NCBI GenBank assembly: GCA_963674595.2
Contig: CAXXFV010000023.1
Span: forward strand, 320,001-384,000
Direction: 5' to 3'
Length of the DNA stretch: 64,000 bases
Origin: a bacterium
GTDB lineage: Bacteria > Zhuqueibacterota > Zhuqueibacteria > Residuimicrobiales > Krinioviventaceae
Position numbers and translations under genes: made by a program. The notes beneath the pieces were generated by a model. That model made no database searches and was not told the origin of the DNA. It was given only the letters and a program-made list of their open reading frames with translations. Positions 1 to 64,000 of this stretch are shown here, piece by piece (positions within the stretch are counted from its first letter, which is position 1; each line of letters opens with the position of its first letter).

Positions 1-1
1 T

Positions 2-319
2 AATAATGATGGTTATGGCAGCCCCGGTTATACATTACCTGCCGAGTTTAGTGATATTCCTCATGACAAGGGAATTCTTTCCATGGCCCGTCGTGGTGGT
101 GATGACAATAGCGCCGGTAGTCAGTTTTTTATATGTCTTTCCAGAAAGGGATGTATGGCTCTTGACGGAAAGTATACGGTATTCGGCAAAGTTGTTGATG
201 GGATTGATGTACTTGAAAAAATCGGCGATCTTGAAACAACAAAACGTCCTAACAGTACTGAAAAATCGATGCCGGTTGAGCCGGTTGTCATTAAAAAAGC
301 CTATATGAAAATTCAATAA
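2..319 (+). CDS. Cyclophilin-type peptidyl-prolyl cis-trans isomerase (5' truncated by window edge)
   Basis: Frame open from base 2: [45 protein letters not shown]...[14 protein letters not shown], the classic cyclophilin motifs. The track's 83..319 ORF is only the C-terminal part. Confidence 0.92.
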
Positions 320-331
320 GATTAATCTGTT

Positions 332-2041
332 TTGAAACCGTGCGGGCTGAAAATTCTTTTTATTTTATATTCATGTTTGTTTTTTTATACGTATCTTTTT
401 GCAGAAAATTCAAATCATGATAAATATTGGATTTATTTTAAGAATAAGGGCCCCACAAATTATATTGAAAAAAGTTTAAAAAAAGCCGGGCACTATTTAT
501 CTGAAAAATCTGTTGCCCGGCGAATAAAACATCAGATTGCTGCTGTTGATTATGCCGACCTGCCCGTATGGTCTGAATATATACAACAGCTTGACTCGCT
601 TGGTGTCCGTATTGTCCATTCATCAAAATGGTTGAATGCCGTCAGTGTCATCGCTGATCAAAGTTTGGTGGAACAGATTTCAATCCTGCCGTTTGTGACA
701 CATATTGATAAAGTCGCTTCTGCCTGTCGAAATCGTTCCCCGGAATCTCTTGAAAAAAAGTCGTCGTTCAACGCAGACTATTATGATTATGGCTTTTCCC
801 TGCAGCAGAACGATATCATTGGCCTCCCCTCGGTTCATCAAACCGGAAATACCGGTGAAAATGTTCTTATCGCCATATTTGATACCGGGTTTAATGTAAA
901 CCACGAGGTTTTTGCTTCAACCAAAATTTTATCGACCTGGGATTTTATTAATGGTGATTCTGTTGTGAGTAATGAATCGGATCAGGATATGGCACGGCAA
1001 CATAGGCATGGCACAGAAGTTTTATCTGTTGTTGGCGGATATGCTCCCGGGAATTTGATCGGTTCTGCTTTTAATGCTGAATTTTTATTAGCCAAAACAG
1101 AAATCGAAGACCAGGAAATACCTGTAGAAGAAGACCATTGGATTGCAGCGGCTGAATGGGCAGACAGTATTGGTGCCGATATTATAAGTTCCAGCGTGGG
1201 TTATCTGGACTGGTATAGTTATGAAGACATGGACGGCAATACGGCGCCGATTACCATCGCGGCTGATATGGCAGTTAAAAAAGGCATTGTTGTTGTGGTG
1301 GCGGCTGGTAACGAGGCGAATCTGCCGTGGCATTATATAACAGCCCCGGCCGATGGCGACAGTGTCATAACAGTCGGATCGGTCCTTTCAAACGGTATCC
1401 TTGCAGGCTCAAGTTCGCGGGGTCCGACTTTTGACAATAGAATTAAACCCGAAGTGGTTGCAATGGGTGCGGCTGTTTATACAGCAAAAGCCTCGGCGGC
1501 GGATCAGTATGGAGATCAATACCAATATTCTTCAGGTACATCTTTTGCGTGTCCTATTGTTGCCGGGGTCGCCGCTCTGATATTGTCTAAACATCCTGAA
1601 TTAACAGCTATGCAGGTTCGGGAGGCATTAATAAAAACCGCAAGTCGTTCCAGTCAGCCGGATAATTCCTATGGTTATGGTTTGGTTGATGCGCCGGCGG
1701 CTGTAAACTATTGGGATGATGAAAATACTGATCCTGAGATGAATCAGTTTGTTGCTGTTTATCCAAATCCCTTTATAATAAATGAAACAAATCAGGTTTA
1801 TTTTAGTCTCAATTTAAAGGCAAGTACATTTATTGAAGCAGATATATTCAATATTCGCGGACAAAAAGTAACAACCATCTGGAACGGATTTTTATCCAAA
1901 GGAAATTTAAGAAAAATATCTTGGAGTGCCCGAAATGCCCAGGGAGACTGTGTAAAAAGTGGCATATACTTTTGTCGAATTAAAATGGATAACCGTAATT
2001 TGTATATAAAGTTTACCGTAATTACAGGAAAAAACAGATGA
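332..2041 (+). CDS. Secreted S8 (subtilisin-like) serine peptidase with C-terminal T9SS/FlgD-Ig-like sorting domain
   Basis: Signal peptide; catalytic triad motifs IFDTG, HRHGT, GTSFACP; oxyanion AAGNE; C-terminal VYPNPF...SGIYF domain. Confidence 0.92.
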   Translation: MKPCGLKILFILYSCLFFYTYLFAENSNHDKYWIYFKNKGPTNYIEKSLKKAGHYLSEKSVARRIKHQIAAVDYADLPVWSEYIQQLDSLGVRIVHSSKWLNAVSVIADQSLVEQISILPFVTHIDKVASACRNRSPESLEKKSSFNADYYDYGFSLQQNDIIGLPSVHQTGNTGENVLIAIFDTGFNVNHEVFASTKILSTWDFINGDSVVSNESDQDMARQHRHGTEVLSVVGGYAPGNLIGSAFNAEFLLAKTEIEDQEIPVEEDHWIAAAEWADSIGADIISSSVGYLDWYSYEDMDGNTAPITIAADMAVKKGIVVVVAAGNEANLPWHYITAPADGDSVITVGSVLSNGILAGSSSRGPTFDNRIKPEVVAMGAAVYTAKASAADQYGDQYQYSSGTSFACPIVAGVAALILSKHPELTAMQVREALIKTASRSSQPDNSYGYGLVDAPAAVNYWDDENTDPEMNQFVAVYPNPFIINETNQVYFSLNLKASTFIEADIFNIRGQKVTTIWNGFLSKGNLRKISWSARNAQGDCVKSGIYFCRIKMDNRNLYIKFTVITGKNR

Positions 2042-2892
2042 TCGAACCTGTTGTTCTGGCGCTTGGCGGCGGAGGAGCAAGGGGATTTGCTCATATTGGC
2101 GTACTTCGTGTGCTGGAGCGTGAAAAAATACCTGTTAAGGCCATAGTCGGCACAAGCATGGGTGCTATGATTGGTGCAATGTATGCTCACACACCGAGCG
2201 CTGATTTTGTGGAAAATAAAGTCAGGGCAATGTTAAATAATAAAAGATTTACATCTAATATTTTGGAACATGTTGAAAAAAATTCGGTACGCCGTGGATG
2301 GTTTGATCCGATAGAATCTGAAAACGGTGAATTGGTAATAAAAATTAAAAAGAATAAAATATCCGAACTCTCCGGGGATAAAATTTTTGACATGCTTGAT
2401 TTGTTGCTGCCGGACCATAATTTTGAATCAAATAAAATTCCTTTTGCAACTGTAGCTTCTGATATTATGACCGGTGAAGAGGTTATCTTTCAACAAGGCT
2501 CTGTTAAAAAGGCCGTAGCTGCCAGCGCTTCCTTGCCCGGCATTTTACCACCGTTTGTTATAAACAACCATACTCTTGTTGATGGTGCCGCCACTTCACC
2601 TGTTCCTGTAATAGCTGCCCAGACTCTTTATAATGAAAAAATTGTCGCAGTTGATGTTTCGTCAAGTTTATATAAAAATCCGAGGCTGGATAATATTTTA
2701 AGTATTATTATTCGGAATTTTTATTTAACTGTCAGAAAGCACCACGATGAATTAGTCAAAAGGGCGGATATTCTTATTCAGCCGGATGTCGGTACCTATC
2801 ATTGGTCTGATTTTGAAAAAATTGATTTTTTTATTAAATCAGGGGAAGATGCTGCCATACTGAAAATAAACGAAATCATTCAAGTTAAATAG
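2038..2892 (+). CDS. Patatin-like phospholipase (RssA/NTE family)
   Basis: GGGGARG loop, GTSMG nucleophile motif, DGA acid motif; ATGA overlap with the upstream gene. Confidence 0.92.
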   Translation: MIEPVVLALGGGGARGFAHIGVLRVLEREKIPVKAIVGTSMGAMIGAMYAHTPSADFVENKVRAMLNNKRFTSNILEHVEKNSVRRGWFDPIESENGELVIKIKKNKISELSGDKIFDMLDLLLPDHNFESNKIPFATVASDIMTGEEVIFQQGSVKKAVAASASLPGILPPFVINNHTLVDGAATSPVPVIAAQTLYNEKIVAVDVSSSLYKNPRLDNILSIIIRNFYLTVRKHHDELVKRADILIQPDVGTYHWSDFEKIDFFIKSGEDAAILKINEIIQVK

Positions 2893-3014
2893 ATATATAT
2901 TTTTATACGAATAAAATCTTGGAATTTTTATTTTATTTGTATAGCTTTCTTTATTGTAAATGAATTAATCGTATTTTTAATGCCTGCTTTTATTTAATTG
3001 GTTTAGTTGGATAA

Positions 3015-4499
3015 ATGAAAGAATATTTGAATAACCGAAATGTAACTCTTTTCTTTATTGCCATTCTATTGGTTTCATCCTTTTTGATCCCGGTGACCAA
3101 TACAATTTCTCTTGATGAGGCAGATTATATTGCCTCTGCTGACAAGGGATTTGTTGCAAACTATTTTGATTTAGATGGCACCCGGGATTTACGTCACTTT
3201 CACGGACCAATGGTTTCATACCTTATTCAACTGGGCTTTATGTTTGGTGAAAGAGAAATGTATGTATTACATACATTGAACAAGATAATAGGACTGCTTT
3301 CAATATTTTTTGTTTTTCTCGCCTGTCTGTCCCTGTTCGGTAAAGATGGAAAATGGATCGGTTTGGTGAGTGGTTTTTTGTTACTGACCATGCCTGTATA
3401 TATTCATACTCATATCAGTGACTCTGCTACAATGCACCCCATAACAAATTTGTTCAGTACACTTTGTTTCCTTTTTTTATCGTTGGCTGTCATTCGTAAG
3501 GAAAAATTATATCTGTACGCTTTTAGCGCCGCCCTGGGACTGATGTTTGTTTCTATGGAATATGGTTTTATTTTTTTGTGTATAGCCGGTCTTACGCTTT
3601 TTATTGTCCCAAATCCATTTTTTAGTCTCTCATTCAAATCGATTAAAATTTCAAAATCATTGTGGATATCTGCGCTGCTTTTAATAGCTGTTATTGCTGT
3701 TTTTTGGAATGCCGGAATATTTAAATTGAATCTTTTAAAAAATTTTGTTTATTATTTGAGATATGGTGCGCACGGTCACCCGATATATTTTCGCGGGGAA
3801 TTAACATATCATGCGCCCTGGTGGGCATTTATTTACTGGTATTGGAAAATAAATGCAATTTTTCTTGTCTTTTCCATTATTAATCTGGTCGGGTTTATTT
3901 TCCTGATAATTCAAAAAAAGTTTCCAAAAGAATATGCAATATTGGGAGTTTTTTTCGTTGTTTTGGTTGCTGCTTTATTTCGACAGCATATTATGTCGCC
4001 ACGATATAGTTTGTATATATTGCCTTATCTTTGTCTGATAAATGGTATTGTATTCGTATATTGGATGAAAAGAGTGCCAAAATATCTGAAATTAGTTTTT
4101 GGAATTATTTTTACGGCTGTTCTTCTTTACGGTCCTTTAAATTATACTCCTTTTGCCGGGGATTATGAACCCTTTAAAGATGTGGCCCAATATATTCAAA
4201 AACATACTGAAAAAGATGATAAAATATTATCAGATTATAGTTCTGTTTTAAAATTTTATTTACATGACTTTGATAATATTTTTAACTATAAAACAGGATA
4301 TGCTGATTCTTTATTAGTTAAAGATATTCAAAATTACAAATACCGGTTTGTCGTTCTTACCGTAAACCGGTTGAGACGTTGGCCTGACGATGCTGCAATA
4401 TTATTTATTCGTCAGAATTATCGTAATAATTTTACAGTTTATTATAATGACGAACCAAGAATTTTTATTTACGAGTCTGAAAATAACAATCAAGATTGA
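3015..4499 (+). CDS. Polytopic membrane glycosyltransferase, GT-C fold (ArnT/PMT, GT39/GT83-like)
   Basis: About 11-13 hydrophobic segments, DE motif (LDEADY) after the first TM, HGP, and PRY near the end of the membrane part; adjacent to a polyprenol-phosphate GT2. Confidence 0.7.
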   Translation: MKEYLNNRNVTLFFIAILLVSSFLIPVTNTISLDEADYIASADKGFVANYFDLDGTRDLRHFHGPMVSYLIQLGFMFGEREMYVLHTLNKIIGLLSIFFVFLACLSLFGKDGKWIGLVSGFLLLTMPVYIHTHISDSATMHPITNLFSTLCFLFLSLAVIRKEKLYLYAFSAALGLMFVSMEYGFIFLCIAGLTLFIVPNPFFSLSFKSIKISKSLWISALLLIAVIAVFWNAGIFKLNLLKNFVYYLRYGAHGHPIYFRGELTYHAPWWAFIYWYWKINAIFLVFSIINLVGFIFLIIQKKFPKEYAILGVFFVVLVAALFRQHIMSPRYSLYILPYLCLINGIVFVYWMKRVPKYLKLVFGIIFTAVLLYGPLNYTPFAGDYEPFKDVAQYIQKHTEKDDKILSDYSSVLKFYLHDFDNIFNYKTGYADSLLVKDIQNYKYRFVVLTVNRLRRWPDDAAILFIRQNYRNNFTVYYNDEPRIFIYESENNNQD

Positions 4500-4517
4500 T
4501 GTCTTAAAAGTGGAGAT

Positions 4518-5351
4518 ATGCCGGAGAATATGGAAACAAATCTAGATTTAAATTATGAAATAAATAAATATAGTCTAAACTCTTTTTTCTATGATAAAGC
4601 ACTTGTTGAACTGGTAAACAAGAATTTATTTTCCATTGTTATACCTGTTTTTAATGAAGAAAAAACAATTTTGGAATTGTTGGAACGTGTTCAAAATATC
4701 AGTATCCCTAAAGAAATTATAATCATTGATGATTTTTCATCCGATGGTACCCGTCCTGTTCTTGAAAAATATTGTTCAGAGCATGATAATGTAAAACTTT
4801 ATTTACATGAATATAATCAAGGCAAGGGGGCCGCACTTCGAACCGGCTTTGAAAAAGTAACGGGCGATGTTGTTATCATACAAGATGCAGACCTGGAATA
4901 TCATCCCGGTGAATATTATCGGTTGATATATCCTATTTTAATCGGCGAGGCTGATGTAGTTTATGGTTCCCGATTTTTGGGAGAGGCCCATCGTGTATTG
5001 TTTTTTTGGCATTATGTGGCAAATAAAATGCTGACGACTTTTTCCAATATGATGACAAATCTTAATTTAACTGACATGGAAACCTGTTATAAGGTTTTTC
5101 GCAGACAGGTATTGGAAAATTTTGTCATTAAATCCAACCGGTTTGGATTTGAGCCGGAATTTACAGCCAAAATTGCAAAACGTAAATGGCGCATCTTTGA
5201 AATGGGTATTAATTATTACGGTCGGGATTATAGCCAGGGTAAAAAAATCGGCTGGAAAGATGCTGTAAGCGCTTTTTTTTCAGATTGTAAGGTTTCGTTT
5301 TTTCGACTAATAAAATCAAATACTTGTGTTTCTAAAATAAAATTTGAATAA
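4518..5351 (+). CDS. GT2 glycosyltransferase, polyprenol-phosphate mannose synthase-like (C-terminus probably altered by a T8 tract; natural stop likely 5308-5310)
   Basis: [57 protein letters not shown]. Confidence 0.9.
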
Positions 5352-5357
5352 AATAAC

Positions 5358-5386
5358 TTGCAAAATTTCTGCAATATCTCTATATT
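5358..5386 (+). promoter_or_regulatory. Sigma70-type promoter of the cobalamin operon
   Basis: TTGCAA (5358-5363), 17 bp spacer, TATATT (5381-5386), about 20 nt upstream of the riboswitch. Confidence 0.7.
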
Positions 5387-5406
5387 TAGCCAGTAAAATT
5401 TTATAA

Positions 5407-5571
5407 CTTTTGGTCCCTCGTCAGGGATAATAGGGAAGACGGTGCAAGTCCGTCGCAGCCCCGCTACTGTAATGAGCTACGAAAGTCGCACTTGTTAAGA
5501 CAAGCCACTGGAGTTTACCGGGAAGGCGCGATTGTAGGTTTGATGCTCAAAGCCAGGAGACCTGCCAAAAG
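5407..5571 (+). ncRNA. Cobalamin (adenosylcobalamin) riboswitch
   Basis: AATAGGGAAGACGGTGCAAGTCCGTCGCAGCCCCGCTACTGTAA ... GCCACTG ... GGGAAGGC ... B12 box AGCCAGGAGACCTGCC; closing stem CTTTTGGT/GCCAAAAG; lies upstream of cobO and a BtuB-like receptor. Confidence 0.96.
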
Positions 5572-5630
5572 CAATTTTGTTAAGCAACCTTCGCGGGTGA
5601 GGTAGGCTTTGTCTCTTTTATGCAAATCCC

Positions 5631-5661
5631 CCCAACTTGTCGTGACTGGTTGGGTTTTTTT
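5631..5661 (+). terminator. Intrinsic terminator of the riboswitch expression platform
   Basis: CCCAAC...GTTGGG stem followed by T7, between the aptamer and the cobO start. Confidence 0.75.
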
Positions 5662-5708
5662 ATGCCCTCCCCCTCCGCGTATAATCTTTATTTTATTATT
5701 AAAAATTT

Positions 5709-6242
5709 ATGCAATCTCAAAATTACTCCGGATACATTCATATCTATACCGGTAATGGTAAAGGTAAAACCACCGCTGCCTTGGGTTTGGCCCTGCGAGC
5801 TGCTGGTGCCGGCATGAGGATATATATTGGTCAATTCCTCAAGGGACAGTCCTATGCTGAACTGGAAGGCGTTAAAATGTTCGGCACACAACTGTGCATA
5901 GAACAATTTGGACAAACCTCTTTTTATAAATTGGGTAATGGTGATTTAAACGCAAAATCCTGTGCTCAAAAGGGTTTTCAACGTGTACAAAAAATCATTC
6001 AAAACAATGAATATGATATTGTCATTCTCGACGAAATCAATGTAGCCGTTTCTCTGGATTTAATCCGGCAGGACCAGGTGTTGGATTTGATGAATTTAAA
6101 ACCGGCCATGATGGAACTGATTATGACCGGACGAGGTGCCAGTCAGGCAATTATAGAGCAGGCTGATTTGGTCACTGAAATGAGGGATGTAAAACACTAT
6201 TATCATCAAGGTGTTATGGCGCGCAAAGGAATTGAACATTAA
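5709..6242 (+). CDS. cobO: Cob(I)yrinic acid a,c-diamide adenosyltransferase (CobO/BtuR/CobA type)
   Basis: IYTGNGKGKTTAALGLALRAAGAG, QFLKG, ILDEIN, MTGRGA, ADLVTEM, KHYY, ARKGIE. Confidence 0.96.
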   Translation: MQSQNYSGYIHIYTGNGKGKTTAALGLALRAAGAGMRIYIGQFLKGQSYAELEGVKMFGTQLCIEQFGQTSFYKLGNGDLNAKSCAQKGFQRVQKIIQNNEYDIVILDEINVAVSLDLIRQDQVLDLMNLKPAMMELIMTGRGASQAIIEQADLVTEMRDVKHYYHQGVMARKGIEH

Positions 6243-6243
6243 A

Positions 6244-8448
6244 ATGAAAAATGTTTTAAATATATTTTTAATTTTTGTTCTGATCCCGTTTATGGTTACA
6301 AGGGGACAGTCTGTCGAAAAAGTTGTTGGCTATGTAATTGATGAAAGCAATGGAATGCCGCTAATCGGTGCCAATGTTGTTGTTCTTGGTACGTCTCAGG
6401 GTGCATCAACGGATATAAACGGTCGTTTCCAAATTTCTAATTTATATAATGGTGAATATTCCATTATTGCGCAATATGTCGGCTATGAATCAATTGTCAA
6501 GTCCGTACAAATCCAGATGGATCGACCGGTGAACATCATGTTCCGGTTAAAGCCGACAGTTGTAAAAGTTGATGATATAGAAATAGTAGCTGAAAGAGCA
6601 GAGCAAACATCTGATCGCATTATTGAAGTAATCCGCCATGAGGATATCCGCCGACTTGGTGCAAAAGATGTCGGTGATGTTTTAAAAACGCTGAATGCTG
6701 TGGAAATTGCAGAAACCGGGGGTTTGGGTAGTAAAAAAACTATTTCTATTCGCGGTAGCAATGCCAACCAGGTGCTGGTTTTACTCGATGATGTCCCCTT
6801 GAATGATCAGATGAGTGGTGAGGTGGATTTGTCTCAAATTCCTGTTGATATGATTGAAAGTATTAAAGTCCACAAGGGCGGCAGTTCTCCGGCATTCGGT
6901 AACGGGGCCATTGCCGGTGTTGTGCAAATTGAAACACGCAAAGTTTTTAAAAAATATATATCCCTTCAGATGCAAACAGGGTCTTTTCAATACCGACAGT
7001 TTAATCCGAGCTTTTCCGGTGTTTACAAGAATTTTGGCTATTATACATCGTTTGGTTATACGGAAAACAAGGGAGATTTTGAATTTTCCTATGAACACGG
7101 AAATGAAACAATTAACGCTGTTCAACAAAATGCAGATTTTATTTCCAGAAATTATTTTTCACGATTTTATTACGATTTAAAAGACAATCGGTTAACTGCC
7201 CATCTGCAATTGTTTAATTCTGAAAGGGGCCTGCCGGGACAAAAACGGCGCTGGTCCATTTGTGCCCGGTCTCATAACGAAAGAAACTTGTATGGTTTTG
7301 ACTTTAATCGAAATAAAAAAGTTTATGCTGTTACTATGAGTTATCGCATTACGGATGAGGAAACCGCTAACGTAAATTTACCTCCGGATACGTTGTCCGC
7401 TGCTTACAAGGGAAACAAGTATAACTATGTTTATAACGTTGAAAATAAACTTTTTATAGCCAAGGTGAAATATTTTCCAAAAAACTGGATTTATCTGACC
7501 ATAGGATTTGATAAAAGCCATTTATCTTATAATGATGAGGATTTTCTTGACTTTATTTCCCCAATTGGTCATGCAAAAGACAAATCCCATTCTTTTTCCA
7601 GCGACCACGAGATTAAGTTTAAACAACCAAAGTTGTTGATGCAGGGACAAATCCATTCCTATATACGTTATGATGAATTTCGTCTCGAAAGTAGAAAAAC
7701 AAGACGTTTTGAACATCAAACGAGTCCGGGTATCGGCGCCAATTTACAATTCGGAAATAAATACAAAGTTTTTTTAAGAGGCAATTTTTCCCGATCATTT
7801 CGGATTCCTACATTTGCAGATTTGTTTTATCAGGACGGGCGTGTAATCGGAAAACATGATTTGCTTCCGGAGAAGGGTAAAAACAAGGAATTTAATTGCG
7901 GGTTTGATATTCAATGGTTTGGAGATTGGACCAGTGAATATGCTGTCTTTCAAAATAAAATTGATGATTTGATCTATTGGACAAAGCAGGCCCATGATAC
8001 CTTTACGCCGGCCAACACCGACGCACAAATTGATGGTTATGAATACAATCTCTCTTACACAAGCCCAAACGAATGGGTTATAATAGATGCCGGTTATACG
8101 CATTTGGAACCACTCAACAAATCAAAGAATATTACACTTTACGACAAAATCATTACGTTTCGGCCGCAGGATACATTCAAGGGTAAAATAGAATGGCATA
8201 TAAAATCATCTTATTTGATTTTACAATATCGTCATATCGGCAAACGCTTTACAACTATAACCAATACTTATGCAGCGCCGGAATATGAGGTTTTTGATCT
8301 TACATCCGGTTTAACAAAAAATTTTCACCATTTCAGTTCAACATGCAGTTTTGCTGTTCTTAATGTTTTTGATGAAGAGTATGAGCTTGTTCAAAATATG
8401 TCCATTCCGGGGCGTCAATGGCGAGTCGGATTAAATTTTAAATTTTAA
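6244..8448 (+). CDS. TonB-dependent receptor, probable cobalamin transporter (BtuB-like), with N-terminal carboxypeptidase-regulatory-like domain
   Basis: Likely start ATG 6244 (MKNVLNIF); plug motifs ISIRGSNANQVLVLLD and AIAGVVQI; C-terminal PGRQWRVGLNFKF; under a B12 riboswitch. Confidence 0.88.
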   Translation: MKNVLNIFLIFVLIPFMVTRGQSVEKVVGYVIDESNGMPLIGANVVVLGTSQGASTDINGRFQISNLYNGEYSIIAQYVGYESIVKSVQIQMDRPVNIMFRLKPTVVKVDDIEIVAERAEQTSDRIIEVIRHEDIRRLGAKDVGDVLKTLNAVEIAETGGLGSKKTISIRGSNANQVLVLLDDVPLNDQMSGEVDLSQIPVDMIESIKVHKGGSSPAFGNGAIAGVVQIETRKVFKKYISLQMQTGSFQYRQFNPSFSGVYKNFGYYTSFGYTENKGDFEFSYEHGNETINAVQQNADFISRNYFSRFYYDLKDNRLTAHLQLFNSERGLPGQKRRWSICARSHNERNLYGFDFNRNKKVYAVTMSYRITDEETANVNLPPDTLSAAYKGNKYNYVYNVENKLFIAKVKYFPKNWIYLTIGFDKSHLSYNDEDFLDFISPIGHAKDKSHSFSSDHEIKFKQPKLLMQGQIHSYIRYDEFRLESRKTRRFEHQTSPGIGANLQFGNKYKVFLRGNFSRSFRIPTFADLFYQDGRVIGKHDLLPEKGKNKEFNCGFDIQWFGDWTSEYAVFQNKIDDLIYWTKQAHDTFTPANTDAQIDGYEYNLSYTSPNEWVIIDAGYTHLEPLNKSKNITLYDKIITFRPQDTFKGKIEWHIKSSYLILQYRHIGKRFTTITNTYAAPEYEVFDLTSGLTKNFHHFSSTCSFAVLNVFDEEYELVQNMSIPGRQWRVGLNFKF

Positions 8449-8476
8449 AAAAGTAACATAAAACCAAGGAGATACT

Positions 8477-10417
8477 ATGCGGAAAAAGTTTGTTACACTG
8501 TTTACCTTAATTGTTCTTGTTATTTCAAGCGCTTTTACTGTTTGGGCTGAAACTCCCCGAACTATGTATGTGATGAGCAGCGCTTCCCGTTCATTATCAA
8601 AAATGAACATGGAAACCGGCGGCGTTTTACAGGATGTTGTTTTGTTGGGTGAAACCAGCAACCAGGTTTTGGTCAATAATAATAAAATTTATGTTGTCAA
8701 TTCCGGTACGGATGACATTATGATCATTGATGCGGAAAACGACCAGGCTGTGCAGCAAACCATTGCTTTGGACATTGGCAGCAATCCCTGGGCTATGGAT
8801 TTTATCAGCAATGATATGGCTTATGTTAGCAATTTTTTAGATAATTCCGTATCTGTTATTGATTTTTCGACAGGACAGGCAACAAAAAAAATAACTGTCG
8901 GAACAGCACCAGAAGGTGTTTTTGTAATGGCAGATGCGGCTTTGGGAACCAAAGCGTTTATAACAAATACCGGTTATGCCGGTTGGAACCAACCCTACGC
9001 CGGTTCGTCTGTTTCTATTATTAATGTTGCAAACGATTCTGTAACACATACAATTGATATGCCGGTTAATCCTCAGGATATAGCAATTGACAGTTGGGGA
9101 CGTTTACATGTTATGTGTACCGGTGATTACGGCGAAAACACGGGAAAAATAGCCATCCTCAGTATGTATACCGGTGATAACTGGAATGAACCTGGTGTTG
9201 TTGCCACGGTAGATATTGGCGGTCAACCCGGAGATATTGTTGTAACCCCTGACGGAAAGGGATATTGTGTTGCCTGGGGTGATGGTACAAATGGATATTT
9301 GTACGTTTATGATGCCCTGGCCGATACAGTTATCCATGGTGCTGATGACCCAATTTTAATCGGACCTAATGTATCCAATCTTGTTTATGATAACAAAGAA
9401 AATTGTCTTTGGATCCCCTATATGGCGGAATGGGGAGGCGACAGCTATATCCAAAAATTTGATCTGGAAAGTGAATCTGTTGTATGGCAATCGCCATTGG
9501 TTTGTGCAGGCGCTCAGGCTCTTGCTATTCTGGAACCAATTTTGGACACAGATGCATGGGCAGACGGTGTTGTTTCATTTACAGCAGGAGCCGAGTGGAA
9601 CCATTTTGGTGAAAACTTTTTTCCACAAAATGTTCTCGGGCCACCGGACCCAAGCCCGAATATCGGACCATACTCTCCTTCTGCAAAGGCCCAAGAATTG
9701 TTGTCCTTGGGAAACGGTGGGGAAATCGTCCTTGAATTCTCAAATAATGTGATTGAAAACGGAGATGGTGCTGATTTTACTATATTTGAAAATCCGTTTA
9801 TTTCGTACTTTGATGGTTCTGTAAATTGTGAAACAGGTATTGTCTCTGTCAGTCAGGATGGTGAAAACTGGGTACAGTTCCCCTATGACGCTGAAACCTT
9901 GATCGGACTGGCTGGTGTTACACCAACCGGTGATACGCAGAATCCAACTGACCCGGCTGTTTCCGGCGGTGATCAGTTTGATTTGGCTGATGTTGGTTTG
10001 GCATGGGCACGATTCGTTAAAATTACAGACGCCGGTGATCTGGTCGTTGATAGTGGTGATTTTGATCTGGATGCGGTTGTGGCAATAAATTCTGCTAAAG
10101 AACCGACCTCAGTTGAAGATAATGAACATAATGTGCCGGAACAGTTTACCTTGGAGCAAAATTATCCGAATCCTTTTAATGGACAAACCTCAATCGAGTT
10201 TTTATTAAACAAAAACAATCATGTTTCTGTTGAAATTTATAACACAAACGGACAGCTTGTAAAAACGCTCATGAACAAATCCGTACAAGCCGGAGCTCAT
10301 CGCGTAGTATGGGATGGACGTGATAATCAAAACCTTGACGTTGTCAGCGGATTGTATCTCGCTGTTCTGAAAACGCCGGTTAAACAAAAGATGATTAAAA
10401 TGAGTTTTATTAAATAG
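8477..10417 (+). CDS. Secreted multidomain putative cobalamin-binding protein: YncE/BtuG-like beta-propeller + BtuH-like domain + T9SS/FlgD-Ig-like C-terminal domain
   Basis: Sec signal (VWA|E); propeller repeats (IYVVNSG, GSNPW, AYVSNF, VGTAPEG, NPQDI); second domain VLGPP...LSLGNGGEIVLEF...NGDGADFTIFENPF...VSVSQDG...FDLDAV; C-terminal QNYPNPFN...WDG...SGLY. Last gene of the B12 operon. Confidence 0.7.
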   Translation: MRKKFVTLFTLIVLVISSAFTVWAETPRTMYVMSSASRSLSKMNMETGGVLQDVVLLGETSNQVLVNNNKIYVVNSGTDDIMIIDAENDQAVQQTIALDIGSNPWAMDFISNDMAYVSNFLDNSVSVIDFSTGQATKKITVGTAPEGVFVMADAALGTKAFITNTGYAGWNQPYAGSSVSIINVANDSVTHTIDMPVNPQDIAIDSWGRLHVMCTGDYGENTGKIAILSMYTGDNWNEPGVVATVDIGGQPGDIVVTPDGKGYCVAWGDGTNGYLYVYDALADTVIHGADDPILIGPNVSNLVYDNKENCLWIPYMAEWGGDSYIQKFDLESESVVWQSPLVCAGAQALAILEPILDTDAWADGVVSFTAGAEWNHFGENFFPQNVLGPPDPSPNIGPYSPSAKAQELLSLGNGGEIVLEFSNNVIENGDGADFTIFENPFISYFDGSVNCETGIVSVSQDGENWVQFPYDAETLIGLAGVTPTGDTQNPTDPAVSGGDQFDLADVGLAWARFVKITDAGDLVVDSGDFDLDAVVAINSAKEPTSVEDNEHNVPEQFTLEQNYPNPFNGQTSIEFLLNKNNHVSVEIYNTNGQLVKTLMNKSVQAGAHRVVWDGRDNQNLDVVSGLYLAVLKTPVKQKMIKMSFIK

Positions 10418-10429
10418 TTTCTTCTCGTC

Positions 10430-10467
10430 AAAGGCAAGTTCGTTTTGGGTCGGCTTGCCTTTTTTTT
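10430..10467 (+). terminator. Intrinsic terminator of the cobalamin operon
   Basis: AAAGGCAAGT / GCTTGCCTTT stem followed by a T tract just after the stop at 10417. Confidence 0.75.
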
Positions 10468-10506
10468 CCCCCCCTGTATTCGATTTCAGGTTTTAACTTT
10501 TAGTTG

Positions 10507-10546
10507 AAAAAAATCCCATCTGCCAAAACAGCAGATGGGATTTTTT
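10507..10546 (-). terminator. Intrinsic (bidirectional-type) terminator of the minus-strand TBDR
   Basis: AAAAAATCCCATCTGC-loop-GCAGATGGGATTTTTT perfect inverted repeat just past the receptor stop at 10554. Confidence 0.85.
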
Positions 10547-10553
10547 ATATGAA

Positions 10554-12896
10554 CTAGAATAAAGTTTGTAAACCAAAGTAAAGTGTCCTTGGGCGAATAG
10601 GACCATAGGTATAAGCCGGGTCCCGGTCCGGACCTTTATCCAGATCGTCCTGATAAGCATTTGTGATATTTCGAACACCAAAATTTAATTTTGTTTCCAT
10701 TCCATGGTTTATCGGTAATTTTATGGTTGCCCCAAGATCGATTTGGAAAAAGCTGTCGCTTTCAATCAGCAATAACTCTGGATCATCCTGGCCTTCTATA
10801 GCCACTTCGTGGGGTAGGTCTGCTTTGCCGATATAATTTCCTCCGATAAACACACTAAAACGGTCAACAGGATCAACCGTAAAACGAATATTTCCAGTTA
10901 AATCCGGTGTACGTAAGAAATTGGTTGTGCCAAAATCTTCATTCGGTGTGTCATACTCGCTCTTTTTATAAGTAAAACCGGCACGGGTCTCCAGTATGGG
11001 GACCGGACGAATTCCCAAATCAAGTTCAACGCCTTTAATTTGAGCGCCATCACTATTGATGCGTTCCCAGTATTCAATAACGCCTTGTTTGGAAACAAAT
11101 GTTTCTGTAAATCCATCATCAAGGGTTGTGTTGAAACCGGTCATTGTAATCATAACCGGAATATGATTGTATATGCCTTTAAATTCAAGTCCGGCAGAAT
11201 AGGAATAACTTTTTTCTTCTTTCAAGTCGTCGGAATTTCTGATGATTCGCTGGTCGCCTTCAATACCGCATAAATGTAAATCTTCATCATAGGTTTGTGG
11301 CGGTTTAAAACCTGTTGTAAAGGCAGCTCTTGCTGTAAATCCTTTACCGATATCGAATTTTCCGTTGACTCTCGGACTCCATATCCAGTTTTTTAACTCA
11401 GAATGTTTGTCGGCTCTTACACCAATAACAAACTCTATTTGCTCATGGCTTCCAAAATGAATATTGTCTTGGAGAAAGATTCCTGTGTTTTTATATGTTT
11501 CGTCAATGTAATACGTTGTTTCTGCTGCAGTTTTATCTTCGAGCTTGTCAAGTGTGTGCTGAAAACCCAGAGTCATCAGTTGACCGGCAAGTCGATAATT
11601 TAACTGGCCTCCGAAAAAATGAAGAGGATTGTTGGTCCTTCCATAAAAAGCCAAAGCATCAAGCTGGTCCTGGTCAGTGTCTCCCCCTAGACCACCAAAA
11701 TACGACTTGCGTTTTTCAATGGAAAAAGAGTAATAGAGTCTGTAATCAAGCAATGAGGAAGGACGATGGTTCCAGCGAATGCTCCCGCCAGACCGCCAGT
11801 GTTCAAGCCATTCAGCAATTTCTGCTTCATGTACAGGTAGATGAAAGTTGTTACCACCACGACGTTCTTCGTGAATACGGTGGAAGGAGGTTACAAATTC
11901 ACCTGTTTTAATAGGTTGATAATACCATTTGAACCCTATGGACTCATTTAACAGTTCACCCAATTCGCTATAGCCGTCTCCATTATGATCATAGGGATTT
12001 CGTTTGCGAAAAGAGCCGAACACATAAGCCCCGGATGTACCTTTTTCATTGACTGTTTCTGCTACAGCACCAACACGCTGGTCCGGTAAACCATTTGATG
12101 AATTGTTCAAATATTTAATTCGTACCTGGTTCATAATGGGTTTACGGGTGATCATATTAATAACGCCGGCAACCGCACCGGCACCGTATAATGAAGAACC
12201 ACCACCTTTAACGATTTCAATTTGGTCAACCATCTCTTCCGGAAAATGTTCCAGACCGTATACACTGGCAAGACTGCTGACAAGCGGATCACCATCAATA
12301 AGAATTTGTGAATACTTGCCGTCCATACCTAAAATACGTACCTGAGAAAAGTTACAGTTTGAACAATTGTTCTCAACACGAACACCCGTCTGAAATTCGA
12401 GTGCTTCAGCCAGGTTACTGGCTTGTTTTTGCTCTATAATATGCCTTGGAATAACTTCGGTGCGTACCGGCATATCTTCTACCAGGTGCGGGGTTGCTGT
12501 ACCGGTTACAACCAGGGCGCCCATTTCAAGGGCTGTCTGCTCCAGCTCAAAATCGACAACAAGTGATTCATTTGCTTTCAGGACAACAGTTTGATGGACC
12601 GTTTGATATCCTATCATTGAAGCTGTTAAATGAATTTTCCCGGATGGTACGGATGTAATAAGATATGCACCTTTGTCATTAGCTGCTGCACCATTTGTTG
12701 TATGATGGATTATAATATTTGCACCGGGTAATGGTTCTTTTGTGTCGGCGTCATATACCGTACCGCTGATTTTTCCTTTAAGATGATTTGCATTGTTACG
12801 CCCTTGATGTCTGCCATGCCTTTGTCCTTCTGCAAATGCAACGCTGCTTATTACAAGTGATAAAAGTAGTATAATATATAAAAATAGTTTTTTCAT
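10554..12896 (-). CDS. TonB-dependent receptor with NCxNC plug motif, probable transition-metal (Ni/Co/Zn) uptake
   Basis: Signal peptide (AFA|E), His-containing N-terminus, carboxypeptidase-regulatory-like domain, plug ENNCSNCNFSQVRILG...GGGSSLYGAGAVAGVIN, loop YDEDLHLCG, C-terminal Phe. The substrate is inferred. Confidence 0.88.
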   Translation of the reverse strand: MKKLFLYIILLLSLVISSVAFAEGQRHGRHQGRNNANHLKGKISGTVYDADTKEPLPGANIIIHHTTNGAAANDKGAYLITSVPSGKIHLTASMIGYQTVHQTVVLKANESLVVDFELEQTALEMGALVVTGTATPHLVEDMPVRTEVIPRHIIEQKQASNLAEALEFQTGVRVENNCSNCNFSQVRILGMDGKYSQILIDGDPLVSSLASVYGLEHFPEEMVDQIEIVKGGGSSLYGAGAVAGVINMITRKPIMNQVRIKYLNNSSNGLPDQRVGAVAETVNEKGTSGAYVFGSFRKRNPYDHNGDGYSELGELLNESIGFKWYYQPIKTGEFVTSFHRIHEERRGGNNFHLPVHEAEIAEWLEHWRSGGSIRWNHRPSSLLDYRLYYSFSIEKRKSYFGGLGGDTDQDQLDALAFYGRTNNPLHFFGGQLNYRLAGQLMTLGFQHTLDKLEDKTAAETTYYIDETYKNTGIFLQDNIHFGSHEQIEFVIGVRADKHSELKNWIWSPRVNGKFDIGKGFTARAAFTTGFKPPQTYDEDLHLCGIEGDQRIIRNSDDLKEEKSYSYSAGLEFKGIYNHIPVMITMTGFNTTLDDGFTETFVSKQGVIEYWERINSDGAQIKGVELDLGIRPVPILETRAGFTYKKSEYDTPNEDFGTTNFLRTPDLTGNIRFTVDPVDRFSVFIGGNYIGKADLPHEVAIEGQDDPELLLIESDSFFQIDLGATIKLPINHGMETKLNFGVRNITNAYQDDLDKGPDRDPAYTYGPIRPRTLYFGLQTLF

Positions 12897-12906
12897 TATT
12901 TATGTT

Positions 12907-12963
12907 CCTCTGGTTTAAATCCTTTTCTTACGTTAATTAATACAAAAAGTGGCTCACCAGAGG
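12907..12963 (-). promoter_or_regulatory. SD-sequestering hairpin (translational attenuator) of the TBDR
   Basis: Perfect 8-bp inverted repeat CCTCTGGT (12907-12914) / ACCAGAGG (12956-12963). On the mRNA, the last Pro codon of RAPP plus the next codons pair with the receptor SD (GAGGA, 12906-12910). An inner CUUUUU/GAAAAG stem extends it. Confidence 0.65.
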
Positions 12964-13308
12964 GGGCGCGCGGGTGTGGTACCTGAAGCATGGATTTATG
13001 CTCAAGTAGTAACATTTATACTTGAAAATTGAAAAGAATAAAATAATAAATAACAGGACTTTAATGCCAATTAAAAGATGAGACATTATATTGGTAATAA
13101 ATTCCCAATAATAAAGTTTGAATTCGGAATGCGTATGTGCTGGTGTTGAATTGTTTGCACCATCCTTTTGAAATGGATGAGCGTGAAAAACAAACTGGTT
13201 ATATATGTTTTTATGAAGATGTCCATTGACAGCATAATTTGACAACAGGGCCAATAACTGTATTAATAGAACAATTGAGAGAAATGATTTTATAAAAATT
13301 GATCTCAT
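12937..13308 (-). CDS. His-rich two-TM leader protein ending in RAPP (putative metal-sensing ribosome-arrest uORF)
   Basis: Hydrophobic N-terminus, NGHLH...HAHPF...HTH, second TM, C-terminal HTRAPPLVSHFLY; stop 40 nt upstream of the TBDR start. Confidence 0.8.
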   Translation of the reverse strand: MRSIFIKSFLSIVLLIQLLALLSNYAVNGHLHKNIYNQFVFHAHPFQKDGANNSTPAHTHSEFKLYYWEFITNIMSHLLIGIKVLLFIILFFSIFKYKCYYLSINPCFRYHTRAPPLVSHFLY

Positions 13309-13448
13309 AATTGTACGATTTTTATGATCAGTAAAAAGTTAGCTGGAATATCTATAGCAATAGACTAAAAATATAGAATATTGTTTTTAATGAACATACC
13401 AAGGCTATTTAAGCTGGTAAGAGCATTTATTTATTTTAAGTTGAAATG

Positions 13449-13826
13449 TTAAAAGGAAAAGAATAAAGGGGGACCGCGTAGGCTAAAACATAAAATATAA
13501 GAAGAAGGTGTTAAAGTACGTTGTTTAGCCGAGTATGAACGGTTGATTGTGAGAAAAATAATAAAAAGAATAAATAAAACAATAAAAGCCAAAAGATTTG
13601 TGATAAACTGATAAAAAAGAAACTGGGCTTGTGTATGCGTATGTTTGTTTTGGAAAGGTATTGTTGATCTGTCTTCATGTGAAGAAAACGGATGAGCGTG
13701 AAAAATAACAATACCATTTTCATTTTTGTGAAAATGGCCATTCATAACATTATTGTAACACAACAATAATGTCACGAAAATCATAAATAAAGCTGTTAAT
13801 TTTTTTATGTAATTAAATTGTACCAT
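13449..13826 (-). CDS. Second, paralogous His-rich two-TM leader protein ending in RGPP
   Basis: Same architecture: NGHFH...HAHPF...HTH, TM, LRGPPLFFSF; SD AAAGGA upstream of the ATG. Confidence 0.8.
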   Translation of the reverse strand: MVQFNYIKKLTALFMIFVTLLLCYNNVMNGHFHKNENGIVIFHAHPFSSHEDRSTIPFQNKHTHTQAQFLFYQFITNLLAFIVLFILFIIFLTINRSYSAKQRTLTPSSYILCFSLRGPPLFFSF

Positions 13827-13851
13827 ATTTCCTTTCTATAACGTGATTAGA

Positions 13852-13880
13852 AAGATAAAAATAAACAGAGTGATTGTCAA
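13852..13880 (-). promoter_or_regulatory. Sigma70-type promoter for the uORF-uORF-TBDR unit
   Basis: Minus strand TTGACA (13880-13875), 17 bp spacer, TATCTT (13857-13852), 25 nt upstream of the first uORF start. Confidence 0.7.
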
Positions 13881-14146
13881 TATTTATCTTTCAAGCTCTT
13901 TTGTTTATGTTTAGGGCATTCGTTAAAGTTCAAAAAGAATTTAATGATTTTGTGTTGTGTTTTTTTATGTCTGAATGGGCATTTATCATTTAATAATTAT
14001 AGACATAACATGACTAATTTGTAATATAGTATTTACAATTGCCGGTAGTTCATTAAAAATAGTGATTTAAATGTATATATCGTAATTTATTGTTTTAATT
14101 GTACTTTTCCTTTAAACATTTTTTTTGAAAAAAAATTGGAAAAGAC

Positions 14147-14175
14147 TTGACTTTATTGTCAATCATTTGTATAAT
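14147..14175 (+). promoter_or_regulatory. Sigma70-type promoter of the regulator / glycan locus
   Basis: TTGACT (14147-14152), 17 bp spacer, TATAAT (14170-14175). Confidence 0.8.
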
Positions 14176-14188
14176 TGTAATAACAATT
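14173..14188. promoter_or_regulatory. Putative GntR/AraR-type operator
   Basis: Palindrome AATTGT-AATA-ACAATT overlapping the -10/+1 region; same length and TTGT-N4-ACAA core as the Bacillus AraR operator. Confidence 0.65.
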
Positions 14189-14206
14189 AAAGCGAATGGA
14201 AAGAAT

Positions 14207-15313
14207 ATGAATATTGATAAAAACAGTCCTGTTCCTCAATATTATCAATTAGAGACATGGTTGGAAGAGCAAATTGATCAGGGTATTTTCAGGGAAGATG
14301 AAAAGATACCAACAGAGGAAGAGCTGGCACGTATGACTGGTCTTTCCCGTCCCACCATTAGGCATGCCATTCAGAATTTAGTAAATAAGGGATATTTGTC
14401 CAGAAGGCGCCGGTTAGGTACTTTTGTCAATAAGAAATTTTTAACGTCATCTACGCAAAACATATTAGGAATTCTGGTAAATTTTTATAAAAGTGGATAC
14501 GCCACGGAATTGATCCGGGGAGCTGGAGACGCCTCGGCAAAGGAGAATTATAGCCTTGTTTTATGTAATACCGATGATTCCTATGTTATGGCAGATATGC
14601 ATATAGATAGATTGTTAGAGCAAGGAATTCGGGGCGTTATTTTTGTTCCTACAGCCGCTTCAGATGAAAAGAATATATTACTTGTCCAGAAATTGCTAAG
14701 AAAAGGTGTCAAAGTTATAATAGCAGACCGTCACATTCCCGGTGTCGATATAGATAATGTCATTACGGACAATTTCTGGGGAGCCTATAATATAACCAAC
14801 TATTTAATTTCAAAGGGGCACCACAAGATTGCAATACCAATAACCACCCTGTTTAATACGGCCCGTGAGCGATTGGAAGGTTATAAACAAGCGTTAAAGG
14901 ATGCCAATATATCTATTGATCCTTCATTGATATTTTTAAATAACGAACGTTTTACGGATACATCATATTATGAATATGCGACACTTGTATTTAATACAAG
15001 GAACAAGTTTTCATCTATTTTTGCCAGCGATGACAAAATGGCCCATATTTTTTTCTCGGTTGCACGGCAAATGAATATCCGAATACCGGAGGATATTTCT
15101 CTTGTTGGGTATGATGATCTGCCCTGTTCATCGCCGGAATTTTTCGACTTGACCACCGTGCATCAACCTATTTATGAAATGGGTCAAAAGAGTACAGAGA
15201 TTTTATTAAGTCGTATAAATGGAAATAATGAAAAGACGCAGCAACTTACACTAAAATCATATTTAGCCGAAAGGCGTTCTGTTTTACCTCAAAAATATTA
15301 TAAACGTAAATAA
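14207..15313 (+). CDS. AraR-type transcriptional regulator (GntR winged HTH fused to LacI-type sugar-binding domain)
   Basis: PVPQYYQL...KIPTEEEL...SRPTIRHAIQNLVNKG...GTFV, then DNFWGAY, RLEGY, IPEDISLVGYDD, LTTVHQP. Start moved to ATG 14207 because the track's TTG at 14147 is the -35 box. Confidence 0.93.
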   Translation: MNIDKNSPVPQYYQLETWLEEQIDQGIFREDEKIPTEEELARMTGLSRPTIRHAIQNLVNKGYLSRRRRLGTFVNKKFLTSSTQNILGILVNFYKSGYATELIRGAGDASAKENYSLVLCNTDDSYVMADMHIDRLLEQGIRGVIFVPTAASDEKNILLVQKLLRKGVKVIIADRHIPGVDIDNVITDNFWGAYNITNYLISKGHHKIAIPITTLFNTARERLEGYKQALKDANISIDPSLIFLNNERFTDTSYYEYATLVFNTRNKFSSIFASDDKMAHIFFSVARQMNIRIPEDISLVGYDDLPCSSPEFFDLTTVHQPIYEMGQKSTEILLSRINGNNEKTQQLTLKSYLAERRSVLPQKYYKRK

Positions 15314-15597
15314 GTATTTAATATAATATTTTTATAACCTAATCATTGAACTGTTGTTTTTTTGTTAAAAGACAGATTTAAAAATGATTTTCAGATCAAA
15401 CACCTATAGCATTCCTTTTTTTAAATTATTATTTAAGATATTTATATCACAATGATATTTCTTTATGTCGGTGTGGCACTAGAAATTTAATTGGCTAATA
15501 AAAGTTAGAATAGCAATAACACGTTTTTTTTGACAAAAGATTTTATTAACACATATAAGATATTTAACTAATTGATTGATTTGGTAAAGGATTTGTT

Positions 15598-18276
15598 ATG
15601 CGAAAAATCAAGGTATTTTTATTATTTATTCTTTTTTTGGTATTGTTTTCAGAATTGCACGCAGGGGTTACCGGAAAAATTGCGGGTCGAATCGTAGACC
15701 GTGAAACAGGGGAGCCGATTCCCGGAACAAATATTGTTTTAGAGGGAACGTCGCTTGGTGCTTCTGCTGATTTGGAGGGATATTATTTTATAATCAATAT
15801 TCCGCCTGGCCGTTACAATGTAGTATTTCGGTGTATGGGTTATACCACACAAAAGTTTGAAGAGATTAGAGTGAATGTAGATGTTACCAATACGATAAAT
15901 GTCAAGCTTGAGCCTACGATTATAGATGGTCAGGAAGTGACCATAGTAGCAGAGAGGACACTTATTCAAAAGGATTTAACCTCTACGTCCGCCCGTGTTT
16001 CAAGTGATGACATCGAGTTGTTGCCATTGGAAAGTGTCGGAGAGGTTGTAAATCTTCAGGCTGGTGTTGTAGACGGCCATTTTAGGGGCGGACGACTCGG
16101 TGAAGTAACGTATTTGATAGATGGTGTTTCAGTAAACGATGCTTATGATGGCGCTCAAATGATTAACCTGGAGCCTAACGCAATTGCAGAAGTTGAGGTT
16201 ATAAGTGGAACGTTTAATGCGGAATATGGGCAGGCAATGTCCGGTGTCGTTAATATTGTTTCCAAAGAGCCGGAACAAAGAATAAACGGTCAGTTTTCTG
16301 CATATACAGGAGCCTATCTAAGTAATCGTAAGACACCATTTGCCACAAAAAGTGGAGATGCTACGAAAAGGGATGATTTTGGCCAGGAAGAGCTTTCCTA
16401 TTTTGATATTGCTGGTTTGGGTGATGTTTATGATGTTCAGGGGAATTTGACCGGGCCGCTTTATAAGGACAAGTTGTTCTTTTTTAGTTCAGTACGATAT
16501 AACAAAGATGACGGTTACTATTATGGGCGGAGGTTGTTTAGTCCCGGAGATTCATCATCTTTTATGGGAGATCGTGAAGATTGGGAGATTGAGGCGACCG
16601 GAGATGGTGAATTGGTTCCAATGAACTGGAAAAAGGCGCTGAGTTTTACCGGTAAGCTTATAGCCAAGCCTTTTTCAGGCCACAAGATTACGTATAATTT
16701 TATATATGATGATGATGAAAATCAGAATTTCACACACAAGTACAAATACAATCCGGATGGCCGTCCAACCAACTATGGTAAGAGTTTTTCACACATGTTT
16801 CACTATGATTATGTAATAAATCAAAATGGTTTTATAAATTTCAAATTTGCGAATTTTAAAAAGGATTATAAAACATACCTGTATGAAAATCCTTATGACC
16901 TGAGATATGTTCCGGATACCCGGTTTAGTATTGGTTCGGGACCAACTTTTTATATGGCGGGCACAAATATGAGTCATTCCTACCGTTCTTCCCTTAGCAC
17001 GGTGGCGAAAGCAGATTTGACCTATCAGGTAGACCGGTATAATCAGATTAAGGTGGGTGTACAGGCCCAGGCGCATGAAATAAACGTACACAGTTATTCG
17101 ATTAGGTTGGACCGTCAAACAAACTGGCTGCCACGACCGATAGAGAAAGAGAGTCCTAATTACGTACAATATACAAAAAAGCCTGTAGAATTTAGCGCCT
17201 ATATTCAGGATCGTATTGAATGGTCTTATTTCATTATGAATGTTGGCTTACGTTATGACAGATTTGAGCCGAGAAGTGTCATACCTACGGATTTAAATGA
17301 TCCTTCCAACAGTGAAAAGGTCGATGCCAAGGTAAAAAGCCAGTTTAGTCCCCGTTTTGGTATAGCTGTACCCATTACTGAGCATAGTGTGCTGCACCTT
17401 TCCTATGGTTTGTTTTTTCAGATGCCTTCTTTAAACGCTCTTTATTTAAATCCGGACTTTAGAATTCCTGTTGCTTCCTACTCACAGATCGGTAATAGTG
17501 ATCTGCAACCACAAAAAACGGCAACATACGAAATAGGCCTGCAGCACGAGGTTACCAAAGATGTCGCGCTGGAATTGACGACTTATTATAAGGACATTAG
17601 AAATCTTTTGGGAATGGAATCATATACTATGTATGAGACATTTACCCAATATGCCAGATATGTAAACAGGGATTATGGTCAGGTGTTTGGTTTTACTGTT
17701 TCATTGGAACAACGAAGTAGTGATTTTTTAACCACCTCTGTTGATTATACCTATATGCTGGCAGAAGGAAATGCTTCCGATCCCAAGGATGTGTATTTAA
17801 AAAGTGTAACAAGTCCTCCAACAGAAGTTACAAAGCAGCTTATTCCATTGGACTGGGACCGAACACACAGTTTAAACATAACAGCAACGGCCCATGACCG
17901 AGATCGCTGGAATTTGGGACTGATTGGAACATTTGCTTCGGGTGTTCCCTATACGGCTGAAAAGAATGACAATTATTTTGGTCCGGCAAATAGCGAGCGG
18001 AAACCATTTTTTGTTAGTTTTGATTTAAATTTTTCGGTATCGTTTAAACTTGCCAAGATGAAGGCAACGTTTTTCTCCAATATGTATAATATATTTGATA
18101 TAGAAAATGATATACAAATATATACGGATAGCGGTAATGCAAGTTATACAAGAAGCATGAGCACAAAAACAGATGATATGATAACCGGAATTAATACAAT
18201 CAGGGATTATTATTATCGTCAGGATTACCGAAGCGCTCCGAGAAAAGTTGTTTTAGGTATACAGGTTGAATTTTAA
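15598..18276 (+). CDS. TonB-dependent receptor (non-SusC type) heading the glycan locus
   Basis: Signal peptide, AGVTGKIAG carboxypeptidase-regulatory-like domain, HFRGGR...YLIDG, SGTFNAEYGQAMSGVVN plug, FSPRFG, LDWDRTH, C-terminal GIQVEF. Confidence 0.92.
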   Translation: MRKIKVFLLFILFLVLFSELHAGVTGKIAGRIVDRETGEPIPGTNIVLEGTSLGASADLEGYYFIINIPPGRYNVVFRCMGYTTQKFEEIRVNVDVTNTINVKLEPTIIDGQEVTIVAERTLIQKDLTSTSARVSSDDIELLPLESVGEVVNLQAGVVDGHFRGGRLGEVTYLIDGVSVNDAYDGAQMINLEPNAIAEVEVISGTFNAEYGQAMSGVVNIVSKEPEQRINGQFSAYTGAYLSNRKTPFATKSGDATKRDDFGQEELSYFDIAGLGDVYDVQGNLTGPLYKDKLFFFSSVRYNKDDGYYYGRRLFSPGDSSSFMGDREDWEIEATGDGELVPMNWKKALSFTGKLIAKPFSGHKITYNFIYDDDENQNFTHKYKYNPDGRPTNYGKSFSHMFHYDYVINQNGFINFKFANFKKDYKTYLYENPYDLRYVPDTRFSIGSGPTFYMAGTNMSHSYRSSLSTVAKADLTYQVDRYNQIKVGVQAQAHEINVHSYSIRLDRQTNWLPRPIEKESPNYVQYTKKPVEFSAYIQDRIEWSYFIMNVGLRYDRFEPRSVIPTDLNDPSNSEKVDAKVKSQFSPRFGIAVPITEHSVLHLSYGLFFQMPSLNALYLNPDFRIPVASYSQIGNSDLQPQKTATYEIGLQHEVTKDVALELTTYYKDIRNLLGMESYTMYETFTQYARYVNRDYGQVFGFTVSLEQRSSDFLTTSVDYTYMLAEGNASDPKDVYLKSVTSPPTEVTKQLIPLDWDRTHSLNITATAHDRDRWNLGLIGTFASGVPYTAEKNDNYFGPANSERKPFFVSFDLNFSVSFKLAKMKATFFSNMYNIFDIENDIQIYTDSGNASYTRSMSTKTDDMITGINTIRDYYYRQDYRSAPRKVVLGIQVEF

Positions 18277-18326
18277 GTGTATTATTTAATTTAGGAATTG
18301 AGTTAAAACGCAAGGGAATTTTAATT

Positions 18327-21300
18327 ATGTTGAAACAATTTTTTCGAAATAATATAGTCATAATGATCCTGCTGGTTTTTACCGTTGCCGGATTCGGTCA
18401 GCGAGATGAAGATGGTCATATTCTGCACCGTAAATATGGTGTTATGGACGGTAATCTGACACGTGTTCCTTTTTTTAACGATAGTCGAATTGCGGTAAAC
18501 GTGGGCATTATGGGGTATGTTTTGGAATACCCGATAGGGAGTGGTCACCAGCAGATGGACGGTATAGGTCCCGTCGTTGTAACCAAGATAACAGATGTAA
18601 ATGGCATCGTTAATGCCTGTTGTGAAACAGGTTATAGTAGTGGTGACCCTAATCCGAATGGAACAACGCGCTGGCGATATGAGGCCCTGGGTGGATATTG
18701 CAATCCGGAGCAATTGGAAGCGGCTATGAGTGATGATGATTATACTTGGCCGGACGTATGGCCGGACAAGATGGATGACAGTATCGATCCGGGCTGGTCC
18801 GGTGCGTGGAACGGATATTTCGGCAAGGGCGTGATGAATGCAGACCTGGAGACCTATTTTGTTGTTGACGATGATTGTGATGAAGAGTTTGACTATTACC
18901 CGGATGCAACGGACCCGAGCCGTCGCGGATTGGGCACACAGATTTATATTCGTTCTTTACAATGGCGCAATGTAATGACCGAATCGCATAATTTTTGGCT
19001 GTATGAGGTGGAGAATGAAGGTACGACGGACTATGATTCGGTTTATTTTGCCTTGTTTGCAGATTTTAAAATAGGCGGAGACGATGATGATGTGGCAGGT
19101 TATAATACCCGGTTAGACATTGCCTATTGTTATGATTTTGCGAATGAAGGTTTACCGGGAAATTACAAGCCTGTTCCGGCGACTTGTTACGGATTTTTGG
19201 AGAGTCCGACCCTTGGCTATGACGGCATTGATACGGATGAAGACGGCCTTGTGGATGAGAAACGCGACAGCGGTCCGGGCACATGGATATACGGATCGAC
19301 GGGCTATTATACTCAGGGAAGGCTTGATAATGAGCGGCAGTCGGGTCATGGTGCCTATTTTGAGAGCTGGCACTGGAGCGGAGACGAAGACGGTGACTGG
19401 CTTGCCTATGAGGACAACAACGGCAACGGGCAATGGGACGTGGGCGAGCCGTTGAATGATGATTTGGGAGTGGACGGTGTAGGTCCTTTTGACGAGTCTT
19501 ATACGGGCCGTGATGAAGGAGAGGGAGACGGCATGCCGACGTTGGGTGAGCCGGACTTTGACAAGACGGATTTGGATGAAGGCGATCAATTGGGATTAAC
19601 CGGCTTTTGGAGAGGTGCACACAGTGAACGTGCAGACCATACTGATGATGAATTGGTTTTAAGCTGGTGTTACCAGTCGGTTGGATTTGGTGGGTATGAA
19701 TCCCGTTTTGCAGATAATCTTGGTGTATGGTTTCACTCGGGGCCGGTATATTTTCCGGCCAAAACACGGAACCGTTTTTCATTTACATTATTTTTTGCAG
19801 ACGGATTGACGTATGTAGAGCAATTGGAAGATGCAACGCGTAAGAAGGAAACTGTACAAAAGATATATAATGCAAACTATAGTTTTGCGCAGCCTCCCAA
19901 GGTCCCGAATTTGAAGGCAGTTGCGGGAGACGGAAAGGTATATTTGTACTGGGATGACAGTGCTGAGAATTCCTATGACCGGTTTTTAGGTATTTATGAT
20001 TTTCAGGGATATTCACTGTACCGGTCAACAGACCCGTCGTTTACGGATTGTCATATCATAACGGATGGATATGGAGTCGAGTCTATGAACAAGCCGATCT
20101 TTCGGTGTGACAAGCGTGATAGTATATCGGGATTTTTCCCAGGTACGTACAATGGTTTACATTTTAATATCGGCAATAACAAGGGCTTGGTACACAGTTA
20201 TATAGACAGTGCGAATATTATCAACGGACAGACTTATTATTATGCGCTGTGTTCATTTGACAACGGCTGGATACCGGCTTATAATGAGGAACTGGGAACG
20301 ACAGAGTTGGGGTATGTTGGAAATGTATTGAACGAATCGATATTACCTTCAGAGTGTAGTTTTAATGTCAAGATAGACATGTTGAATGATGTACAGGCGA
20401 TGTCTCCGAACTGTGCGATGGTCAGGCCAAAGGCAGTAGCGGCCGGATATAGTGCGCCGGATATAGGTGGCAGTGTGATACATTACGGACCGGCATCAAC
20501 GACGGAGATAAGTTATAAGATATTTAATCCGGGCGAGTTAAAGAGCGGCAAATACCGGTTGGAGTTTAGTTATCCGGATAATGGATGGCGGTCAATGCCG
20601 TCCTATCAGGTGGTGGATGTGAGTGATGCGGTTGCAGACACGATAGAGAGTTTACGGGAGTTGGAGCGTCTGGATGGAGAGACGCGCTATTTTGATGGAT
20701 TGATCGTCAAGATGGATTTTGACACGAGTCGGGAGATTATCTATCAGGGTTGGCAGAGCGGTAGTAAATGTGAGTTGCCGGCGATTATATCGGCAGAGCC
20801 GACGCAGGACCTTGAGCTGGCGGTTAATTTTGATTTTGACATCGTGTTTACAGAAGAGATCAGTGACACGACGTTTCAAACGAGCCGGTTCAGCAAGTCT
20901 GTAGGCGTCCCGTTTTACGTATACAGCCCGACCTATGGAAAACGAATGGATATGACGTTTATCGATGCGAACAATGATAAACAATGGCAGAGGACAGAGA
21001 TTATTCGAATTATATTGGGTAATGACCGTGCAACAGAACCGGCGACGGGCACAGGTAAATTTCAGAATACGTGGCGAATCACGTTTGAAGCGCCTGCAGG
21101 AGTTGAAGAAGAAGATGTTGTATGGCCGCAGCCCGGAGATGTATTTATGTCGCGAATGAATGTTCCTCCCCAGCATGGAGAGGTTTATGAGTTTTTGACG
21201 AATGAGGCGCGTATAGAGTTAAGCAAGGCGTCGAGTGAGCTGGACAAGATAGCGGTCGTGCCGAATCCCTATGTCGTGACGGAGGTTTGGGAGCCGTCAA

Positions 21301-21554
21301 GTCCATATTTGGCAGGGCGAGGACCGATGGAGATTCATTTTATACATTTACCAAACGAGTGTACGATACGGATATTTACGATCCAGGGCTATTTGCTGGA
21401 CACGATAGAGCATCGCAGTGAGATCAATGATGGACTGGCGATATGGGATGTAATGTCAAAGGATAATATGCAGATAGCGCCGGGAAATTATATATATCAT
21501 GTCGATGCCCCGAATATAGGACAAAAGATTGGCCGGTTTGTGGTGATCAAGTAA
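18327..21554 (+). CDS. Large secreted acidic protein with Ca-binding-type DxDxDG repeats, Fn3-like segment and C-terminal sorting-type domain (TBDR/PorV-associated, function unknown)
   Basis: Signal peptide; DGIDTDEDGLVDE, DNNGNGQWD, DEGEGDG; PPKVPNLKAVAGDGKVYLYWD...FQGYSLYRS...NGQTYYY; C-terminal IAVVPNPYV...CTIRIFTIQG...WD...APGNYIYHV. Confidence 0.8.
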   Translation: MLKQFFRNNIVIMILLVFTVAGFGQRDEDGHILHRKYGVMDGNLTRVPFFNDSRIAVNVGIMGYVLEYPIGSGHQQMDGIGPVVVTKITDVNGIVNACCETGYSSGDPNPNGTTRWRYEALGGYCNPEQLEAAMSDDDYTWPDVWPDKMDDSIDPGWSGAWNGYFGKGVMNADLETYFVVDDDCDEEFDYYPDATDPSRRGLGTQIYIRSLQWRNVMTESHNFWLYEVENEGTTDYDSVYFALFADFKIGGDDDDVAGYNTRLDIAYCYDFANEGLPGNYKPVPATCYGFLESPTLGYDGIDTDEDGLVDEKRDSGPGTWIYGSTGYYTQGRLDNERQSGHGAYFESWHWSGDEDGDWLAYEDNNGNGQWDVGEPLNDDLGVDGVGPFDESYTGRDEGEGDGMPTLGEPDFDKTDLDEGDQLGLTGFWRGAHSERADHTDDELVLSWCYQSVGFGGYESRFADNLGVWFHSGPVYFPAKTRNRFSFTLFFADGLTYVEQLEDATRKKETVQKIYNANYSFAQPPKVPNLKAVAGDGKVYLYWDDSAENSYDRFLGIYDFQGYSLYRSTDPSFTDCHIITDGYGVESMNKPIFRCDKRDSISGFFPGTYNGLHFNIGNNKGLVHSYIDSANIINGQTYYYALCSFDNGWIPAYNEELGTTELGYVGNVLNESILPSECSFNVKIDMLNDVQAMSPNCAMVRPKAVAAGYSAPDIGGSVIHYGPASTTEISYKIFNPGELKSGKYRLEFSYPDNGWRSMPSYQVVDVSDAVADTIESLRELERLDGETRYFDGLIVKMDFDTSREIIYQGWQSGSKCELPAIISAEPTQDLELAVNFDFDIVFTEEISDTTFQTSRFSKSVGVPFYVYSPTYGKRMDMTFIDANNDKQWQRTEIIRIILGNDRATEPATGTGKFQNTWRITFEAPAGVEEEDVVWPQPGDVFMSRMNVPPQHGEVYEFLTNEARIELSKASSELDKIAVVPNPYVVTEVWEPSSPYLAGRGPMEIHFIHLPNECTIRIFTIQGYLLDTIEHRSEINDGLAIWDVMSKDNMQIAPGNYIYHVDAPNIGQKIGRFVVIK

Positions 21555-21632
21555 GAAGAAAAGATGAAATGGTTCAAAATTGATTAATAATAGAAATAAT
21601 CAACCAATGAATTTTCGGAAATAGGTGATAAC

Positions 21633-22679
21633 ATGAAGAAATTATTTTATATACTTTTGTTTGTCATTTTGGGAGGGATGAATCAAGCGTATGCTCAAAT
21701 TTCATTCAGCTCTTTCAAGTCGGATGTAACCAAAGTCGGAACCACATCCGGAGCTTTTTTAACAATTCCTGTCGGAGCACGCGCCAATGCAATGGGTGGA
21801 GCCTTTGTATCTGTTGCAAATGATGTAACAGCACTATACTGGAACCCTGCCGGAATAGCTTCGATTACTGGAATGCAACTGGCACTTATACATTCCAACT
21901 GGATTGCAGATATAAAACATGATTGGATCGGTGTTGTTGTACCACTTGGTATTGCCGGTAATGTTGGATTTAGTGTCAATTCATTGACCATGGATGATAT
22001 GATGGTTCGTACTCCTGCTTTACCAGAGGGTAATGGTGATATTATGGAGTGCTATGATTTGGCACTTGGAATGACTTATGGACGAACCTTAACAGACAGG
22101 TTTAGTATAGGTGGTAGTTTCAAATATGTCAGAAGTCAGCTTTGGCACATGACGGCGCAGGCTGCAGCATTTGATTTAGGTATTATGTTTTCAAATATAT
22201 TTGACATGTTCCAGTTAGGAGCTGTGATGACAAATATGGGTACAAAGATGCGTTTTGATGGTCGTGATACCTATGTATATTATGATGTCAGCGAGTCTGA
22301 AAATGGTAATAATGAGAAAATCGATGCAAAACTTTCAACAGAAAGGTATAATTTGCCAATAGCCTTTCAGGTTGGCGTTTCTACTGTTATTAACAGAAAG
22401 AGTTCGTTTCCTTTATTGCTTGCTGTTGAATTTTACGAACCATCTGATAATGTACGCAGTGTCAATGTAGGTGGAGAATGGTCATTTTACAACATGGTCT
22501 TCCTTCGTGGTGGATATGCCCGGATTTTTGAAAAAGATTCGGAACGCGGATTAACACTTGGAGCCGGTTATAAATTTCGAATTCCAAACTCTTCTTTACG
22601 ATTATTACTGGATTACAGTTATGAAGATTTAGGTATTCTCGATAATTCTCAAAAGTTTTCTCTAAATATTGTTTTATAA
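21633..22679 (+). CDS. PorV/PorQ-family (UPF0164, FadL-like) outer-membrane beta-barrel
   Basis: KVGTTSGAFLTIPVGARANAMGGAFVSVANDVTALYWNPAG signature; amphipathic strands; FLRGGY; terminal FSLNIVL. Confidence 0.88.
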   Translation: MKKLFYILLFVILGGMNQAYAQISFSSFKSDVTKVGTTSGAFLTIPVGARANAMGGAFVSVANDVTALYWNPAGIASITGMQLALIHSNWIADIKHDWIGVVVPLGIAGNVGFSVNSLTMDDMMVRTPALPEGNGDIMECYDLALGMTYGRTLTDRFSIGGSFKYVRSQLWHMTAQAAAFDLGIMFSNIFDMFQLGAVMTNMGTKMRFDGRDTYVYYDVSESENGNNEKIDAKLSTERYNLPIAFQVGVSTVINRKSSFPLLLAVEFYEPSDNVRSVNVGGEWSFYNMVFLRGGYARIFEKDSERGLTLGAGYKFRIPNSSLRLLLDYSYEDLGILDNSQKFSLNIVL

Positions 22680-22731
22680 TATCAAGTTTAAAAAAATTAC
22701 GATTGAAATTTAATATTTAGGATAGTGACTT

Positions 22732-24411
22732 ATGCAAAAAACTCTCTCATGGAAATATTCTTTATTATTGGCGGGGCTATTATCTGTATTTATTGCCTGT
22801 CAAAAAAAAGACACCGGTTATGATCATAATATCATAGCAAAAATAAACGATTCCAAAATCACTTTTCAGGATTTTAGTGATTACTTTAAACAAAAATATC
22901 CTAAAAAAAACCTTATAAATGCATCTGATAGCCTTAAAAACAACTTGCGTAATGATATGATTTTGCAACAAATATTGTTAATGGAGGCTTATCGGTTAAA
23001 ATATAATAAAGATATAGATATTGTCAAGTTTGTAGATGAAAAGGAACGAGAGTTAGCTGCAACTGCCATGCTCAAACAAATTACGACGCCAAAAAGGGTG
23101 ACAGAAGCAGAGTTGAAAAGATATTATCAATGGTTGGGAAAATCATTTACTTTTTATTCTATAATGGTGAAAACCGGTTTTTTTGATGAGAACCGGAAAA
23201 GTGCTGAACAAAAAGCAAATGATCTTTATAAGAAAATTTTAAATGGTAAAGATTTTAAAGAAATAGCCTTTAAATATTCGGAAAAGCCCGGAGCCAAATC
23301 GGATAGTGGCAGAATGGCAAATATGGAATGTTTTGACCTTTATGAGGGGCTTACAAAACAGCTCTATCAAATGAAGGAAGGAGAAACAAGTAAGCCTTTT
23401 TATACAGACAATGCTTATTACATTATCAAATTAGAAAAAATTAATGAGAGAAAATTTGGGGACTATAAAAAAGAAGAACTGCAATTAAAAGAATCATTAG
23501 ATAAATTTTATAACGATTGTGTTACGTTTAAAACCAATGAATTTAATAATTATATTAGAAAAGAAAATCATTATCAAACGTTCGCGGATAATATAGATTT
23601 CTTTTGTGAACGCGCAAAAAACATGACGTTCCGTGAGGATACACTCGGGTTATTCACAGATAAAGAAAAAGCCTTACCACTGTCAAAAAATGATGTAGAG
23701 GAAATAACGATTGGTGTGTTTCTCCCCAAAGTAATTGAATTTTACTGGGATTCACTTATTCATGAACGCGTTGTTGTCATGCTGTTGGATTATATGAACA
23801 CAAAACGATTGATTAAACACAAAGCTATTGAATTGAAATTTAATGAATTGCCCGAGCAGAAAAGAGATTTGGAAATTTGGAAGACACATTATTTAAAAGA
23901 GCAGGTAATACAAAAAGAAATACTTGACCATGCCAAAGTTTCGGACGATGTTTTAAGGTCCATTTATATGAAAAATAAGGCAAAATACAAAGTAAAGAAA
24001 AGAATAACGGTCAGAGAAATATTTTGTAAAAGTCAAACTCAAGCTGAAAAAGTATACCAGTTAGCTATAAACGGTGAAAATTTTGAACAACTTGAAAAGA
24101 AATACAATCAAAATCAGGAATCAAGAACACATGGTCTTCTTGGACCATTTGAAAAAGGAAGAAATGGGATATTAGGAGAAACAGCCTTTAATGATATGCC
24201 GGTTGGAAGTATTAGCAAACCGTTTCGTTACCGTGGTGGGTATTCCTTCTTTAAAGTAGTATCAATTGAACCTGAAGGTTATAAATCTTTTCAGGATGTA
24301 AAAGATGATTTGAAAAATCAATATTTAGAGGATAATAAAAATGAATTTATTTCCAACTGGTTTCAAAAGGTAAAGAAAAAATATAAAATTAAATTGTTCG
24401 AATTTGCTTAA
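22732..24411 (+). CDS. Parvulin (PpiC-type) peptidyl-prolyl isomerase/chaperone lipoprotein, two rotamase domains
   Basis: Lipobox FIAC; SurA/PrsA-like helical N-terminus; GKDFKEIAFKYSE...GETSKPF and GENFEQL...HGLLG...GSISKPF. Confidence 0.85.
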   Translation: MQKTLSWKYSLLLAGLLSVFIACQKKDTGYDHNIIAKINDSKITFQDFSDYFKQKYPKKNLINASDSLKNNLRNDMILQQILLMEAYRLKYNKDIDIVKFVDEKERELAATAMLKQITTPKRVTEAELKRYYQWLGKSFTFYSIMVKTGFFDENRKSAEQKANDLYKKILNGKDFKEIAFKYSEKPGAKSDSGRMANMECFDLYEGLTKQLYQMKEGETSKPFYTDNAYYIIKLEKINERKFGDYKKEELQLKESLDKFYNDCVTFKTNEFNNYIRKENHYQTFADNIDFFCERAKNMTFREDTLGLFTDKEKALPLSKNDVEEITIGVFLPKVIEFYWDSLIHERVVVMLLDYMNTKRLIKHKAIELKFNELPEQKRDLEIWKTHYLKEQVIQKEILDHAKVSDDVLRSIYMKNKAKYKVKKRITVREIFCKSQTQAEKVYQLAINGENFEQLEKKYNQNQESRTHGLLGPFEKGRNGILGETAFNDMPVGSISKPFRYRGGYSFFKVVSIEPEGYKSFQDVKDDLKNQYLEDNKNEFISNWFQKVKKKYKIKLFEFA

Positions 24412-24609
24412 AAAACTATCATTGTCCAAGTTCAACTAATAAGTTCAGTTAATTATCAATCTATATTTTCAGTTTAGAAGGAGGTGATAAAAGGCATTTA
24501 GATATATTTATACCATTTTTCGAGTGTTGGTGTGAGTTTGTACGACGAGGCATCTGATTTTTAGAGGCCTTACCTATTGAAAATTTTAAAACAGAACAGG
24601 AGAAGCACA

Positions 24610-27600
24610 ATGCAGAAAAAGAATTCTCTGTTTCTAGGGATTATTGTACTGTTGCTTATGGCTGTTACAGTAATCGCGCAGAACGACAATAACAATATGA
24701 AATGGCAACTCGCCTGGACATCACCGGCAACCCTGAATGAATCGGAACATCCGGTAGTCGGTAATGATGTTCCGGTCCCGTACCGTTTTTATAATTCAGA
24801 AGCATGGTTTGATTTTGATGGTGATGGTAACCTGGAATTTTACTGTGAGGACCAGGACCCCTACCGTGGTTATGTTTATGAAGCAGACGGGAACAATCAG
24901 TATGTATACCGCTGGCACATTGACTATTTCATAAACGACAGCACGAATTTGTTAAGAAGTGAGCGTTCATCACACGGAACAGACTGTGATGGAGATGGGG
25001 CGGATGAATTAATTCATCAGCATACTTGTACGATAACGGACCCTGAAGATCCGAATTATATTCCCTCGATTCGTGTATTCAAGCATGAAGCTGGTTCTGC
25101 TCAATTTTTGCCGGACCCGATGAACTGGACAGTAGCCTGGTATGATCTTCCAACGGGCCGGGAAGACAATTCATTCCGGCCGGAATATTACACGGATGCC
25201 GGAGATTTTGACAATGATGGCAAGGGTGAATTTGCAATCAATTACAAGCGTAATGCGACACATCATTTCGCTATTGTAGAGGTTACGCCTCCGTTAACTC
25301 CTGAAGAGGTAGAGTTCAAGATCGAGTTAATGCTCGACAAAGAAGAGTACATGAAACCAGGTGTAGAGATTGGAAACGGCTATAACAGTTGTCGAATAGA
25401 CGGCGAGGATTTGGATGGCGACGGTCGGGCTGAATTTTTCTTGTTAAACCGTGAGACACCAGCCGTATTGCCGCAGGCGGATTATTATGTAGACTGTGTT
25501 GGTCCAGACACCTATAATGTTCATGGATTTTTCAAGGATGATGAGATCGTATTTCCGGTACCTTATGTACGCATCGGAGAGAACTATACGTTTATCGATT
25601 TGGATCATGATGGTGTAAAAGAGATGGTCACGTATGCCAAGGGCTTGACCGAAGACGTAAATATGGGAATCATGTCATTGTGGGTAGGCAAGTTGAATCC
25701 TTCTGATCCGGCGCATGTAGTAAATATGGACAGCTGGTATTTGGTAGCGACAGTAGACCAGATGCTGGGATTAGAACCGGGAACATATTCAGGTGGCGGC
25801 GGCTGGATCGAAGCCGGCGATGCTGATAAGGATGGTTTTGGAGATGTTTATATCGGTGCTGGAGCTGATGGTCTTGTCATCGATGCCGAGTTTGTCGGTG
25901 ACGATCTTTCAGACGTAAACGATTACAATTTCTATCCTGTTTTTAATATGCAGACGGCCATGAATGATACGATCAACGGATACCATTCGGCCCGAAGTGC
26001 AATCGGCGATGGAGATAGTGATGGACAGACCGACATCGTTCTTTGGAACAAGGTTAAAGGTGAGACAGCACGCCCCGGTATTTGGATAATGGAATTTGAG
26101 ACCGGTGAATGGGCTGATAAAGACAATAATCAATGGCGACTCGCCTGGACATCACCGGCAACCCTGAATGAATCGGAACATCCGGTAGTCGGTAATGATG
26201 TTCCGGTCCCGTACCGTTTTTATAATTCAGAAGCATGGTTTGATTTTGATGGTGACGGTAACAAGGAATTTTACTGTGAGGACCAGGACCCCTACCGTGG
26301 TTATGTTTATGAAGCAGACGGGAACGACAACTATGTATACCGCTGGCATATTGACTATTTCATAAACGACAGCACGAATTTGTTAAGAAGTGAGCGTTCA
26401 TCACACGGAACAGACTGTGATGGAGATGGGGCGGATGAATTAATTCATCAGCATACTTGTACGATAACGGACCCTGAAGATCCGAATTATATTCCCTCGA
26501 TTCGCGTGTTCAAGCATGAAGCTGGTTCTGCTCAATTTTTGCCGGACCCGATGAACTGGACAGTAGCCTGGTATGATCTTCCAACGGGCCGGGAAGACAA
26601 TTCATTCCGGCCGGAATATTACACGGATGCCGGAGATTTTGACAATGATGGCAAGGGTGAATTTGCAATCAATTACAAGCGTAATGCGACACATCATTTC
26701 GCTATTGTAGAGGTTACGCCTCCGTTAACTCCTGAAGAGGTAGAGTTCAAGATCGAGTTAATGCTCGACAAAGAAGAGTACATGAAACCAGGTGTAGAGA
26801 TTGGAAATGGTTATAACAGTTGTCGAATAGACGGCGAGGATTTGGATGGCGACGGTCGGGCTGAATTTTTCTTGTTAAACCGTGAGACACCAGCCGTATT
26901 GCCGCAGGCGGATTATTATGTAGACTGTGTTGGTCCAGACACCTATAATGTTCATGGATTTTTCAAGGATGATGAGATCGTATTTCCGGTACCTTATGTA
27001 CGCATCGGAGAGAACTATACGTTTATCGATTTGGATCATGATGGTGTAAAAGAGATGGTCACGTATGCCAAGGGCTTGACCGAAGACGTAAATATGGGAA
27101 TCATGTCATTGTGGGTAGGCAAGTTGAATCCTTCTGATCCGGCGCATGTAGTAAATATGGACAGCTGGTATTTGGTAGCGACAGTAGACCAGATGCTGGG
27201 ATTAGAACCGGGAACATATTCAGGTGGCGGCGGCTGGATCGAAGCCGGCGATGCTGATAAGGATGGTTTTGGAGATGTTTATATCGGTGCTGGAGCTGAT
27301 GGTCTTGTCATCGATGCCGAGTTTGTCGGTGACGATCTTTCAGACGTAAACGATTACAATTTCTATCCTGTTTTTAATATGCAGACGGCCATGAATGATA
27401 CGATCAACGGATACCATTCGGCCCGAAGTGCAATCGGCGATGGAGATAGTGATGGACAGACCGACATCGTTCTTTGGAACAAGGTTAAAGGTGAGACAGC
27501 ACGCCCCGGTATTTGGGTAATTGAATTTGGTCAGGGAGTATCTCCTAATGGTGTTGACGCAAATAATGGTGACGCAACGCTGCCTGTTTCTTTTTCATTG

Positions 27601-27864
27601 AATCAGAATTATCCAAATCCATTTAATCCAACAACAACCATTAGTTATACTCTGGAAAAAATGTCCAAAGTTCAATTGGATATTTATGACATTAATGGAA
27701 GACTGGTTAAAACGCTGTTTACAGGTCAACAAGGACACGGAAACCATCAGGTTGTATGGGATGCAACAGATTTTAATTCTAATAAAGTCGCAACCGGTGT
27801 TTATTTCTACTCATTGGTTGTCAACTCTTCAAGAATCGTTAAAAAGATGACTTTATTAAAATAG
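24610..27864 (+). CDS. Secreted FG-GAP/VCBS-like repeat protein with two near-identical domains and a T9SS/FlgD-Ig-like C-terminal domain
   Basis: Start ATG 24610 after AGGAG; signal peptide (VIA|Q); repeated DFDGDG, DCDGDG, DFDNDG, DLDGDG, DLDHDG, DADKDG, DGDSDG blades; C-terminal QNYPNPFNP...WDA...TGVYFY...KMTLLK. Confidence 0.85.
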   Translation: MQKKNSLFLGIIVLLLMAVTVIAQNDNNNMKWQLAWTSPATLNESEHPVVGNDVPVPYRFYNSEAWFDFDGDGNLEFYCEDQDPYRGYVYEADGNNQYVYRWHIDYFINDSTNLLRSERSSHGTDCDGDGADELIHQHTCTITDPEDPNYIPSIRVFKHEAGSAQFLPDPMNWTVAWYDLPTGREDNSFRPEYYTDAGDFDNDGKGEFAINYKRNATHHFAIVEVTPPLTPEEVEFKIELMLDKEEYMKPGVEIGNGYNSCRIDGEDLDGDGRAEFFLLNRETPAVLPQADYYVDCVGPDTYNVHGFFKDDEIVFPVPYVRIGENYTFIDLDHDGVKEMVTYAKGLTEDVNMGIMSLWVGKLNPSDPAHVVNMDSWYLVATVDQMLGLEPGTYSGGGGWIEAGDADKDGFGDVYIGAGADGLVIDAEFVGDDLSDVNDYNFYPVFNMQTAMNDTINGYHSARSAIGDGDSDGQTDIVLWNKVKGETARPGIWIMEFETGEWADKDNNQWRLAWTSPATLNESEHPVVGNDVPVPYRFYNSEAWFDFDGDGNKEFYCEDQDPYRGYVYEADGNDNYVYRWHIDYFINDSTNLLRSERSSHGTDCDGDGADELIHQHTCTITDPEDPNYIPSIRVFKHEAGSAQFLPDPMNWTVAWYDLPTGREDNSFRPEYYTDAGDFDNDGKGEFAINYKRNATHHFAIVEVTPPLTPEEVEFKIELMLDKEEYMKPGVEIGNGYNSCRIDGEDLDGDGRAEFFLLNRETPAVLPQADYYVDCVGPDTYNVHGFFKDDEIVFPVPYVRIGENYTFIDLDHDGVKEMVTYAKGLTEDVNMGIMSLWVGKLNPSDPAHVVNMDSWYLVATVDQMLGLEPGTYSGGGGWIEAGDADKDGFGDVYIGAGADGLVIDAEFVGDDLSDVNDYNFYPVFNMQTAMNDTINGYHSARSAIGDGDSDGQTDIVLWNKVKGETARPGIWVIEFGQGVSPNGVDANNGDATLPVSFSLNQNYPNPFNPTTTISYTLEKMSKVQLDIYDINGRLVKTLFTGQQGHGNHQVVWDATDFNSNKVATGVYFYSLVVNSSRIVKKMTLLK
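24701..27516 (+). repeat. Intragenic tandem duplication: 24701-26085 and 26132-27516 (period 1431 bp = 477 codons)
   Basis: Reading the two copies side by side gives about 13 substitutions in 1385 bp, all in the first ~680 bp of the unit. Confidence 0.95.
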
Positions 27865-27900
27865 TGTAACAGCACTATTATTTAGTTTCTGCTTCTTGGT

Positions 27901-27932
27901 ATAGGGCTTCCTTGATTGTGAGGAGGCCCTAT
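27901..27932 (+). terminator. Stem-loop after the core module (terminator or 3' stabiliser)
   Basis: ATAGGGCTTCCT / AGGAGGCCCTAT 12-bp stem 36 nt after the stop; weak T tail. Confidence 0.6.
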
Positions 27933-28390
27933 AATTTTATTAAATAATTTCAAGCCGACTGTTTTGATCAAGATGTACTTTAATGTTTTTTCGGACTAAT
28001 AATATTGAAATTCTCGATCATCATATCATGGATGACAATGGTTTTAAATAAATATATTGATAAAATTACTGTTTTCGTTGTTTAATAGAAAAACATGTGA
28101 TAAGGCTATAAAATTATTTTGATATAAAAATGTAATGACGATAATAAATTAAACTGTTTTATGAATTTTTTTTTAGATCTAACTTTTTTAAAAAGACTGA
28201 AAGATTGATTAATATAGATAGCATATTTTTAAATTACCAAACGTTGATGAAAAGTTTTAAAATTATTTCCTTTTTTAACCCTGGATTTACTAGAAAAGCC
28301 TTTTTACTATATATATTAATTATTTTTTCAAATCTTCCGGGAAATGTCAATTGTAAAAAAGCCGGCAATTCTTTTGAACCAAATTTTACT

Positions 28391-28821
28391 GATTTTCATG
28401 GCTATGAACAACCAAACGGCTGCCGGGATAATACTTTTAGGCCAAATTTTTACCTGCCTTTACATGGTACTGCTAACTTTTTTCGAACAACATATTTTTT
28501 CAGATCCAACTTGAGCAGTTCTCTTGTGCTCGGATGGAATATAAACAATAACGATTGTTCGCAAGCTGAAATGCAAAGCTTTATTGCGGATTTTAAACGA
28601 TTAACACCATATTATTATGGAGATTATTATCCATTAACAAAATTTGGCAACAGATTCAGGAATAATACTGGCTTTCCGTCGTGATAATTGTCGAGATGAA
28701 TCTCGCCATATATTAAATTTTTTATAAAGGTTATGATATTAAAACAGAGCAAACAGGAGCAGAATTAATGAAAGGGATAGATATTTATATTCCAGTGGAA
28801 CCGGGCTCTGATAAGTTATAA
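28391..28821 (+). pseudogene. Remnant of the C-terminal part of an alpha-galactosidase (GH36-like)
   Basis: YEQPNG...NFYLPLHGTA...YFFRSNLSSSLVLGW...FKRLTPYYYGDYYPLT, then after a break QTGAELMKGIDIYIPVEPGS; no catalytic N-terminal part and no credible start. Confidence 0.6.
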
Positions 28822-28897
28822 AATAGAAAAGTAAAAAATTATATTTATTATTAAAATTTCTTTGTATCATTGAATAGAAGTATGTTAGGATGCTTTT

Positions 28898-29050
28898 CAA
28901 TATGATCCGGATGGTTGGTACTGTTATACGGCGATTGAGTTTATAAATGATGATATTTTACTCTCTTGTTGTGCAGGAAACCGCAAACAAAAAACCGGGC
29001 TATCGGTTACACACGTATCTCTGTTAAATTTTGAAAAATTATATAAATAA
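28898..29050 (+). pseudogene. Remnant of the C-terminus of a BNR/sialidase-family protein
   Basis: Uncalled frame reads QYDPDGWYCYTAIEFINDDILLSCCAGNRKQKTGLSVTHVSLLNFEKLYK*, resembling the DPDGWYCYTA...LL.YCAG terminal blade of BNR sialidase-family proteins. Confidence 0.65.
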
Positions 29051-29075
29051 TAAATTATAAAATAGAGAATGTATC

Positions 29076-30278
29076 ATGATTTCTAAGAACAAAAAATTTT
29101 TAACCTATGCGTTAAACATCTTGTTACTATCCTTTATCTTACCTACCATTTTAAATTGTACAAAAACTCCTTTATTTGAAAAGCAGATTGTTTTAAAACG
29201 TACCGAATCCGGTGCGTATGCAATTCCGAAAATTATTGTTACGAATAATGGGACCGCCGTTATTGTAGCACAGGACAGGGATGGCGGCGACTGGGGTAAA
29301 AAAATCCAACCTGTTTGTCTGCGCAGTACGGATGGCGGAAAATCCTGGAGTGAGCCTTTTTTATTAATCCCTGATGATTTTCCAAATCGTAATAATTTTA
29401 TTTTAAAGCCGACAGGTATTGTTGTTGATCAGCGTAATAATCGAATTTTTGTTTTTATAAATCGTTCCCCGTTGCCGACTCCGGAATTAGATATCGATGA
29501 ATACTGGTTTTATGCCAATATCCAAAAAACACGTAATATGGGCCGGGCCTGGTTTCTCACTTACAGTGATGATGATGGTCAAAGCTGGTCTGAACCTCGC
29601 GAAATTACACAGGAACTCATCGTAAAACCTCATTGGCAGGAATGGTCGCCTGTTCATAAAGGCATTCAGTTGGACAGTGAAGCTTATAAAGGACGGCTGG
29701 TTGTTCCGGTACGGTGTTATTGCCCGGAACAGGATCCGAGTGTTCATGATTTAAAATATCAATATAATGGTGTTATGTACAGTGACGACGGTGGTGAAAC
29801 CTGGATTCCCGGAGGGCGCAGCGATGCTTATCTTGGCGAATGTTCTATTGTTGAAACGTCCGACGGTTCAATATATGCCAATCATCGGACCGCCCGGGAT
29901 TCATCCCGTAAAACAGAAAGAATGCATAATCTCAGCAACGATGGCGGTGTCTCCTTTTCTCCATGTACATATTCCGGCGTTGCTGATGCCCGGTGTCATG
30001 CCGGTATAACGGCGCTGACTAAATCTGATGGAACACGAATTTTATTGATGACAAATATACCAGGCCCCAAGCGTGAAGGTTTGACTGCAAGTATCAGTAA
30101 AGATGATGGTAAAACATGGACTGCTAAAAAAGTTTTAGAACCGGGATATGCAGCTTATTCAGATATTGCAATATTGCCCGATAAAACAATATTGTGTGTT
30201 TATGAAACAGGTGATGAAACATCACGGCAACATTTGGCAGTTGCAAAATTTAATATAGAGTGGTTGGAAGAACAATAG
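29076..30278 (+). CDS. Sialidase-fold (GH33-like, BNR/Asp-box) lipoprotein
   Basis: Lipobox ILNC; Asp boxes STDGGKSW, SDDDGQSW, SDDGGETW, SNDGGVSF, SKDDGKTW; GECSIVE; AAYS. Confidence 0.85.
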   Translation: MISKNKKFLTYALNILLLSFILPTILNCTKTPLFEKQIVLKRTESGAYAIPKIIVTNNGTAVIVAQDRDGGDWGKKIQPVCLRSTDGGKSWSEPFLLIPDDFPNRNNFILKPTGIVVDQRNNRIFVFINRSPLPTPELDIDEYWFYANIQKTRNMGRAWFLTYSDDDGQSWSEPREITQELIVKPHWQEWSPVHKGIQLDSEAYKGRLVVPVRCYCPEQDPSVHDLKYQYNGVMYSDDGGETWIPGGRSDAYLGECSIVETSDGSIYANHRTARDSSRKTERMHNLSNDGGVSFSPCTYSGVADARCHAGITALTKSDGTRILLMTNIPGPKREGLTASISKDDGKTWTAKKVLEPGYAAYSDIAILPDKTILCVYETGDETSRQHLAVAKFNIEWLEEQ

Positions 30279-30425
30279 AATTTTAAGGTAACGCTAATGT
30301 CAGTTTTTTTTCGTTATTAATGAAAAAACAAAAATTGACAAGATTACCAATTAAAAAGGGTGAAATCGATATTATAAACCTTGTTGATACAAGTTATTGA
30401 CGTTGTGTATAAATGGAGATAATTC

Positions 30426-32507
30426 ATGAAAAAATTTACATTAATAATGGCATTTTTGTTATTTATTAATTTAAAATTAACGGCGCGGGAAAAATTTATG
30501 TTGACTGATTTTAGTATTGAACTGAAAGAGATAACATCGGCGCCGCAGCATGTTTGGGTGAACAGTGGTTACACAACAGTCAATCCGCAACAAAATACAG
30601 TGATGAGTGTGAATGAGTTTTTCTCACCACCCTATGCCGCCAAGGAATTCAATTTGAGCGTCGATCTGAAAGCAGGCTCTCAACTCATTAAAGACACAGG
30701 TAGTTTCGGAAAGGGTGATGTCGGTTTGTTATACGCCGGCGGTACGTGGTTCCCTCATAAAATTGTACGACGAGGAACATATCATCATTTGAAAGAGGAA
30801 GGGCTCATTTCACTAGGCGTCACATCCGAATTGATTCCGTTGTTCGGTATTCCCGGATTTATGCTTAAAATTAAAGTCAAAAACAGAGGTGATCAGGCCA
30901 TTCAATTAAATCTCCTGCCGACGGTAAATCCTGGCAACCCAGTGTGTTTACCTCTGAACAAGTGGGCCTTTGGCCAACCCAAGTCCACCAAACCTGTAGC
31001 CGAGAATATTTCTGCTGCTGTTTGGGGAAATGAAGATGGGAAACTTGGCCTGTTTCAGGAGAACATGGAACCGGAACTTTTACCCGGTGCATCCTCCATA
31101 TCCTATGTTGTTGTTATGATGACGGCTGGCGACGGAAAGCTTCCGGAAACATGTAATCCCAGGGAACTAGAACAAGCTTCAATTCGTGCCTGGGAGAACA
31201 GGCTGGCAAAATATACGCGCAACATTCCCACACTCGAAAGCGATATTGATGGCTTGCAGGAATATTATTATCGCTCGGTGTTAAGCGGACTGGTGTGTAT
31301 CTGGGAAAATGATGCTTTTATCGTTAATCCATATTTAGCCACGGCGGGCATGGACGGTGGCGGCACATGTTCCTATTTATGGGATATTGCGGGTTATGTT
31401 CCGAATATGGTGAGTTTAATGATGGATTCGGATATTATACCGATTGCCCGGCAAATGGTTAACATTGATCTGGAAAAATATTATGCGTATGCGTTTGACG
31501 GTGGGGGAGTTGGTGTGCGCTATTCATACAGTCCAAATGCGTTTACAAAACTGGTTTGTTCAATTGCAAAATTTTTTGGTCCCGATGAGCTATTGTTTCA
31601 ATCTGCGAAAAAATTGATCCTGAATGATGAAAAAAACACAACACAGCGTGATCATCTGGTAGATTACGGCGTACAACACAATCTCCTGGAAATGCGAAGC
31701 ACAGGATGGGAACACTTTGTTGCGAGCCCCAATGCGGAACGCGTTTGGTGCCTGGATCAACTGGCAATATTGGGCGAATATGTTAATGAAAATCCTGATG
31801 AATGTGCTGCCTGGCGGGATAAAGCAAAAGTCATTAAAAAAGCTATTCAAACAGAATTGTGGGACGATGATGTTCAGTGGTTTATATCCAAATATCCAAA
31901 TGGTTATAACGACTGTGTGTATACCGTTCAGGTCTTTGATGTACTTCGAACCGGTGTATGCAATGAAGCTATGACAGATGCCATACTTGATCATTTACGT
32001 GACGGCGCGTTTTTAGGCGATTGTGGTATCACCAGTATTTCCGCTGAGGATTCGGTCCATTATGAAATATTGGATACCGACTGGTCCGGCGGCGGAGCGT
32101 ATACAGGTGATGGACCGCAATTGGCGAGTACATTATACGAAATTGATAAACCTGACCTTGCCTGGGACGTGTTAAAACGTCATTTCTGGATGGGAAAACG
32201 GTTGATTTATTTCCCGCAGGAACATTATAGCGACAGGCCAATGGTGCCCGCACACAAACGCGCCAATGTTGTATCAGGTATTGCCGGCGCCGAAGCCACA
32301 CTTTTTGGATTGATCGGGTTACAGCCGAACTATGATGGGCATTTATGGATTAATCCCCATCCGGTGAATGAGGGAACTGTCAAGATTCGGGGCTTTGGCT
32401 ATAAAGGAGCCATGTTTGATATTGAACTGACATCGGATAAATTAGTTGTATTTCGAAACAACGAGCTTCTTTTTAAGGAGAGTCCGAAAAGAATTAGGAT
32501 TATGTAA
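30426..32507 (+). CDS. Secreted (alpha/alpha)6-barrel glycoside hydrolase (MGH1/GH63-like)
   Basis: Signal peptide; YLWD, NLLE, ELWDD..QWF, DTDWSGGGAY, FPQE motifs typical of six-hairpin glycosidases. The exact family is uncertain. Confidence 0.6.
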   Translation: MKKFTLIMAFLLFINLKLTAREKFMLTDFSIELKEITSAPQHVWVNSGYTTVNPQQNTVMSVNEFFSPPYAAKEFNLSVDLKAGSQLIKDTGSFGKGDVGLLYAGGTWFPHKIVRRGTYHHLKEEGLISLGVTSELIPLFGIPGFMLKIKVKNRGDQAIQLNLLPTVNPGNPVCLPLNKWAFGQPKSTKPVAENISAAVWGNEDGKLGLFQENMEPELLPGASSISYVVVMMTAGDGKLPETCNPRELEQASIRAWENRLAKYTRNIPTLESDIDGLQEYYYRSVLSGLVCIWENDAFIVNPYLATAGMDGGGTCSYLWDIAGYVPNMVSLMMDSDIIPIARQMVNIDLEKYYAYAFDGGGVGVRYSYSPNAFTKLVCSIAKFFGPDELLFQSAKKLILNDEKNTTQRDHLVDYGVQHNLLEMRSTGWEHFVASPNAERVWCLDQLAILGEYVNENPDECAAWRDKAKVIKKAIQTELWDDDVQWFISKYPNGYNDCVYTVQVFDVLRTGVCNEAMTDAILDHLRDGAFLGDCGITSISAEDSVHYEILDTDWSGGGAYTGDGPQLASTLYEIDKPDLAWDVLKRHFWMGKRLIYFPQEHYSDRPMVPAHKRANVVSGIAGAEATLFGLIGLQPNYDGHLWINPHPVNEGTVKIRGFGYKGAMFDIELTSDKLVVFRNNELLFKESPKRIRIM

Positions 32508-32544
32508 ATAAATAATTTTAATTATTTTATTTGGTGAGGTCGAC

Positions 32545-33405
32545 ATGAAAAAATTAATGTTATCAATCGTTTTACCGCTTTTAGTAATTTTAATAACTCC
32601 GTATTTGTCCTTTGGAAAAACAGATAAACTTGATAAAGATTTTATCCTCGTAGCCCACCGGGGTGGTGTTGTAGATGAGAATACTTCAGAAAACAGCATA
32701 AAAGGCTTGGAGGAGGCCATTAAGCGCGGTTATACCCATATTGAAATTGACGCCCGTGTAAGTAAGGATGGTCATGTTATTTGTTTTCATGATGAAAATT
32801 TAAAGCGTGAAACAGGTATTGACAAAAATATTTCAGATTTGACATTAGAGGAAATTAAAAAAATAAAATTGTTACGCAGTGAAGAACAAATTCCGACATT
32901 TCATGAATATTGTCAGAAATGTCAGGGGCGTATCAATGTTATGGTTGATACAAAAGGTGTTTCGGACAAATATGTGGAACGATACTGCCGTGAAATTGAG
33001 ACCGCTTTAGCAGATAACGGTCTGTTAAAGGATGCTCTTTTTATCATAAACATTGTACCCATACATAACCAGGAAAAAGTAGCATACTGGTTTGTCGGAA
33101 AATCTAAAGTCTGCTGGCGTGTCAGTTTGGAAAAGGCAAAAATTCTATTAAACACAATGCCCAAAGACATTGGTAAATATTATTATATATTCAATTATCC
33201 CCGACATTTTACTAAAGATGACATTCAAGGTTTCCACGAAATGGGATTAAAAGTCGTCCTTAGTGTAAACCTTTCCCATTATAAAACCGGAGATCCCCAG
33301 CAGCAAGGTTTGGATGATATTTGTAAAGCCCTTGATATGGGTGTAGACGGACTTCAAATTGATTCCTGCTATGATCCGATAATTTTACCGCTGCTTGCTA
33401 AATAA
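32545..33405 (+). CDS. Secreted glycerophosphodiester phosphodiesterase-family protein
   Basis: VAHRGG, ENS, IEIDARVSKDG..ICFHD, IPTF, GVDGLQID. Confidence 0.88.
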   Translation: MKKLMLSIVLPLLVILITPYLSFGKTDKLDKDFILVAHRGGVVDENTSENSIKGLEEAIKRGYTHIEIDARVSKDGHVICFHDENLKRETGIDKNISDLTLEEIKKIKLLRSEEQIPTFHEYCQKCQGRINVMVDTKGVSDKYVERYCREIETALADNGLLKDALFIINIVPIHNQEKVAYWFVGKSKVCWRVSLEKAKILLNTMPKDIGKYYYIFNYPRHFTKDDIQGFHEMGLKVVLSVNLSHYKTGDPQQQGLDDICKALDMGVDGLQIDSCYDPIILPLLAK

Positions 33406-33732
33406 TATATAATGTTTAGCTGTGATTTGTAATGTCATGAAATGAGAATATATCAAGGGGGCATTTCTCATGATTTACATATCCGTTTGTTACTAAACTG
33501 GTAAATTATTCCTGTTTTGAAATGGAAAAAACTGTTAGCTAACGTGTGTTTTTTAGAGTACCTGTCATACTTGTTTTCAGATTAATACCTAAATGATGAT
33601 GTAATGGACTCGTTTCAATGAATGTAAAGCGTGTTATTCTGGATATTTGAAATAATCCAAGTCTGTAATAATTGTTCGATATAATTAGAAATTAGTGATT
33701 AATATAATATTTTTAACCCCGGAAAAATAAAA

Positions 33733-35418
33733 ATGAAAAAGAGATTTCTGCTCCTTTTTGTTTTCACATTTTTATTTTGTTCAAAAAATAGTGATGAAAA
33801 CAAAATTATTGCAACAGTTAAAGATCATAAAATTTCTGTTGCTGCTTTTGCCCGAAGTTATATTGACGAAATTCAATATACACCTGTAAATGTCCAGGAT
33901 TCTCAGGAATTAAGAGAAAAGCACCTTGGCGATATGATAACCCGGTATTTCCTTTCCCAAAACGCTTTAAAGGCCGGCTTGGATACGTTGGCAGTGTTTA
34001 AAAAAAACATATATGCCGAATCGACGGCTGTTATTATTCACGGTTTATATGAAAAAGAAATTGTCTCTAATTTTGACGAGATAACCGATGAACAAGTAAA
34101 AGAGGCTTTTAAAAAAATGCATTCTGAACTGCATATACGGCACCTCGTTTCATCGACCAAAGAGGGGATTGATTCATTATATCAGAAACTTGTAAATGGC
34201 GAGAGTTTTGAAACTTTGGCCAAAAAGTGTTTTCACGATTCTACGTTACAAAATAACGGAGGTGACCTGGGCTTTATAAAATGGGGTGATCTGGATATAG
34301 ATTTTGAAAACGTTGCTTATACATTGGGCATAGGAGAATTTTCAAAACCGGTTGAAACAAAATATGGATGGCATATTATTAAAGTAGACAATATCCTTGT
34401 AAATCCCATTGTCAGATATGATGAGTTTCAGGCCAGGGAAGAGAGTATCCGCAAACAGCTTTTAAATCGGCTTTTAATCAATAAAGCGGACCTTCGTATT
34501 AAAGAGTTAATGGAAAGCAAAAATGTCAACATGAATGTACCGTTAATTCAACTTTTGGAAAATGAGCGAAGACGAGTAAAATCAAAAATGAACAATAAAT
34601 TAGTTATAAGCCAGGATGAAATTATTTTACCAATGAAATCATTGCTTGAAAAGTACAAGAATGAATCCATCGCAACCTACGACGGGGGAAAATGGACCGT
34701 CGGAAACATGTTGGAGTATTTGCCTACCGTTGCCGGAGGATTTAACACCAATAGCGTTTATCGGACTGTTGCCATGACGTTACGTAATAATTTTTTATTA
34801 CAGATTGCAAAAGAGAAAAGAGTTGATAAAATTGTAAAAGTAAGAAATATGGTTGATGAAAAGCGAGAACGTTTATTGTCCTATATTTTTTTAAACATGT
34901 ATGCAGACACATGTTCCGTAACAGATAAAGAGGCTGAGGAATTTTACAATAAAAATTATAAACAGTATAATGACAAAAAAATGAGTGTTCTTGAGATTTT
35001 GGTGAAGACCGAAAAAAAGGCCAAAGAGATATTGAATACAATACTTGAATCTAACGAAGGCGAAAAGGCTTTTCGGGAATGTGCCGGAAAATATACCATA
35101 CGCAAAGGTATGAAGGAGAAGGAAGGATATTTGGGAATAATTAAAAAAACAGATTATGGTGAAATTGGTCGGGCATGTAATCGGCTTGAAAAAGGAAATT
35201 TAATGGGACCAATTAAAACCAAAGATGGTTATTCGATCGTCATGCTGGTTGATTATGCATACATTACAATACCCTATGAAAGTGTAAAAGAACAGATGAA
35301 AAAGTTGATTGACCAGAATAAGACAAGTTATGTTTTTCATATGTTTAAAGATGATTATTTAAAATCTCAAGCCCAGGACATAAAGGTTAATAACGATATT
35401 TTAAATAATATTTTTTAG
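33733..35418 (+). CDS. Second parvulin (PpiC-type) peptidyl-prolyl isomerase/chaperone lipoprotein
   Basis: Lipobox-like LFC; HIRHL...GESFETLAK...NGGDLGF...GEFSKPVETKYGWHIIKV and a second rotamase domain. Confidence 0.88.
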   Translation: MKKRFLLLFVFTFLFCSKNSDENKIIATVKDHKISVAAFARSYIDEIQYTPVNVQDSQELREKHLGDMITRYFLSQNALKAGLDTLAVFKKNIYAESTAVIIHGLYEKEIVSNFDEITDEQVKEAFKKMHSELHIRHLVSSTKEGIDSLYQKLVNGESFETLAKKCFHDSTLQNNGGDLGFIKWGDLDIDFENVAYTLGIGEFSKPVETKYGWHIIKVDNILVNPIVRYDEFQAREESIRKQLLNRLLINKADLRIKELMESKNVNMNVPLIQLLENERRRVKSKMNNKLVISQDEIILPMKSLLEKYKNESIATYDGGKWTVGNMLEYLPTVAGGFNTNSVYRTVAMTLRNNFLLQIAKEKRVDKIVKVRNMVDEKRERLLSYIFLNMYADTCSVTDKEAEEFYNKNYKQYNDKKMSVLEILVKTEKKAKEILNTILESNEGEKAFRECAGKYTIRKGMKEKEGYLGIIKKTDYGEIGRACNRLEKGNLMGPIKTKDGYSIVMLVDYAYITIPYESVKEQMKKLIDQNKTSYVFHMFKDDYLKSQAQDIKVNNDILNNIF

Positions 35419-35457
35419 TAACAATTAGTGTGTTTACAAAATAAAAATTTAAACTTG

Positions 35458-36717
35458 ATGAATAGAAGAGAATTTCTCAAAACGACAACGCTGTGTCTTG
35501 CCGGTTTAAACGTCAGGTTCGCATGCACAACAAAAAAGTACAATATCCGAACTTTGACGAGAGGCCCAAAACATCATTTCTTTGGTTATTATGGAATATG
35601 TCCATGGAACAAGTCTGAAACCTATTTACTTGGACTGGAAGCAGATTTTCAAAACCGTGAGCCAAGTACAAGTGATCGGGTTACCATCGGATTGATTGAC
35701 AATAAAAACGGCAAGTTTGAAAGGATTGCCGAAACCAATTCCTGGAATTTTCAACAGGGAGCCATGCTTCATTGGAATCCGTTAAATCCCGACTCGGAAA
35801 TTATTTATAATGATCGGGAAAATAACCAAATAGTATCAAAAGTTATGGACATAAACACAGGTAATACCCGTGTGTTGGACCGGGCTGTCAATGCCATAAG
35901 CCACAACGGTAGATATGCGCTGAGTTTAAGTTATGGAAGACTCGGTCGTCTTCGCAACGATGTTGCCTACTCTGGCGTAAGTGATCCAGGTATTTATGAG
36001 CCATATCCGGAAAATGACGGTGTGTATTTGACCGATTTAAAAAACGGTACGTCAAAATTAATAGTATCTATTGCAAAAGTTAATGAAATCCTTATGAATC
36101 GAGGTTTGGATTTAAAAGGAAGCCATATGTGGTTTAACCATGTTGTTTTTAATAAATCCGATTCTCGTTTTTTATTCCTTGCCAGAACATGGCGCCCCAA
36201 ACACCTTCCTCATCTTCGTGATTTAGCAACAGGTATGTATACTGCAAACATTGATGGATCAGATTTAAGAGAAACAATTCCTTTTGAGTATGGCGTTTCT
36301 CATTTTGACTGGCGGAATGATCATGACATTGTTGCCACGTTTCAGGATTTGAATGATAATAAAAGATTTAAGCATTTTATTTTTAAAGATGGAAGCAAGA
36401 CATACAACCTTGTGTCTCAAGAAAAATTAAATTTCGACGGACATTGCTCTTTTGCGCCAGATCAAACTCTGTTAGCGACGGATAGAAAAATTATAAAAGA
36501 TAATTATTACCGTCAGTATTTGTATATCTATGACATGCTGCAAAATAATCTTCAAAAGATTGTCGATTTTGATATGCAGGCAAAGAGAAACATTAAAGGT
36601 GTTCTAAGATGCGATTTCCATCCACGCTGGAACCACACCGGTGATACAATTTGTATAGATGGAATTGATCAGGACAATGGAACCCGGCAAATGTTTGCCA
36701 TAAGTTTGAATAATTGA
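35458..36717 (+). CDS. Tat-exported beta-propeller protein, oligogalacturonate-lyase/TolB-like
   Basis: MNRREFLK twin-arginine signal; HHFFGYY, WNFQQG, FNH, SHFDW, DGHCSF, RCDFHPRW. Confidence 0.65.
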   Translation: MNRREFLKTTTLCLAGLNVRFACTTKKYNIRTLTRGPKHHFFGYYGICPWNKSETYLLGLEADFQNREPSTSDRVTIGLIDNKNGKFERIAETNSWNFQQGAMLHWNPLNPDSEIIYNDRENNQIVSKVMDINTGNTRVLDRAVNAISHNGRYALSLSYGRLGRLRNDVAYSGVSDPGIYEPYPENDGVYLTDLKNGTSKLIVSIAKVNEILMNRGLDLKGSHMWFNHVVFNKSDSRFLFLARTWRPKHLPHLRDLATGMYTANIDGSDLRETIPFEYGVSHFDWRNDHDIVATFQDLNDNKRFKHFIFKDGSKTYNLVSQEKLNFDGHCSFAPDQTLLATDRKIIKDNYYRQYLYIYDMLQNNLQKIVDFDMQAKRNIKGVLRCDFHPRWNHTGDTICIDGIDQDNGTRQMFAISLNN

Positions 36718-36920
36718 TAATAATTGATAATATTTTTTGTTTATATGTGGTCTTTTAATTTTTCCATATAGCATATAAACAAAATAATATTAAATGATAG
36801 TAAAAGTCAACCTTGCTTTGGATGTGTATGGAAACTGCTTATAGAGCAAGGTCTGTTGTTTAGAACTGCAGATAAAACATTATTCTAAAGAAAATGGAAA
36901 AATTTTATTGTGAGGCAAGA

Positions 36921-37979
36921 ATGAAAAGTTTTCAACCAAACTATGAACATGTAGTGAATGCGGCGAGGAACATTAAACCGCAAAGATTGCCGCAATGTGA
37001 TTTCTGTTTTGATCTGGCTTTAATGGAAAAGGTTTTGGGGATTAAATTTGCCCATTTAAAGAACAGTAAAGAATTAGCGGACCGGAAAGAATTTGCCAAA
37101 CAATACACGAACGGTTTTCGCGTATTGGGTTACGATACGGTTGATTTTGAAGCGGTTTTTAGTGATGTAATAAACTATGCCCAATCGTTAAAGGGTTTAG
37201 TGCCTGGTCCGATACAAAATCGTGAGGATATGAAAAATTTTCATTGGGACGAACTGCCCACACTCTATTTTAAAAAATTTGATGAAACCATATCATTAAT
37301 TGTTGAAGCATTACCGGAAGGAATGAAGGCCGTAGGCGGAGTCGGTACCGGCATCTTTGAATCAGTTCAGGATTTGACAAGGTACCAGGAATTATGTTTT
37401 ATGATGTATGATGATCCGGAATTATATGCAAATTTGTTTGTAAAACTGGGTGATGCCCTGGTTGAAACCTGGCGACAATTTATGAAAAAGTATGGAGAGC
37501 ATTTTTGCGTACTCCGGTTTGGTGATGATTTGGGTTATAAAACATCCACATTAATAAGTGAAGATGATATTAAAACACATATAATTCCTCAATATGCCCG
37601 CATTGTTGATGTTATCCATTCTTATGACAGGCCGTTTCTATATCATTCCTGTGGATATGTTTTTAATGTTTTGGATGACATTATTGAAGGAGCAAAGATT
37701 GATGCCAAACATTCGAATGAAGATGCGATTGCTCCTTTTTCAGAATGGGTAGATAAATTCAGCAATAAAATCGGGCTTTTTGGCGGCATTGATATGAACG
37801 TCCTTGTATATGAAACACCATCATTTATTAAAAAATATACCAGAGAAGTTATTGATTGTGCTGTTGATAAAGGCGGTTTTGCATGTGGTTCCGGAAATTC
37901 ATTACCGGATTATATACCCCCGGAAAATTACAGAGCGATGATCGATACGATTCAGGAATATAGGAACATGTTTCAATAA
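36921..37979 (+). CDS. Uroporphyrinogen-decarboxylase/MtaA-CmuA superfamily protein
   Basis: GDDLGYK, YHSCG, GLFGGID, GSGNS, PPENY; lacks the HemE RQAGR motif. Start at ATG 36921 (alternative 36894). Confidence 0.8.
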   Translation: MKSFQPNYEHVVNAARNIKPQRLPQCDFCFDLALMEKVLGIKFAHLKNSKELADRKEFAKQYTNGFRVLGYDTVDFEAVFSDVINYAQSLKGLVPGPIQNREDMKNFHWDELPTLYFKKFDETISLIVEALPEGMKAVGGVGTGIFESVQDLTRYQELCFMMYDDPELYANLFVKLGDALVETWRQFMKKYGEHFCVLRFGDDLGYKTSTLISEDDIKTHIIPQYARIVDVIHSYDRPFLYHSCGYVFNVLDDIIEGAKIDAKHSNEDAIAPFSEWVDKFSNKIGLFGGIDMNVLVYETPSFIKKYTREVIDCAVDKGGFACGSGNSLPDYIPPENYRAMIDTIQEYRNMFQ

Positions 37980-38014
37980 ATTGAATATTATGATGTGTTA
38001 TTTAGGAATTATCA

Positions 38015-39127
38015 ATGAGAAAATCACTGGTTTTTTGCGTTTTATTTTTAGGCATATATAGCCATGGTTATAAAAGTATAGCTGGTGAAAAGGAAGTAGA
38101 TAAAATCTGGATTCATCCGCTTTGCAACACTTTACCATCAGACAAAGTTGGACCGTTTGTACGTCTTGAAGACGGTGGTATACTTACTGTTGACGGCAAA
38201 AATGCCTTGGTTAGTCATGATGGGGGCAAAACATGGACTTCTACACCTCTTTTTACTGGTCTTAAAGAGTACAAGGCTAATAAGGAATGTGCCTTGTTAC
38301 GCACGCAAGTGGGTGTAATTATACTCGCATTTTACAACTTGAATGAGATGCTTTGGACCTGGGATAAACGTCTCAATGAACTTGGCCCCGGTGCTCGTTT
38401 ACCGACTTGTGTCATACGCAGTCTTGATGAAGGAAAGACCTGGCAAGATTTGCAGATGCTTCATGAAGAATGGACAGGCGATATACGCGACATGATAGAA
38501 ACAAGCGATGGGCGTGTTATTTTTACATCTCAAAAGGCATTGATGAATCCGACAAGAAACGTCACTATTACCTATTCATCAGATGATCAGGGGGAAACCT
38601 GGGTGCCCGGTAATCTTATTGATCTAGGTGGAAAGGGTGATCATGCCGGCGCTTATGAAGCTACGATTGAGGAGTTAAACGATGGACGGATATGGATGCT
38701 TATTCGAACAAATTTAGACAGATTTTGGGAAGCATTCTCTGATGATGGCGGGAAATACTGGCGTGTCATTCGACCATCGAACATAAAAGCCAGCAGTGCG
38801 CCTGGTATGCTTAAGCGACTTTCCAGTGGCAGGCTGGTGCTTGTGTGGAATCGCTTATATCCGGAGGGAAAAGATAGTTATAAACGCAAAGGTGGTGATG
38901 GCATAACCTCTGAAGTTGCGGCAAGTTGGCATCGTGAAGAGTTATCCATTGCTTTCTCTAAAGATGAAGGAAAGACGTGGAGTAAACCTGTTGTCATTGC
39001 AAAAAAACCGGAAGCATGGTTGTCATATCCATATATCTTTGAGTATCAGCCCGGTGAATTGTGGATTACAACCACGCAGGCTGATGTCCGGATCAAACTA
39101 TCTGAAGAAAAATTTGTTGAACTATAG
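38015..39127 (+). CDS. Secreted BNR/Asp-box sialidase-fold protein
   Basis: SHDGGKTW, SLDEGKTW, SDDQGETW, SDDGGKYW, SKDEGKTW; DHAGAYE, LIRT, WHREEL, SYP. Confidence 0.85.
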   Translation: MRKSLVFCVLFLGIYSHGYKSIAGEKEVDKIWIHPLCNTLPSDKVGPFVRLEDGGILTVDGKNALVSHDGGKTWTSTPLFTGLKEYKANKECALLRTQVGVIILAFYNLNEMLWTWDKRLNELGPGARLPTCVIRSLDEGKTWQDLQMLHEEWTGDIRDMIETSDGRVIFTSQKALMNPTRNVTITYSSDDQGETWVPGNLIDLGGKGDHAGAYEATIEELNDGRIWMLIRTNLDRFWEAFSDDGGKYWRVIRPSNIKASSAPGMLKRLSSGRLVLVWNRLYPEGKDSYKRKGGDGITSEVAASWHREELSIAFSKDEGKTWSKPVVIAKKPEAWLSYPYIFEYQPGELWITTTQADVRIKLSEEKFVEL

Positions 39128-39229
39128 TGATTTGGTGAGTTCTTTTGTCTCGTCAGTACATGAAATAAAAAAATATATTTTAACAAAAGTATCTAAAAAT
39201 AAAAAAGATTAAATAAATGGAATGGAAAA

Positions 39230-40489
39230 TTGAATAATATGATTTATCGAAAATATTTTATTAATGTTAAAATTTTGATTAAAAGTTTTCTAGTCATTCT
39301 AGTCATTTCTTTTAGTAGTTTGACTCTGGCTGAATCACCGGATTGTCAATATATACCAGGACGAATCATTTTGAACATAACTGAAAATCCTGCTGTCAGC
39401 CAATCGGTTGCATGGCGTACTGACGGACAGATAACAAATCCGCAGGCACAGATTTCAATTCCAACTGATGCCTCGGACCTGGTCACAGGAAGCAAAACAT
39501 TTTATGCAACGACTGAAGCGGTTCAGATAGACAGTGAACGAACAGCTTATCATTATACAGTTGTTTTTGATTCGCTAAAGTCGAGTACACTTTACGCTTA
39601 TCGGGTTGGTGTTGAAGACCATTGGAGTGAATGGAATCACTTTAAAACAGCAAATGAAAAATTTGAACCCTATAAATTTGTATACCTTGGTGATCCTCAG
39701 GATGAAGTCAAGTCCATGTGTTCCCGGATTTTTCGTGAATCCTTTAAAAAAGCCCCTGACGCGCGATTTTGGATTATCGGTGGCGATATTGTAAATAAAA
39801 CAGACAAGGATAATGAATGGGGCGAATTTTATTACGCAATGGATTGGATCGCAAAAGTAACACCGCAAGTAATCGTATGCGGTAATCATGCATTTCCCAG
39901 AAAATATGTTAACGGTAAACGTGTTGTTGAATTGTCCCCTTTGTGGCGTCCTCAATTCAAACTTCCTGAAAACGGACCTGATGTAGTAAAAGAAACAGCT
40001 TACTATTATGATTATCAAGGCGTTCGATATATAGTTTTAAACGGAAGAATCGAACTGGATGTACAAGCCCAATGGCTGGAACAGGTTTTAAAAGAAAATA
40101 CACAGCGATGGACGATTGTTTCTATACACCAACCCTGTTATTCAACAGGGTCCGATCGTGACATCCCGCATCAACGTAAACTATTACCGCCTATATTTGA
40201 TAAATATTCCGTCGATCTTGTTTTGTCGGGTCATGATCATGCTTATGGACGTAGTTATAAACTTTATGATGCCAAAGTTGTCAAAGATAATGAAAAAGGA
40301 ACAGTTTATGTGTCGTCTGTCTGTGGACCAAAAGCTTACGAAATAAATAAAAATTTTACACACTTAATGGCAAAATCCGGAACAGACCGTCAGTTATTTC
40401 AGGTCATTAGTATCGATTATAATCGTTTGAAATATGAAGCGTTTAATGCTATTGGAGAATTGTACGATTCTTTTGAATTGGTAAAATGA
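39230..40489 (+). CDS. Purple-acid-phosphatase-like metallophosphoesterase with N-terminal Fn3 domain
   Basis: YAYRVG...WSEW Fn3 domain; GDPQ, GGD, GNH, HQP, GHDH metal motifs; signal peptide. Start may be ATG 39239. Confidence 0.88.
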   Translation: MNNMIYRKYFINVKILIKSFLVILVISFSSLTLAESPDCQYIPGRIILNITENPAVSQSVAWRTDGQITNPQAQISIPTDASDLVTGSKTFYATTEAVQIDSERTAYHYTVVFDSLKSSTLYAYRVGVEDHWSEWNHFKTANEKFEPYKFVYLGDPQDEVKSMCSRIFRESFKKAPDARFWIIGGDIVNKTDKDNEWGEFYYAMDWIAKVTPQVIVCGNHAFPRKYVNGKRVVELSPLWRPQFKLPENGPDVVKETAYYYDYQGVRYIVLNGRIELDVQAQWLEQVLKENTQRWTIVSIHQPCYSTGSDRDIPHQRKLLPPIFDKYSVDLVLSGHDHAYGRSYKLYDAKVVKDNEKGTVYVSSVCGPKAYEINKNFTHLMAKSGTDRQLFQVISIDYNRLKYEAFNAIGELYDSFELVK

Positions 40490-40592
40490 AATATTTAGAA
40501 TTTATATATATTTAAATGAAATTTTAATAATTAATTTAACCGATTTTTTTTATTTACACCCATAACTATTAGTATTTTTAAAGGAGATAAGT

Positions 40593-42779
40593 ATGTTTGG
40601 TCTTCCGATTATAGATATTGTGGTTATTATTGGCTACTTTTTAGTAATAATTTTTATAGGAATGTGGTCGATGCGTCATATTAAAAATCAGGAAGACTAT
40701 TTTCTTGCTGGCAGGCGCTTTGGCAAACTGGTGCAAACTTTTGCAGCTTTCGGACAGGGTACATCCGTAGATACGGCCGTTGGTGTTTCAATGTCTACAT
40801 ATACCAACGGTGCCAGTGGTATTTGGATGTCTTTGTTAATGATTTTTGCCACCCCTATGTATTGGTTAACCTCTCCTTGGTTTCGAAGATTGCGTTTGTT
40901 AACAATGGGTGATTTTTTTGAAGAACGTTACGGTTCAAAACGAATGGCCGCTCTCTATTCAATTGTCGGTACAGTCGGTATGATGGCAGCCATTGCTATT
41001 GCATTTACTGCAATGTCAAAAACAATTGTGGCTATTACACCCAAAGATGTTGATCAATTTACACAGGAAGAACGGATTGAATATCAAAGGGCAATAGAAC
41101 TGGAAAAACTGGAAAGCATTGATTATGCCACTCTTTCCGCTGTGGAACGATCAAAACTCGTGGATTTACAGCTAGAAAATCCACGAAAAATATTCTCTCA
41201 TATTCCTGAAACAGCATTGATCTGGTTTATTTGTTTGGTTGTTATCATATATGCTGCTGCCGGTGGTTTGGAGGCCGCCTTTTTAACGGACTTGCTTCAG
41301 GGTATGTTTATTATTTTTCTTTCCTTACTCATGTTACCTTTTGCCTGGGGAAAGATTAATACGATGTTTGGGGGGCATAATATAAAAGATGCTTTGGAGA
41401 TTATTCATCACAGGCTGCCGGAATCATTTATTGATATAACCGGATCACCGACGGCTATTGATTTTACATGGTATTATATTGCTGCTCTTACATTGATGTC
41501 TGTTATAGGTGTTGTTATAGCACCAAATATGCTGGTTGCAACCGGTTCGGCAAAAGATGAATTTACAGCCCGGGTCGGCTTTACTACCGGAAATTTTATG
41601 AAAAGATTTTGCACGGTTCTGTGGGGTTTGTTTGGTCTGGCCGCTATTGTTCTTTATAGTCAAACAGTCCACAATCCGGATTTTGTATGGGGCTATGCCA
41701 CACGAGATTTGCTTGGACCGTTAAATATGGGTTTGGTGGGTCTTATGATTGCGTGCTTGATGGCAGCGTTAATGTCCACGGCTGATTGTTTAATGATCAC
41801 AGCCTCAAGCTTGCTGACACATAATATTTATCGGCCATTTATCATTGGAAAAAGCGAGCGTCATTATGTTTTAATGGGACGTATCTCCGGTGCTTTGGTT
41901 GTGCTTGGTGGCGCTTTAATCGCTACCCAGTTTGATAGTTTGTTCGTAATTATGAAGTTTGCCTGGGAAATTTATATCGTTGTAACGGCCAGTTTTTGGC
42001 TGGGTATGAAATGGAGACGGGCAAATCGCAAGGCGGCATGGGCTTCTATGATCGCTACTTTACTAGTTTTTTCTTTGGGTCAAATGTTAGTGCCTGCATT
42101 TTTTCCGTCTTTAAGAACCAATCCTGACTTTTTAAAAATGACACATCCTGATCCTCTTACACGGATTTACACAGCTCATGAAATGGATGTGGAAGAAAGA
42201 CAAAGACAGATTGAAAAGTGGGAAGAGCTGGATATGCAGGGTAAAGCAATTAGTCAAAAACCGATGCCTATAAATGTAGGTGAAAAGTTTACAAAAATTG
42301 AAAAGTTGCCTCAAAAGCCAATATACTGGACACAGGGGATAAAAAAAGATAAGGATGGTAATAAATACGGATGTGGTTTTATAAGCCCGGAACTTGTATT
42401 GATTGATAAATTGGGTTTTGATTTAACGAAAAATCCTTTTGCATTAAACGAGACATTGCGAATATTGATTCGAACGATTTTTCCTTTTGCAGTTCTTTTT
42501 TTAGTGGCCTTTTTTACAAAGCCCGATGATAAAAAACGGCTTGATAGATTTTATGCTAAAATGAAAACGCCGGCATTAATAGACCACGAAGAGGATGCAA
42601 AGGAACTGGCTTTATCCTATGAAAATCCACATCGATATGACCATATCAAGTTATTTCCCAATTCTAATTGGGAGCTTTACAAGTGGGATAAAGAGGATAC
42701 GGTTGGCTTTCTTTTATCTGTTGTTGTTTTAATTGCAATTATAGGTATGCTTTATGTTGCTGTAGCAATTGGAGGTTAG
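40593..42779 (+). CDS. Sodium:solute symporter (SSS) family transporter
   Basis: EDYFLAGRRFG, FFEERYGS, GGLEAAFLTDLLQG, AALMST; many TM segments; SD AAGGAG. Confidence 0.92.
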   Translation: MFGLPIIDIVVIIGYFLVIIFIGMWSMRHIKNQEDYFLAGRRFGKLVQTFAAFGQGTSVDTAVGVSMSTYTNGASGIWMSLLMIFATPMYWLTSPWFRRLRLLTMGDFFEERYGSKRMAALYSIVGTVGMMAAIAIAFTAMSKTIVAITPKDVDQFTQEERIEYQRAIELEKLESIDYATLSAVERSKLVDLQLENPRKIFSHIPETALIWFICLVVIIYAAAGGLEAAFLTDLLQGMFIIFLSLLMLPFAWGKINTMFGGHNIKDALEIIHHRLPESFIDITGSPTAIDFTWYYIAALTLMSVIGVVIAPNMLVATGSAKDEFTARVGFTTGNFMKRFCTVLWGLFGLAAIVLYSQTVHNPDFVWGYATRDLLGPLNMGLVGLMIACLMAALMSTADCLMITASSLLTHNIYRPFIIGKSERHYVLMGRISGALVVLGGALIATQFDSLFVIMKFAWEIYIVVTASFWLGMKWRRANRKAAWASMIATLLVFSLGQMLVPAFFPSLRTNPDFLKMTHPDPLTRIYTAHEMDVEERQRQIEKWEELDMQGKAISQKPMPINVGEKFTKIEKLPQKPIYWTQGIKKDKDGNKYGCGFISPELVLIDKLGFDLTKNPFALNETLRILIRTIFPFAVLFLVAFFTKPDDKKRLDRFYAKMKTPALIDHEEDAKELALSYENPHRYDHIKLFPNSNWELYKWDKEDTVGFLLSVVVLIAIIGMLYVAVAIGG

Positions 42780-42845
42780 AAAATACTAAAAATATGATTA
42801 TTATTCATCTGAGTTTACTACTTTACTAACTAATCTGGAGCTGTT

Positions 42846-45108
42846 ATGAAACATTTAAAGTTTTTGTTTTTTGTTTTAATAGTATTTTATATTATAGGGT
42901 GCCATTCTGGATTCAAAAAGAAAGCACCTGTTGATTATGTCAATCCTTTTATCTGTTCCGAGGGAGACCATGGGCACCAGCACCCGGGTGCCTGTGTTCC
43001 GTGGGGAATGGTGGTATTGGGACCGGACACCTATCCCAGCAGTCTGACCGGCAATGGCAACTGGGCGCATTCCGGATATAATTATTCGGATTCTTATGTC
43101 CGCGGTTTTAGTCACATCCGCATTGTTGGTTCCGGTGGAACAAGTATTCGTGACCGTGAAAATATGGTAACTTTGTTGCCGGGAACCGGAAACGCTGAAA
43201 TTAAACCGGAGAAACGGTTCACTCATATTGATAAAAGCACAGAGAAAGCAAGCCCCGGTATTTACAGCGTTGAACTTGACAGTGCACAGATTAAAGTTGA
43301 TCTGTCTGCAACAGCTCATACCGGTTTTCATAAATACACGTTTCCCAAGACGGAACAGGCTTTTATATTTTTTAAAATCGGAAATGCAAGGCGAAAGTCA
43401 GGCGCTTATTTGGAAATCAGTAATGAGAATGAAATTTCCGGATATGATTCCGATCGTTTGTTTTTTTATATTAAAATCGATAAACCTTTCAAAACCGCTT
43501 TAACCTGGAAAGATACAACTTTATTAAAAGAAAATAAAGTTACGGGCGGTTATATTGGTGCTGTTTTTAATTTTGAAACCAAAGAGGACGAGGTCGTTCA
43601 GGCCAAAATCGGTTTTTCCACAGTAAGTATTGAGGATGCCAAAAAGAACCTGGAAGCTGAAATTCCGGATTGGGATTTTGATTTATGCACCGAGCAAGCC
43701 CGAGCTGCCTGGGCAGACCGCTTGGGTGTGGTTGAACTGGAAGGCAATGAAGAGTATAAGCAAATATATTATACCCATTTGTATCAATCCTATATAACAC
43801 CTTGTAATATTACCAACGTTTCTAAAAAGTATACAGGTTCAGACGGCAAGGTCCATGAGGCCGAGGATTATACTTTTTATGCGAATTATTTGTTCTGGGA
43901 CGAATACCGCACAAAATATTCATTGTTGTCTTTGACTCAGCCGGATGTTTATAAAGATATTATACGTTCTTTGCTGGATATTTATGAAAAAGGATTTTTG
44001 ACGAGTCCCTTTCTTGCCTGTAATCATCAGCATATGATCACTGTTATTGCGGATGCACAGGCTAAAGATTGTATTGACCATAGTATTGAAAAAGCCTACC
44101 CAATTATGGTTGATCTGATCAGCAAAAAGCACTTTAGAAGAAAAGGCTATGCAAAGAATAATCTTGCTGAACTCAGAAACAAATTTGGTGAAATCGGTTA
44201 CATTCCAACACGGCCTGATTATACGTTAGAATATTCCTATGATTGCTGGTGTGCTGCTCAACTTGCTAAAAGTATCGGAAAAGAGCAAGATGCCCGTGAG
44301 TACGTGCGGCGGTCAGAATTTTATAAAAATGTATGGGACAGCACTGCTCCATTTTGGCGGGGAGAAGCTGAAAATATTTTTGGTTTTTTTCGGGCCCGGG
44401 ATGAGAATGGCGAATGGCTGGAGTTCCCGCATGATCCGCGTGTGATTGATGAAAAATATGTTTATGAAGGCAGCATGTGGCACTGGCGCTGGTTTGTTCC
44501 TCATGATGTTAAAGGTTTGATTGAGTTGGTAGGCGGCAATGAAAAATTTGTAAAGGATTTGGATTATTTTTTCAGTCATAACCTTTATCAACCGGGCAAC
44601 CAACCGGATTTGCAGTCGCCTTTTATGTTTAATTTTGCCGGTGCACCTTGGTTAACGCAGAAATATGTTCGAAGAATATTAACAGAACCGGTGACAAGCT
44701 ATTTCGGGACCCATGAATTTTTTGATGAACCGATCCATGGCCGTATATTTAAGGCCACTCCGGATGGATATGTGCGTGAGATGGATGATGATTTTGGCTG
44801 TATGTCCGGCTGGTATGTTTTGAGTGCAATGGGTTTATATCCGGTTTGTGTCGGAGATCCTGTATATCAACTTACGGCCCCTATTTTTGAAAAAGTTACG
44901 ATATATCCTGATAAAAAAGCTCACCCGGAAAAGACATTTACGATTATTGCCAACAATTTATCTGCCAAAAATATTTATATTCAATCGGCAACTTTGAACA
45001 ATCAACCTTATAACAAAAGTCAAATTGCCCATAAAGATATTGTAAAGGGAGGAACTTTAATATTTGAAATGGGTGATCAGCCCAATAAAAAATGGGCAAG
45101 TCAAATGA
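42846..45108 (+). CDS. GH92 alpha-mannosidase lipoprotein (read as the N-terminal part of the 42846..46838 ORF)
   Basis: VDYVNPF, PGACVPWGMV, GFSH, WDEYR, TLEYSYDCW, YEG, GNQP, DDDFGCMSGWYVLSAMGLYP, terminal MGDQPNKKW. A TGA lies one base out of frame at 45106-45108. Confidence 0.85.
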
Positions 45109-45146
45109 CTGATATCGCAGGTTTAACGGATTCCATGGAGTATGAA

Positions 45147-46838
45147 ATGGTAAAAAAAAAATTAAATTATAAAATGATTTTATTAATATCTTGTTTTTGT
45201 ATTGGCTTTGCCTTTGCACAAGCACCTCATTCAGATTCTCAAAGTCAGAAAAATTCTGTTTTTAACATAATGGATTTTGGTGCTGTTCCGGATGGTAAGA
45301 CCATAAACACATCAGCTATTCAAAAAGCCATACAAAGTGCTTATGAAAACGGCGGCGGAACGGTTTTTATACCGCCAGGTGTATTCTTGTCCGGGTCTTT
45401 AAAACTTTTTGATAATGTTGTTTTTTATTTGGAAGCAGGTGCAACTATTTTAGGGAGTCGTGATTTAAAAGATTATGATGAAAACCATTTGATCGTTGCA
45501 AGAAATGCAAAGAATATAACAATCACAGGAAGTGGATGCATCAATGGCCAGGGAGACGCTTTTTGGGAGAGTCGTACTGAAGAACCGGAGTGGATGCTTG
45601 GGCGTGCCGAATATGGTTATGTACCTGCTTTTAAATTTCAGGCTAAAAAACGCCCCAAATCAATGATTGCATTTATAGGATGTTCTGATGTAAGATTGGA
45701 AAATATATTCCTTAAAAATTCACCAGCCTGGACAGTACATTTTGTTGCATGTGATTTTGTGAATGTAAAAGGCGTTCGCATCCGAAATCTCGTTCATGGC
45801 TGTAATACGGATGGTTTGGATATTGAGGCATGCCGTGATGTTCTGGTATCGGATTGTGATATTATTGCCGGAGACGATGCAATCGTTTTAAAAAATAAAA
45901 ACACAGAGAATTTAAAACGAACATGCCGAAATATAACTGTTACAAATTGTCTACTTGCTACGACCTGTAATGGTTTTAAAATAGGTACCGAAACTCAGGC
46001 TGATTTTGAAAATATCATCTTTACTAATTCTGTCATTAAAAGAGTGGAAGAATTTGAGTTGCAAACAGAAATTGCACCGGAAATGATAACCAATGAAAAG
46101 CCGGAAAACCTGGGACCCTTGGGCGGAGTTGCTCTGGAAACGGTTGACGGCTGCCATGTTCATAATATTGTTATTTCAAATTTGGTGATGGATGGTGTTC
46201 GTGCACCGATATTTATAAGGCTTGGTAACCGGGGCAGAGGGCAGACCTCAGAGCCTACCATACCGGGCAAATTATCAGATATTTTAATTGAAAACATTAT
46301 TGCGAAAAATGCTTCAATTACTTCTTCCATTACAGGCCTGCCAAATTATCCGGTTGAAAATGTGACCATAAAAAATGTAAAAATCACTGCTGCCGGTGGC
46401 GGCACAAAAAAAATGACTGAACGTACGATACCTGAAGAAGAGAAAAAAGGTCCCGATTCTATTATGTTCGGACCGTTACCGGCCAGTGGTCTTTTTTGCC
46501 GGCATGTAACAGGACTTGAATTACGTGATATTCAAATACCGTTTGACCAGAAAGAAGAACGACCACTATTGTGGTGTGACGATGTTTCGGATCTGGTCGT
46601 TGAAAATTTGAAATCAAATCAATATCTTTTTAGTGATCGTTTTATTCATTTCAATAATGTACGTAACGGACAGTTTTTTAATTCAGCCTATGCTGCAAAT
46701 GTAAAGCGACTTTTGAAAATAGACGGTCCTTTATCTGAGAATATTTATATCGCTTTATATAACTGGAATAAAAATCAGACACCATTTGAATTAACCGATC
46801 AGGTTTCGGATAAAATAGTTGGTTTTGTTAACTTTTAG
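45147..46838 (+). CDS. GH28-like parallel beta-helix glycoside hydrolase (in frame with the upstream GH92 but with its own SD and signal peptide)
   Basis: GGAG at 45137-45140, ATG 45147, MVKKKLNYKMILLISCFCIGFAFA|Q; FNIMDFGAVPDG, NSPAWTVH, NTDGLD, GDDAI, GFKIGTE. Confidence 0.82.
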   Translation: MVKKKLNYKMILLISCFCIGFAFAQAPHSDSQSQKNSVFNIMDFGAVPDGKTINTSAIQKAIQSAYENGGGTVFIPPGVFLSGSLKLFDNVVFYLEAGATILGSRDLKDYDENHLIVARNAKNITITGSGCINGQGDAFWESRTEEPEWMLGRAEYGYVPAFKFQAKKRPKSMIAFIGCSDVRLENIFLKNSPAWTVHFVACDFVNVKGVRIRNLVHGCNTDGLDIEACRDVLVSDCDIIAGDDAIVLKNKNTENLKRTCRNITVTNCLLATTCNGFKIGTETQADFENIIFTNSVIKRVEEFELQTEIAPEMITNEKPENLGPLGGVALETVDGCHVHNIVISNLVMDGVRAPIFIRLGNRGRGQTSEPTIPGKLSDILIENIIAKNASITSSITGLPNYPVENVTIKNVKITAAGGGTKKMTERTIPEEEKKGPDSIMFGPLPASGLFCRHVTGLELRDIQIPFDQKEERPLLWCDDVSDLVVENLKSNQYLFSDRFIHFNNVRNGQFFNSAYAANVKRLLKIDGPLSENIYIALYNWNKNQTPFELTDQVSDKIVGFVNF

Positions 46839-46897
46839 TACGACGGATGATATTATTCATTTAAAATTTTTTGTTTAATAAAAGATAAGGAACTCAC

Positions 46898-48631
46898 ATG
46901 CAGGTAATCGATTATTCAATTGTTGGAATTTATCTAATTGCATTAATTCTTTTCGGATTTTATTTACGTAAAAAAGCAACTCAGGGAATGGATGAATATT
47001 TTTTAGGGGGCAGAAAAATACCATGGTGGATTCTTGGTATTTCCGGAATGGCTTCTAATCTTGATATGACCGGCACAATGGTCATTATTTCATTTTTTTA
47101 TATTATCGGAGTTAAAGGTTTTCTTATCGAGCTTCGCGGCGGAGTTTGCCTGGCTATGGCTTTTTTTATGATCATTATCGGAAAATGGCATAGCCGTGCA
47201 GGTGTTATGACTGTTGCTGAATGGATGGAATTCAGGTTTGGTAAGGGACGACAAGGTGAAATAGCCAGATTGTTAAGTACAATTGCAACGGTTATTACGA
47301 CAATTGGAATGGTCGCTTACTTTTTTGTCGGCACAGGAAAATTCCTCTCAATGTTCTTGCCTTTTTCTCCTCTTGTTTGTTCTTTGATTATGATAGCAAT
47401 CGCATTGTTTTATACGGCGTTGAGCGGCATATATGGCGTGGCATATACGGATTTAATTCAGTCTCTGTTAATTGGATTTGCTACCGTTTTTATTTCAATA
47501 AAGGCATTTTTAACTGTAGATTTTCAAACTATCCAATCAATGACGTCTGTTGGATGGACTGAAGTGTTGCCGTCATGGAGGATGGATATGCCGTCTGGTT
47601 ATGAAATATATAACCTGTTTGGTCTTTCCGTTGTCTTTTATTTTTTAAAAGTATTTATAGAAGGTTTTGGCGGTCCACAAGGCTATATGGCGCAGCGTTA
47701 TTTTTCAGTAAAAACAGACCGGGAGGCCGGTTTAATGTCTGCATTCTGGACCACTCTTTTATCATTTCGCTGGCCTTTTATTATCGCCGTTGCTCTGTTA
47801 GGATTAACACTCGGTACCAAAGTGCAGGATCCTGAAATGGTGCTGCCGATGGTTCTGGTTTATTTAATACCAACTGGAATCAAGGGCCTTGTTATTGCCG
47901 CATTGATTGCGGCTGCTATGTCGACTTTTGATTCGACAATAAATGCAGGCGCTTCTTATTTAATAAATGATGTGTATTATAAATACATGAATCCAAAAGC
48001 CACTGAAAAACAACTAATAAATGCCAGTTATGTTGCATCAACTTTAATTGTGGTTGTTGGAATTATTATCGGAGTAATTACACCAACTATTAATACAATA
48101 TGGGGATGGATAACGATGAGCCTGGGGGCGGGTATGATTATTCCGCTTTTTGTACGTTGGTATTGGTGGCGATTAAACGGATATGGTTTCGCGATTGGAA
48201 CCGGAGCTGGTATTGTGGGTGCAATTTTACAGAAAGCATTCTTCCCGTTTTGGCCGGAATGGGCGGCATTTCTTGTCGTTAGTTTTATTTCTCTTGCCGG
48301 TATGCTGATTGCCACTTTATTAACAGAAGCGACACCAAAAGAAGTGCTGGAAAATTTTTATTTTAAAACGCGCCCTTTTGGATTTTGGGGACACATTAGG
48401 AAAAGTTTTAACCAGGAGATTATCCTCTCTGTTAAAAAGGAAACCCGTTGTGATCTGATTTCATTGGTTTTTGCAATACCATGGCATATTTCATTATTCT
48501 TGACCCCAATTCATTTTGTATTACATCATTGGTCCCGGTTTTATATTTTTCTGGCAATCTTGATTGTTTCATCAATTGGTTTATATTTCTTTTGGTACAA
48601 GAATTTAAACAAAAACGTAATAACTGAATAG
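46898..48631 (+). CDS. Second sodium:solute symporter (SSS) family transporter
   Basis: DEYFLGGRKIPWW, EFRFG, GVAYTDLIQ, AQRY, AAAMSTFDS, RWYWWRLN. Confidence 0.92.
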   Translation: MQVIDYSIVGIYLIALILFGFYLRKKATQGMDEYFLGGRKIPWWILGISGMASNLDMTGTMVIISFFYIIGVKGFLIELRGGVCLAMAFFMIIIGKWHSRAGVMTVAEWMEFRFGKGRQGEIARLLSTIATVITTIGMVAYFFVGTGKFLSMFLPFSPLVCSLIMIAIALFYTALSGIYGVAYTDLIQSLLIGFATVFISIKAFLTVDFQTIQSMTSVGWTEVLPSWRMDMPSGYEIYNLFGLSVVFYFLKVFIEGFGGPQGYMAQRYFSVKTDREAGLMSAFWTTLLSFRWPFIIAVALLGLTLGTKVQDPEMVLPMVLVYLIPTGIKGLVIAALIAAAMSTFDSTINAGASYLINDVYYKYMNPKATEKQLINASYVASTLIVVVGIIIGVITPTINTIWGWITMSLGAGMIIPLFVRWYWWRLNGYGFAIGTGAGIVGAILQKAFFPFWPEWAAFLVVSFISLAGMLIATLLTEATPKEVLENFYFKTRPFGFWGHIRKSFNQEIILSVKKETRCDLISLVFAIPWHISLFLTPIHFVLHHWSRFYIFLAILIVSSIGLYFFWYKNLNKNVITE

Positions 48632-48645
48632 AGAGAGGTAATAAT

Positions 48646-49479
48646 ATGAATTATAGTAGATTGAGCCTGAAAATTTTTGCTTTGTGTTTGACCGGGATAA
48701 TTCTTTTTGGATGCAACGGACAAAAAGCGCCGAAAAAATTCATCCTTATCGCTCATCGTGGTGTTGTCGGTGAGGGAGTAATTGAAAACAGCCTGGCTTC
48801 GACGGAAGAAACGATAAATGAAGGCTATACCCATGTTGAAGTGGATTTACGTTGTATGAAAGACGGTACAATTATTTGTTTTCATGACCGCACGTTAAAG
48901 AGGGTGTTTGGAATTGACAAAGATATCACACAACTAACTCTTGACGAATTAAATGAATTGGCGGCAAATACAGATGCAGGATCCATTCCTACGTTTGAAG
49001 AATTTTGTTCCAATATTCAGGGGCGTCTCAACCTGATGCCTGATGTTAAAAATTGTAAACCGGAACAGACTGAGCAATATGTTTCAGACATTGTTCGGAT
49101 ACTTGAAAAGTATGGTTTGCTACAGGATGCACTGATAATAGGCAGTAAAGAAATTTTACCCAAGTTTTATGGCAAGGGTAGAATAGCCTGGAGAGACAGA
49201 CTGGCAGAGGCACAGAAATCAGAAAAGGCTCACAACAATCCGGCAAAATATTTTTTCATTTTTAATCATGGTGAACATTTTGACAAAACAGAAATCGACG
49301 GATTTCACAAAATGGGGTTACCGGTTATTGTCAGTATTAATACCTGGCATTATCCCGATGATGATCCCGGACTTGAAAGTGGTAAGGCAGATATCAAACG
49401 TTTAATTGAGTTGGGCGTCGATGGTTTGCAGCTTGATTCTCAATACGGAGATTTTGCGTTTTCCTGTTTGAAAAAATAA
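48646..49479 (+). CDS. Second glycerophosphodiester phosphodiesterase-family lipoprotein
   Basis: Lipobox LFGC; IAHRG, ENS, VEVDLR...ICFHD, IPTF, GVDGLQLD; paralog of 32545..33405. Confidence 0.88.
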   Translation: MNYSRLSLKIFALCLTGIILFGCNGQKAPKKFILIAHRGVVGEGVIENSLASTEETINEGYTHVEVDLRCMKDGTIICFHDRTLKRVFGIDKDITQLTLDELNELAANTDAGSIPTFEEFCSNIQGRLNLMPDVKNCKPEQTEQYVSDIVRILEKYGLLQDALIIGSKEILPKFYGKGRIAWRDRLAEAQKSEKAHNNPAKYFFIFNHGEHFDKTEIDGFHKMGLPVIVSINTWHYPDDDPGLESGKADIKRLIELGVDGLQLDSQYGDFAFSCLKK

Positions 49480-49506
49480 TATATTGAACAAGAGTAAGAG
49501 TCAGCC

Positions 49507-52137
49507 ATGAACAAAAAACTGATTATCGGATGTGTTGTGGTGTTCCTTCTGCATCATTCTATGGAAATACGTGCAACCGAGCCTGTTTATAAGGATATGA
49601 ACGCGCCTTTGGAAAATCGGGTTAATGATTTGATTTCACGAATGACATTGGAAGAAAAAATATCTCAACTGGTGCATTCAGCAAAAGCGATCCCCAGGCT
49701 GGGTGTTCCGGAGTATAATTGGTGGAACGAATGTTTACATGGCGTGGCGCGGGCAGGAATAGCAACAGTGTTTCCACAGGCGATTGGTTTGGCGGCAACC
49801 TGGGATTCTGATCTGATGTATCAAACAGCAGATGTGATTTCAACAGAGGCCAGGGCGAAACATCATGAATTTGTTCGAAATAACCAACACGAAGCTTATC
49901 AGGGACTTACGTTTTGGAGCCCAAATATAAACATTTTCCGTGATCCACGCTGGGGAAGGGGCCAGGAAACCTATGGTGAAGATCCGTTTTTGACCGCACG
50001 AATGGGTGTTGCATTTATCAAGGGACTGCAGGGTGATCATCCTGATTATTTTAAAGTCATTGCAACGCCCAAACATTATGCTGTTCACAGCGGACCTGAA
50101 CCGAGTCGTCACGAGTTTGATGCCATTACCGACAACCGGGATTTGTATGAAACCTATCTGCCGGCGTTTGAGGCGTGCATAAAGGAAGCCGGCGCGTATT
50201 CCGTGATGTGTGCCTATAACCGTTACAATGGCAAAGCCTGTTGTGGCAGCAATCAATTGCTTCAAAAAATTCTGCGTGATGACTGGGATTTTGATGGATA
50301 TGTTGTTTCCGATTGTGGTGCTATTTGGGATGTTTACAAAACTCATAAACTTGTGAATACACTGCCCGAAGCGGCTGCGTTGGCTTTGGAAGCCGGGACA
50401 GATCTGAATTGCGGTGACTCTTATAATTCACTGCTTGAGGCTGTTAAATCGGGTTTGGTAAGTAAAAGTTTTGTTGATTTATCATTAAAAAGATTATTTA
50501 CAGCCCGTTTTAAACTTGGGATGTTTGATGCTCCGGAAATGGTCCCTTATACACAAATACCTTTTGAAAAAAACGATTGCCGGAAACATCGGGCGCTTTC
50601 TGCTCGTGTAGCCCGGGAATCGATTGTGCTGCTGAAAAATGATCAGAATATACTGCCGCTGAAAAAGAATACTAACAAAATTTTTGTTGTCGGGCCGACG
50701 GCAGACAATTTATCCGCTTTGCTTGGTAATTACCATGGCACGCCGTCAAAATTTGTAACACCGTTGCAGGGCATTAAAAACAAAGTCAATGCAGACACCC
50801 GGATTGTTTTTGAACAGGGGTGTAATATTCTTTCGGAAGGACCGTTTGCGGAGATAATATCCACTGGTGTTTTTAGCTTTAATGGTAAACCTGGTTTAAA
50901 GGCTGAATATTATAAAAGCAGAGATTTAAGCGGCGATCCTTTAGTGACCAGAATTGATCCGTTTATAAGGTCCAACTGGGTGTATGGAGAAAACATTGAA
51001 GGCTTGGGAACGGAAAATTTTTCCATTCGCTGGACAGGGACATTAACACCTCCGTTATCCGGGGAATATGAGTTTGATATAACCGGGGATGATGGTTATC
51101 GTGTGTTTATCAATGATTCTCTGATTATCGATGACTGGAATATTGAGACATCCGCCATGCGTACGATAAAACATACGTTCACAGCTAACAAACCTTACCG
51201 ATTTAAATTGGAATATTTTCAGGAAAGTGGAAGGGCAGATATCGAACTGCGTTGGCTAAAGCCGGATCGAAATCAACAAATGGACAATATCACTAAAATC
51301 GCCAAAGAATCGGATGTTATTATATTTGTCGGTGGAATTACCGGTCGACTGGAAGGCGAGGCAATGAGTGTCAAATTTGAAGGATTTGAAGGTGGTGACC
51401 GGACGAATTTACAGCTTCCGAAATCACAACATGATCTGTTGAAAGCCTTATACGCCACCGGGACGCCGATTGTTTTTGTCATAACTACAGGCAGCGCATT
51501 ATCAATCAACTGGGAACAGGAACACCTGCCTGCTATTATTCAACTTTGGTACCCTGGCCAGGAGGGCGGCACGGCTTTGGCTGATGTCTTGTTCGGGGAT
51601 TATAATCCCGGAGGGCGTTTGCCGGTTACGTTTTATAAATCTGTCGGCCAATTACCACCTTTTGATGATTATGCAATGGAAGGAAGGACCTATCGCTATT
51701 TCAGAGATGTTCCCTTGTATTCCTTTGGTCATGGTCTTAGCTATACCACTTTTGAATATAGCAATTTAAAAGCACCTGATACTGTCACTGCCGGTGAAAA
51801 TGTTGACATTGTTGTTGATGTGAAAAATACCGGAAAACATGCCGGTGATGAAGTAGTGCAATTGTATGTTAAAGATGTCAGCGCATCTGTGCCGGTTCCG
51901 ATAAGATCGTTACAAGGATTTAAACGAATTCATTTAAATCCGGGAGAAAAACAACAAGTGACCTTTCATTTGACTGCAAAGCAGTTTTCATTAATTGATC
52001 AAAATTTTGAACGGATTATTGAGCCGGGCGAGTTTGAAATTACAGTTGGCGGATCATTACCTGAATTTGTACCGGCCGGCATACAGGTCGTTTCATCAAA
52101 AGTAACGATGGTTGGTGATGATTTTCATATAGATTAA
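49507..52137 (+). CDS. GH3 beta-xylosidase/beta-glucosidase with PA14 insert and Fn3-like C-terminus
   Basis: WWNECLHGVA, WSPNINIFRDPRWGRGQETYGEDP, KHY, VSDCGA nucleophile, PA14 (FSIRWTG, DDGYR), GDEVVQLY. Confidence 0.95.
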   Translation: MNKKLIIGCVVVFLLHHSMEIRATEPVYKDMNAPLENRVNDLISRMTLEEKISQLVHSAKAIPRLGVPEYNWWNECLHGVARAGIATVFPQAIGLAATWDSDLMYQTADVISTEARAKHHEFVRNNQHEAYQGLTFWSPNINIFRDPRWGRGQETYGEDPFLTARMGVAFIKGLQGDHPDYFKVIATPKHYAVHSGPEPSRHEFDAITDNRDLYETYLPAFEACIKEAGAYSVMCAYNRYNGKACCGSNQLLQKILRDDWDFDGYVVSDCGAIWDVYKTHKLVNTLPEAAALALEAGTDLNCGDSYNSLLEAVKSGLVSKSFVDLSLKRLFTARFKLGMFDAPEMVPYTQIPFEKNDCRKHRALSARVARESIVLLKNDQNILPLKKNTNKIFVVGPTADNLSALLGNYHGTPSKFVTPLQGIKNKVNADTRIVFEQGCNILSEGPFAEIISTGVFSFNGKPGLKAEYYKSRDLSGDPLVTRIDPFIRSNWVYGENIEGLGTENFSIRWTGTLTPPLSGEYEFDITGDDGYRVFINDSLIIDDWNIETSAMRTIKHTFTANKPYRFKLEYFQESGRADIELRWLKPDRNQQMDNITKIAKESDVIIFVGGITGRLEGEAMSVKFEGFEGGDRTNLQLPKSQHDLLKALYATGTPIVFVITTGSALSINWEQEHLPAIIQLWYPGQEGGTALADVLFGDYNPGGRLPVTFYKSVGQLPPFDDYAMEGRTYRYFRDVPLYSFGHGLSYTTFEYSNLKAPDTVTAGENVDIVVDVKNTGKHAGDEVVQLYVKDVSASVPVPIRSLQGFKRIHLNPGEKQQVTFHLTAKQFSLIDQNFERIIEPGEFEITVGGSLPEFVPAGIQVVSSKVTMVGDDFHID

Positions 52138-52203
52138 AGGTTTGACTAATTGGTTTTAAGATGATTATTTCTATATAATAGCTAAAATTAAGATAAACGA
52201 ATT

Positions 52204-53613
52204 ATGAGGTTTTTTATAATGAAATTATTGAACCAAAAATTTACATGTATACTTTTTATTTTAACGTTAATTGCAGGCGTAACCGGCTATTTAAATGCTC
52301 AAACGGTAAAGGGAAAAATAAACGAAAAGAATTATTCTGTTTTTGACAGTTTTGATGAGATGATAGAAGCTACGGATGTAAAATACTTGAAGCCGGTTCG
52401 CATTTCTCCGATCGGCACAAAAGAAAAGCCCATGTACCACGGATTTTTCTATTATAATCATACACCATCTGAATGTTTGCAGTTTGAACCCACGGGACGT
52501 TATCTGCTGGGGATGAGAATTTTTATCGAGGGCAGAAAAGTACAGCCATTTGATAAGGGAGAGGTCGGTTATTTTGACTTGCAAAAAAACAACAAATGGA
52601 CAAAGATCGGCGAAACGACTGCCTGGAACTGGCAGCAGGGTTGCCGTTTGCAATGGGTGCCGCCACACTTTGAAGAAATAGCCTGGAATGAACGTACTAA
52701 AGACGGGCAAACTGTAATTAGCCGATTTTATAACATAAAAACCAAAAAGACACGCACATTGCCATACCCGATCTATATTTTTTCACCGGATGGTAAAAAA
52801 GCACTATATGTTAATTATGAACGCATTCAGCATCGTGGCTGTATGTATGTTGGGATTGATGATCCCTATAAAGACCAATGGGCGCCGGAGCAGATTGGTG
52901 TATGGGAGATGGATGTAAAAACCGGTGAACGCAGACTCGTTATTTCATTAAAAGAAATGTCTGACTTTATGTTTCCTAATGGAATTCCTGTCGATACGAC
53001 CAAATACAAACTCTATTTTTTCAGGGCCGGATTTAATCCGTCCGGTACGCGTATTTTTGCTTTTGCCAAATATTTTACTCACAATTGGGGCAAATTAAAA
53101 GTTATTACGGAAGGTTATACGTTTGATTTGGATGGAAATGATATTAAATATTTTTATAAAGAGCCCAGTCATCATTATTGGCTGAATGATGAGGAAGTTG
53201 TGGATAATGGTTATCATTTAGGACCGGACGGTAAAGAAAGTCTCGGCTATTTTCGTTTTTCAGATGATGGGTCCGGGAAGGCCAAAGAAAAGTTTTTTGA
53301 TGCACCGAACGGGCATATTACTGTTCACAATAACGGCGAATGGATTTTAACCGATACCTATAACATGCATGGTTACATTTTCCTGTACATGTTCCACATA
53401 CCTACAAAAAAAATGGTACCCCTGGCAAAATTGGAAACTCAGCTCGGTGGCTATAAATTCCCATATCATGTCGGCCTTATCAGGGTCGATTTGCATCCCC
53501 GCTTTTCTCATGACGGCAAATCCATTTCCTTTGATTCAACACACGAAGGCGTGGGAAGACAAATTTATATGATGGATATTTCTTCAATTATTGATAACCC
53601 GCCAAGTCGTTGA
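52204..53613 (+). CDS. Secreted beta-propeller protein, oligogalacturonate-lyase/TolB-like; paralog of 35458..36717
   Basis: GFFYY, WNWQQG, SHHYW, NGH, TDTY, RVDLHPRFSHDG..ISFDSTHEG..RQIY. Confidence 0.65.
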   Translation: MRFFIMKLLNQKFTCILFILTLIAGVTGYLNAQTVKGKINEKNYSVFDSFDEMIEATDVKYLKPVRISPIGTKEKPMYHGFFYYNHTPSECLQFEPTGRYLLGMRIFIEGRKVQPFDKGEVGYFDLQKNNKWTKIGETTAWNWQQGCRLQWVPPHFEEIAWNERTKDGQTVISRFYNIKTKKTRTLPYPIYIFSPDGKKALYVNYERIQHRGCMYVGIDDPYKDQWAPEQIGVWEMDVKTGERRLVISLKEMSDFMFPNGIPVDTTKYKLYFFRAGFNPSGTRIFAFAKYFTHNWGKLKVITEGYTFDLDGNDIKYFYKEPSHHYWLNDEEVVDNGYHLGPDGKESLGYFRFSDDGSGKAKEKFFDAPNGHITVHNNGEWILTDTYNMHGYIFLYMFHIPTKKMVPLAKLETQLGGYKFPYHVGLIRVDLHPRFSHDGKSISFDSTHEGVGRQIYMMDISSIIDNPPSR

Positions 53614-53855
53614 TGAGAGATTACTACCAGACTGGAATTTGGAGATTTTTTAACTGATACCCCAATAATTATGTTTACTGTTAAGGGATAACCCGACTAT
53701 TGCCGAAAGAAAAATGAAGAATTGTTCAGTATAATGCAGAAATATTTAACCAACCTGGAAAAAATTGTATCATGAATTATATTTTATCCTGCAAAAAACT
53801 CTATTCAGGGTTTGACAGGATATTTGTATTCAACACTTGAAGAGCGGAGGTTTGT

Positions 53856-54779
53856 TTGAAAAAAAGTATCCGGATTTTAATAATTTATTTAATTGTAAGT
53901 ATTCCGTTATTAACATATAGTAATGACAAAACAGCTTCGAATCATTTTCGTTTCGTTTATATGTCCGATATACATGTTCAGCCGGAATTGGGTGGTGCTG
54001 AGGGCCTTGAAGCTGCCATTCACGCTGTTAATGCCTTACGTCCCAAACCGGATTTTGTTATAACCGGCGGGGATATGATTAAAGATGCTTCCCGGCAAAG
54101 TTTTGGCCGGTCTGATTCGCTTTACAAACTTTATATGGAATTAAAAACACATTTTGAAATGCCTGTTTACCATACTATAGGTAATCATGATGTCTTTGCA
54201 TTGTATGCGTCCAGTCATGTGGATACGACGCATCCTGAACACGGTAAAAAAATGTTTATGAACCGTCTGGGCGAGGGACGCACCTATCGTTCTTTCGATT
54301 ACCAAAATTGGCATTTCATCCAGCTTGATCCTATTTTTATGACACCTGAGCGAAAGTATTATGGAAAAATTGATTCGGTCCAGATGGAATGGTTGAAACA
54401 GGATTTGCAGAGTATAGATAAAGAGCGGCCCATCGTAATTACAACGCATATCCCCTTTTATACCATGCTGTACCAGTATGAAAACGGACCGGCCGCTCCA
54501 ATGAACAAAACACGGGTCATTAACAATGCCAATGAGGTCAGTAAATTATTTGAAGACTATAATCTGAAATTAGTCATGCAGGGACATTTACATATAAGAG
54601 AGGATTTGTTTTTCCGAAACGTGCACTATATAACAAACGGGGCTGTTTCAGGTGATCGCTGGAAAGGCCCATACCTGGGTTTTCCTGAAGGATTTACTGT
54701 GGTAGATGTAAATGGCAATGACTTTGAATATACGTTTCAGACCTTTGGCTGGGATGCAGGTCCCTACCAGGATAAATAA
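53856..54779 (+). CDS. Secreted calcineurin-like metallophosphoesterase (CpdA/Icc-like)
   Basis: SDIH, GGD, GNHD, THIP, GHLH; TTG start preceded by GGAGG. Confidence 0.9.
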   Translation: MKKSIRILIIYLIVSIPLLTYSNDKTASNHFRFVYMSDIHVQPELGGAEGLEAAIHAVNALRPKPDFVITGGDMIKDASRQSFGRSDSLYKLYMELKTHFEMPVYHTIGNHDVFALYASSHVDTTHPEHGKKMFMNRLGEGRTYRSFDYQNWHFIQLDPIFMTPERKYYGKIDSVQMEWLKQDLQSIDKERPIVITTHIPFYTMLYQYENGPAAPMNKTRVINNANEVSKLFEDYNLKLVMQGHLHIREDLFFRNVHYITNGAVSGDRWKGPYLGFPEGFTVVDVNGNDFEYTFQTFGWDAGPYQDK

Positions 54780-54910
54780 AATTTTAATGTTGCCAAGAGT
54801 AATATATTTTTGTCATAAAAAACGCGTCTGTTTAATAAATTTAACTTGCTGAAAAAAAGTTTTAGGTTTCAGTCAATTGCATTCTATTTTTATGAAAGGT
54901 CGAAAGTTAT

Positions 54911-55867
54911 ATGGAGATTGTAGTACTGGATTCCGGATACAAATCTTATGATTATGAAAAAAAAGTTTTTGAGAAAAATGGATACAATTTAAAAATACAT
55001 CCTGCTTTTGAAAAGATATTATCTGAAAAAATAGAGTTTGCCCGAAATGCAGAAGGCATTTTGGTCCGGCATACAATAATTGATGAGGCATTTCTCTCGG
55101 AAATGAAAAACCTCAAAGCCATTGTTCGCTATGGTGTCGGGTATGATAATATTGATGTTGATGCATGCAGCAGACACGGGGTAAAGGTTGCGAACGTCCA
55201 GGGATATGCCAATCACTCCGTATCCGATCATGCTATGGCGTTGATGTTTTCTTGTACACGTGCATTGTGGGACCCCAAATTCCAGGTGCTGGAAGCATTT
55301 GCCGGACCTCCTGTTGCCGAAATTTTTGAACTGCATGATAAAACGTTGGGAGTTATTGGTATCGGCAGGATCGGCAGTGTGTTTTGTAAAAAAGCATCTC
55401 CATTATTTAAACAAACTCTTGCCTGTGATCCATACAAACCTAATGATCATTTTAAAGAATTAGCTGTTCAAAGTGCCTGTTTGGATGAATTGCTGGAAAC
55501 GTCGGATGTTATCAGTCTTCATTGTAATTTGACAGATGAAACCAAATATTTGCTTAATACGGAAAATTTTTCAAAAATGAAAAACAAACCGGTTATTATA
55601 AACACCTCACGTGGTGAAGTGATTAATGAAAAGGCATTGCTGCAAGCCTTAAATTCAGGTAAAATTCATAGTGCCGGATTGGATGTTTATGAAGACGAAC
55701 CGGTAACAGAAAAACAACATGATTTGGTCCATCATCCGCGAACAATTTGTACAGGGCATTATGCCTGGTATTCTGATCAGGCCTCTTTGGAAGTTCAGCG
55801 GCGTGCCGCTCAAAATTTATATAATTTACTCGCTGGAAATTATGTAGAAGATTGTCTGAATTCCTGA
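54911..55867 (+). CDS. D-isomer-specific 2-hydroxyacid dehydrogenase (CtBP/SerA-like)
   Basis: RYGVGYDNID, GIGRIG, SLHC, INTSRG, LDVYEDEP, GHYAWYS. Confidence 0.92.
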   Translation: MEIVVLDSGYKSYDYEKKVFEKNGYNLKIHPAFEKILSEKIEFARNAEGILVRHTIIDEAFLSEMKNLKAIVRYGVGYDNIDVDACSRHGVKVANVQGYANHSVSDHAMALMFSCTRALWDPKFQVLEAFAGPPVAEIFELHDKTLGVIGIGRIGSVFCKKASPLFKQTLACDPYKPNDHFKELAVQSACLDELLETSDVISLHCNLTDETKYLLNTENFSKMKNKPVIINTSRGEVINEKALLQALNSGKIHSAGLDVYEDEPVTEKQHDLVHHPRTICTGHYAWYSDQASLEVQRRAAQNLYNLLAGNYVEDCLNS

Positions 55868-55924
55868 CAAAATTAAAATAACTGATATACATTGAATTTT
55901 TAAAATAAAAGATAAGATAAGAAT

Positions 55925-57028
55925 ATGAATTTCAAAAAATGTGATTTTAAATTATTTTCATTTAAAGTAAAATTAAGTATACTTTTCACGGTTGTTGCTT
56001 TTATAGGATGTCAATCGTCATGGCAAATTGACAGTCCATACAATGATATTGATTGGGAACAATCTGGTCAATATAAGGCAAACCTGCATACGCACACAAC
56101 AGTCCGGGGAGGCTGGATGAATCCGCAGACAACGGTAGAAAAATATCGTGAAAGGGGTTATAAAATACTGGCCATTACCGATCATTTTTCTGTTACTTAT
56201 CCATGGGAAGAGTTTTCCAAATTTAATCCGGATGACAGGACGAGGCGACGCGTTGTTGAAAAGGTCCCTAAACCTGATGAAGAAGAAACAATGAAAGAGG
56301 ATGAACTAGAGTTTAAAGATGTAAGGCCTTCTGCTGTGGGTATGGTTGCCATACAGGGGAATGAGGTTTCTTACCTCGGGCACGATGTGAACAGTTTTTA
56401 TAATGATTATAATAGTCGGAATTCTAAAGAAACACTCGATGTGATTACAACAAAAGGCGGTTTGGCGGTTTTAAACCACCCCGGAAGGTATGATTTTCCT
56501 GTCGAGTGGTATGTTGATGAGTATAAACGTTACAACCATCTTGTAGGTTTTGAAGTATTTAATTGTGGAAATCGTTATCCTAATGATCGGCGGCTTTGGG
56601 ATTCCATCCTTACTGTTATAGCTCCTGTCAGACCGGTATGGGGTTTTTCCAACGATGACATGCATTCGATGCGTGATTTTGGTAGAAACTGGAATGTTTT
56701 TATTCTACCGGAATTAACTGATGAGCTGGTACGTCGTGCCATTGAAAAAGGAGTATTTTATTTTGTAAATGCACCGCAGGGGCATGACGGATCTGTGCCG
56801 CCAAAGATTGAATCAATTAATATTAATCAGCGCAAAGCAAAAATAGAAATAAATGCAACAAAACATGATTCAATTGTTTGGATTGCTGACGGAGAAAAAA
56901 TTTGCAAAGGTAATAAAGTTTTATTAAATAATTTGAATAAAGAAATTAATTATGTTCGGGCTGAAGTTTATGGAGCCGGCAATTCAGTTGTTTGTACTCA
57001 ACCTTTTATTGTCAAAAAATCCAAGTGA
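55925..57028 (+). CDS. PHP-domain metallohydrolase/phosphoesterase lipoprotein
   Basis: Lipobox FIGC; NLHTHT, AITDH, GNE, NHP, NDDMH, YVRAE. Confidence 0.8.
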   Translation: MNFKKCDFKLFSFKVKLSILFTVVAFIGCQSSWQIDSPYNDIDWEQSGQYKANLHTHTTVRGGWMNPQTTVEKYRERGYKILAITDHFSVTYPWEEFSKFNPDDRTRRRVVEKVPKPDEEETMKEDELEFKDVRPSAVGMVAIQGNEVSYLGHDVNSFYNDYNSRNSKETLDVITTKGGLAVLNHPGRYDFPVEWYVDEYKRYNHLVGFEVFNCGNRYPNDRRLWDSILTVIAPVRPVWGFSNDDMHSMRDFGRNWNVFILPELTDELVRRAIEKGVFYFVNAPQGHDGSVPPKIESININQRKAKIEINATKHDSIVWIADGEKICKGNKVLLNNLNKEINYVRAEVYGAGNSVVCTQPFIVKKSK

Positions 57029-57048
57029 TAATAGGGAGATATTGTGAA

Positions 57049-59811
57049 ATGACTAAACGAATTATATTTATTCTGTTTTTATTAGTAACAAATTTTTTAT
57101 TTGCTCAGAATACCGAGATCCAGTATTTGTCGGGAACTGATGCCGAAAACACTATCGACTGGGATTTCTTTTGTTCCGCAGGAATGAACAGCGGTAAATG
57201 GACGACGATCGCTGTGCCGTCCTGTTGGGAACAGCAGGGTTTTGGTGGTTATAATTATGGACGTGATAAACTTGAAGGACGTTGTGACGAAACCGGTACT
57301 TATAAATACAACTTTACAGTTCCTGCATCCTGGAAAAACAAACAAATTCAAATTGTTTTTGATGGTGTGATGACAGATGCCGAGGTCAAGATTAACGGCA
57401 AATTGGCCGGACCCGTTCATCAGGGAGCCTTTTATCAGTTTAAATACGACATTACCCGTTTAATTAAAACGGATGGAGATAATAATCTGCAGGTTTTTGT
57501 TAAAAAGCAATCTGATAATTTGTCTGTTACCAAAGCGGAACGGTTTGCGGATTATTGGGTTTTTGGCGGAATCTTTCGTCCGGTTTATCTTGAGGCAAAA
57601 CCCGTCGAAAATATTAAGCAAATTGCCGTCGATGCCCGTATGGACGGTGATTTTAATGCGGATGTCTGTTTGGATGGATTAAAAAAAGGTAAAAAGGTCC
57701 TGGTTGAAATCCAGACATTGAATGGCGATGTGAAGGCCCGCTTTGAAACTAAAGCTGTAAAACCGGTGACGCGTGTTTCGGGAAAAATGCAGAATCCCCA
57801 AACATGGTCTTCAGAATTTCCGAATTTATACAATGCAGTTTTTTCACTTGTAGATAAAAACAACAAGGTCATTCACCAAATGAATACTCGTATTGGTTTT
57901 CGTACTATTGAGGTGCGGGAAAACGACGGAATTTATGTAAATGGTGTTCGGGTAAAATTAAAAGGAGTCTGCCGTCATACCTTTCATCCCAGGTACGGGA
58001 GAACGTCATGCAAAAAATTCAGTATTGAAGATGTGAACCTCATGAAAGATATGAATATGAATGCGGTGCGTATGTCGCATTATCCGCCGGAAGAACATTT
58101 TTTGGATGTGTGCGATTCTTTGGGATTGTTTGTTCTGGATGAACTGGCGGGCTGGCAAGAACCTCCCTATGATGATGTGGTTGGTGAAAAATTGCTAAAA
58201 GAAATGATTGTGCGAGATGTTAATCATCCGTCTATTATTTTATGGGACAATGGAAATGAAGGTGGAAATAATTATTCCCTGGATGATGATTTTGCAGAAC
58301 TTGATATTCAAAAACGTAAAGTGCTGCACCCCTGGCAGGAATATGATTTGATAAACACGCTGCATTACATTGATTATAATTATTTGTCTCTGGACGGATT
58401 TAATCCACGGAAAATATTTTTACCGACCGAGTTTTTACATGGATTGTATGACGGCGGGCATGGTGCCGGATTGGATGATTTCTGGCAAAGGATGTGGGAT
58501 GATCCCCTCTGCGCCGGCGGATTTTTATGGGTTTTTGCAGATGAATCGGTTGAACGATCCGATCGTAACCGGGAACTCGATTCAGACGGAAACCATGCTC
58601 CTGACGGCATCCTCGGCCCATACCATGAAAAGGAAGGCAGTTTTTATACGATCCGGGAAATATGGTCACCAGTCTATTTTGAAAAGCGATATATTACACC
58701 TGAATTTAACGGCACTTTTCATATTGAAAACCGCTATTTTTATACCAATCTCAATCAGTGTTCTTTAAACGCTGAATGGTTAAAACTCCCGGGTCCTGAT
58801 GAAGATGGGACGGAACAGATTGCCGCTGCTCAGCAATTAAAAGTGGACCTTGCCCCCGGTCAAAAAGGAGTGTTAAAAGTTGATTTGCCGGCCGAGTGGG
58901 AAACCCTTGATGTACTGCGAATTAAAATGATGGATCCGCATAACAGACCGCTAAACACCTGGACCTGGCCGTTAAAATCTGCAAAGGTCAAGGCTGCGGA
59001 TTTATTGACGGCCAATTCTCAAGTTAAACCGGTGATTCAGGAAACAGAACAGGTATTAAAAGTTGAAACTGCGAATCTGGTTTTTACTTTTAGCAAAAAC
59101 GACGGGACTATTCAGCAGGTTTATAACGATGGCGAACGGATTCCTTTTTCCAACGGACCATTGTTTGTAAGCTGTGATAAAAAAGTAAAAAACTCGACCT
59201 TTTGTTTTAAAGGAAATGATCTTGTTGTTGAAACCCTGTATGAAAATGATGACCGGGTAAAATGGACAGTCTTCGGCAACGGTCTGCTTGATTTGGACGT
59301 GGCCTATGAACCCCGCAATAGATGTCAGTTTGCCGGTATTACATTTGACTTTCCGGAAGAACATGTTGCCGGTATGAAATGGCTTGGAAACGGTCCCTAT
59401 CGTGTTTATAAAAACAGAATGAAGGGGACGGAATTTGGTTTATGGGAAAAGGCATATAATAACACGGTGACCGGTGAATCCGAATTTATTTACCCTGAAT
59501 TCAAGGGGTATCATTCAGATATTTACTGGGTAAAGGTGCTGGGTAAAGATGTGCCTGGTTTTAAAGTTTATTTTCATAGCAATGATGTTTTTCTGCGTAT
59601 GTTGACACCGCAGGCCCCCAAATATCCGTTAAAGACAACGACAATTGAATATCCGAAAGGTGATATTTCATTTTTGCATGGTATTAACGCAATTGGAACA
59701 AAGTTTAAAGAGCCATCAAAAACAGGTCCCCAGGCGTTTCCGTACCGATTTAAATCGGCTAAAATTCATGAGGGCAAATTAAAAATGAACCTAACGTTTG
59801 ATTTTCGATAA
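57049..59811 (+). CDS. GH2 beta-glycosidase (beta-galactosidase-like), secreted
   Basis: Start ATG 57049 (GGGAG upstream); FDGVMT, GGIFRPV, GFRTIEV, NAVRMSHYP, WDNGNEG acid/base, TEFLHG nucleophile. Confidence 0.92.
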   Translation: MTKRIIFILFLLVTNFLFAQNTEIQYLSGTDAENTIDWDFFCSAGMNSGKWTTIAVPSCWEQQGFGGYNYGRDKLEGRCDETGTYKYNFTVPASWKNKQIQIVFDGVMTDAEVKINGKLAGPVHQGAFYQFKYDITRLIKTDGDNNLQVFVKKQSDNLSVTKAERFADYWVFGGIFRPVYLEAKPVENIKQIAVDARMDGDFNADVCLDGLKKGKKVLVEIQTLNGDVKARFETKAVKPVTRVSGKMQNPQTWSSEFPNLYNAVFSLVDKNNKVIHQMNTRIGFRTIEVRENDGIYVNGVRVKLKGVCRHTFHPRYGRTSCKKFSIEDVNLMKDMNMNAVRMSHYPPEEHFLDVCDSLGLFVLDELAGWQEPPYDDVVGEKLLKEMIVRDVNHPSIILWDNGNEGGNNYSLDDDFAELDIQKRKVLHPWQEYDLINTLHYIDYNYLSLDGFNPRKIFLPTEFLHGLYDGGHGAGLDDFWQRMWDDPLCAGGFLWVFADESVERSDRNRELDSDGNHAPDGILGPYHEKEGSFYTIREIWSPVYFEKRYITPEFNGTFHIENRYFYTNLNQCSLNAEWLKLPGPDEDGTEQIAAAQQLKVDLAPGQKGVLKVDLPAEWETLDVLRIKMMDPHNRPLNTWTWPLKSAKVKAADLLTANSQVKPVIQETEQVLKVETANLVFTFSKNDGTIQQVYNDGERIPFSNGPLFVSCDKKVKNSTFCFKGNDLVVETLYENDDRVKWTVFGNGLLDLDVAYEPRNRCQFAGITFDFPEEHVAGMKWLGNGPYRVYKNRMKGTEFGLWEKAYNNTVTGESEFIYPEFKGYHSDIYWVKVLGKDVPGFKVYFHSNDVFLRMLTPQAPKYPLKTTTIEYPKGDISFLHGINAIGTKFKEPSKTGPQAFPYRFKSAKIHEGKLKMNLTFDFR

Positions 59812-59989
59812 AAATGATTGAGGCTTTGTTTTTTTCAGGGGGCAATCATGATGTTTTTTAATAAAGAGATTGAAGAACTGTTCGTCATTATACAAAACAT
59901 ACAAGATATATGACTTTTTTGATAAATTATTATTATATTTATCAATTATTTTCCTTTTCCTGTGAATCCTTTTGTCATTGGAGTAAATA

Positions 59990-62900
59990 ATGCCCTATTC
60001 TCCCACAAAACTGATGGACGAAAAATTAAACAATTTATTTAATCGGATTGAAGACGAAATTTACAAACCGGTTGCTGATTTAAAATTGACTGCCTGGAAA
60101 ACAAACGAACCTGTTCCTTTTAAAGATCGTATAAACGGTGAAAAAGCAGAATTAAATATCGGAGATAAATGGGGTGACCTTTTTGATTGTGCCTGGTTTT
60201 ATATGTTTGGGAATATTCCTCAATCTGCTGCTAATAAAAAAATCGTATTACTTGTTGATTTGAGTGGTGAGGCCTGTGTAGTTGATAATGATGGCAATCC
60301 AATTCAGGGCCTGACCACATATAGTTCCCTTTATGATTTTAGTCTGGGAACACCTGGTAAAAAGATTATACCGATAGCAGGAAAAGCACAGCCAGGTGCT
60401 GAAATAAAAATCTGGCTCGACGCCGGTAATAATGACCTTTTCGGCAACCTAAAAAATAACGGCACTGTCCGGCAAGCGTGTATTGCTGTTTGTAATGAAG
60501 AGTTGCGTCAGCTTTATTATGATTTTCAAGTATTATATGAATTATCGCAGCAGTTGGAAAAAACAACCGCAAGATACGAACAAATAAGGTATGCGCTTTA
60601 TCGTGTATCTGTTGTTCTCAATGAACTGACACCTGAAGAAATAAAAGAGGCCCGTGAAATATTGGCGCCTGAATTGGCCAGGAAAAACGGCGATTCTTCT
60701 TTGAGTGTCAGTGCCATGGGACATGCGCATATTGATCTTGCCTGGTTATGGCCGATCAGGGAAACCATCCGCAAGGGCGCACGTACCTTTTCCAATGTTT
60801 TAATGGTAATGGATAAATATCCTGACTTTAAATTCGGAGCTTCGCAGCCCCAGCTTTATCAATGGATGAAGGAACACTATCCTGTCCTTTATGAACGGAT
60901 TAAAGCCAAAATAAAACAAAACCGGTGGGAAGTTTTCGGCGGCACATGGGTAGAAATCGATACCAATCTTCCGGGCAGTGAAGCTTTGGTACGGCAGTTT
61001 TTATATGCCAGGCAGTTTTTTAAAGAGGAATTTGACGCTGAAATAGATTATTTGTTTCTTCCTGATACTTTTGGCTATACCGGCGCTTTGCCGCAAATTA
61101 TGAAAAAAAGCGGCATCAACTATTTTATAACCATAAAATTATCCTGGGATGAACTGAATACCTATCCTCATCATACTTTTATTTGGAAGGGGATAGACGG
61201 TTCGGATGTTTTGGTGCACATGCCGCCGGAGGGTACCTATAACAGTTCCGCAGCACCAAGAGCAATAAAAAAAGCAGAGGCGGATTATCTTGACAAAGCA
61301 GTTTCTGAAAATTGTCTGATGCTTTATGGAATTGGCGATGGCGGCGGCGGACCCGGATATGAACATTTGGAGCGGTTAAAACGCGAAAAAAATCTTGCCG
61401 GTATAGCTCCGGTGCGACAGGAATTTATCAGTACTTTTTTGCAGCGTCTGGAAAAAGACCGGCACAAACTGCACACATGGAACGGTGAATTGTATTTGGG
61501 ACGTCATCAGGGTACCCTGACAAGCCAGGGATTGATTAAAAAATACAACAGGTCTATGGAACTCGCTCTTAGAGATTTGGAGTTTACGTCCGTTTTAGCC
61601 TCTGTTTTTACCGGAAAAAAATACCCGTCAGAACAGATTGAAACAATCTGGAAACAGGTGTTGCTGTACCAATTTCATGATATTATTACCGGTGATTCTA
61701 TTACCCGTGTTTTTGAAGAGGCTTATAAACATTACCCTGTTTTATTAAAAGAGACCAATGACCTTGACGAATCTGCCCAAAATGCTGTTTTGAGGCAAAT
61801 CAATACATCCGGTTTTATAAAACCCGTTGTTGTTTTTAATTCTCTTTGCTGGCAGCGAAAAGAGTGGCTCAAAATTGATGAAAAATGGCATTTTGTTCAG
61901 ATCCCGCCATTGGGATATACGGTCATTGAGGGTGATAAAGCGGAATCATCTTTTCCTGAATTGAATGTTAATGAAAACCTCCTTGAAAATGAAATTCTGC
62001 GAATTGAATTTTCCAGTGAAGGAACAATTGTTTCTATCTTTGATAAGGAACATCAAAAACAGGTTATGTCACCAAAGACAGAGGCAAATTTGCTGACGGT
62101 TTATCATGATGATGGCGATGCCTTTGACATGAGTCTGGATTATCATCAGCAAATTGCCGGATATTTCAAGTTGGAATCGAGTGAGTATGTTTTAGACGGT
62201 CCGAAATGTATTGTTAAACAGGTGCGTAATTTTGGTCAGTCAAAGCTTTATCAGTTTATTAGTTTGACGGCCGGAAGCCGTCGAATTGATTTTGAAACCC
62301 GTGTGGATTGGAAAGAGTCTAACAAAATGTTACGAGCATCCTTTCCTGTGGATGTTTACGCCCGGGAGGCTTTTTTTGAAATTCAATTCGGGCATATTAA
62401 ACGACCGACACATAGCAACACAAACTGGGACATTGCGCAATATGAAGTTGTTGCTCACAGGTGGGCTGACCTTTCGGATAGAACGTACGGCGTTGCTTTG
62501 CTGAATGATTGCAAGTATGGTTACAAGGTAAAAGAAAACGTGCTGGATATCAATCTGTTAAGGTGTACGCACTGGCCGGCGATTCACTCAGATGTGGGTG
62601 ACCACGACTTTTTATATGCTTTGTATCCTCACGCCGGTGACCATATTTCTGCAAATGTCATTCAATTGGGATATGAGTTAAATATACCGTTACAAACAGC
62701 GGCTTGTAACAGTCAGACGGGTAAACTAGATCAGCAATTTTCATTTGTAGAGATTGATGCTGAAAATATCATTATCGAATCTATTAAAAAAGCACAAGAC
62801 AATGAGGACATTATTATTCGGTTATATGAAGCAGATGGAATATCATCAGACTGTAATATTCAATTTAATCTGAATGTTAATGATATTCATTTAACGAATT

Positions 62901-62998
62901 TAATGGAAGAAAAAATTAAACACCTGAACGTCATTGATCAAAAAGTGACACTGGATTTTAAGGCTTTTGAGATTCATACCATCCGCCTGATTTTATAA
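59990..62998 (+). CDS. GH38 alpha-mannosidase, cytoplasmic
   Basis: GHAHIDLAWLWP, LPDTFGY, GDGGGGP, GELY, QFHDI, LLNDCKYG; no signal peptide. Confidence 0.95.
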   Translation: MPYSPTKLMDEKLNNLFNRIEDEIYKPVADLKLTAWKTNEPVPFKDRINGEKAELNIGDKWGDLFDCAWFYMFGNIPQSAANKKIVLLVDLSGEACVVDNDGNPIQGLTTYSSLYDFSLGTPGKKIIPIAGKAQPGAEIKIWLDAGNNDLFGNLKNNGTVRQACIAVCNEELRQLYYDFQVLYELSQQLEKTTARYEQIRYALYRVSVVLNELTPEEIKEAREILAPELARKNGDSSLSVSAMGHAHIDLAWLWPIRETIRKGARTFSNVLMVMDKYPDFKFGASQPQLYQWMKEHYPVLYERIKAKIKQNRWEVFGGTWVEIDTNLPGSEALVRQFLYARQFFKEEFDAEIDYLFLPDTFGYTGALPQIMKKSGINYFITIKLSWDELNTYPHHTFIWKGIDGSDVLVHMPPEGTYNSSAAPRAIKKAEADYLDKAVSENCLMLYGIGDGGGGPGYEHLERLKREKNLAGIAPVRQEFISTFLQRLEKDRHKLHTWNGELYLGRHQGTLTSQGLIKKYNRSMELALRDLEFTSVLASVFTGKKYPSEQIETIWKQVLLYQFHDIITGDSITRVFEEAYKHYPVLLKETNDLDESAQNAVLRQINTSGFIKPVVVFNSLCWQRKEWLKIDEKWHFVQIPPLGYTVIEGDKAESSFPELNVNENLLENEILRIEFSSEGTIVSIFDKEHQKQVMSPKTEANLLTVYHDDGDAFDMSLDYHQQIAGYFKLESSEYVLDGPKCIVKQVRNFGQSKLYQFISLTAGSRRIDFETRVDWKESNKMLRASFPVDVYAREAFFEIQFGHIKRPTHSNTNWDIAQYEVVAHRWADLSDRTYGVALLNDCKYGYKVKENVLDINLLRCTHWPAIHSDVGDHDFLYALYPHAGDHISANVIQLGYELNIPLQTAACNSQTGKLDQQFSFVEIDAENIIIESIKKAQDNEDIIIRLYEADGISSDCNIQFNLNVNDIHLTNLMEEKIKHLNVIDQKVTLDFKAFEIHTIRLIL

Positions 62999-63027
62999 GT
63001 ATAGTAATATTACTGTTTATATATATA

Positions 63028-63069
63028 AAGGGATTTTTAGATATTACCATATCTAAAAATCCCTTTTTT
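63028..63069 (+). terminator. Intrinsic terminator ending the glycan locus
   Basis: AAGGGATTTTTAGATAT-TACC-ATATCTAAAAATCCCTT perfect stem followed by a T tract. Confidence 0.88.
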
Positions 63070-63343
63070 GTTTTGAGTTTTAATACGGTAATAATTACAA
63101 AAATAATATTTAAAAAAAACGCACAAAAGGGGAGGGCTTTTTTATTTGCATACGTCTATTTAGATAAATCCCGCATTTCTATTCCTATGATTTAAAACGT
63201 TTTTATTGCAATCGGCTCAAGATTTAGTTTAAGGGTAACATTTATATATTTTTATTATTTAGGCAGGTTATTCTCCACTTTTCCAAGCGCCAAACGTTGG
63301 TATTTGTAAAATAAATTAACTGTTAATTCAAGTCGAGTCTGCC

Positions 63344-64000
63344 ATGTTTTTAAAAAATAAATTCAAGCTTCAAGCCAAATCTTTTCTTTATTCTACTCTT
63401 TTTGTTTTAATATTTTCATCCGATTGTTCCAGAGACAAAAGTGTTTTATTGCCGAACTATAATCAAGACAATGATTTTAATACGGCGGATTATGTTCTTC
63501 CCTATCCGGTTGGAAAATCCTATCAGTGTATTCTGGGAAATTCTGAAGGATATCACAGAAATAATTACCGATATGCTCAGAATTTTGCCATGCCGGCTAA
63601 TTCCTATATTACCGCAGCAAGAAAGGGACGGGTTGTTTATGTAAAAGAGGATGTGGCTGATAATGATCAGTCTGATGTTAATTATTTACTTGTCAAACAT
63701 TACGATGGTTCCTGTGCGTGTTATGCGCATTTAAAAAATAATGGTATTTTTGTTGATGGTGATCAGGGAGTTATGCAAGGTGACACCATAGCGCTGAGCG
63801 GTAATACCGGGTTTACCAACAATACTCCCCAATTAGAGTTTTATGTCAGGGAAAAGGGCCCTTTTGAAAACTCTGCAACCATACCGGTGCGGTTCAAAAA
63901 TACCATTCCTCATTCCAATGGTGTTCAGGCAGGTACTTTTTATAAAGCGTTACCCTATGAAAAAGAAATTATTGAACAAAGCGATAACAGCGAATTTCCC
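63344..64000 (+). CDS. M23 (LytM) family protein with degenerate active site, 3' truncated by window edge (absent from ORF track)
   Basis: Open frame MFLKNKF...SSDC...YVLPYPVGKSY...FAMP...ITAARKGRVV...KHYDG...YAHL...GDTIALSGNTG...PQLEF to the window end. Confidence 0.8.
   Translation, partial: MFLKNKFKLQAKSFLYSTLFVLIFSSDCSRDKSVLLPNYNQDNDFNTADYVLPYPVGKSYQCILGNSEGYHRNNYRYAQNFAMPANSYITAARKGRVVYVKEDVADNDQSDVNYLLVKHYDGSCACYAHLKNNGIFVDGDQGVMQGDTIALSGNTGFTNNTPQLEFYVREKGPFENSATIPVRFKNTIPHSNGVQAGTFYKALPYEKEIIEQSDNSEFP

Follow-up and report, generated by a model that had tools for sequence, protein, structure and literature searches.

To our knowledge, only two proteins, CruR and CutF, are known to sense metal through the nascent chain; both belong to DUF2946 and sense copper. 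CruR is also the only characterized RAPP upstream open reading frame (uORF) that precedes a TonB receptor. CruR (Bordetella pertussis Bp2923) lies ahead of the TonB-dependent transporter gene bfrG and is described as having a CXXC ligand motif 45 residues from RAPP, a metal-relieved stall on which downstream expression depends, and an output through Rho-dependent termination across a 162-nt GC-rich gap (PMC9426467). In the Rhodobacter capsulatus CutF–cutO pair, Cu-induced stalling is reported to open a stem-loop that masks the Shine-Dalgarno sequence (SD) (PMC9973294). SecM–secA, MifM–yidC2 and VemP–secDF are described as systems in which C-terminal arrest in an upstream ORF leaves the ribosome occupying one strand of a helix that sequesters the SD and pulling force cancels the arrest, and the same source states that an SD-masking hairpin could not be predicted for ApdA, ApdP and ApcA (PMC7897499). 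A 2025 EMBO J survey that includes a description of the CruR toeprint reports that ribosomes stall readily at RAPP and RGPP, that these motifs are resistant to EF-P, and that they are overrepresented ahead of TonB receptors (PMC12992588). The main text of that survey never uses the terms stem-loop, secondary structure or Shine-Dalgarno and names no His-type family, ZnuA-type operon or mRNA structure; its supplements may list members of the family described below.

We analyzed a 64,000-nt stretch of bacterial DNA (the window) in which two small ORFs, ORF A and ORF B, precede a TonB-dependent receptor gene on the minus strand. The locus is plausibly a SecM/CutF-style translational attenuator, and its parts are as follows.

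13449..13826, minus strand: ORF A, 125 aa, the promoter-proximal paralogue in the candidate sensor family, C terminus ...LRGPPLFFSF
13467..13478, minus strand: ORF A R-G-P-P codons CGC GGU CCC CCU (residues 117-120 of 125), the family-invariant motif and putative arrest site
12937..13308, minus strand: ORF B, 123 aa, the receptor-proximal candidate sensor, with the order TM1, β-hairpin/loop with three HxH pairs, TM2 and tail ...TRAPPLVSHFLY; stop codon 12939-12937
13129..13221, minus strand: codons of ORF B residues 30-60, the predicted periplasmic metal-binding loop
12961..12972, minus strand: ORF B R-A-P-P codons CGC GCG CCC CCU (residues 113-116 of 123)
12956..12963, minus strand: 5′ arm of the outer stem, CCUCUGGU, formed by the second Pro codon and the Leu and Val codons
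12944..12949, minus strand: 5′ arm of the inner stem, CUUUUU, from folding
12922..12927, minus strand: 3′ arm of the inner stem, GAAAAG, from folding
12907..12914, minus strand: 3′ arm of the outer stem, ACCAGAGG, containing the receptor SD AGAGGA (12911-12906)
10554..12896, minus strand: TonB-dependent receptor, 780 aa, with CarbopepD_reg_2, Plug and β-barrel regions and a signal peptide; the proposed regulated gene

A preliminary description of this DNA had claimed that the RAPP codons at 12972-12961 lead into a stall-site arm exactly complementary to an arm holding the receptor SD, 9 nt before the AUG, with an inner stem extending the hairpin. We confirm this observation in each part: the codons lie in ORF B as listed, 12963-12956 is the exact complement of 12914-12907, AGAGGA precedes the AUG at 12896-12894 by 9 nt, and the inner arms (12949-12944 and 12927-12922) pair with one U-G pair among them. 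The interpretation attached to the observation is partly supported, as set out below. The apical loop between the inner arms holds the ORF B stop codon, and the ORF B–receptor gap is 40 nt long, A/U-rich and poor in C. Our searches found no intrinsic terminator between ORF B and the receptor gene and no SD for ORF B itself, and NCBIfam matches to the receptor were all far below their cut-offs and assigned no substrate. Since the spacer between ORF A and ORF B has no significant structure (z −0.45) and the ORF A stall site does not pair with the ORF B start region (P 0.01), we assign no mechanism to ORF A.

ORF A and ORF B are paralogues (31% identity, E 2e-16) of a family that was recovered solely through profile searches of genomes and a representative library. 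Its alignment contains no conserved stretch of 7-10 columns; a locus search using ORF B alone reached one distant locus among genome contigs, and a word-indexed protein search with ORF B gave no match at E<=0.01. Profile search of 1.84 billion representatives yielded 2769 family matches at E<=1e-3, and among the top 150 of these 2769 representatives R[AG]PP occurs in 148, the triple HxH in 143 and CxxC in 3. The 71 loci retrieved contain 46 distinct family members; in 45 of these R[AG]PP, the most conserved element of the family, lies at residue 110-124 and is followed by the stop codon after 2-15 residues. In an alignment of 45 sequences (about 25% identity) the invariant columns are five His, the R and the PP, and no others; H30, H32, H42, H44 and H60 of ORF B are invariant and H58 nearly so, with free sequence variation in the TM helices and tail. 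In 45/45 members, 51-56 residues separate the last invariant His from the Arg of R[AG]PP. RAPP and RGPP each occur 0 times in the 1,436,708 residues encoded by ORFs of at least 300 aa in this genome (AAPP 4, AGPP 7) and are confined to the C-terminal ends of 5 small ORFs.

ORF B is not a DUF2946 protein: the Pfam DUF2946 model matches 0/45 members at E<=0.01, and CxxC is absent from both ORF A and ORF B. Pfam assigns no family to ORF B and none above cut-off to ORF A, and NCBIfam has no match to the ORF B family. ESM Atlas relatives fall in clusters named 'hypothetical protein' that are commonest in Bacteroidota; DUF6769, the nearest named cluster (score 0.93), was considered and dropped, as hmmscan gives it no support. 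An AlphaFold2 model of ORF B (mean pLDDT 79.9) places helices at residues 2-28 and 62-104 and strands at 29-33 and 39-43, with Lys/Arg bordering the cytoplasmic ends of the predicted helices, and an N-terminal localization signal or TM segment is likewise predicted; the two-helix hairpin is too simple for informative fold matches.

ORF B resembles CruR as a small exported or membrane uORF placed directly ahead of a TonB-dependent receptor with RAPP a few residues before its stop codon, and its family also keeps a putative metal-ligand motif and the arrest motif at constant spacing, an analogous and not an identical arrangement. The ORF B family differs in carrying three HxH pairs in place of CXXC, in a ligand-to-RAPP distance of 51-56 residues compared to 45, and in the lack of a DUF2946 match in all 45 members; ORF B itself has two predicted TM helices where CruR has a signal peptide, and its locus has a 40-nt A/U-rich gap and an SD-masking hairpin. 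The preliminary description was correct in what it stated of CruR, but as a precedent CruR acts through Rho-dependent termination and not through SD masking (PMC9426467). The precedent for masking is CutF, which, as described, differs in its CxxxC ligand motif and PPP-type arrest motif (RAPP and RGPP in ORF B and ORF A), in controlling a detoxifying oxidase, in a stall that metal induces, and in an anti-SD sequence that lies in an intergenic stem-loop, whereas at ORF B it is the arrest codons that make up the anti-SD arm. As in SecM-, MifM- and CutF-type systems, the ORF B mRNA helix includes the SD of the downstream gene in both minimum free energy (MFE) and centroid structures, and the modeled footprint of a stalled ribosome overlaps the arm opposite that SD; SecM, MifM and VemP, as described, sense the activity of the Sec or YidC machinery and not metal, have no His-ligand loop and regulate the very machinery that pulls on them. 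With ApdA, ApdP and the 'TonB-related' uORF class of the 2025 survey, the locus shares the RAPP/RGPP core, its C-terminal placement, a localization signal and the reported enrichment ahead of TonB receptors across Gram-negative bacteria (PMC12992588).

The pattern of conservation also bears on an alternative explanation in which the receptor is plainly coupled to ORF B translation: any ribosome completing ORF B would open the hairpin and co-express the receptor, and ORF B would be a functional small membrane protein (for example a metal-handling accessory) in which RAPP slows synthesis for membrane insertion. The 5′ arms of both stems lie within the ORF B coding sequence, so each passing ribosome melts them, the two-helix fold is confidently predicted, and the family is conserved at the protein level, TM segments included. 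However, a structural partner fits less well than a sensor joined to an arrest module when invariance is limited to the His ligands and R-PP and the TM helices and tail are variable, and RAPP and RGPP are otherwise excluded from the proteome. The fixed His-to-arrest spacing moreover mirrors the functional CXXC–RAPP spacing of CruR, and we consider coupling of this kind quite improbable compared to attenuation by a stalled ribosome.

We examined the hairpin on which such attenuation would depend. It is both the MFE and the centroid structure for 12880-12990 (−20.7 kcal/mol), the stretch named in the preliminary description, but as a whole these 111 nt are unexceptional (z −1.42; 22/200 shuffles fold equally well). 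The 67-nt core at 12966-12900 (−18.4 kcal/mol) reaches z −3.88 with 1/200 shuffles equal, a score flattered by the choice of its ends after the hairpin was known. When the ten codons around RAPP were recoded synonymously, 27/1000 samples paired with the SD region at least as well as the native sequence, and when the stall window was swapped for those of 8 other loci, 1/8 paired with the SD equally well. Together with the folding scores, these controls indicate that the pairing at this locus alone is real and somewhat better than chance. This genome uses SDs, with an SD-like 4-mer ahead of 1213/2707 long ORFs compared to 195 in a control window, and its 16S tail contains CCUCC. The claim that a stalled ribosome would cover the 5′ arm and free the SD is supported by a folding model in which a footprint from −12 to +15 around a P site at 12966-12964 covers 12978-12951, the whole 5′ arm included; constraining this footprint at RAPP raises the predicted probability that the SD is unpaired from 0.17 in free RNA to 0.80.

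Family loci elsewhere show stall-site pairing with the SD as well. In 13/35 homologous loci the stall window ranks within the top 5% of SD-region partners, the probability that the SD pairs with the stall window exceeds 0.5 in 10/35 (gaps 35-449 nt), and the helix is present in 4/18 loci of a further set. Cognate stall and SD regions pair better than non-cognate ones (2/20000 permutations reach the observed mean), and synonymous recoding gives p<=0.05 in 7/35 loci (Fisher combined p 3e-4), statistics that are inflated across the family because some loci are related (L042/L050 and L017/L019, for example). In locus L091, whose receptor is 60% identical, the arms CCUCUGUU/AACAGAGG are changed on both sides relative to the window, and L104, an unrelated RAPP uORF–receptor pair in the same genome, forms an 11-bp stem from the second Pro codon to the SD that 0/200 shuffles match in folding. 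A swap control gave a null mean probability of 0.27 with 26% above 0.5, compared to an observed mean of 0.365 with 14/40 above 0.5. As foreign stall windows pair nearly as often, most of this pairing follows simply from the C-rich composition of Arg-Ala/Gly-Pro-Pro codons opposite a purine-rich SD, and the excess specific to each locus is modest. The helix recurs in about one third of homologous loci with a cognate excess, L091 and L104 providing individual examples, but much of the pairing is intrinsic to CCN-CCN and the register of the arms varies from locus to locus. About two thirds of the loci lack the pairing, and SD masking therefore cannot be the sole output of the family.

These same results give some weight to transcriptional attenuation of the CruR type, in which a stalled ribosome would block Rho or maintain transcription–translation coupling, its release would allow Rho to terminate before the receptor gene, and the hairpin would be incidental to the complementarity of CCN-CCN with a GGAG-type SD. 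CruR, itself upstream of a TonB receptor, is reported to act via Rho (PMC9426467), and the present genome encodes Rho. Stall windows taken from other loci are almost as likely to pair with the SD as the cognate windows, and in many homologous loci stall–SD pairing is absent and the gap is long (100-450 nt). At the locus in the window, however, the gap before the receptor gene would be a poor Rho loading site because it is only 40 nt long, A/U-rich and low in C; across loci, cognate pairs are significantly better than non-cognate pairs and codon choice favors pairing, and the L104 stem reaches well past the Pro codons. We regard Rho-dependent attenuation as an unlikely explanation of this locus, although it could act alongside SD masking.

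We favor, by a modest degree of belief, a model in which ORF B, and probably ORF A too, is a co-translational metal sensor of a new family whose RAPP stall frees the receptor SD until metal releases the arrest and the hairpin re-forms. In this model ORF B would insert with its N terminus in the cytoplasm and the loop bearing three HxH pairs facing the periplasm. We infer that a ribosome translating ORF B stalls at R-A-P-P, with CCC/Pro115 (12966-12964) in the P site and CCU/Pro116 (12963-12961) in the A site, an assignment borrowed from the CruR toeprint as described in PMC12992588. The stalled ribosome would occupy the 5′ arm at 12963-12956, opposite the receptor SD, and during the stall the SD would be free and the TonB-dependent receptor translated. 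We further infer that metal releases the stall and does not induce it: the periplasmic loop would bind a metal, most likely divalent, such as Zn2+ (Mn2+ or Fe2+ being possible), and metal-driven folding would pull the nascent chain and release the arrest. The released ribosome would terminate 7 codons on, the hairpin would re-form and receptor synthesis would drop, with SD masking and not Rho as the presumed output. The receptor would probably be ON when metal is scarce.

The direction of this switch is informed by the genes that family members precede. Among 16 downstream genes, 9 encode TonB receptors and 1 a porin, and the remaining 6/16 are followed by ZnuA and two ABC-3 permeases in 6/6 loci examined; DtxR-like or Fur genes adjoin 3 orthologous loci. 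Such operon contents would fit an uptake system, and uptake components are normally induced by scarcity. As the family heads TonB-receptor genes or outer-membrane protein–ZnuA–ABC-3 operons, its members are probably nascent-chain sensors of divalent metal, CruR/CutF-like in action and distinct from DUF2946. The opposite logic, in which periplasmic metal binding would induce or prolong the stall so that presence of the ligand would switch receptor synthesis on, has a parallel in the reported Cu-induced CutF stall that opens an SD-masking stem-loop (PMC9973294; bioRxiv 10.1101/2025.02.05.636593). We consider it very unlikely here, in that the regulated genes encode TonB receptors, porin-like outer-membrane proteins and ZnuA/ABC-3 importers, uptake components whose usual induction by scarcity runs counter to it, and CruR, which controls a receptor, is reported to be released by its metal (PMC9426467).

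Extending the release-by-metal model beyond this locus, we tentatively suggest, with more doubt than belief, that a very large and previously undescribed family of sensors acts only during its own synthesis. On the outer side of the membrane, a three-HxH loop would capture divalent metal (probably Zn2+), and the force so generated would release a RAPP/RGPP arrest 51-56 residues downstream. The arrest codons (GCN CCN CCN) would double as an anti-SD arm, so that a single element would serve both to arrest translation and to mask the following gene. Pro-Pro codons resemble the 16S CCUCC tail, and for this reason every RAPP arrest peptide would come ready to evolve into a translational switch; this would also provide an output for ApdA and ApdP, for which no such mechanism was found. 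The locus points to a separate histidine-based family that spans thousands of sequence clusters, carries no annotation and, in a mostly uncultured lineage, precedes genes for outer-membrane uptake and ZnuA-type importers. If true, arrest-peptide regulation would extend to another metal and to outer-membrane uptake generally, in a compact and testable cassette of sensor, arrest motif, 8-bp stem and SD, and codons serving as natural anti-SD sequences would suggest why RAPP-type motifs have repeatedly been recruited as regulators.

Four near-identical strains differ from the window at 3 to 16 positions each over 12700-13900 and at none within 12900-12972, differences too few to judge constraint. 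Rfam models matched no family over the hairpin; a cobalamin riboswitch, located away from it, is the only real Rfam match in 4000-16000.

ORF A and ORF B, two small putative sensor ORFs, and a TonB-dependent receptor are three successive minus-strand genes, with a gap of 40 nt between ORF B and the receptor:

13826-13449, minus strand: ORF A, 125 aa, C-terminal end LRGPPLFFSF
13308-12937, minus strand: ORF B, 123 aa, C-terminal end TRAPPLVSHFLY
12972-12961, minus strand: RAPP codons CGC GCG CCC CCU in ORF B
12963-12956, minus strand: outer stem 5′ arm CCUCUGGU, exact complement of ACCAGAGG
12949-12944 and 12927-12922, minus strand: inner stem, CUUUUU paired with GAAAAG
12914-12907, minus strand: outer stem 3′ arm ACCAGAGG, holding the receptor Shine-Dalgarno (SD) sequence AGAGGA, 9 nt 5′ of the AUG
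12896-10554, minus strand: TonB-dependent receptor, 780 aa, with CarbopepD_reg_2, Plug and barrel domains

Re-reading of the sequence bore out the preliminary description's placement of the RAPP codons, the outer stem and the SD. The apical loop of the hairpin contains the ORF B stop codon, and no intrinsic terminator was found in the ORF B–receptor gap. As had been anticipated, the hairpin is favored in a fold of 12880-12990, where it is both the minimum free energy (MFE) and the centroid structure at −20.7 kcal/mol, but the z-score is a modest −1.42, and equally good folds arise in 22/200 shuffles; a 67-nt hairpin core, its ends picked after the structure was known, folds at −18.4 kcal/mol (z −3.88, 1/200 shuffles as good). 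Of 1,000 synonymous codon resamplings that kept the peptide, 27 matched or bettered the native duplex with the SD region. The preliminary description had proposed that a ribosome stalled at RAPP covers the 5′ arm and frees the SD, with the hairpin re-forming on stall release. In the folding model, AGAGGA has a mean P(unpaired) of 0.17, which rises to 0.80 once the ribosome footprint (P site 12966-12964, span −12 to +15) is forced single-stranded. A RAPP-stalled ribosome would sit ~35 nt from the SD, with space for a 30S subunit. The receptor AUG lies in a weak A/U hairpin that involves the gene's opening codons (12870-12905, minus strand) and has a P(unpaired) of 0.11 with and without the stall constraint; A/U-rich sequence may have produced this hairpin as a folding artefact. 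ORF B lacks an SD before its own AUG (13309-13330, minus strand; best anti-SD duplex +0.6 kcal/mol), and ORF A has AAAGGA.

The two small ORFs are paralogues of each other, 31% identical (E 2e-16), and neither has an above-cut-off match in Pfam or NCBIfam. Profile searches place the family in 28 of 61 related genomes at a loose threshold (E≤1) and, at E≤1e-6, in 32/125 genomes of the class and 46/167 of the phylum. Among 46 distinct members taken from 71 fetched loci, 45 carry RAPP or RGPP (R[AG]PP), located at residue 110-124 and separated from the stop by 2-15 residues. The exception, L016 (G009:C5:1793775-1794092), keeps the His motifs, lacks R[AG]PP and has a different-looking tail, and may be a frameshifted, broken or decaying copy. 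Invariance in the 45-sequence alignment (~25% identity) is limited to columns H30, H32, H42, H44, H60, R113, P115 and P116; H58 is nearly invariant, and the last His lies 51-56 residues before the Arg in every member. For the 45, neither DUF2946 nor a recurrent Pfam family gave a match. From the alignment, AF2 models two helices, 2-28 and 62-104, separated by a β-hairpin (29-33/39-43) that bears HxH pairs one and two and by a loop, with a tail predicted to be disordered (mean pLDDT 79.9); because Lys and Arg flank both ends, the predicted topology reads as N-in/C-in with a periplasmic His loop. More broadly, the profile matches 2,769 representatives of 50%-identity clusters at E≤1e-3 and 1,362 at E≤1e-10; the best 150 include 148 with R[AG]PP (88 RAPP, 60 RGPP), 143 with an HxH...HxH...HxH pattern and 3 with CxxC. 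Where sensors occur in tandem, the promoter-proximal copy ends RGPP and the receptor-proximal copy RAPP in all seven complete tandem loci (the window at 13449-13826 and 12937-13308, minus strand; L005, L034, L039, L052, L063 and L100); in the tandem of L077 the motif is gone from the second copy.

According to the accessible text of a 2025 survey (PMC12992588), no tetrapeptides are more depleted in bacterial proteomes than RAPP and RGPP, their arrest works behind many upstream sequences and withstands EF-P, and the proteins that end in them are small, either exported or membrane proteins, and enriched 5′ of TonB receptors; in CruR arrest, two Pro codons occupy the P and A sites. The 6.6-Mb, 38.8% GC genome of the window agrees with this picture: in 1,436,708 residues of ORFs of at least 300 aa, RAPP and RGPP are absent, versus 4 AAPP and 7 AGPP, and the two motifs turn up solely at the C termini of five small ORFs.

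We compared stall windows (P site −12 to +16) with SD windows (−20 to +3 of the downstream start) in 35 loci, left from the 45 motif-bearing members after excluding five without a downstream ORF in the fetched DNA and, from the remaining 40, five with doubtful downstream starts. Ranked against every 28-nt window of the uORF and spacer, the stall window reaches the top 5% in 13/35 loci, and in ensemble folds the SD is paired to it with P>0.5 in 10/35, where the gaps span 35-449 nt; about two-thirds of loci have no stall–SD pairing. Rho-dependent polarity, as in CruR, is a rival account that may well apply to the long-gap loci; Rho is encoded in the window's genome. Duplexes of −17 to −22 kcal/mol occur in L034, L042, L039, L050, L040 and L070 (−16.7 in L008), often setting Leu-Arg-Ala-Pro-Pro codons against GGAGGAGC and the spacer as far as the AUG, and in full-length folds of strong-duplex loci the helix encloses the whole intergenic region. 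L091, which belongs to the second set of sensors below, carries CCUCUGUU/AACAGAGG versus the window's CCUCUGGU/ACCAGAGG, with both sides changed and the pair kept. Mean duplex energy is −10.95 kcal/mol for cognate versus −9.43 for non-cognate pairs (observed mean reached by 2 of 20,000 permutations), and synonymous recoding gives p≤0.05 in 7/35 loci and p≤0.01 in 2/35 (Fisher combined p 3.0e-4), tests that kinship among loci (L042/L050, L017/L019) inflates. In a second set of 18 sensors 5′ of receptor orthologues, P exceeds 0.5 in 4 and synonymous p is ≤0.05 in 1.

As a control, each stall window was exchanged for those of eight other loci and refolded in 40 loci, comprising 29/35 (downstream ORF of at least 200 aa, SD energy −5 or better) and 11/18 of the second set. 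Swapped windows still pair with the SD (mean P 0.27, 26% above 0.5, versus an observed mean P of 0.365 and 14/40 above 0.5), and each of the eight swap columns falls below the observed count (7-12 loci above 0.5). Most pairing is therefore intrinsic to the motif codons: CGN-GCN/GGN-CCN-CCN is C-rich, like the 16S CCUCC tail, and bound to meet a purine-rich SD, and selection contributes a modest locus-specific extension. We regard the attenuator interpretation, drawn from sequence and folding models, as plausible and partly supported.

The same genome holds an independent case, with shared architecture and different sequence and sensor family. A 105-aa RAPP uORF outside the window (C23:421746-422063; L104:1247-1564), the fourth RAPP/RGPP-type uORF noted in the genome, does not match the sensor-family profile and has the family's layout of TM, His/Cys loop (HNH...H..C.AH), TM and tail SRAPPFQLMKIA. 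Another TonB receptor starts 40 nt 3′, and CCCUUUCAAUU (the second Pro codon and next codons) pairs with AAUUGAAAGGG, which holds the receptor SD, in an 11-bp stem (MFE −17.6 kcal/mol, z −2.77, 0/200 shuffles as good).

On balance we lean slightly towards a SecM/CutF-style translational attenuator run by CruR-like metal-released arrest. The window's genome uses SDs, with CCUCC in its 16S tail and an SD-like 4-mer before 1,213 of 2,707 long ORFs versus 195 in a control window. Plain translational coupling is a further rival account of receptor expression, and reversed logic is another, CutF-like one. In the accessible texts on them, CutF is a DUF2946 protein with a CxxxC motif, a metal-induced stall and a stem-loop that masks the SD (PMC9973294; bioRxiv 10.1101/2025.02.05.636593), and CruR has DUF2946, CXXC and Rho-mediated output (PMC9426467), whereas the present family has His ligands and no DUF2946 match. 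For ApdA, ApdP and ApcA, prediction gave no SD-masking hairpin, according to the discussion in PMC7897499. One class of RAPP/RGPP uORFs is labelled ‘TonB-related’ in the 2025 survey, whose accessible text describes no His-type family, ZnuA link or mRNA structure (PMC12992588). Among the 12 best literature matches for RAPP or RGPP with zinc, ZnuA or histidine-rich proteins, none mentioned a RAPP motif or RGPP. A large unannotated histidine-based family of putative arrest-peptide sensors, whose arrest codons may double as anti-SD, is a plausible and partly supported reading. In ESM Atlas, the clusters closest to ORF B are unnamed and most commonly from Bacteroidota. Bacteroidota make little use of SDs, so that should the family prove common in this phylum, its output in those genomes cannot be SD masking.

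The 16 downstream genes scanned comprise 9 TonB receptors of the same domain type, 1 porin and 6 unannotated proteins of ~430-470 aa, the last followed by ZnuA (PF01297) and two ABC-3 permeases in 6/6 loci (the window's genome on contig C16 and 5/5 others). The third family member of the window's genome (G000:C16:140413-140787; L105) heads such an operon, encoding an unannotated 441-aa protein, ZnuA and two ABC-3 permeases, with no adjoining ATPase gene. Signal peptide and aromatic C-terminal residue fit an outer-membrane channel, which the unannotated protein probably is. From the TonB receptor and ZnuA contexts we infer that the family stands, in every case, ahead of the step at which a metal-uptake route enters through the outer membrane; given the all-His ligands and the ZnuA link, our guess for the sensed metal is Zn2+, with Mn2+ and Fe2+ as alternatives. 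A family member lies upstream in 22 of 30 metagenome loci with orthologues of the window's receptor (mostly 59-72% identity; three exceptions at 51%, 61% and 27%); other neighbours vary, with DtxR-like regulators at two of the loci and Fur at one. Elsewhere in the window, a cobalamin riboswitch (5394-5583, plus strand; 116 bits, E 3.8e-29) lies 5′ of a BtuB-like TonB receptor (6211-8448, plus strand), itself followed by a β-propeller protein with a type IX secretion sorting tail (8477-10417, plus strand), in what looks like an ordinary B12 uptake locus convergent with the receptor studied.
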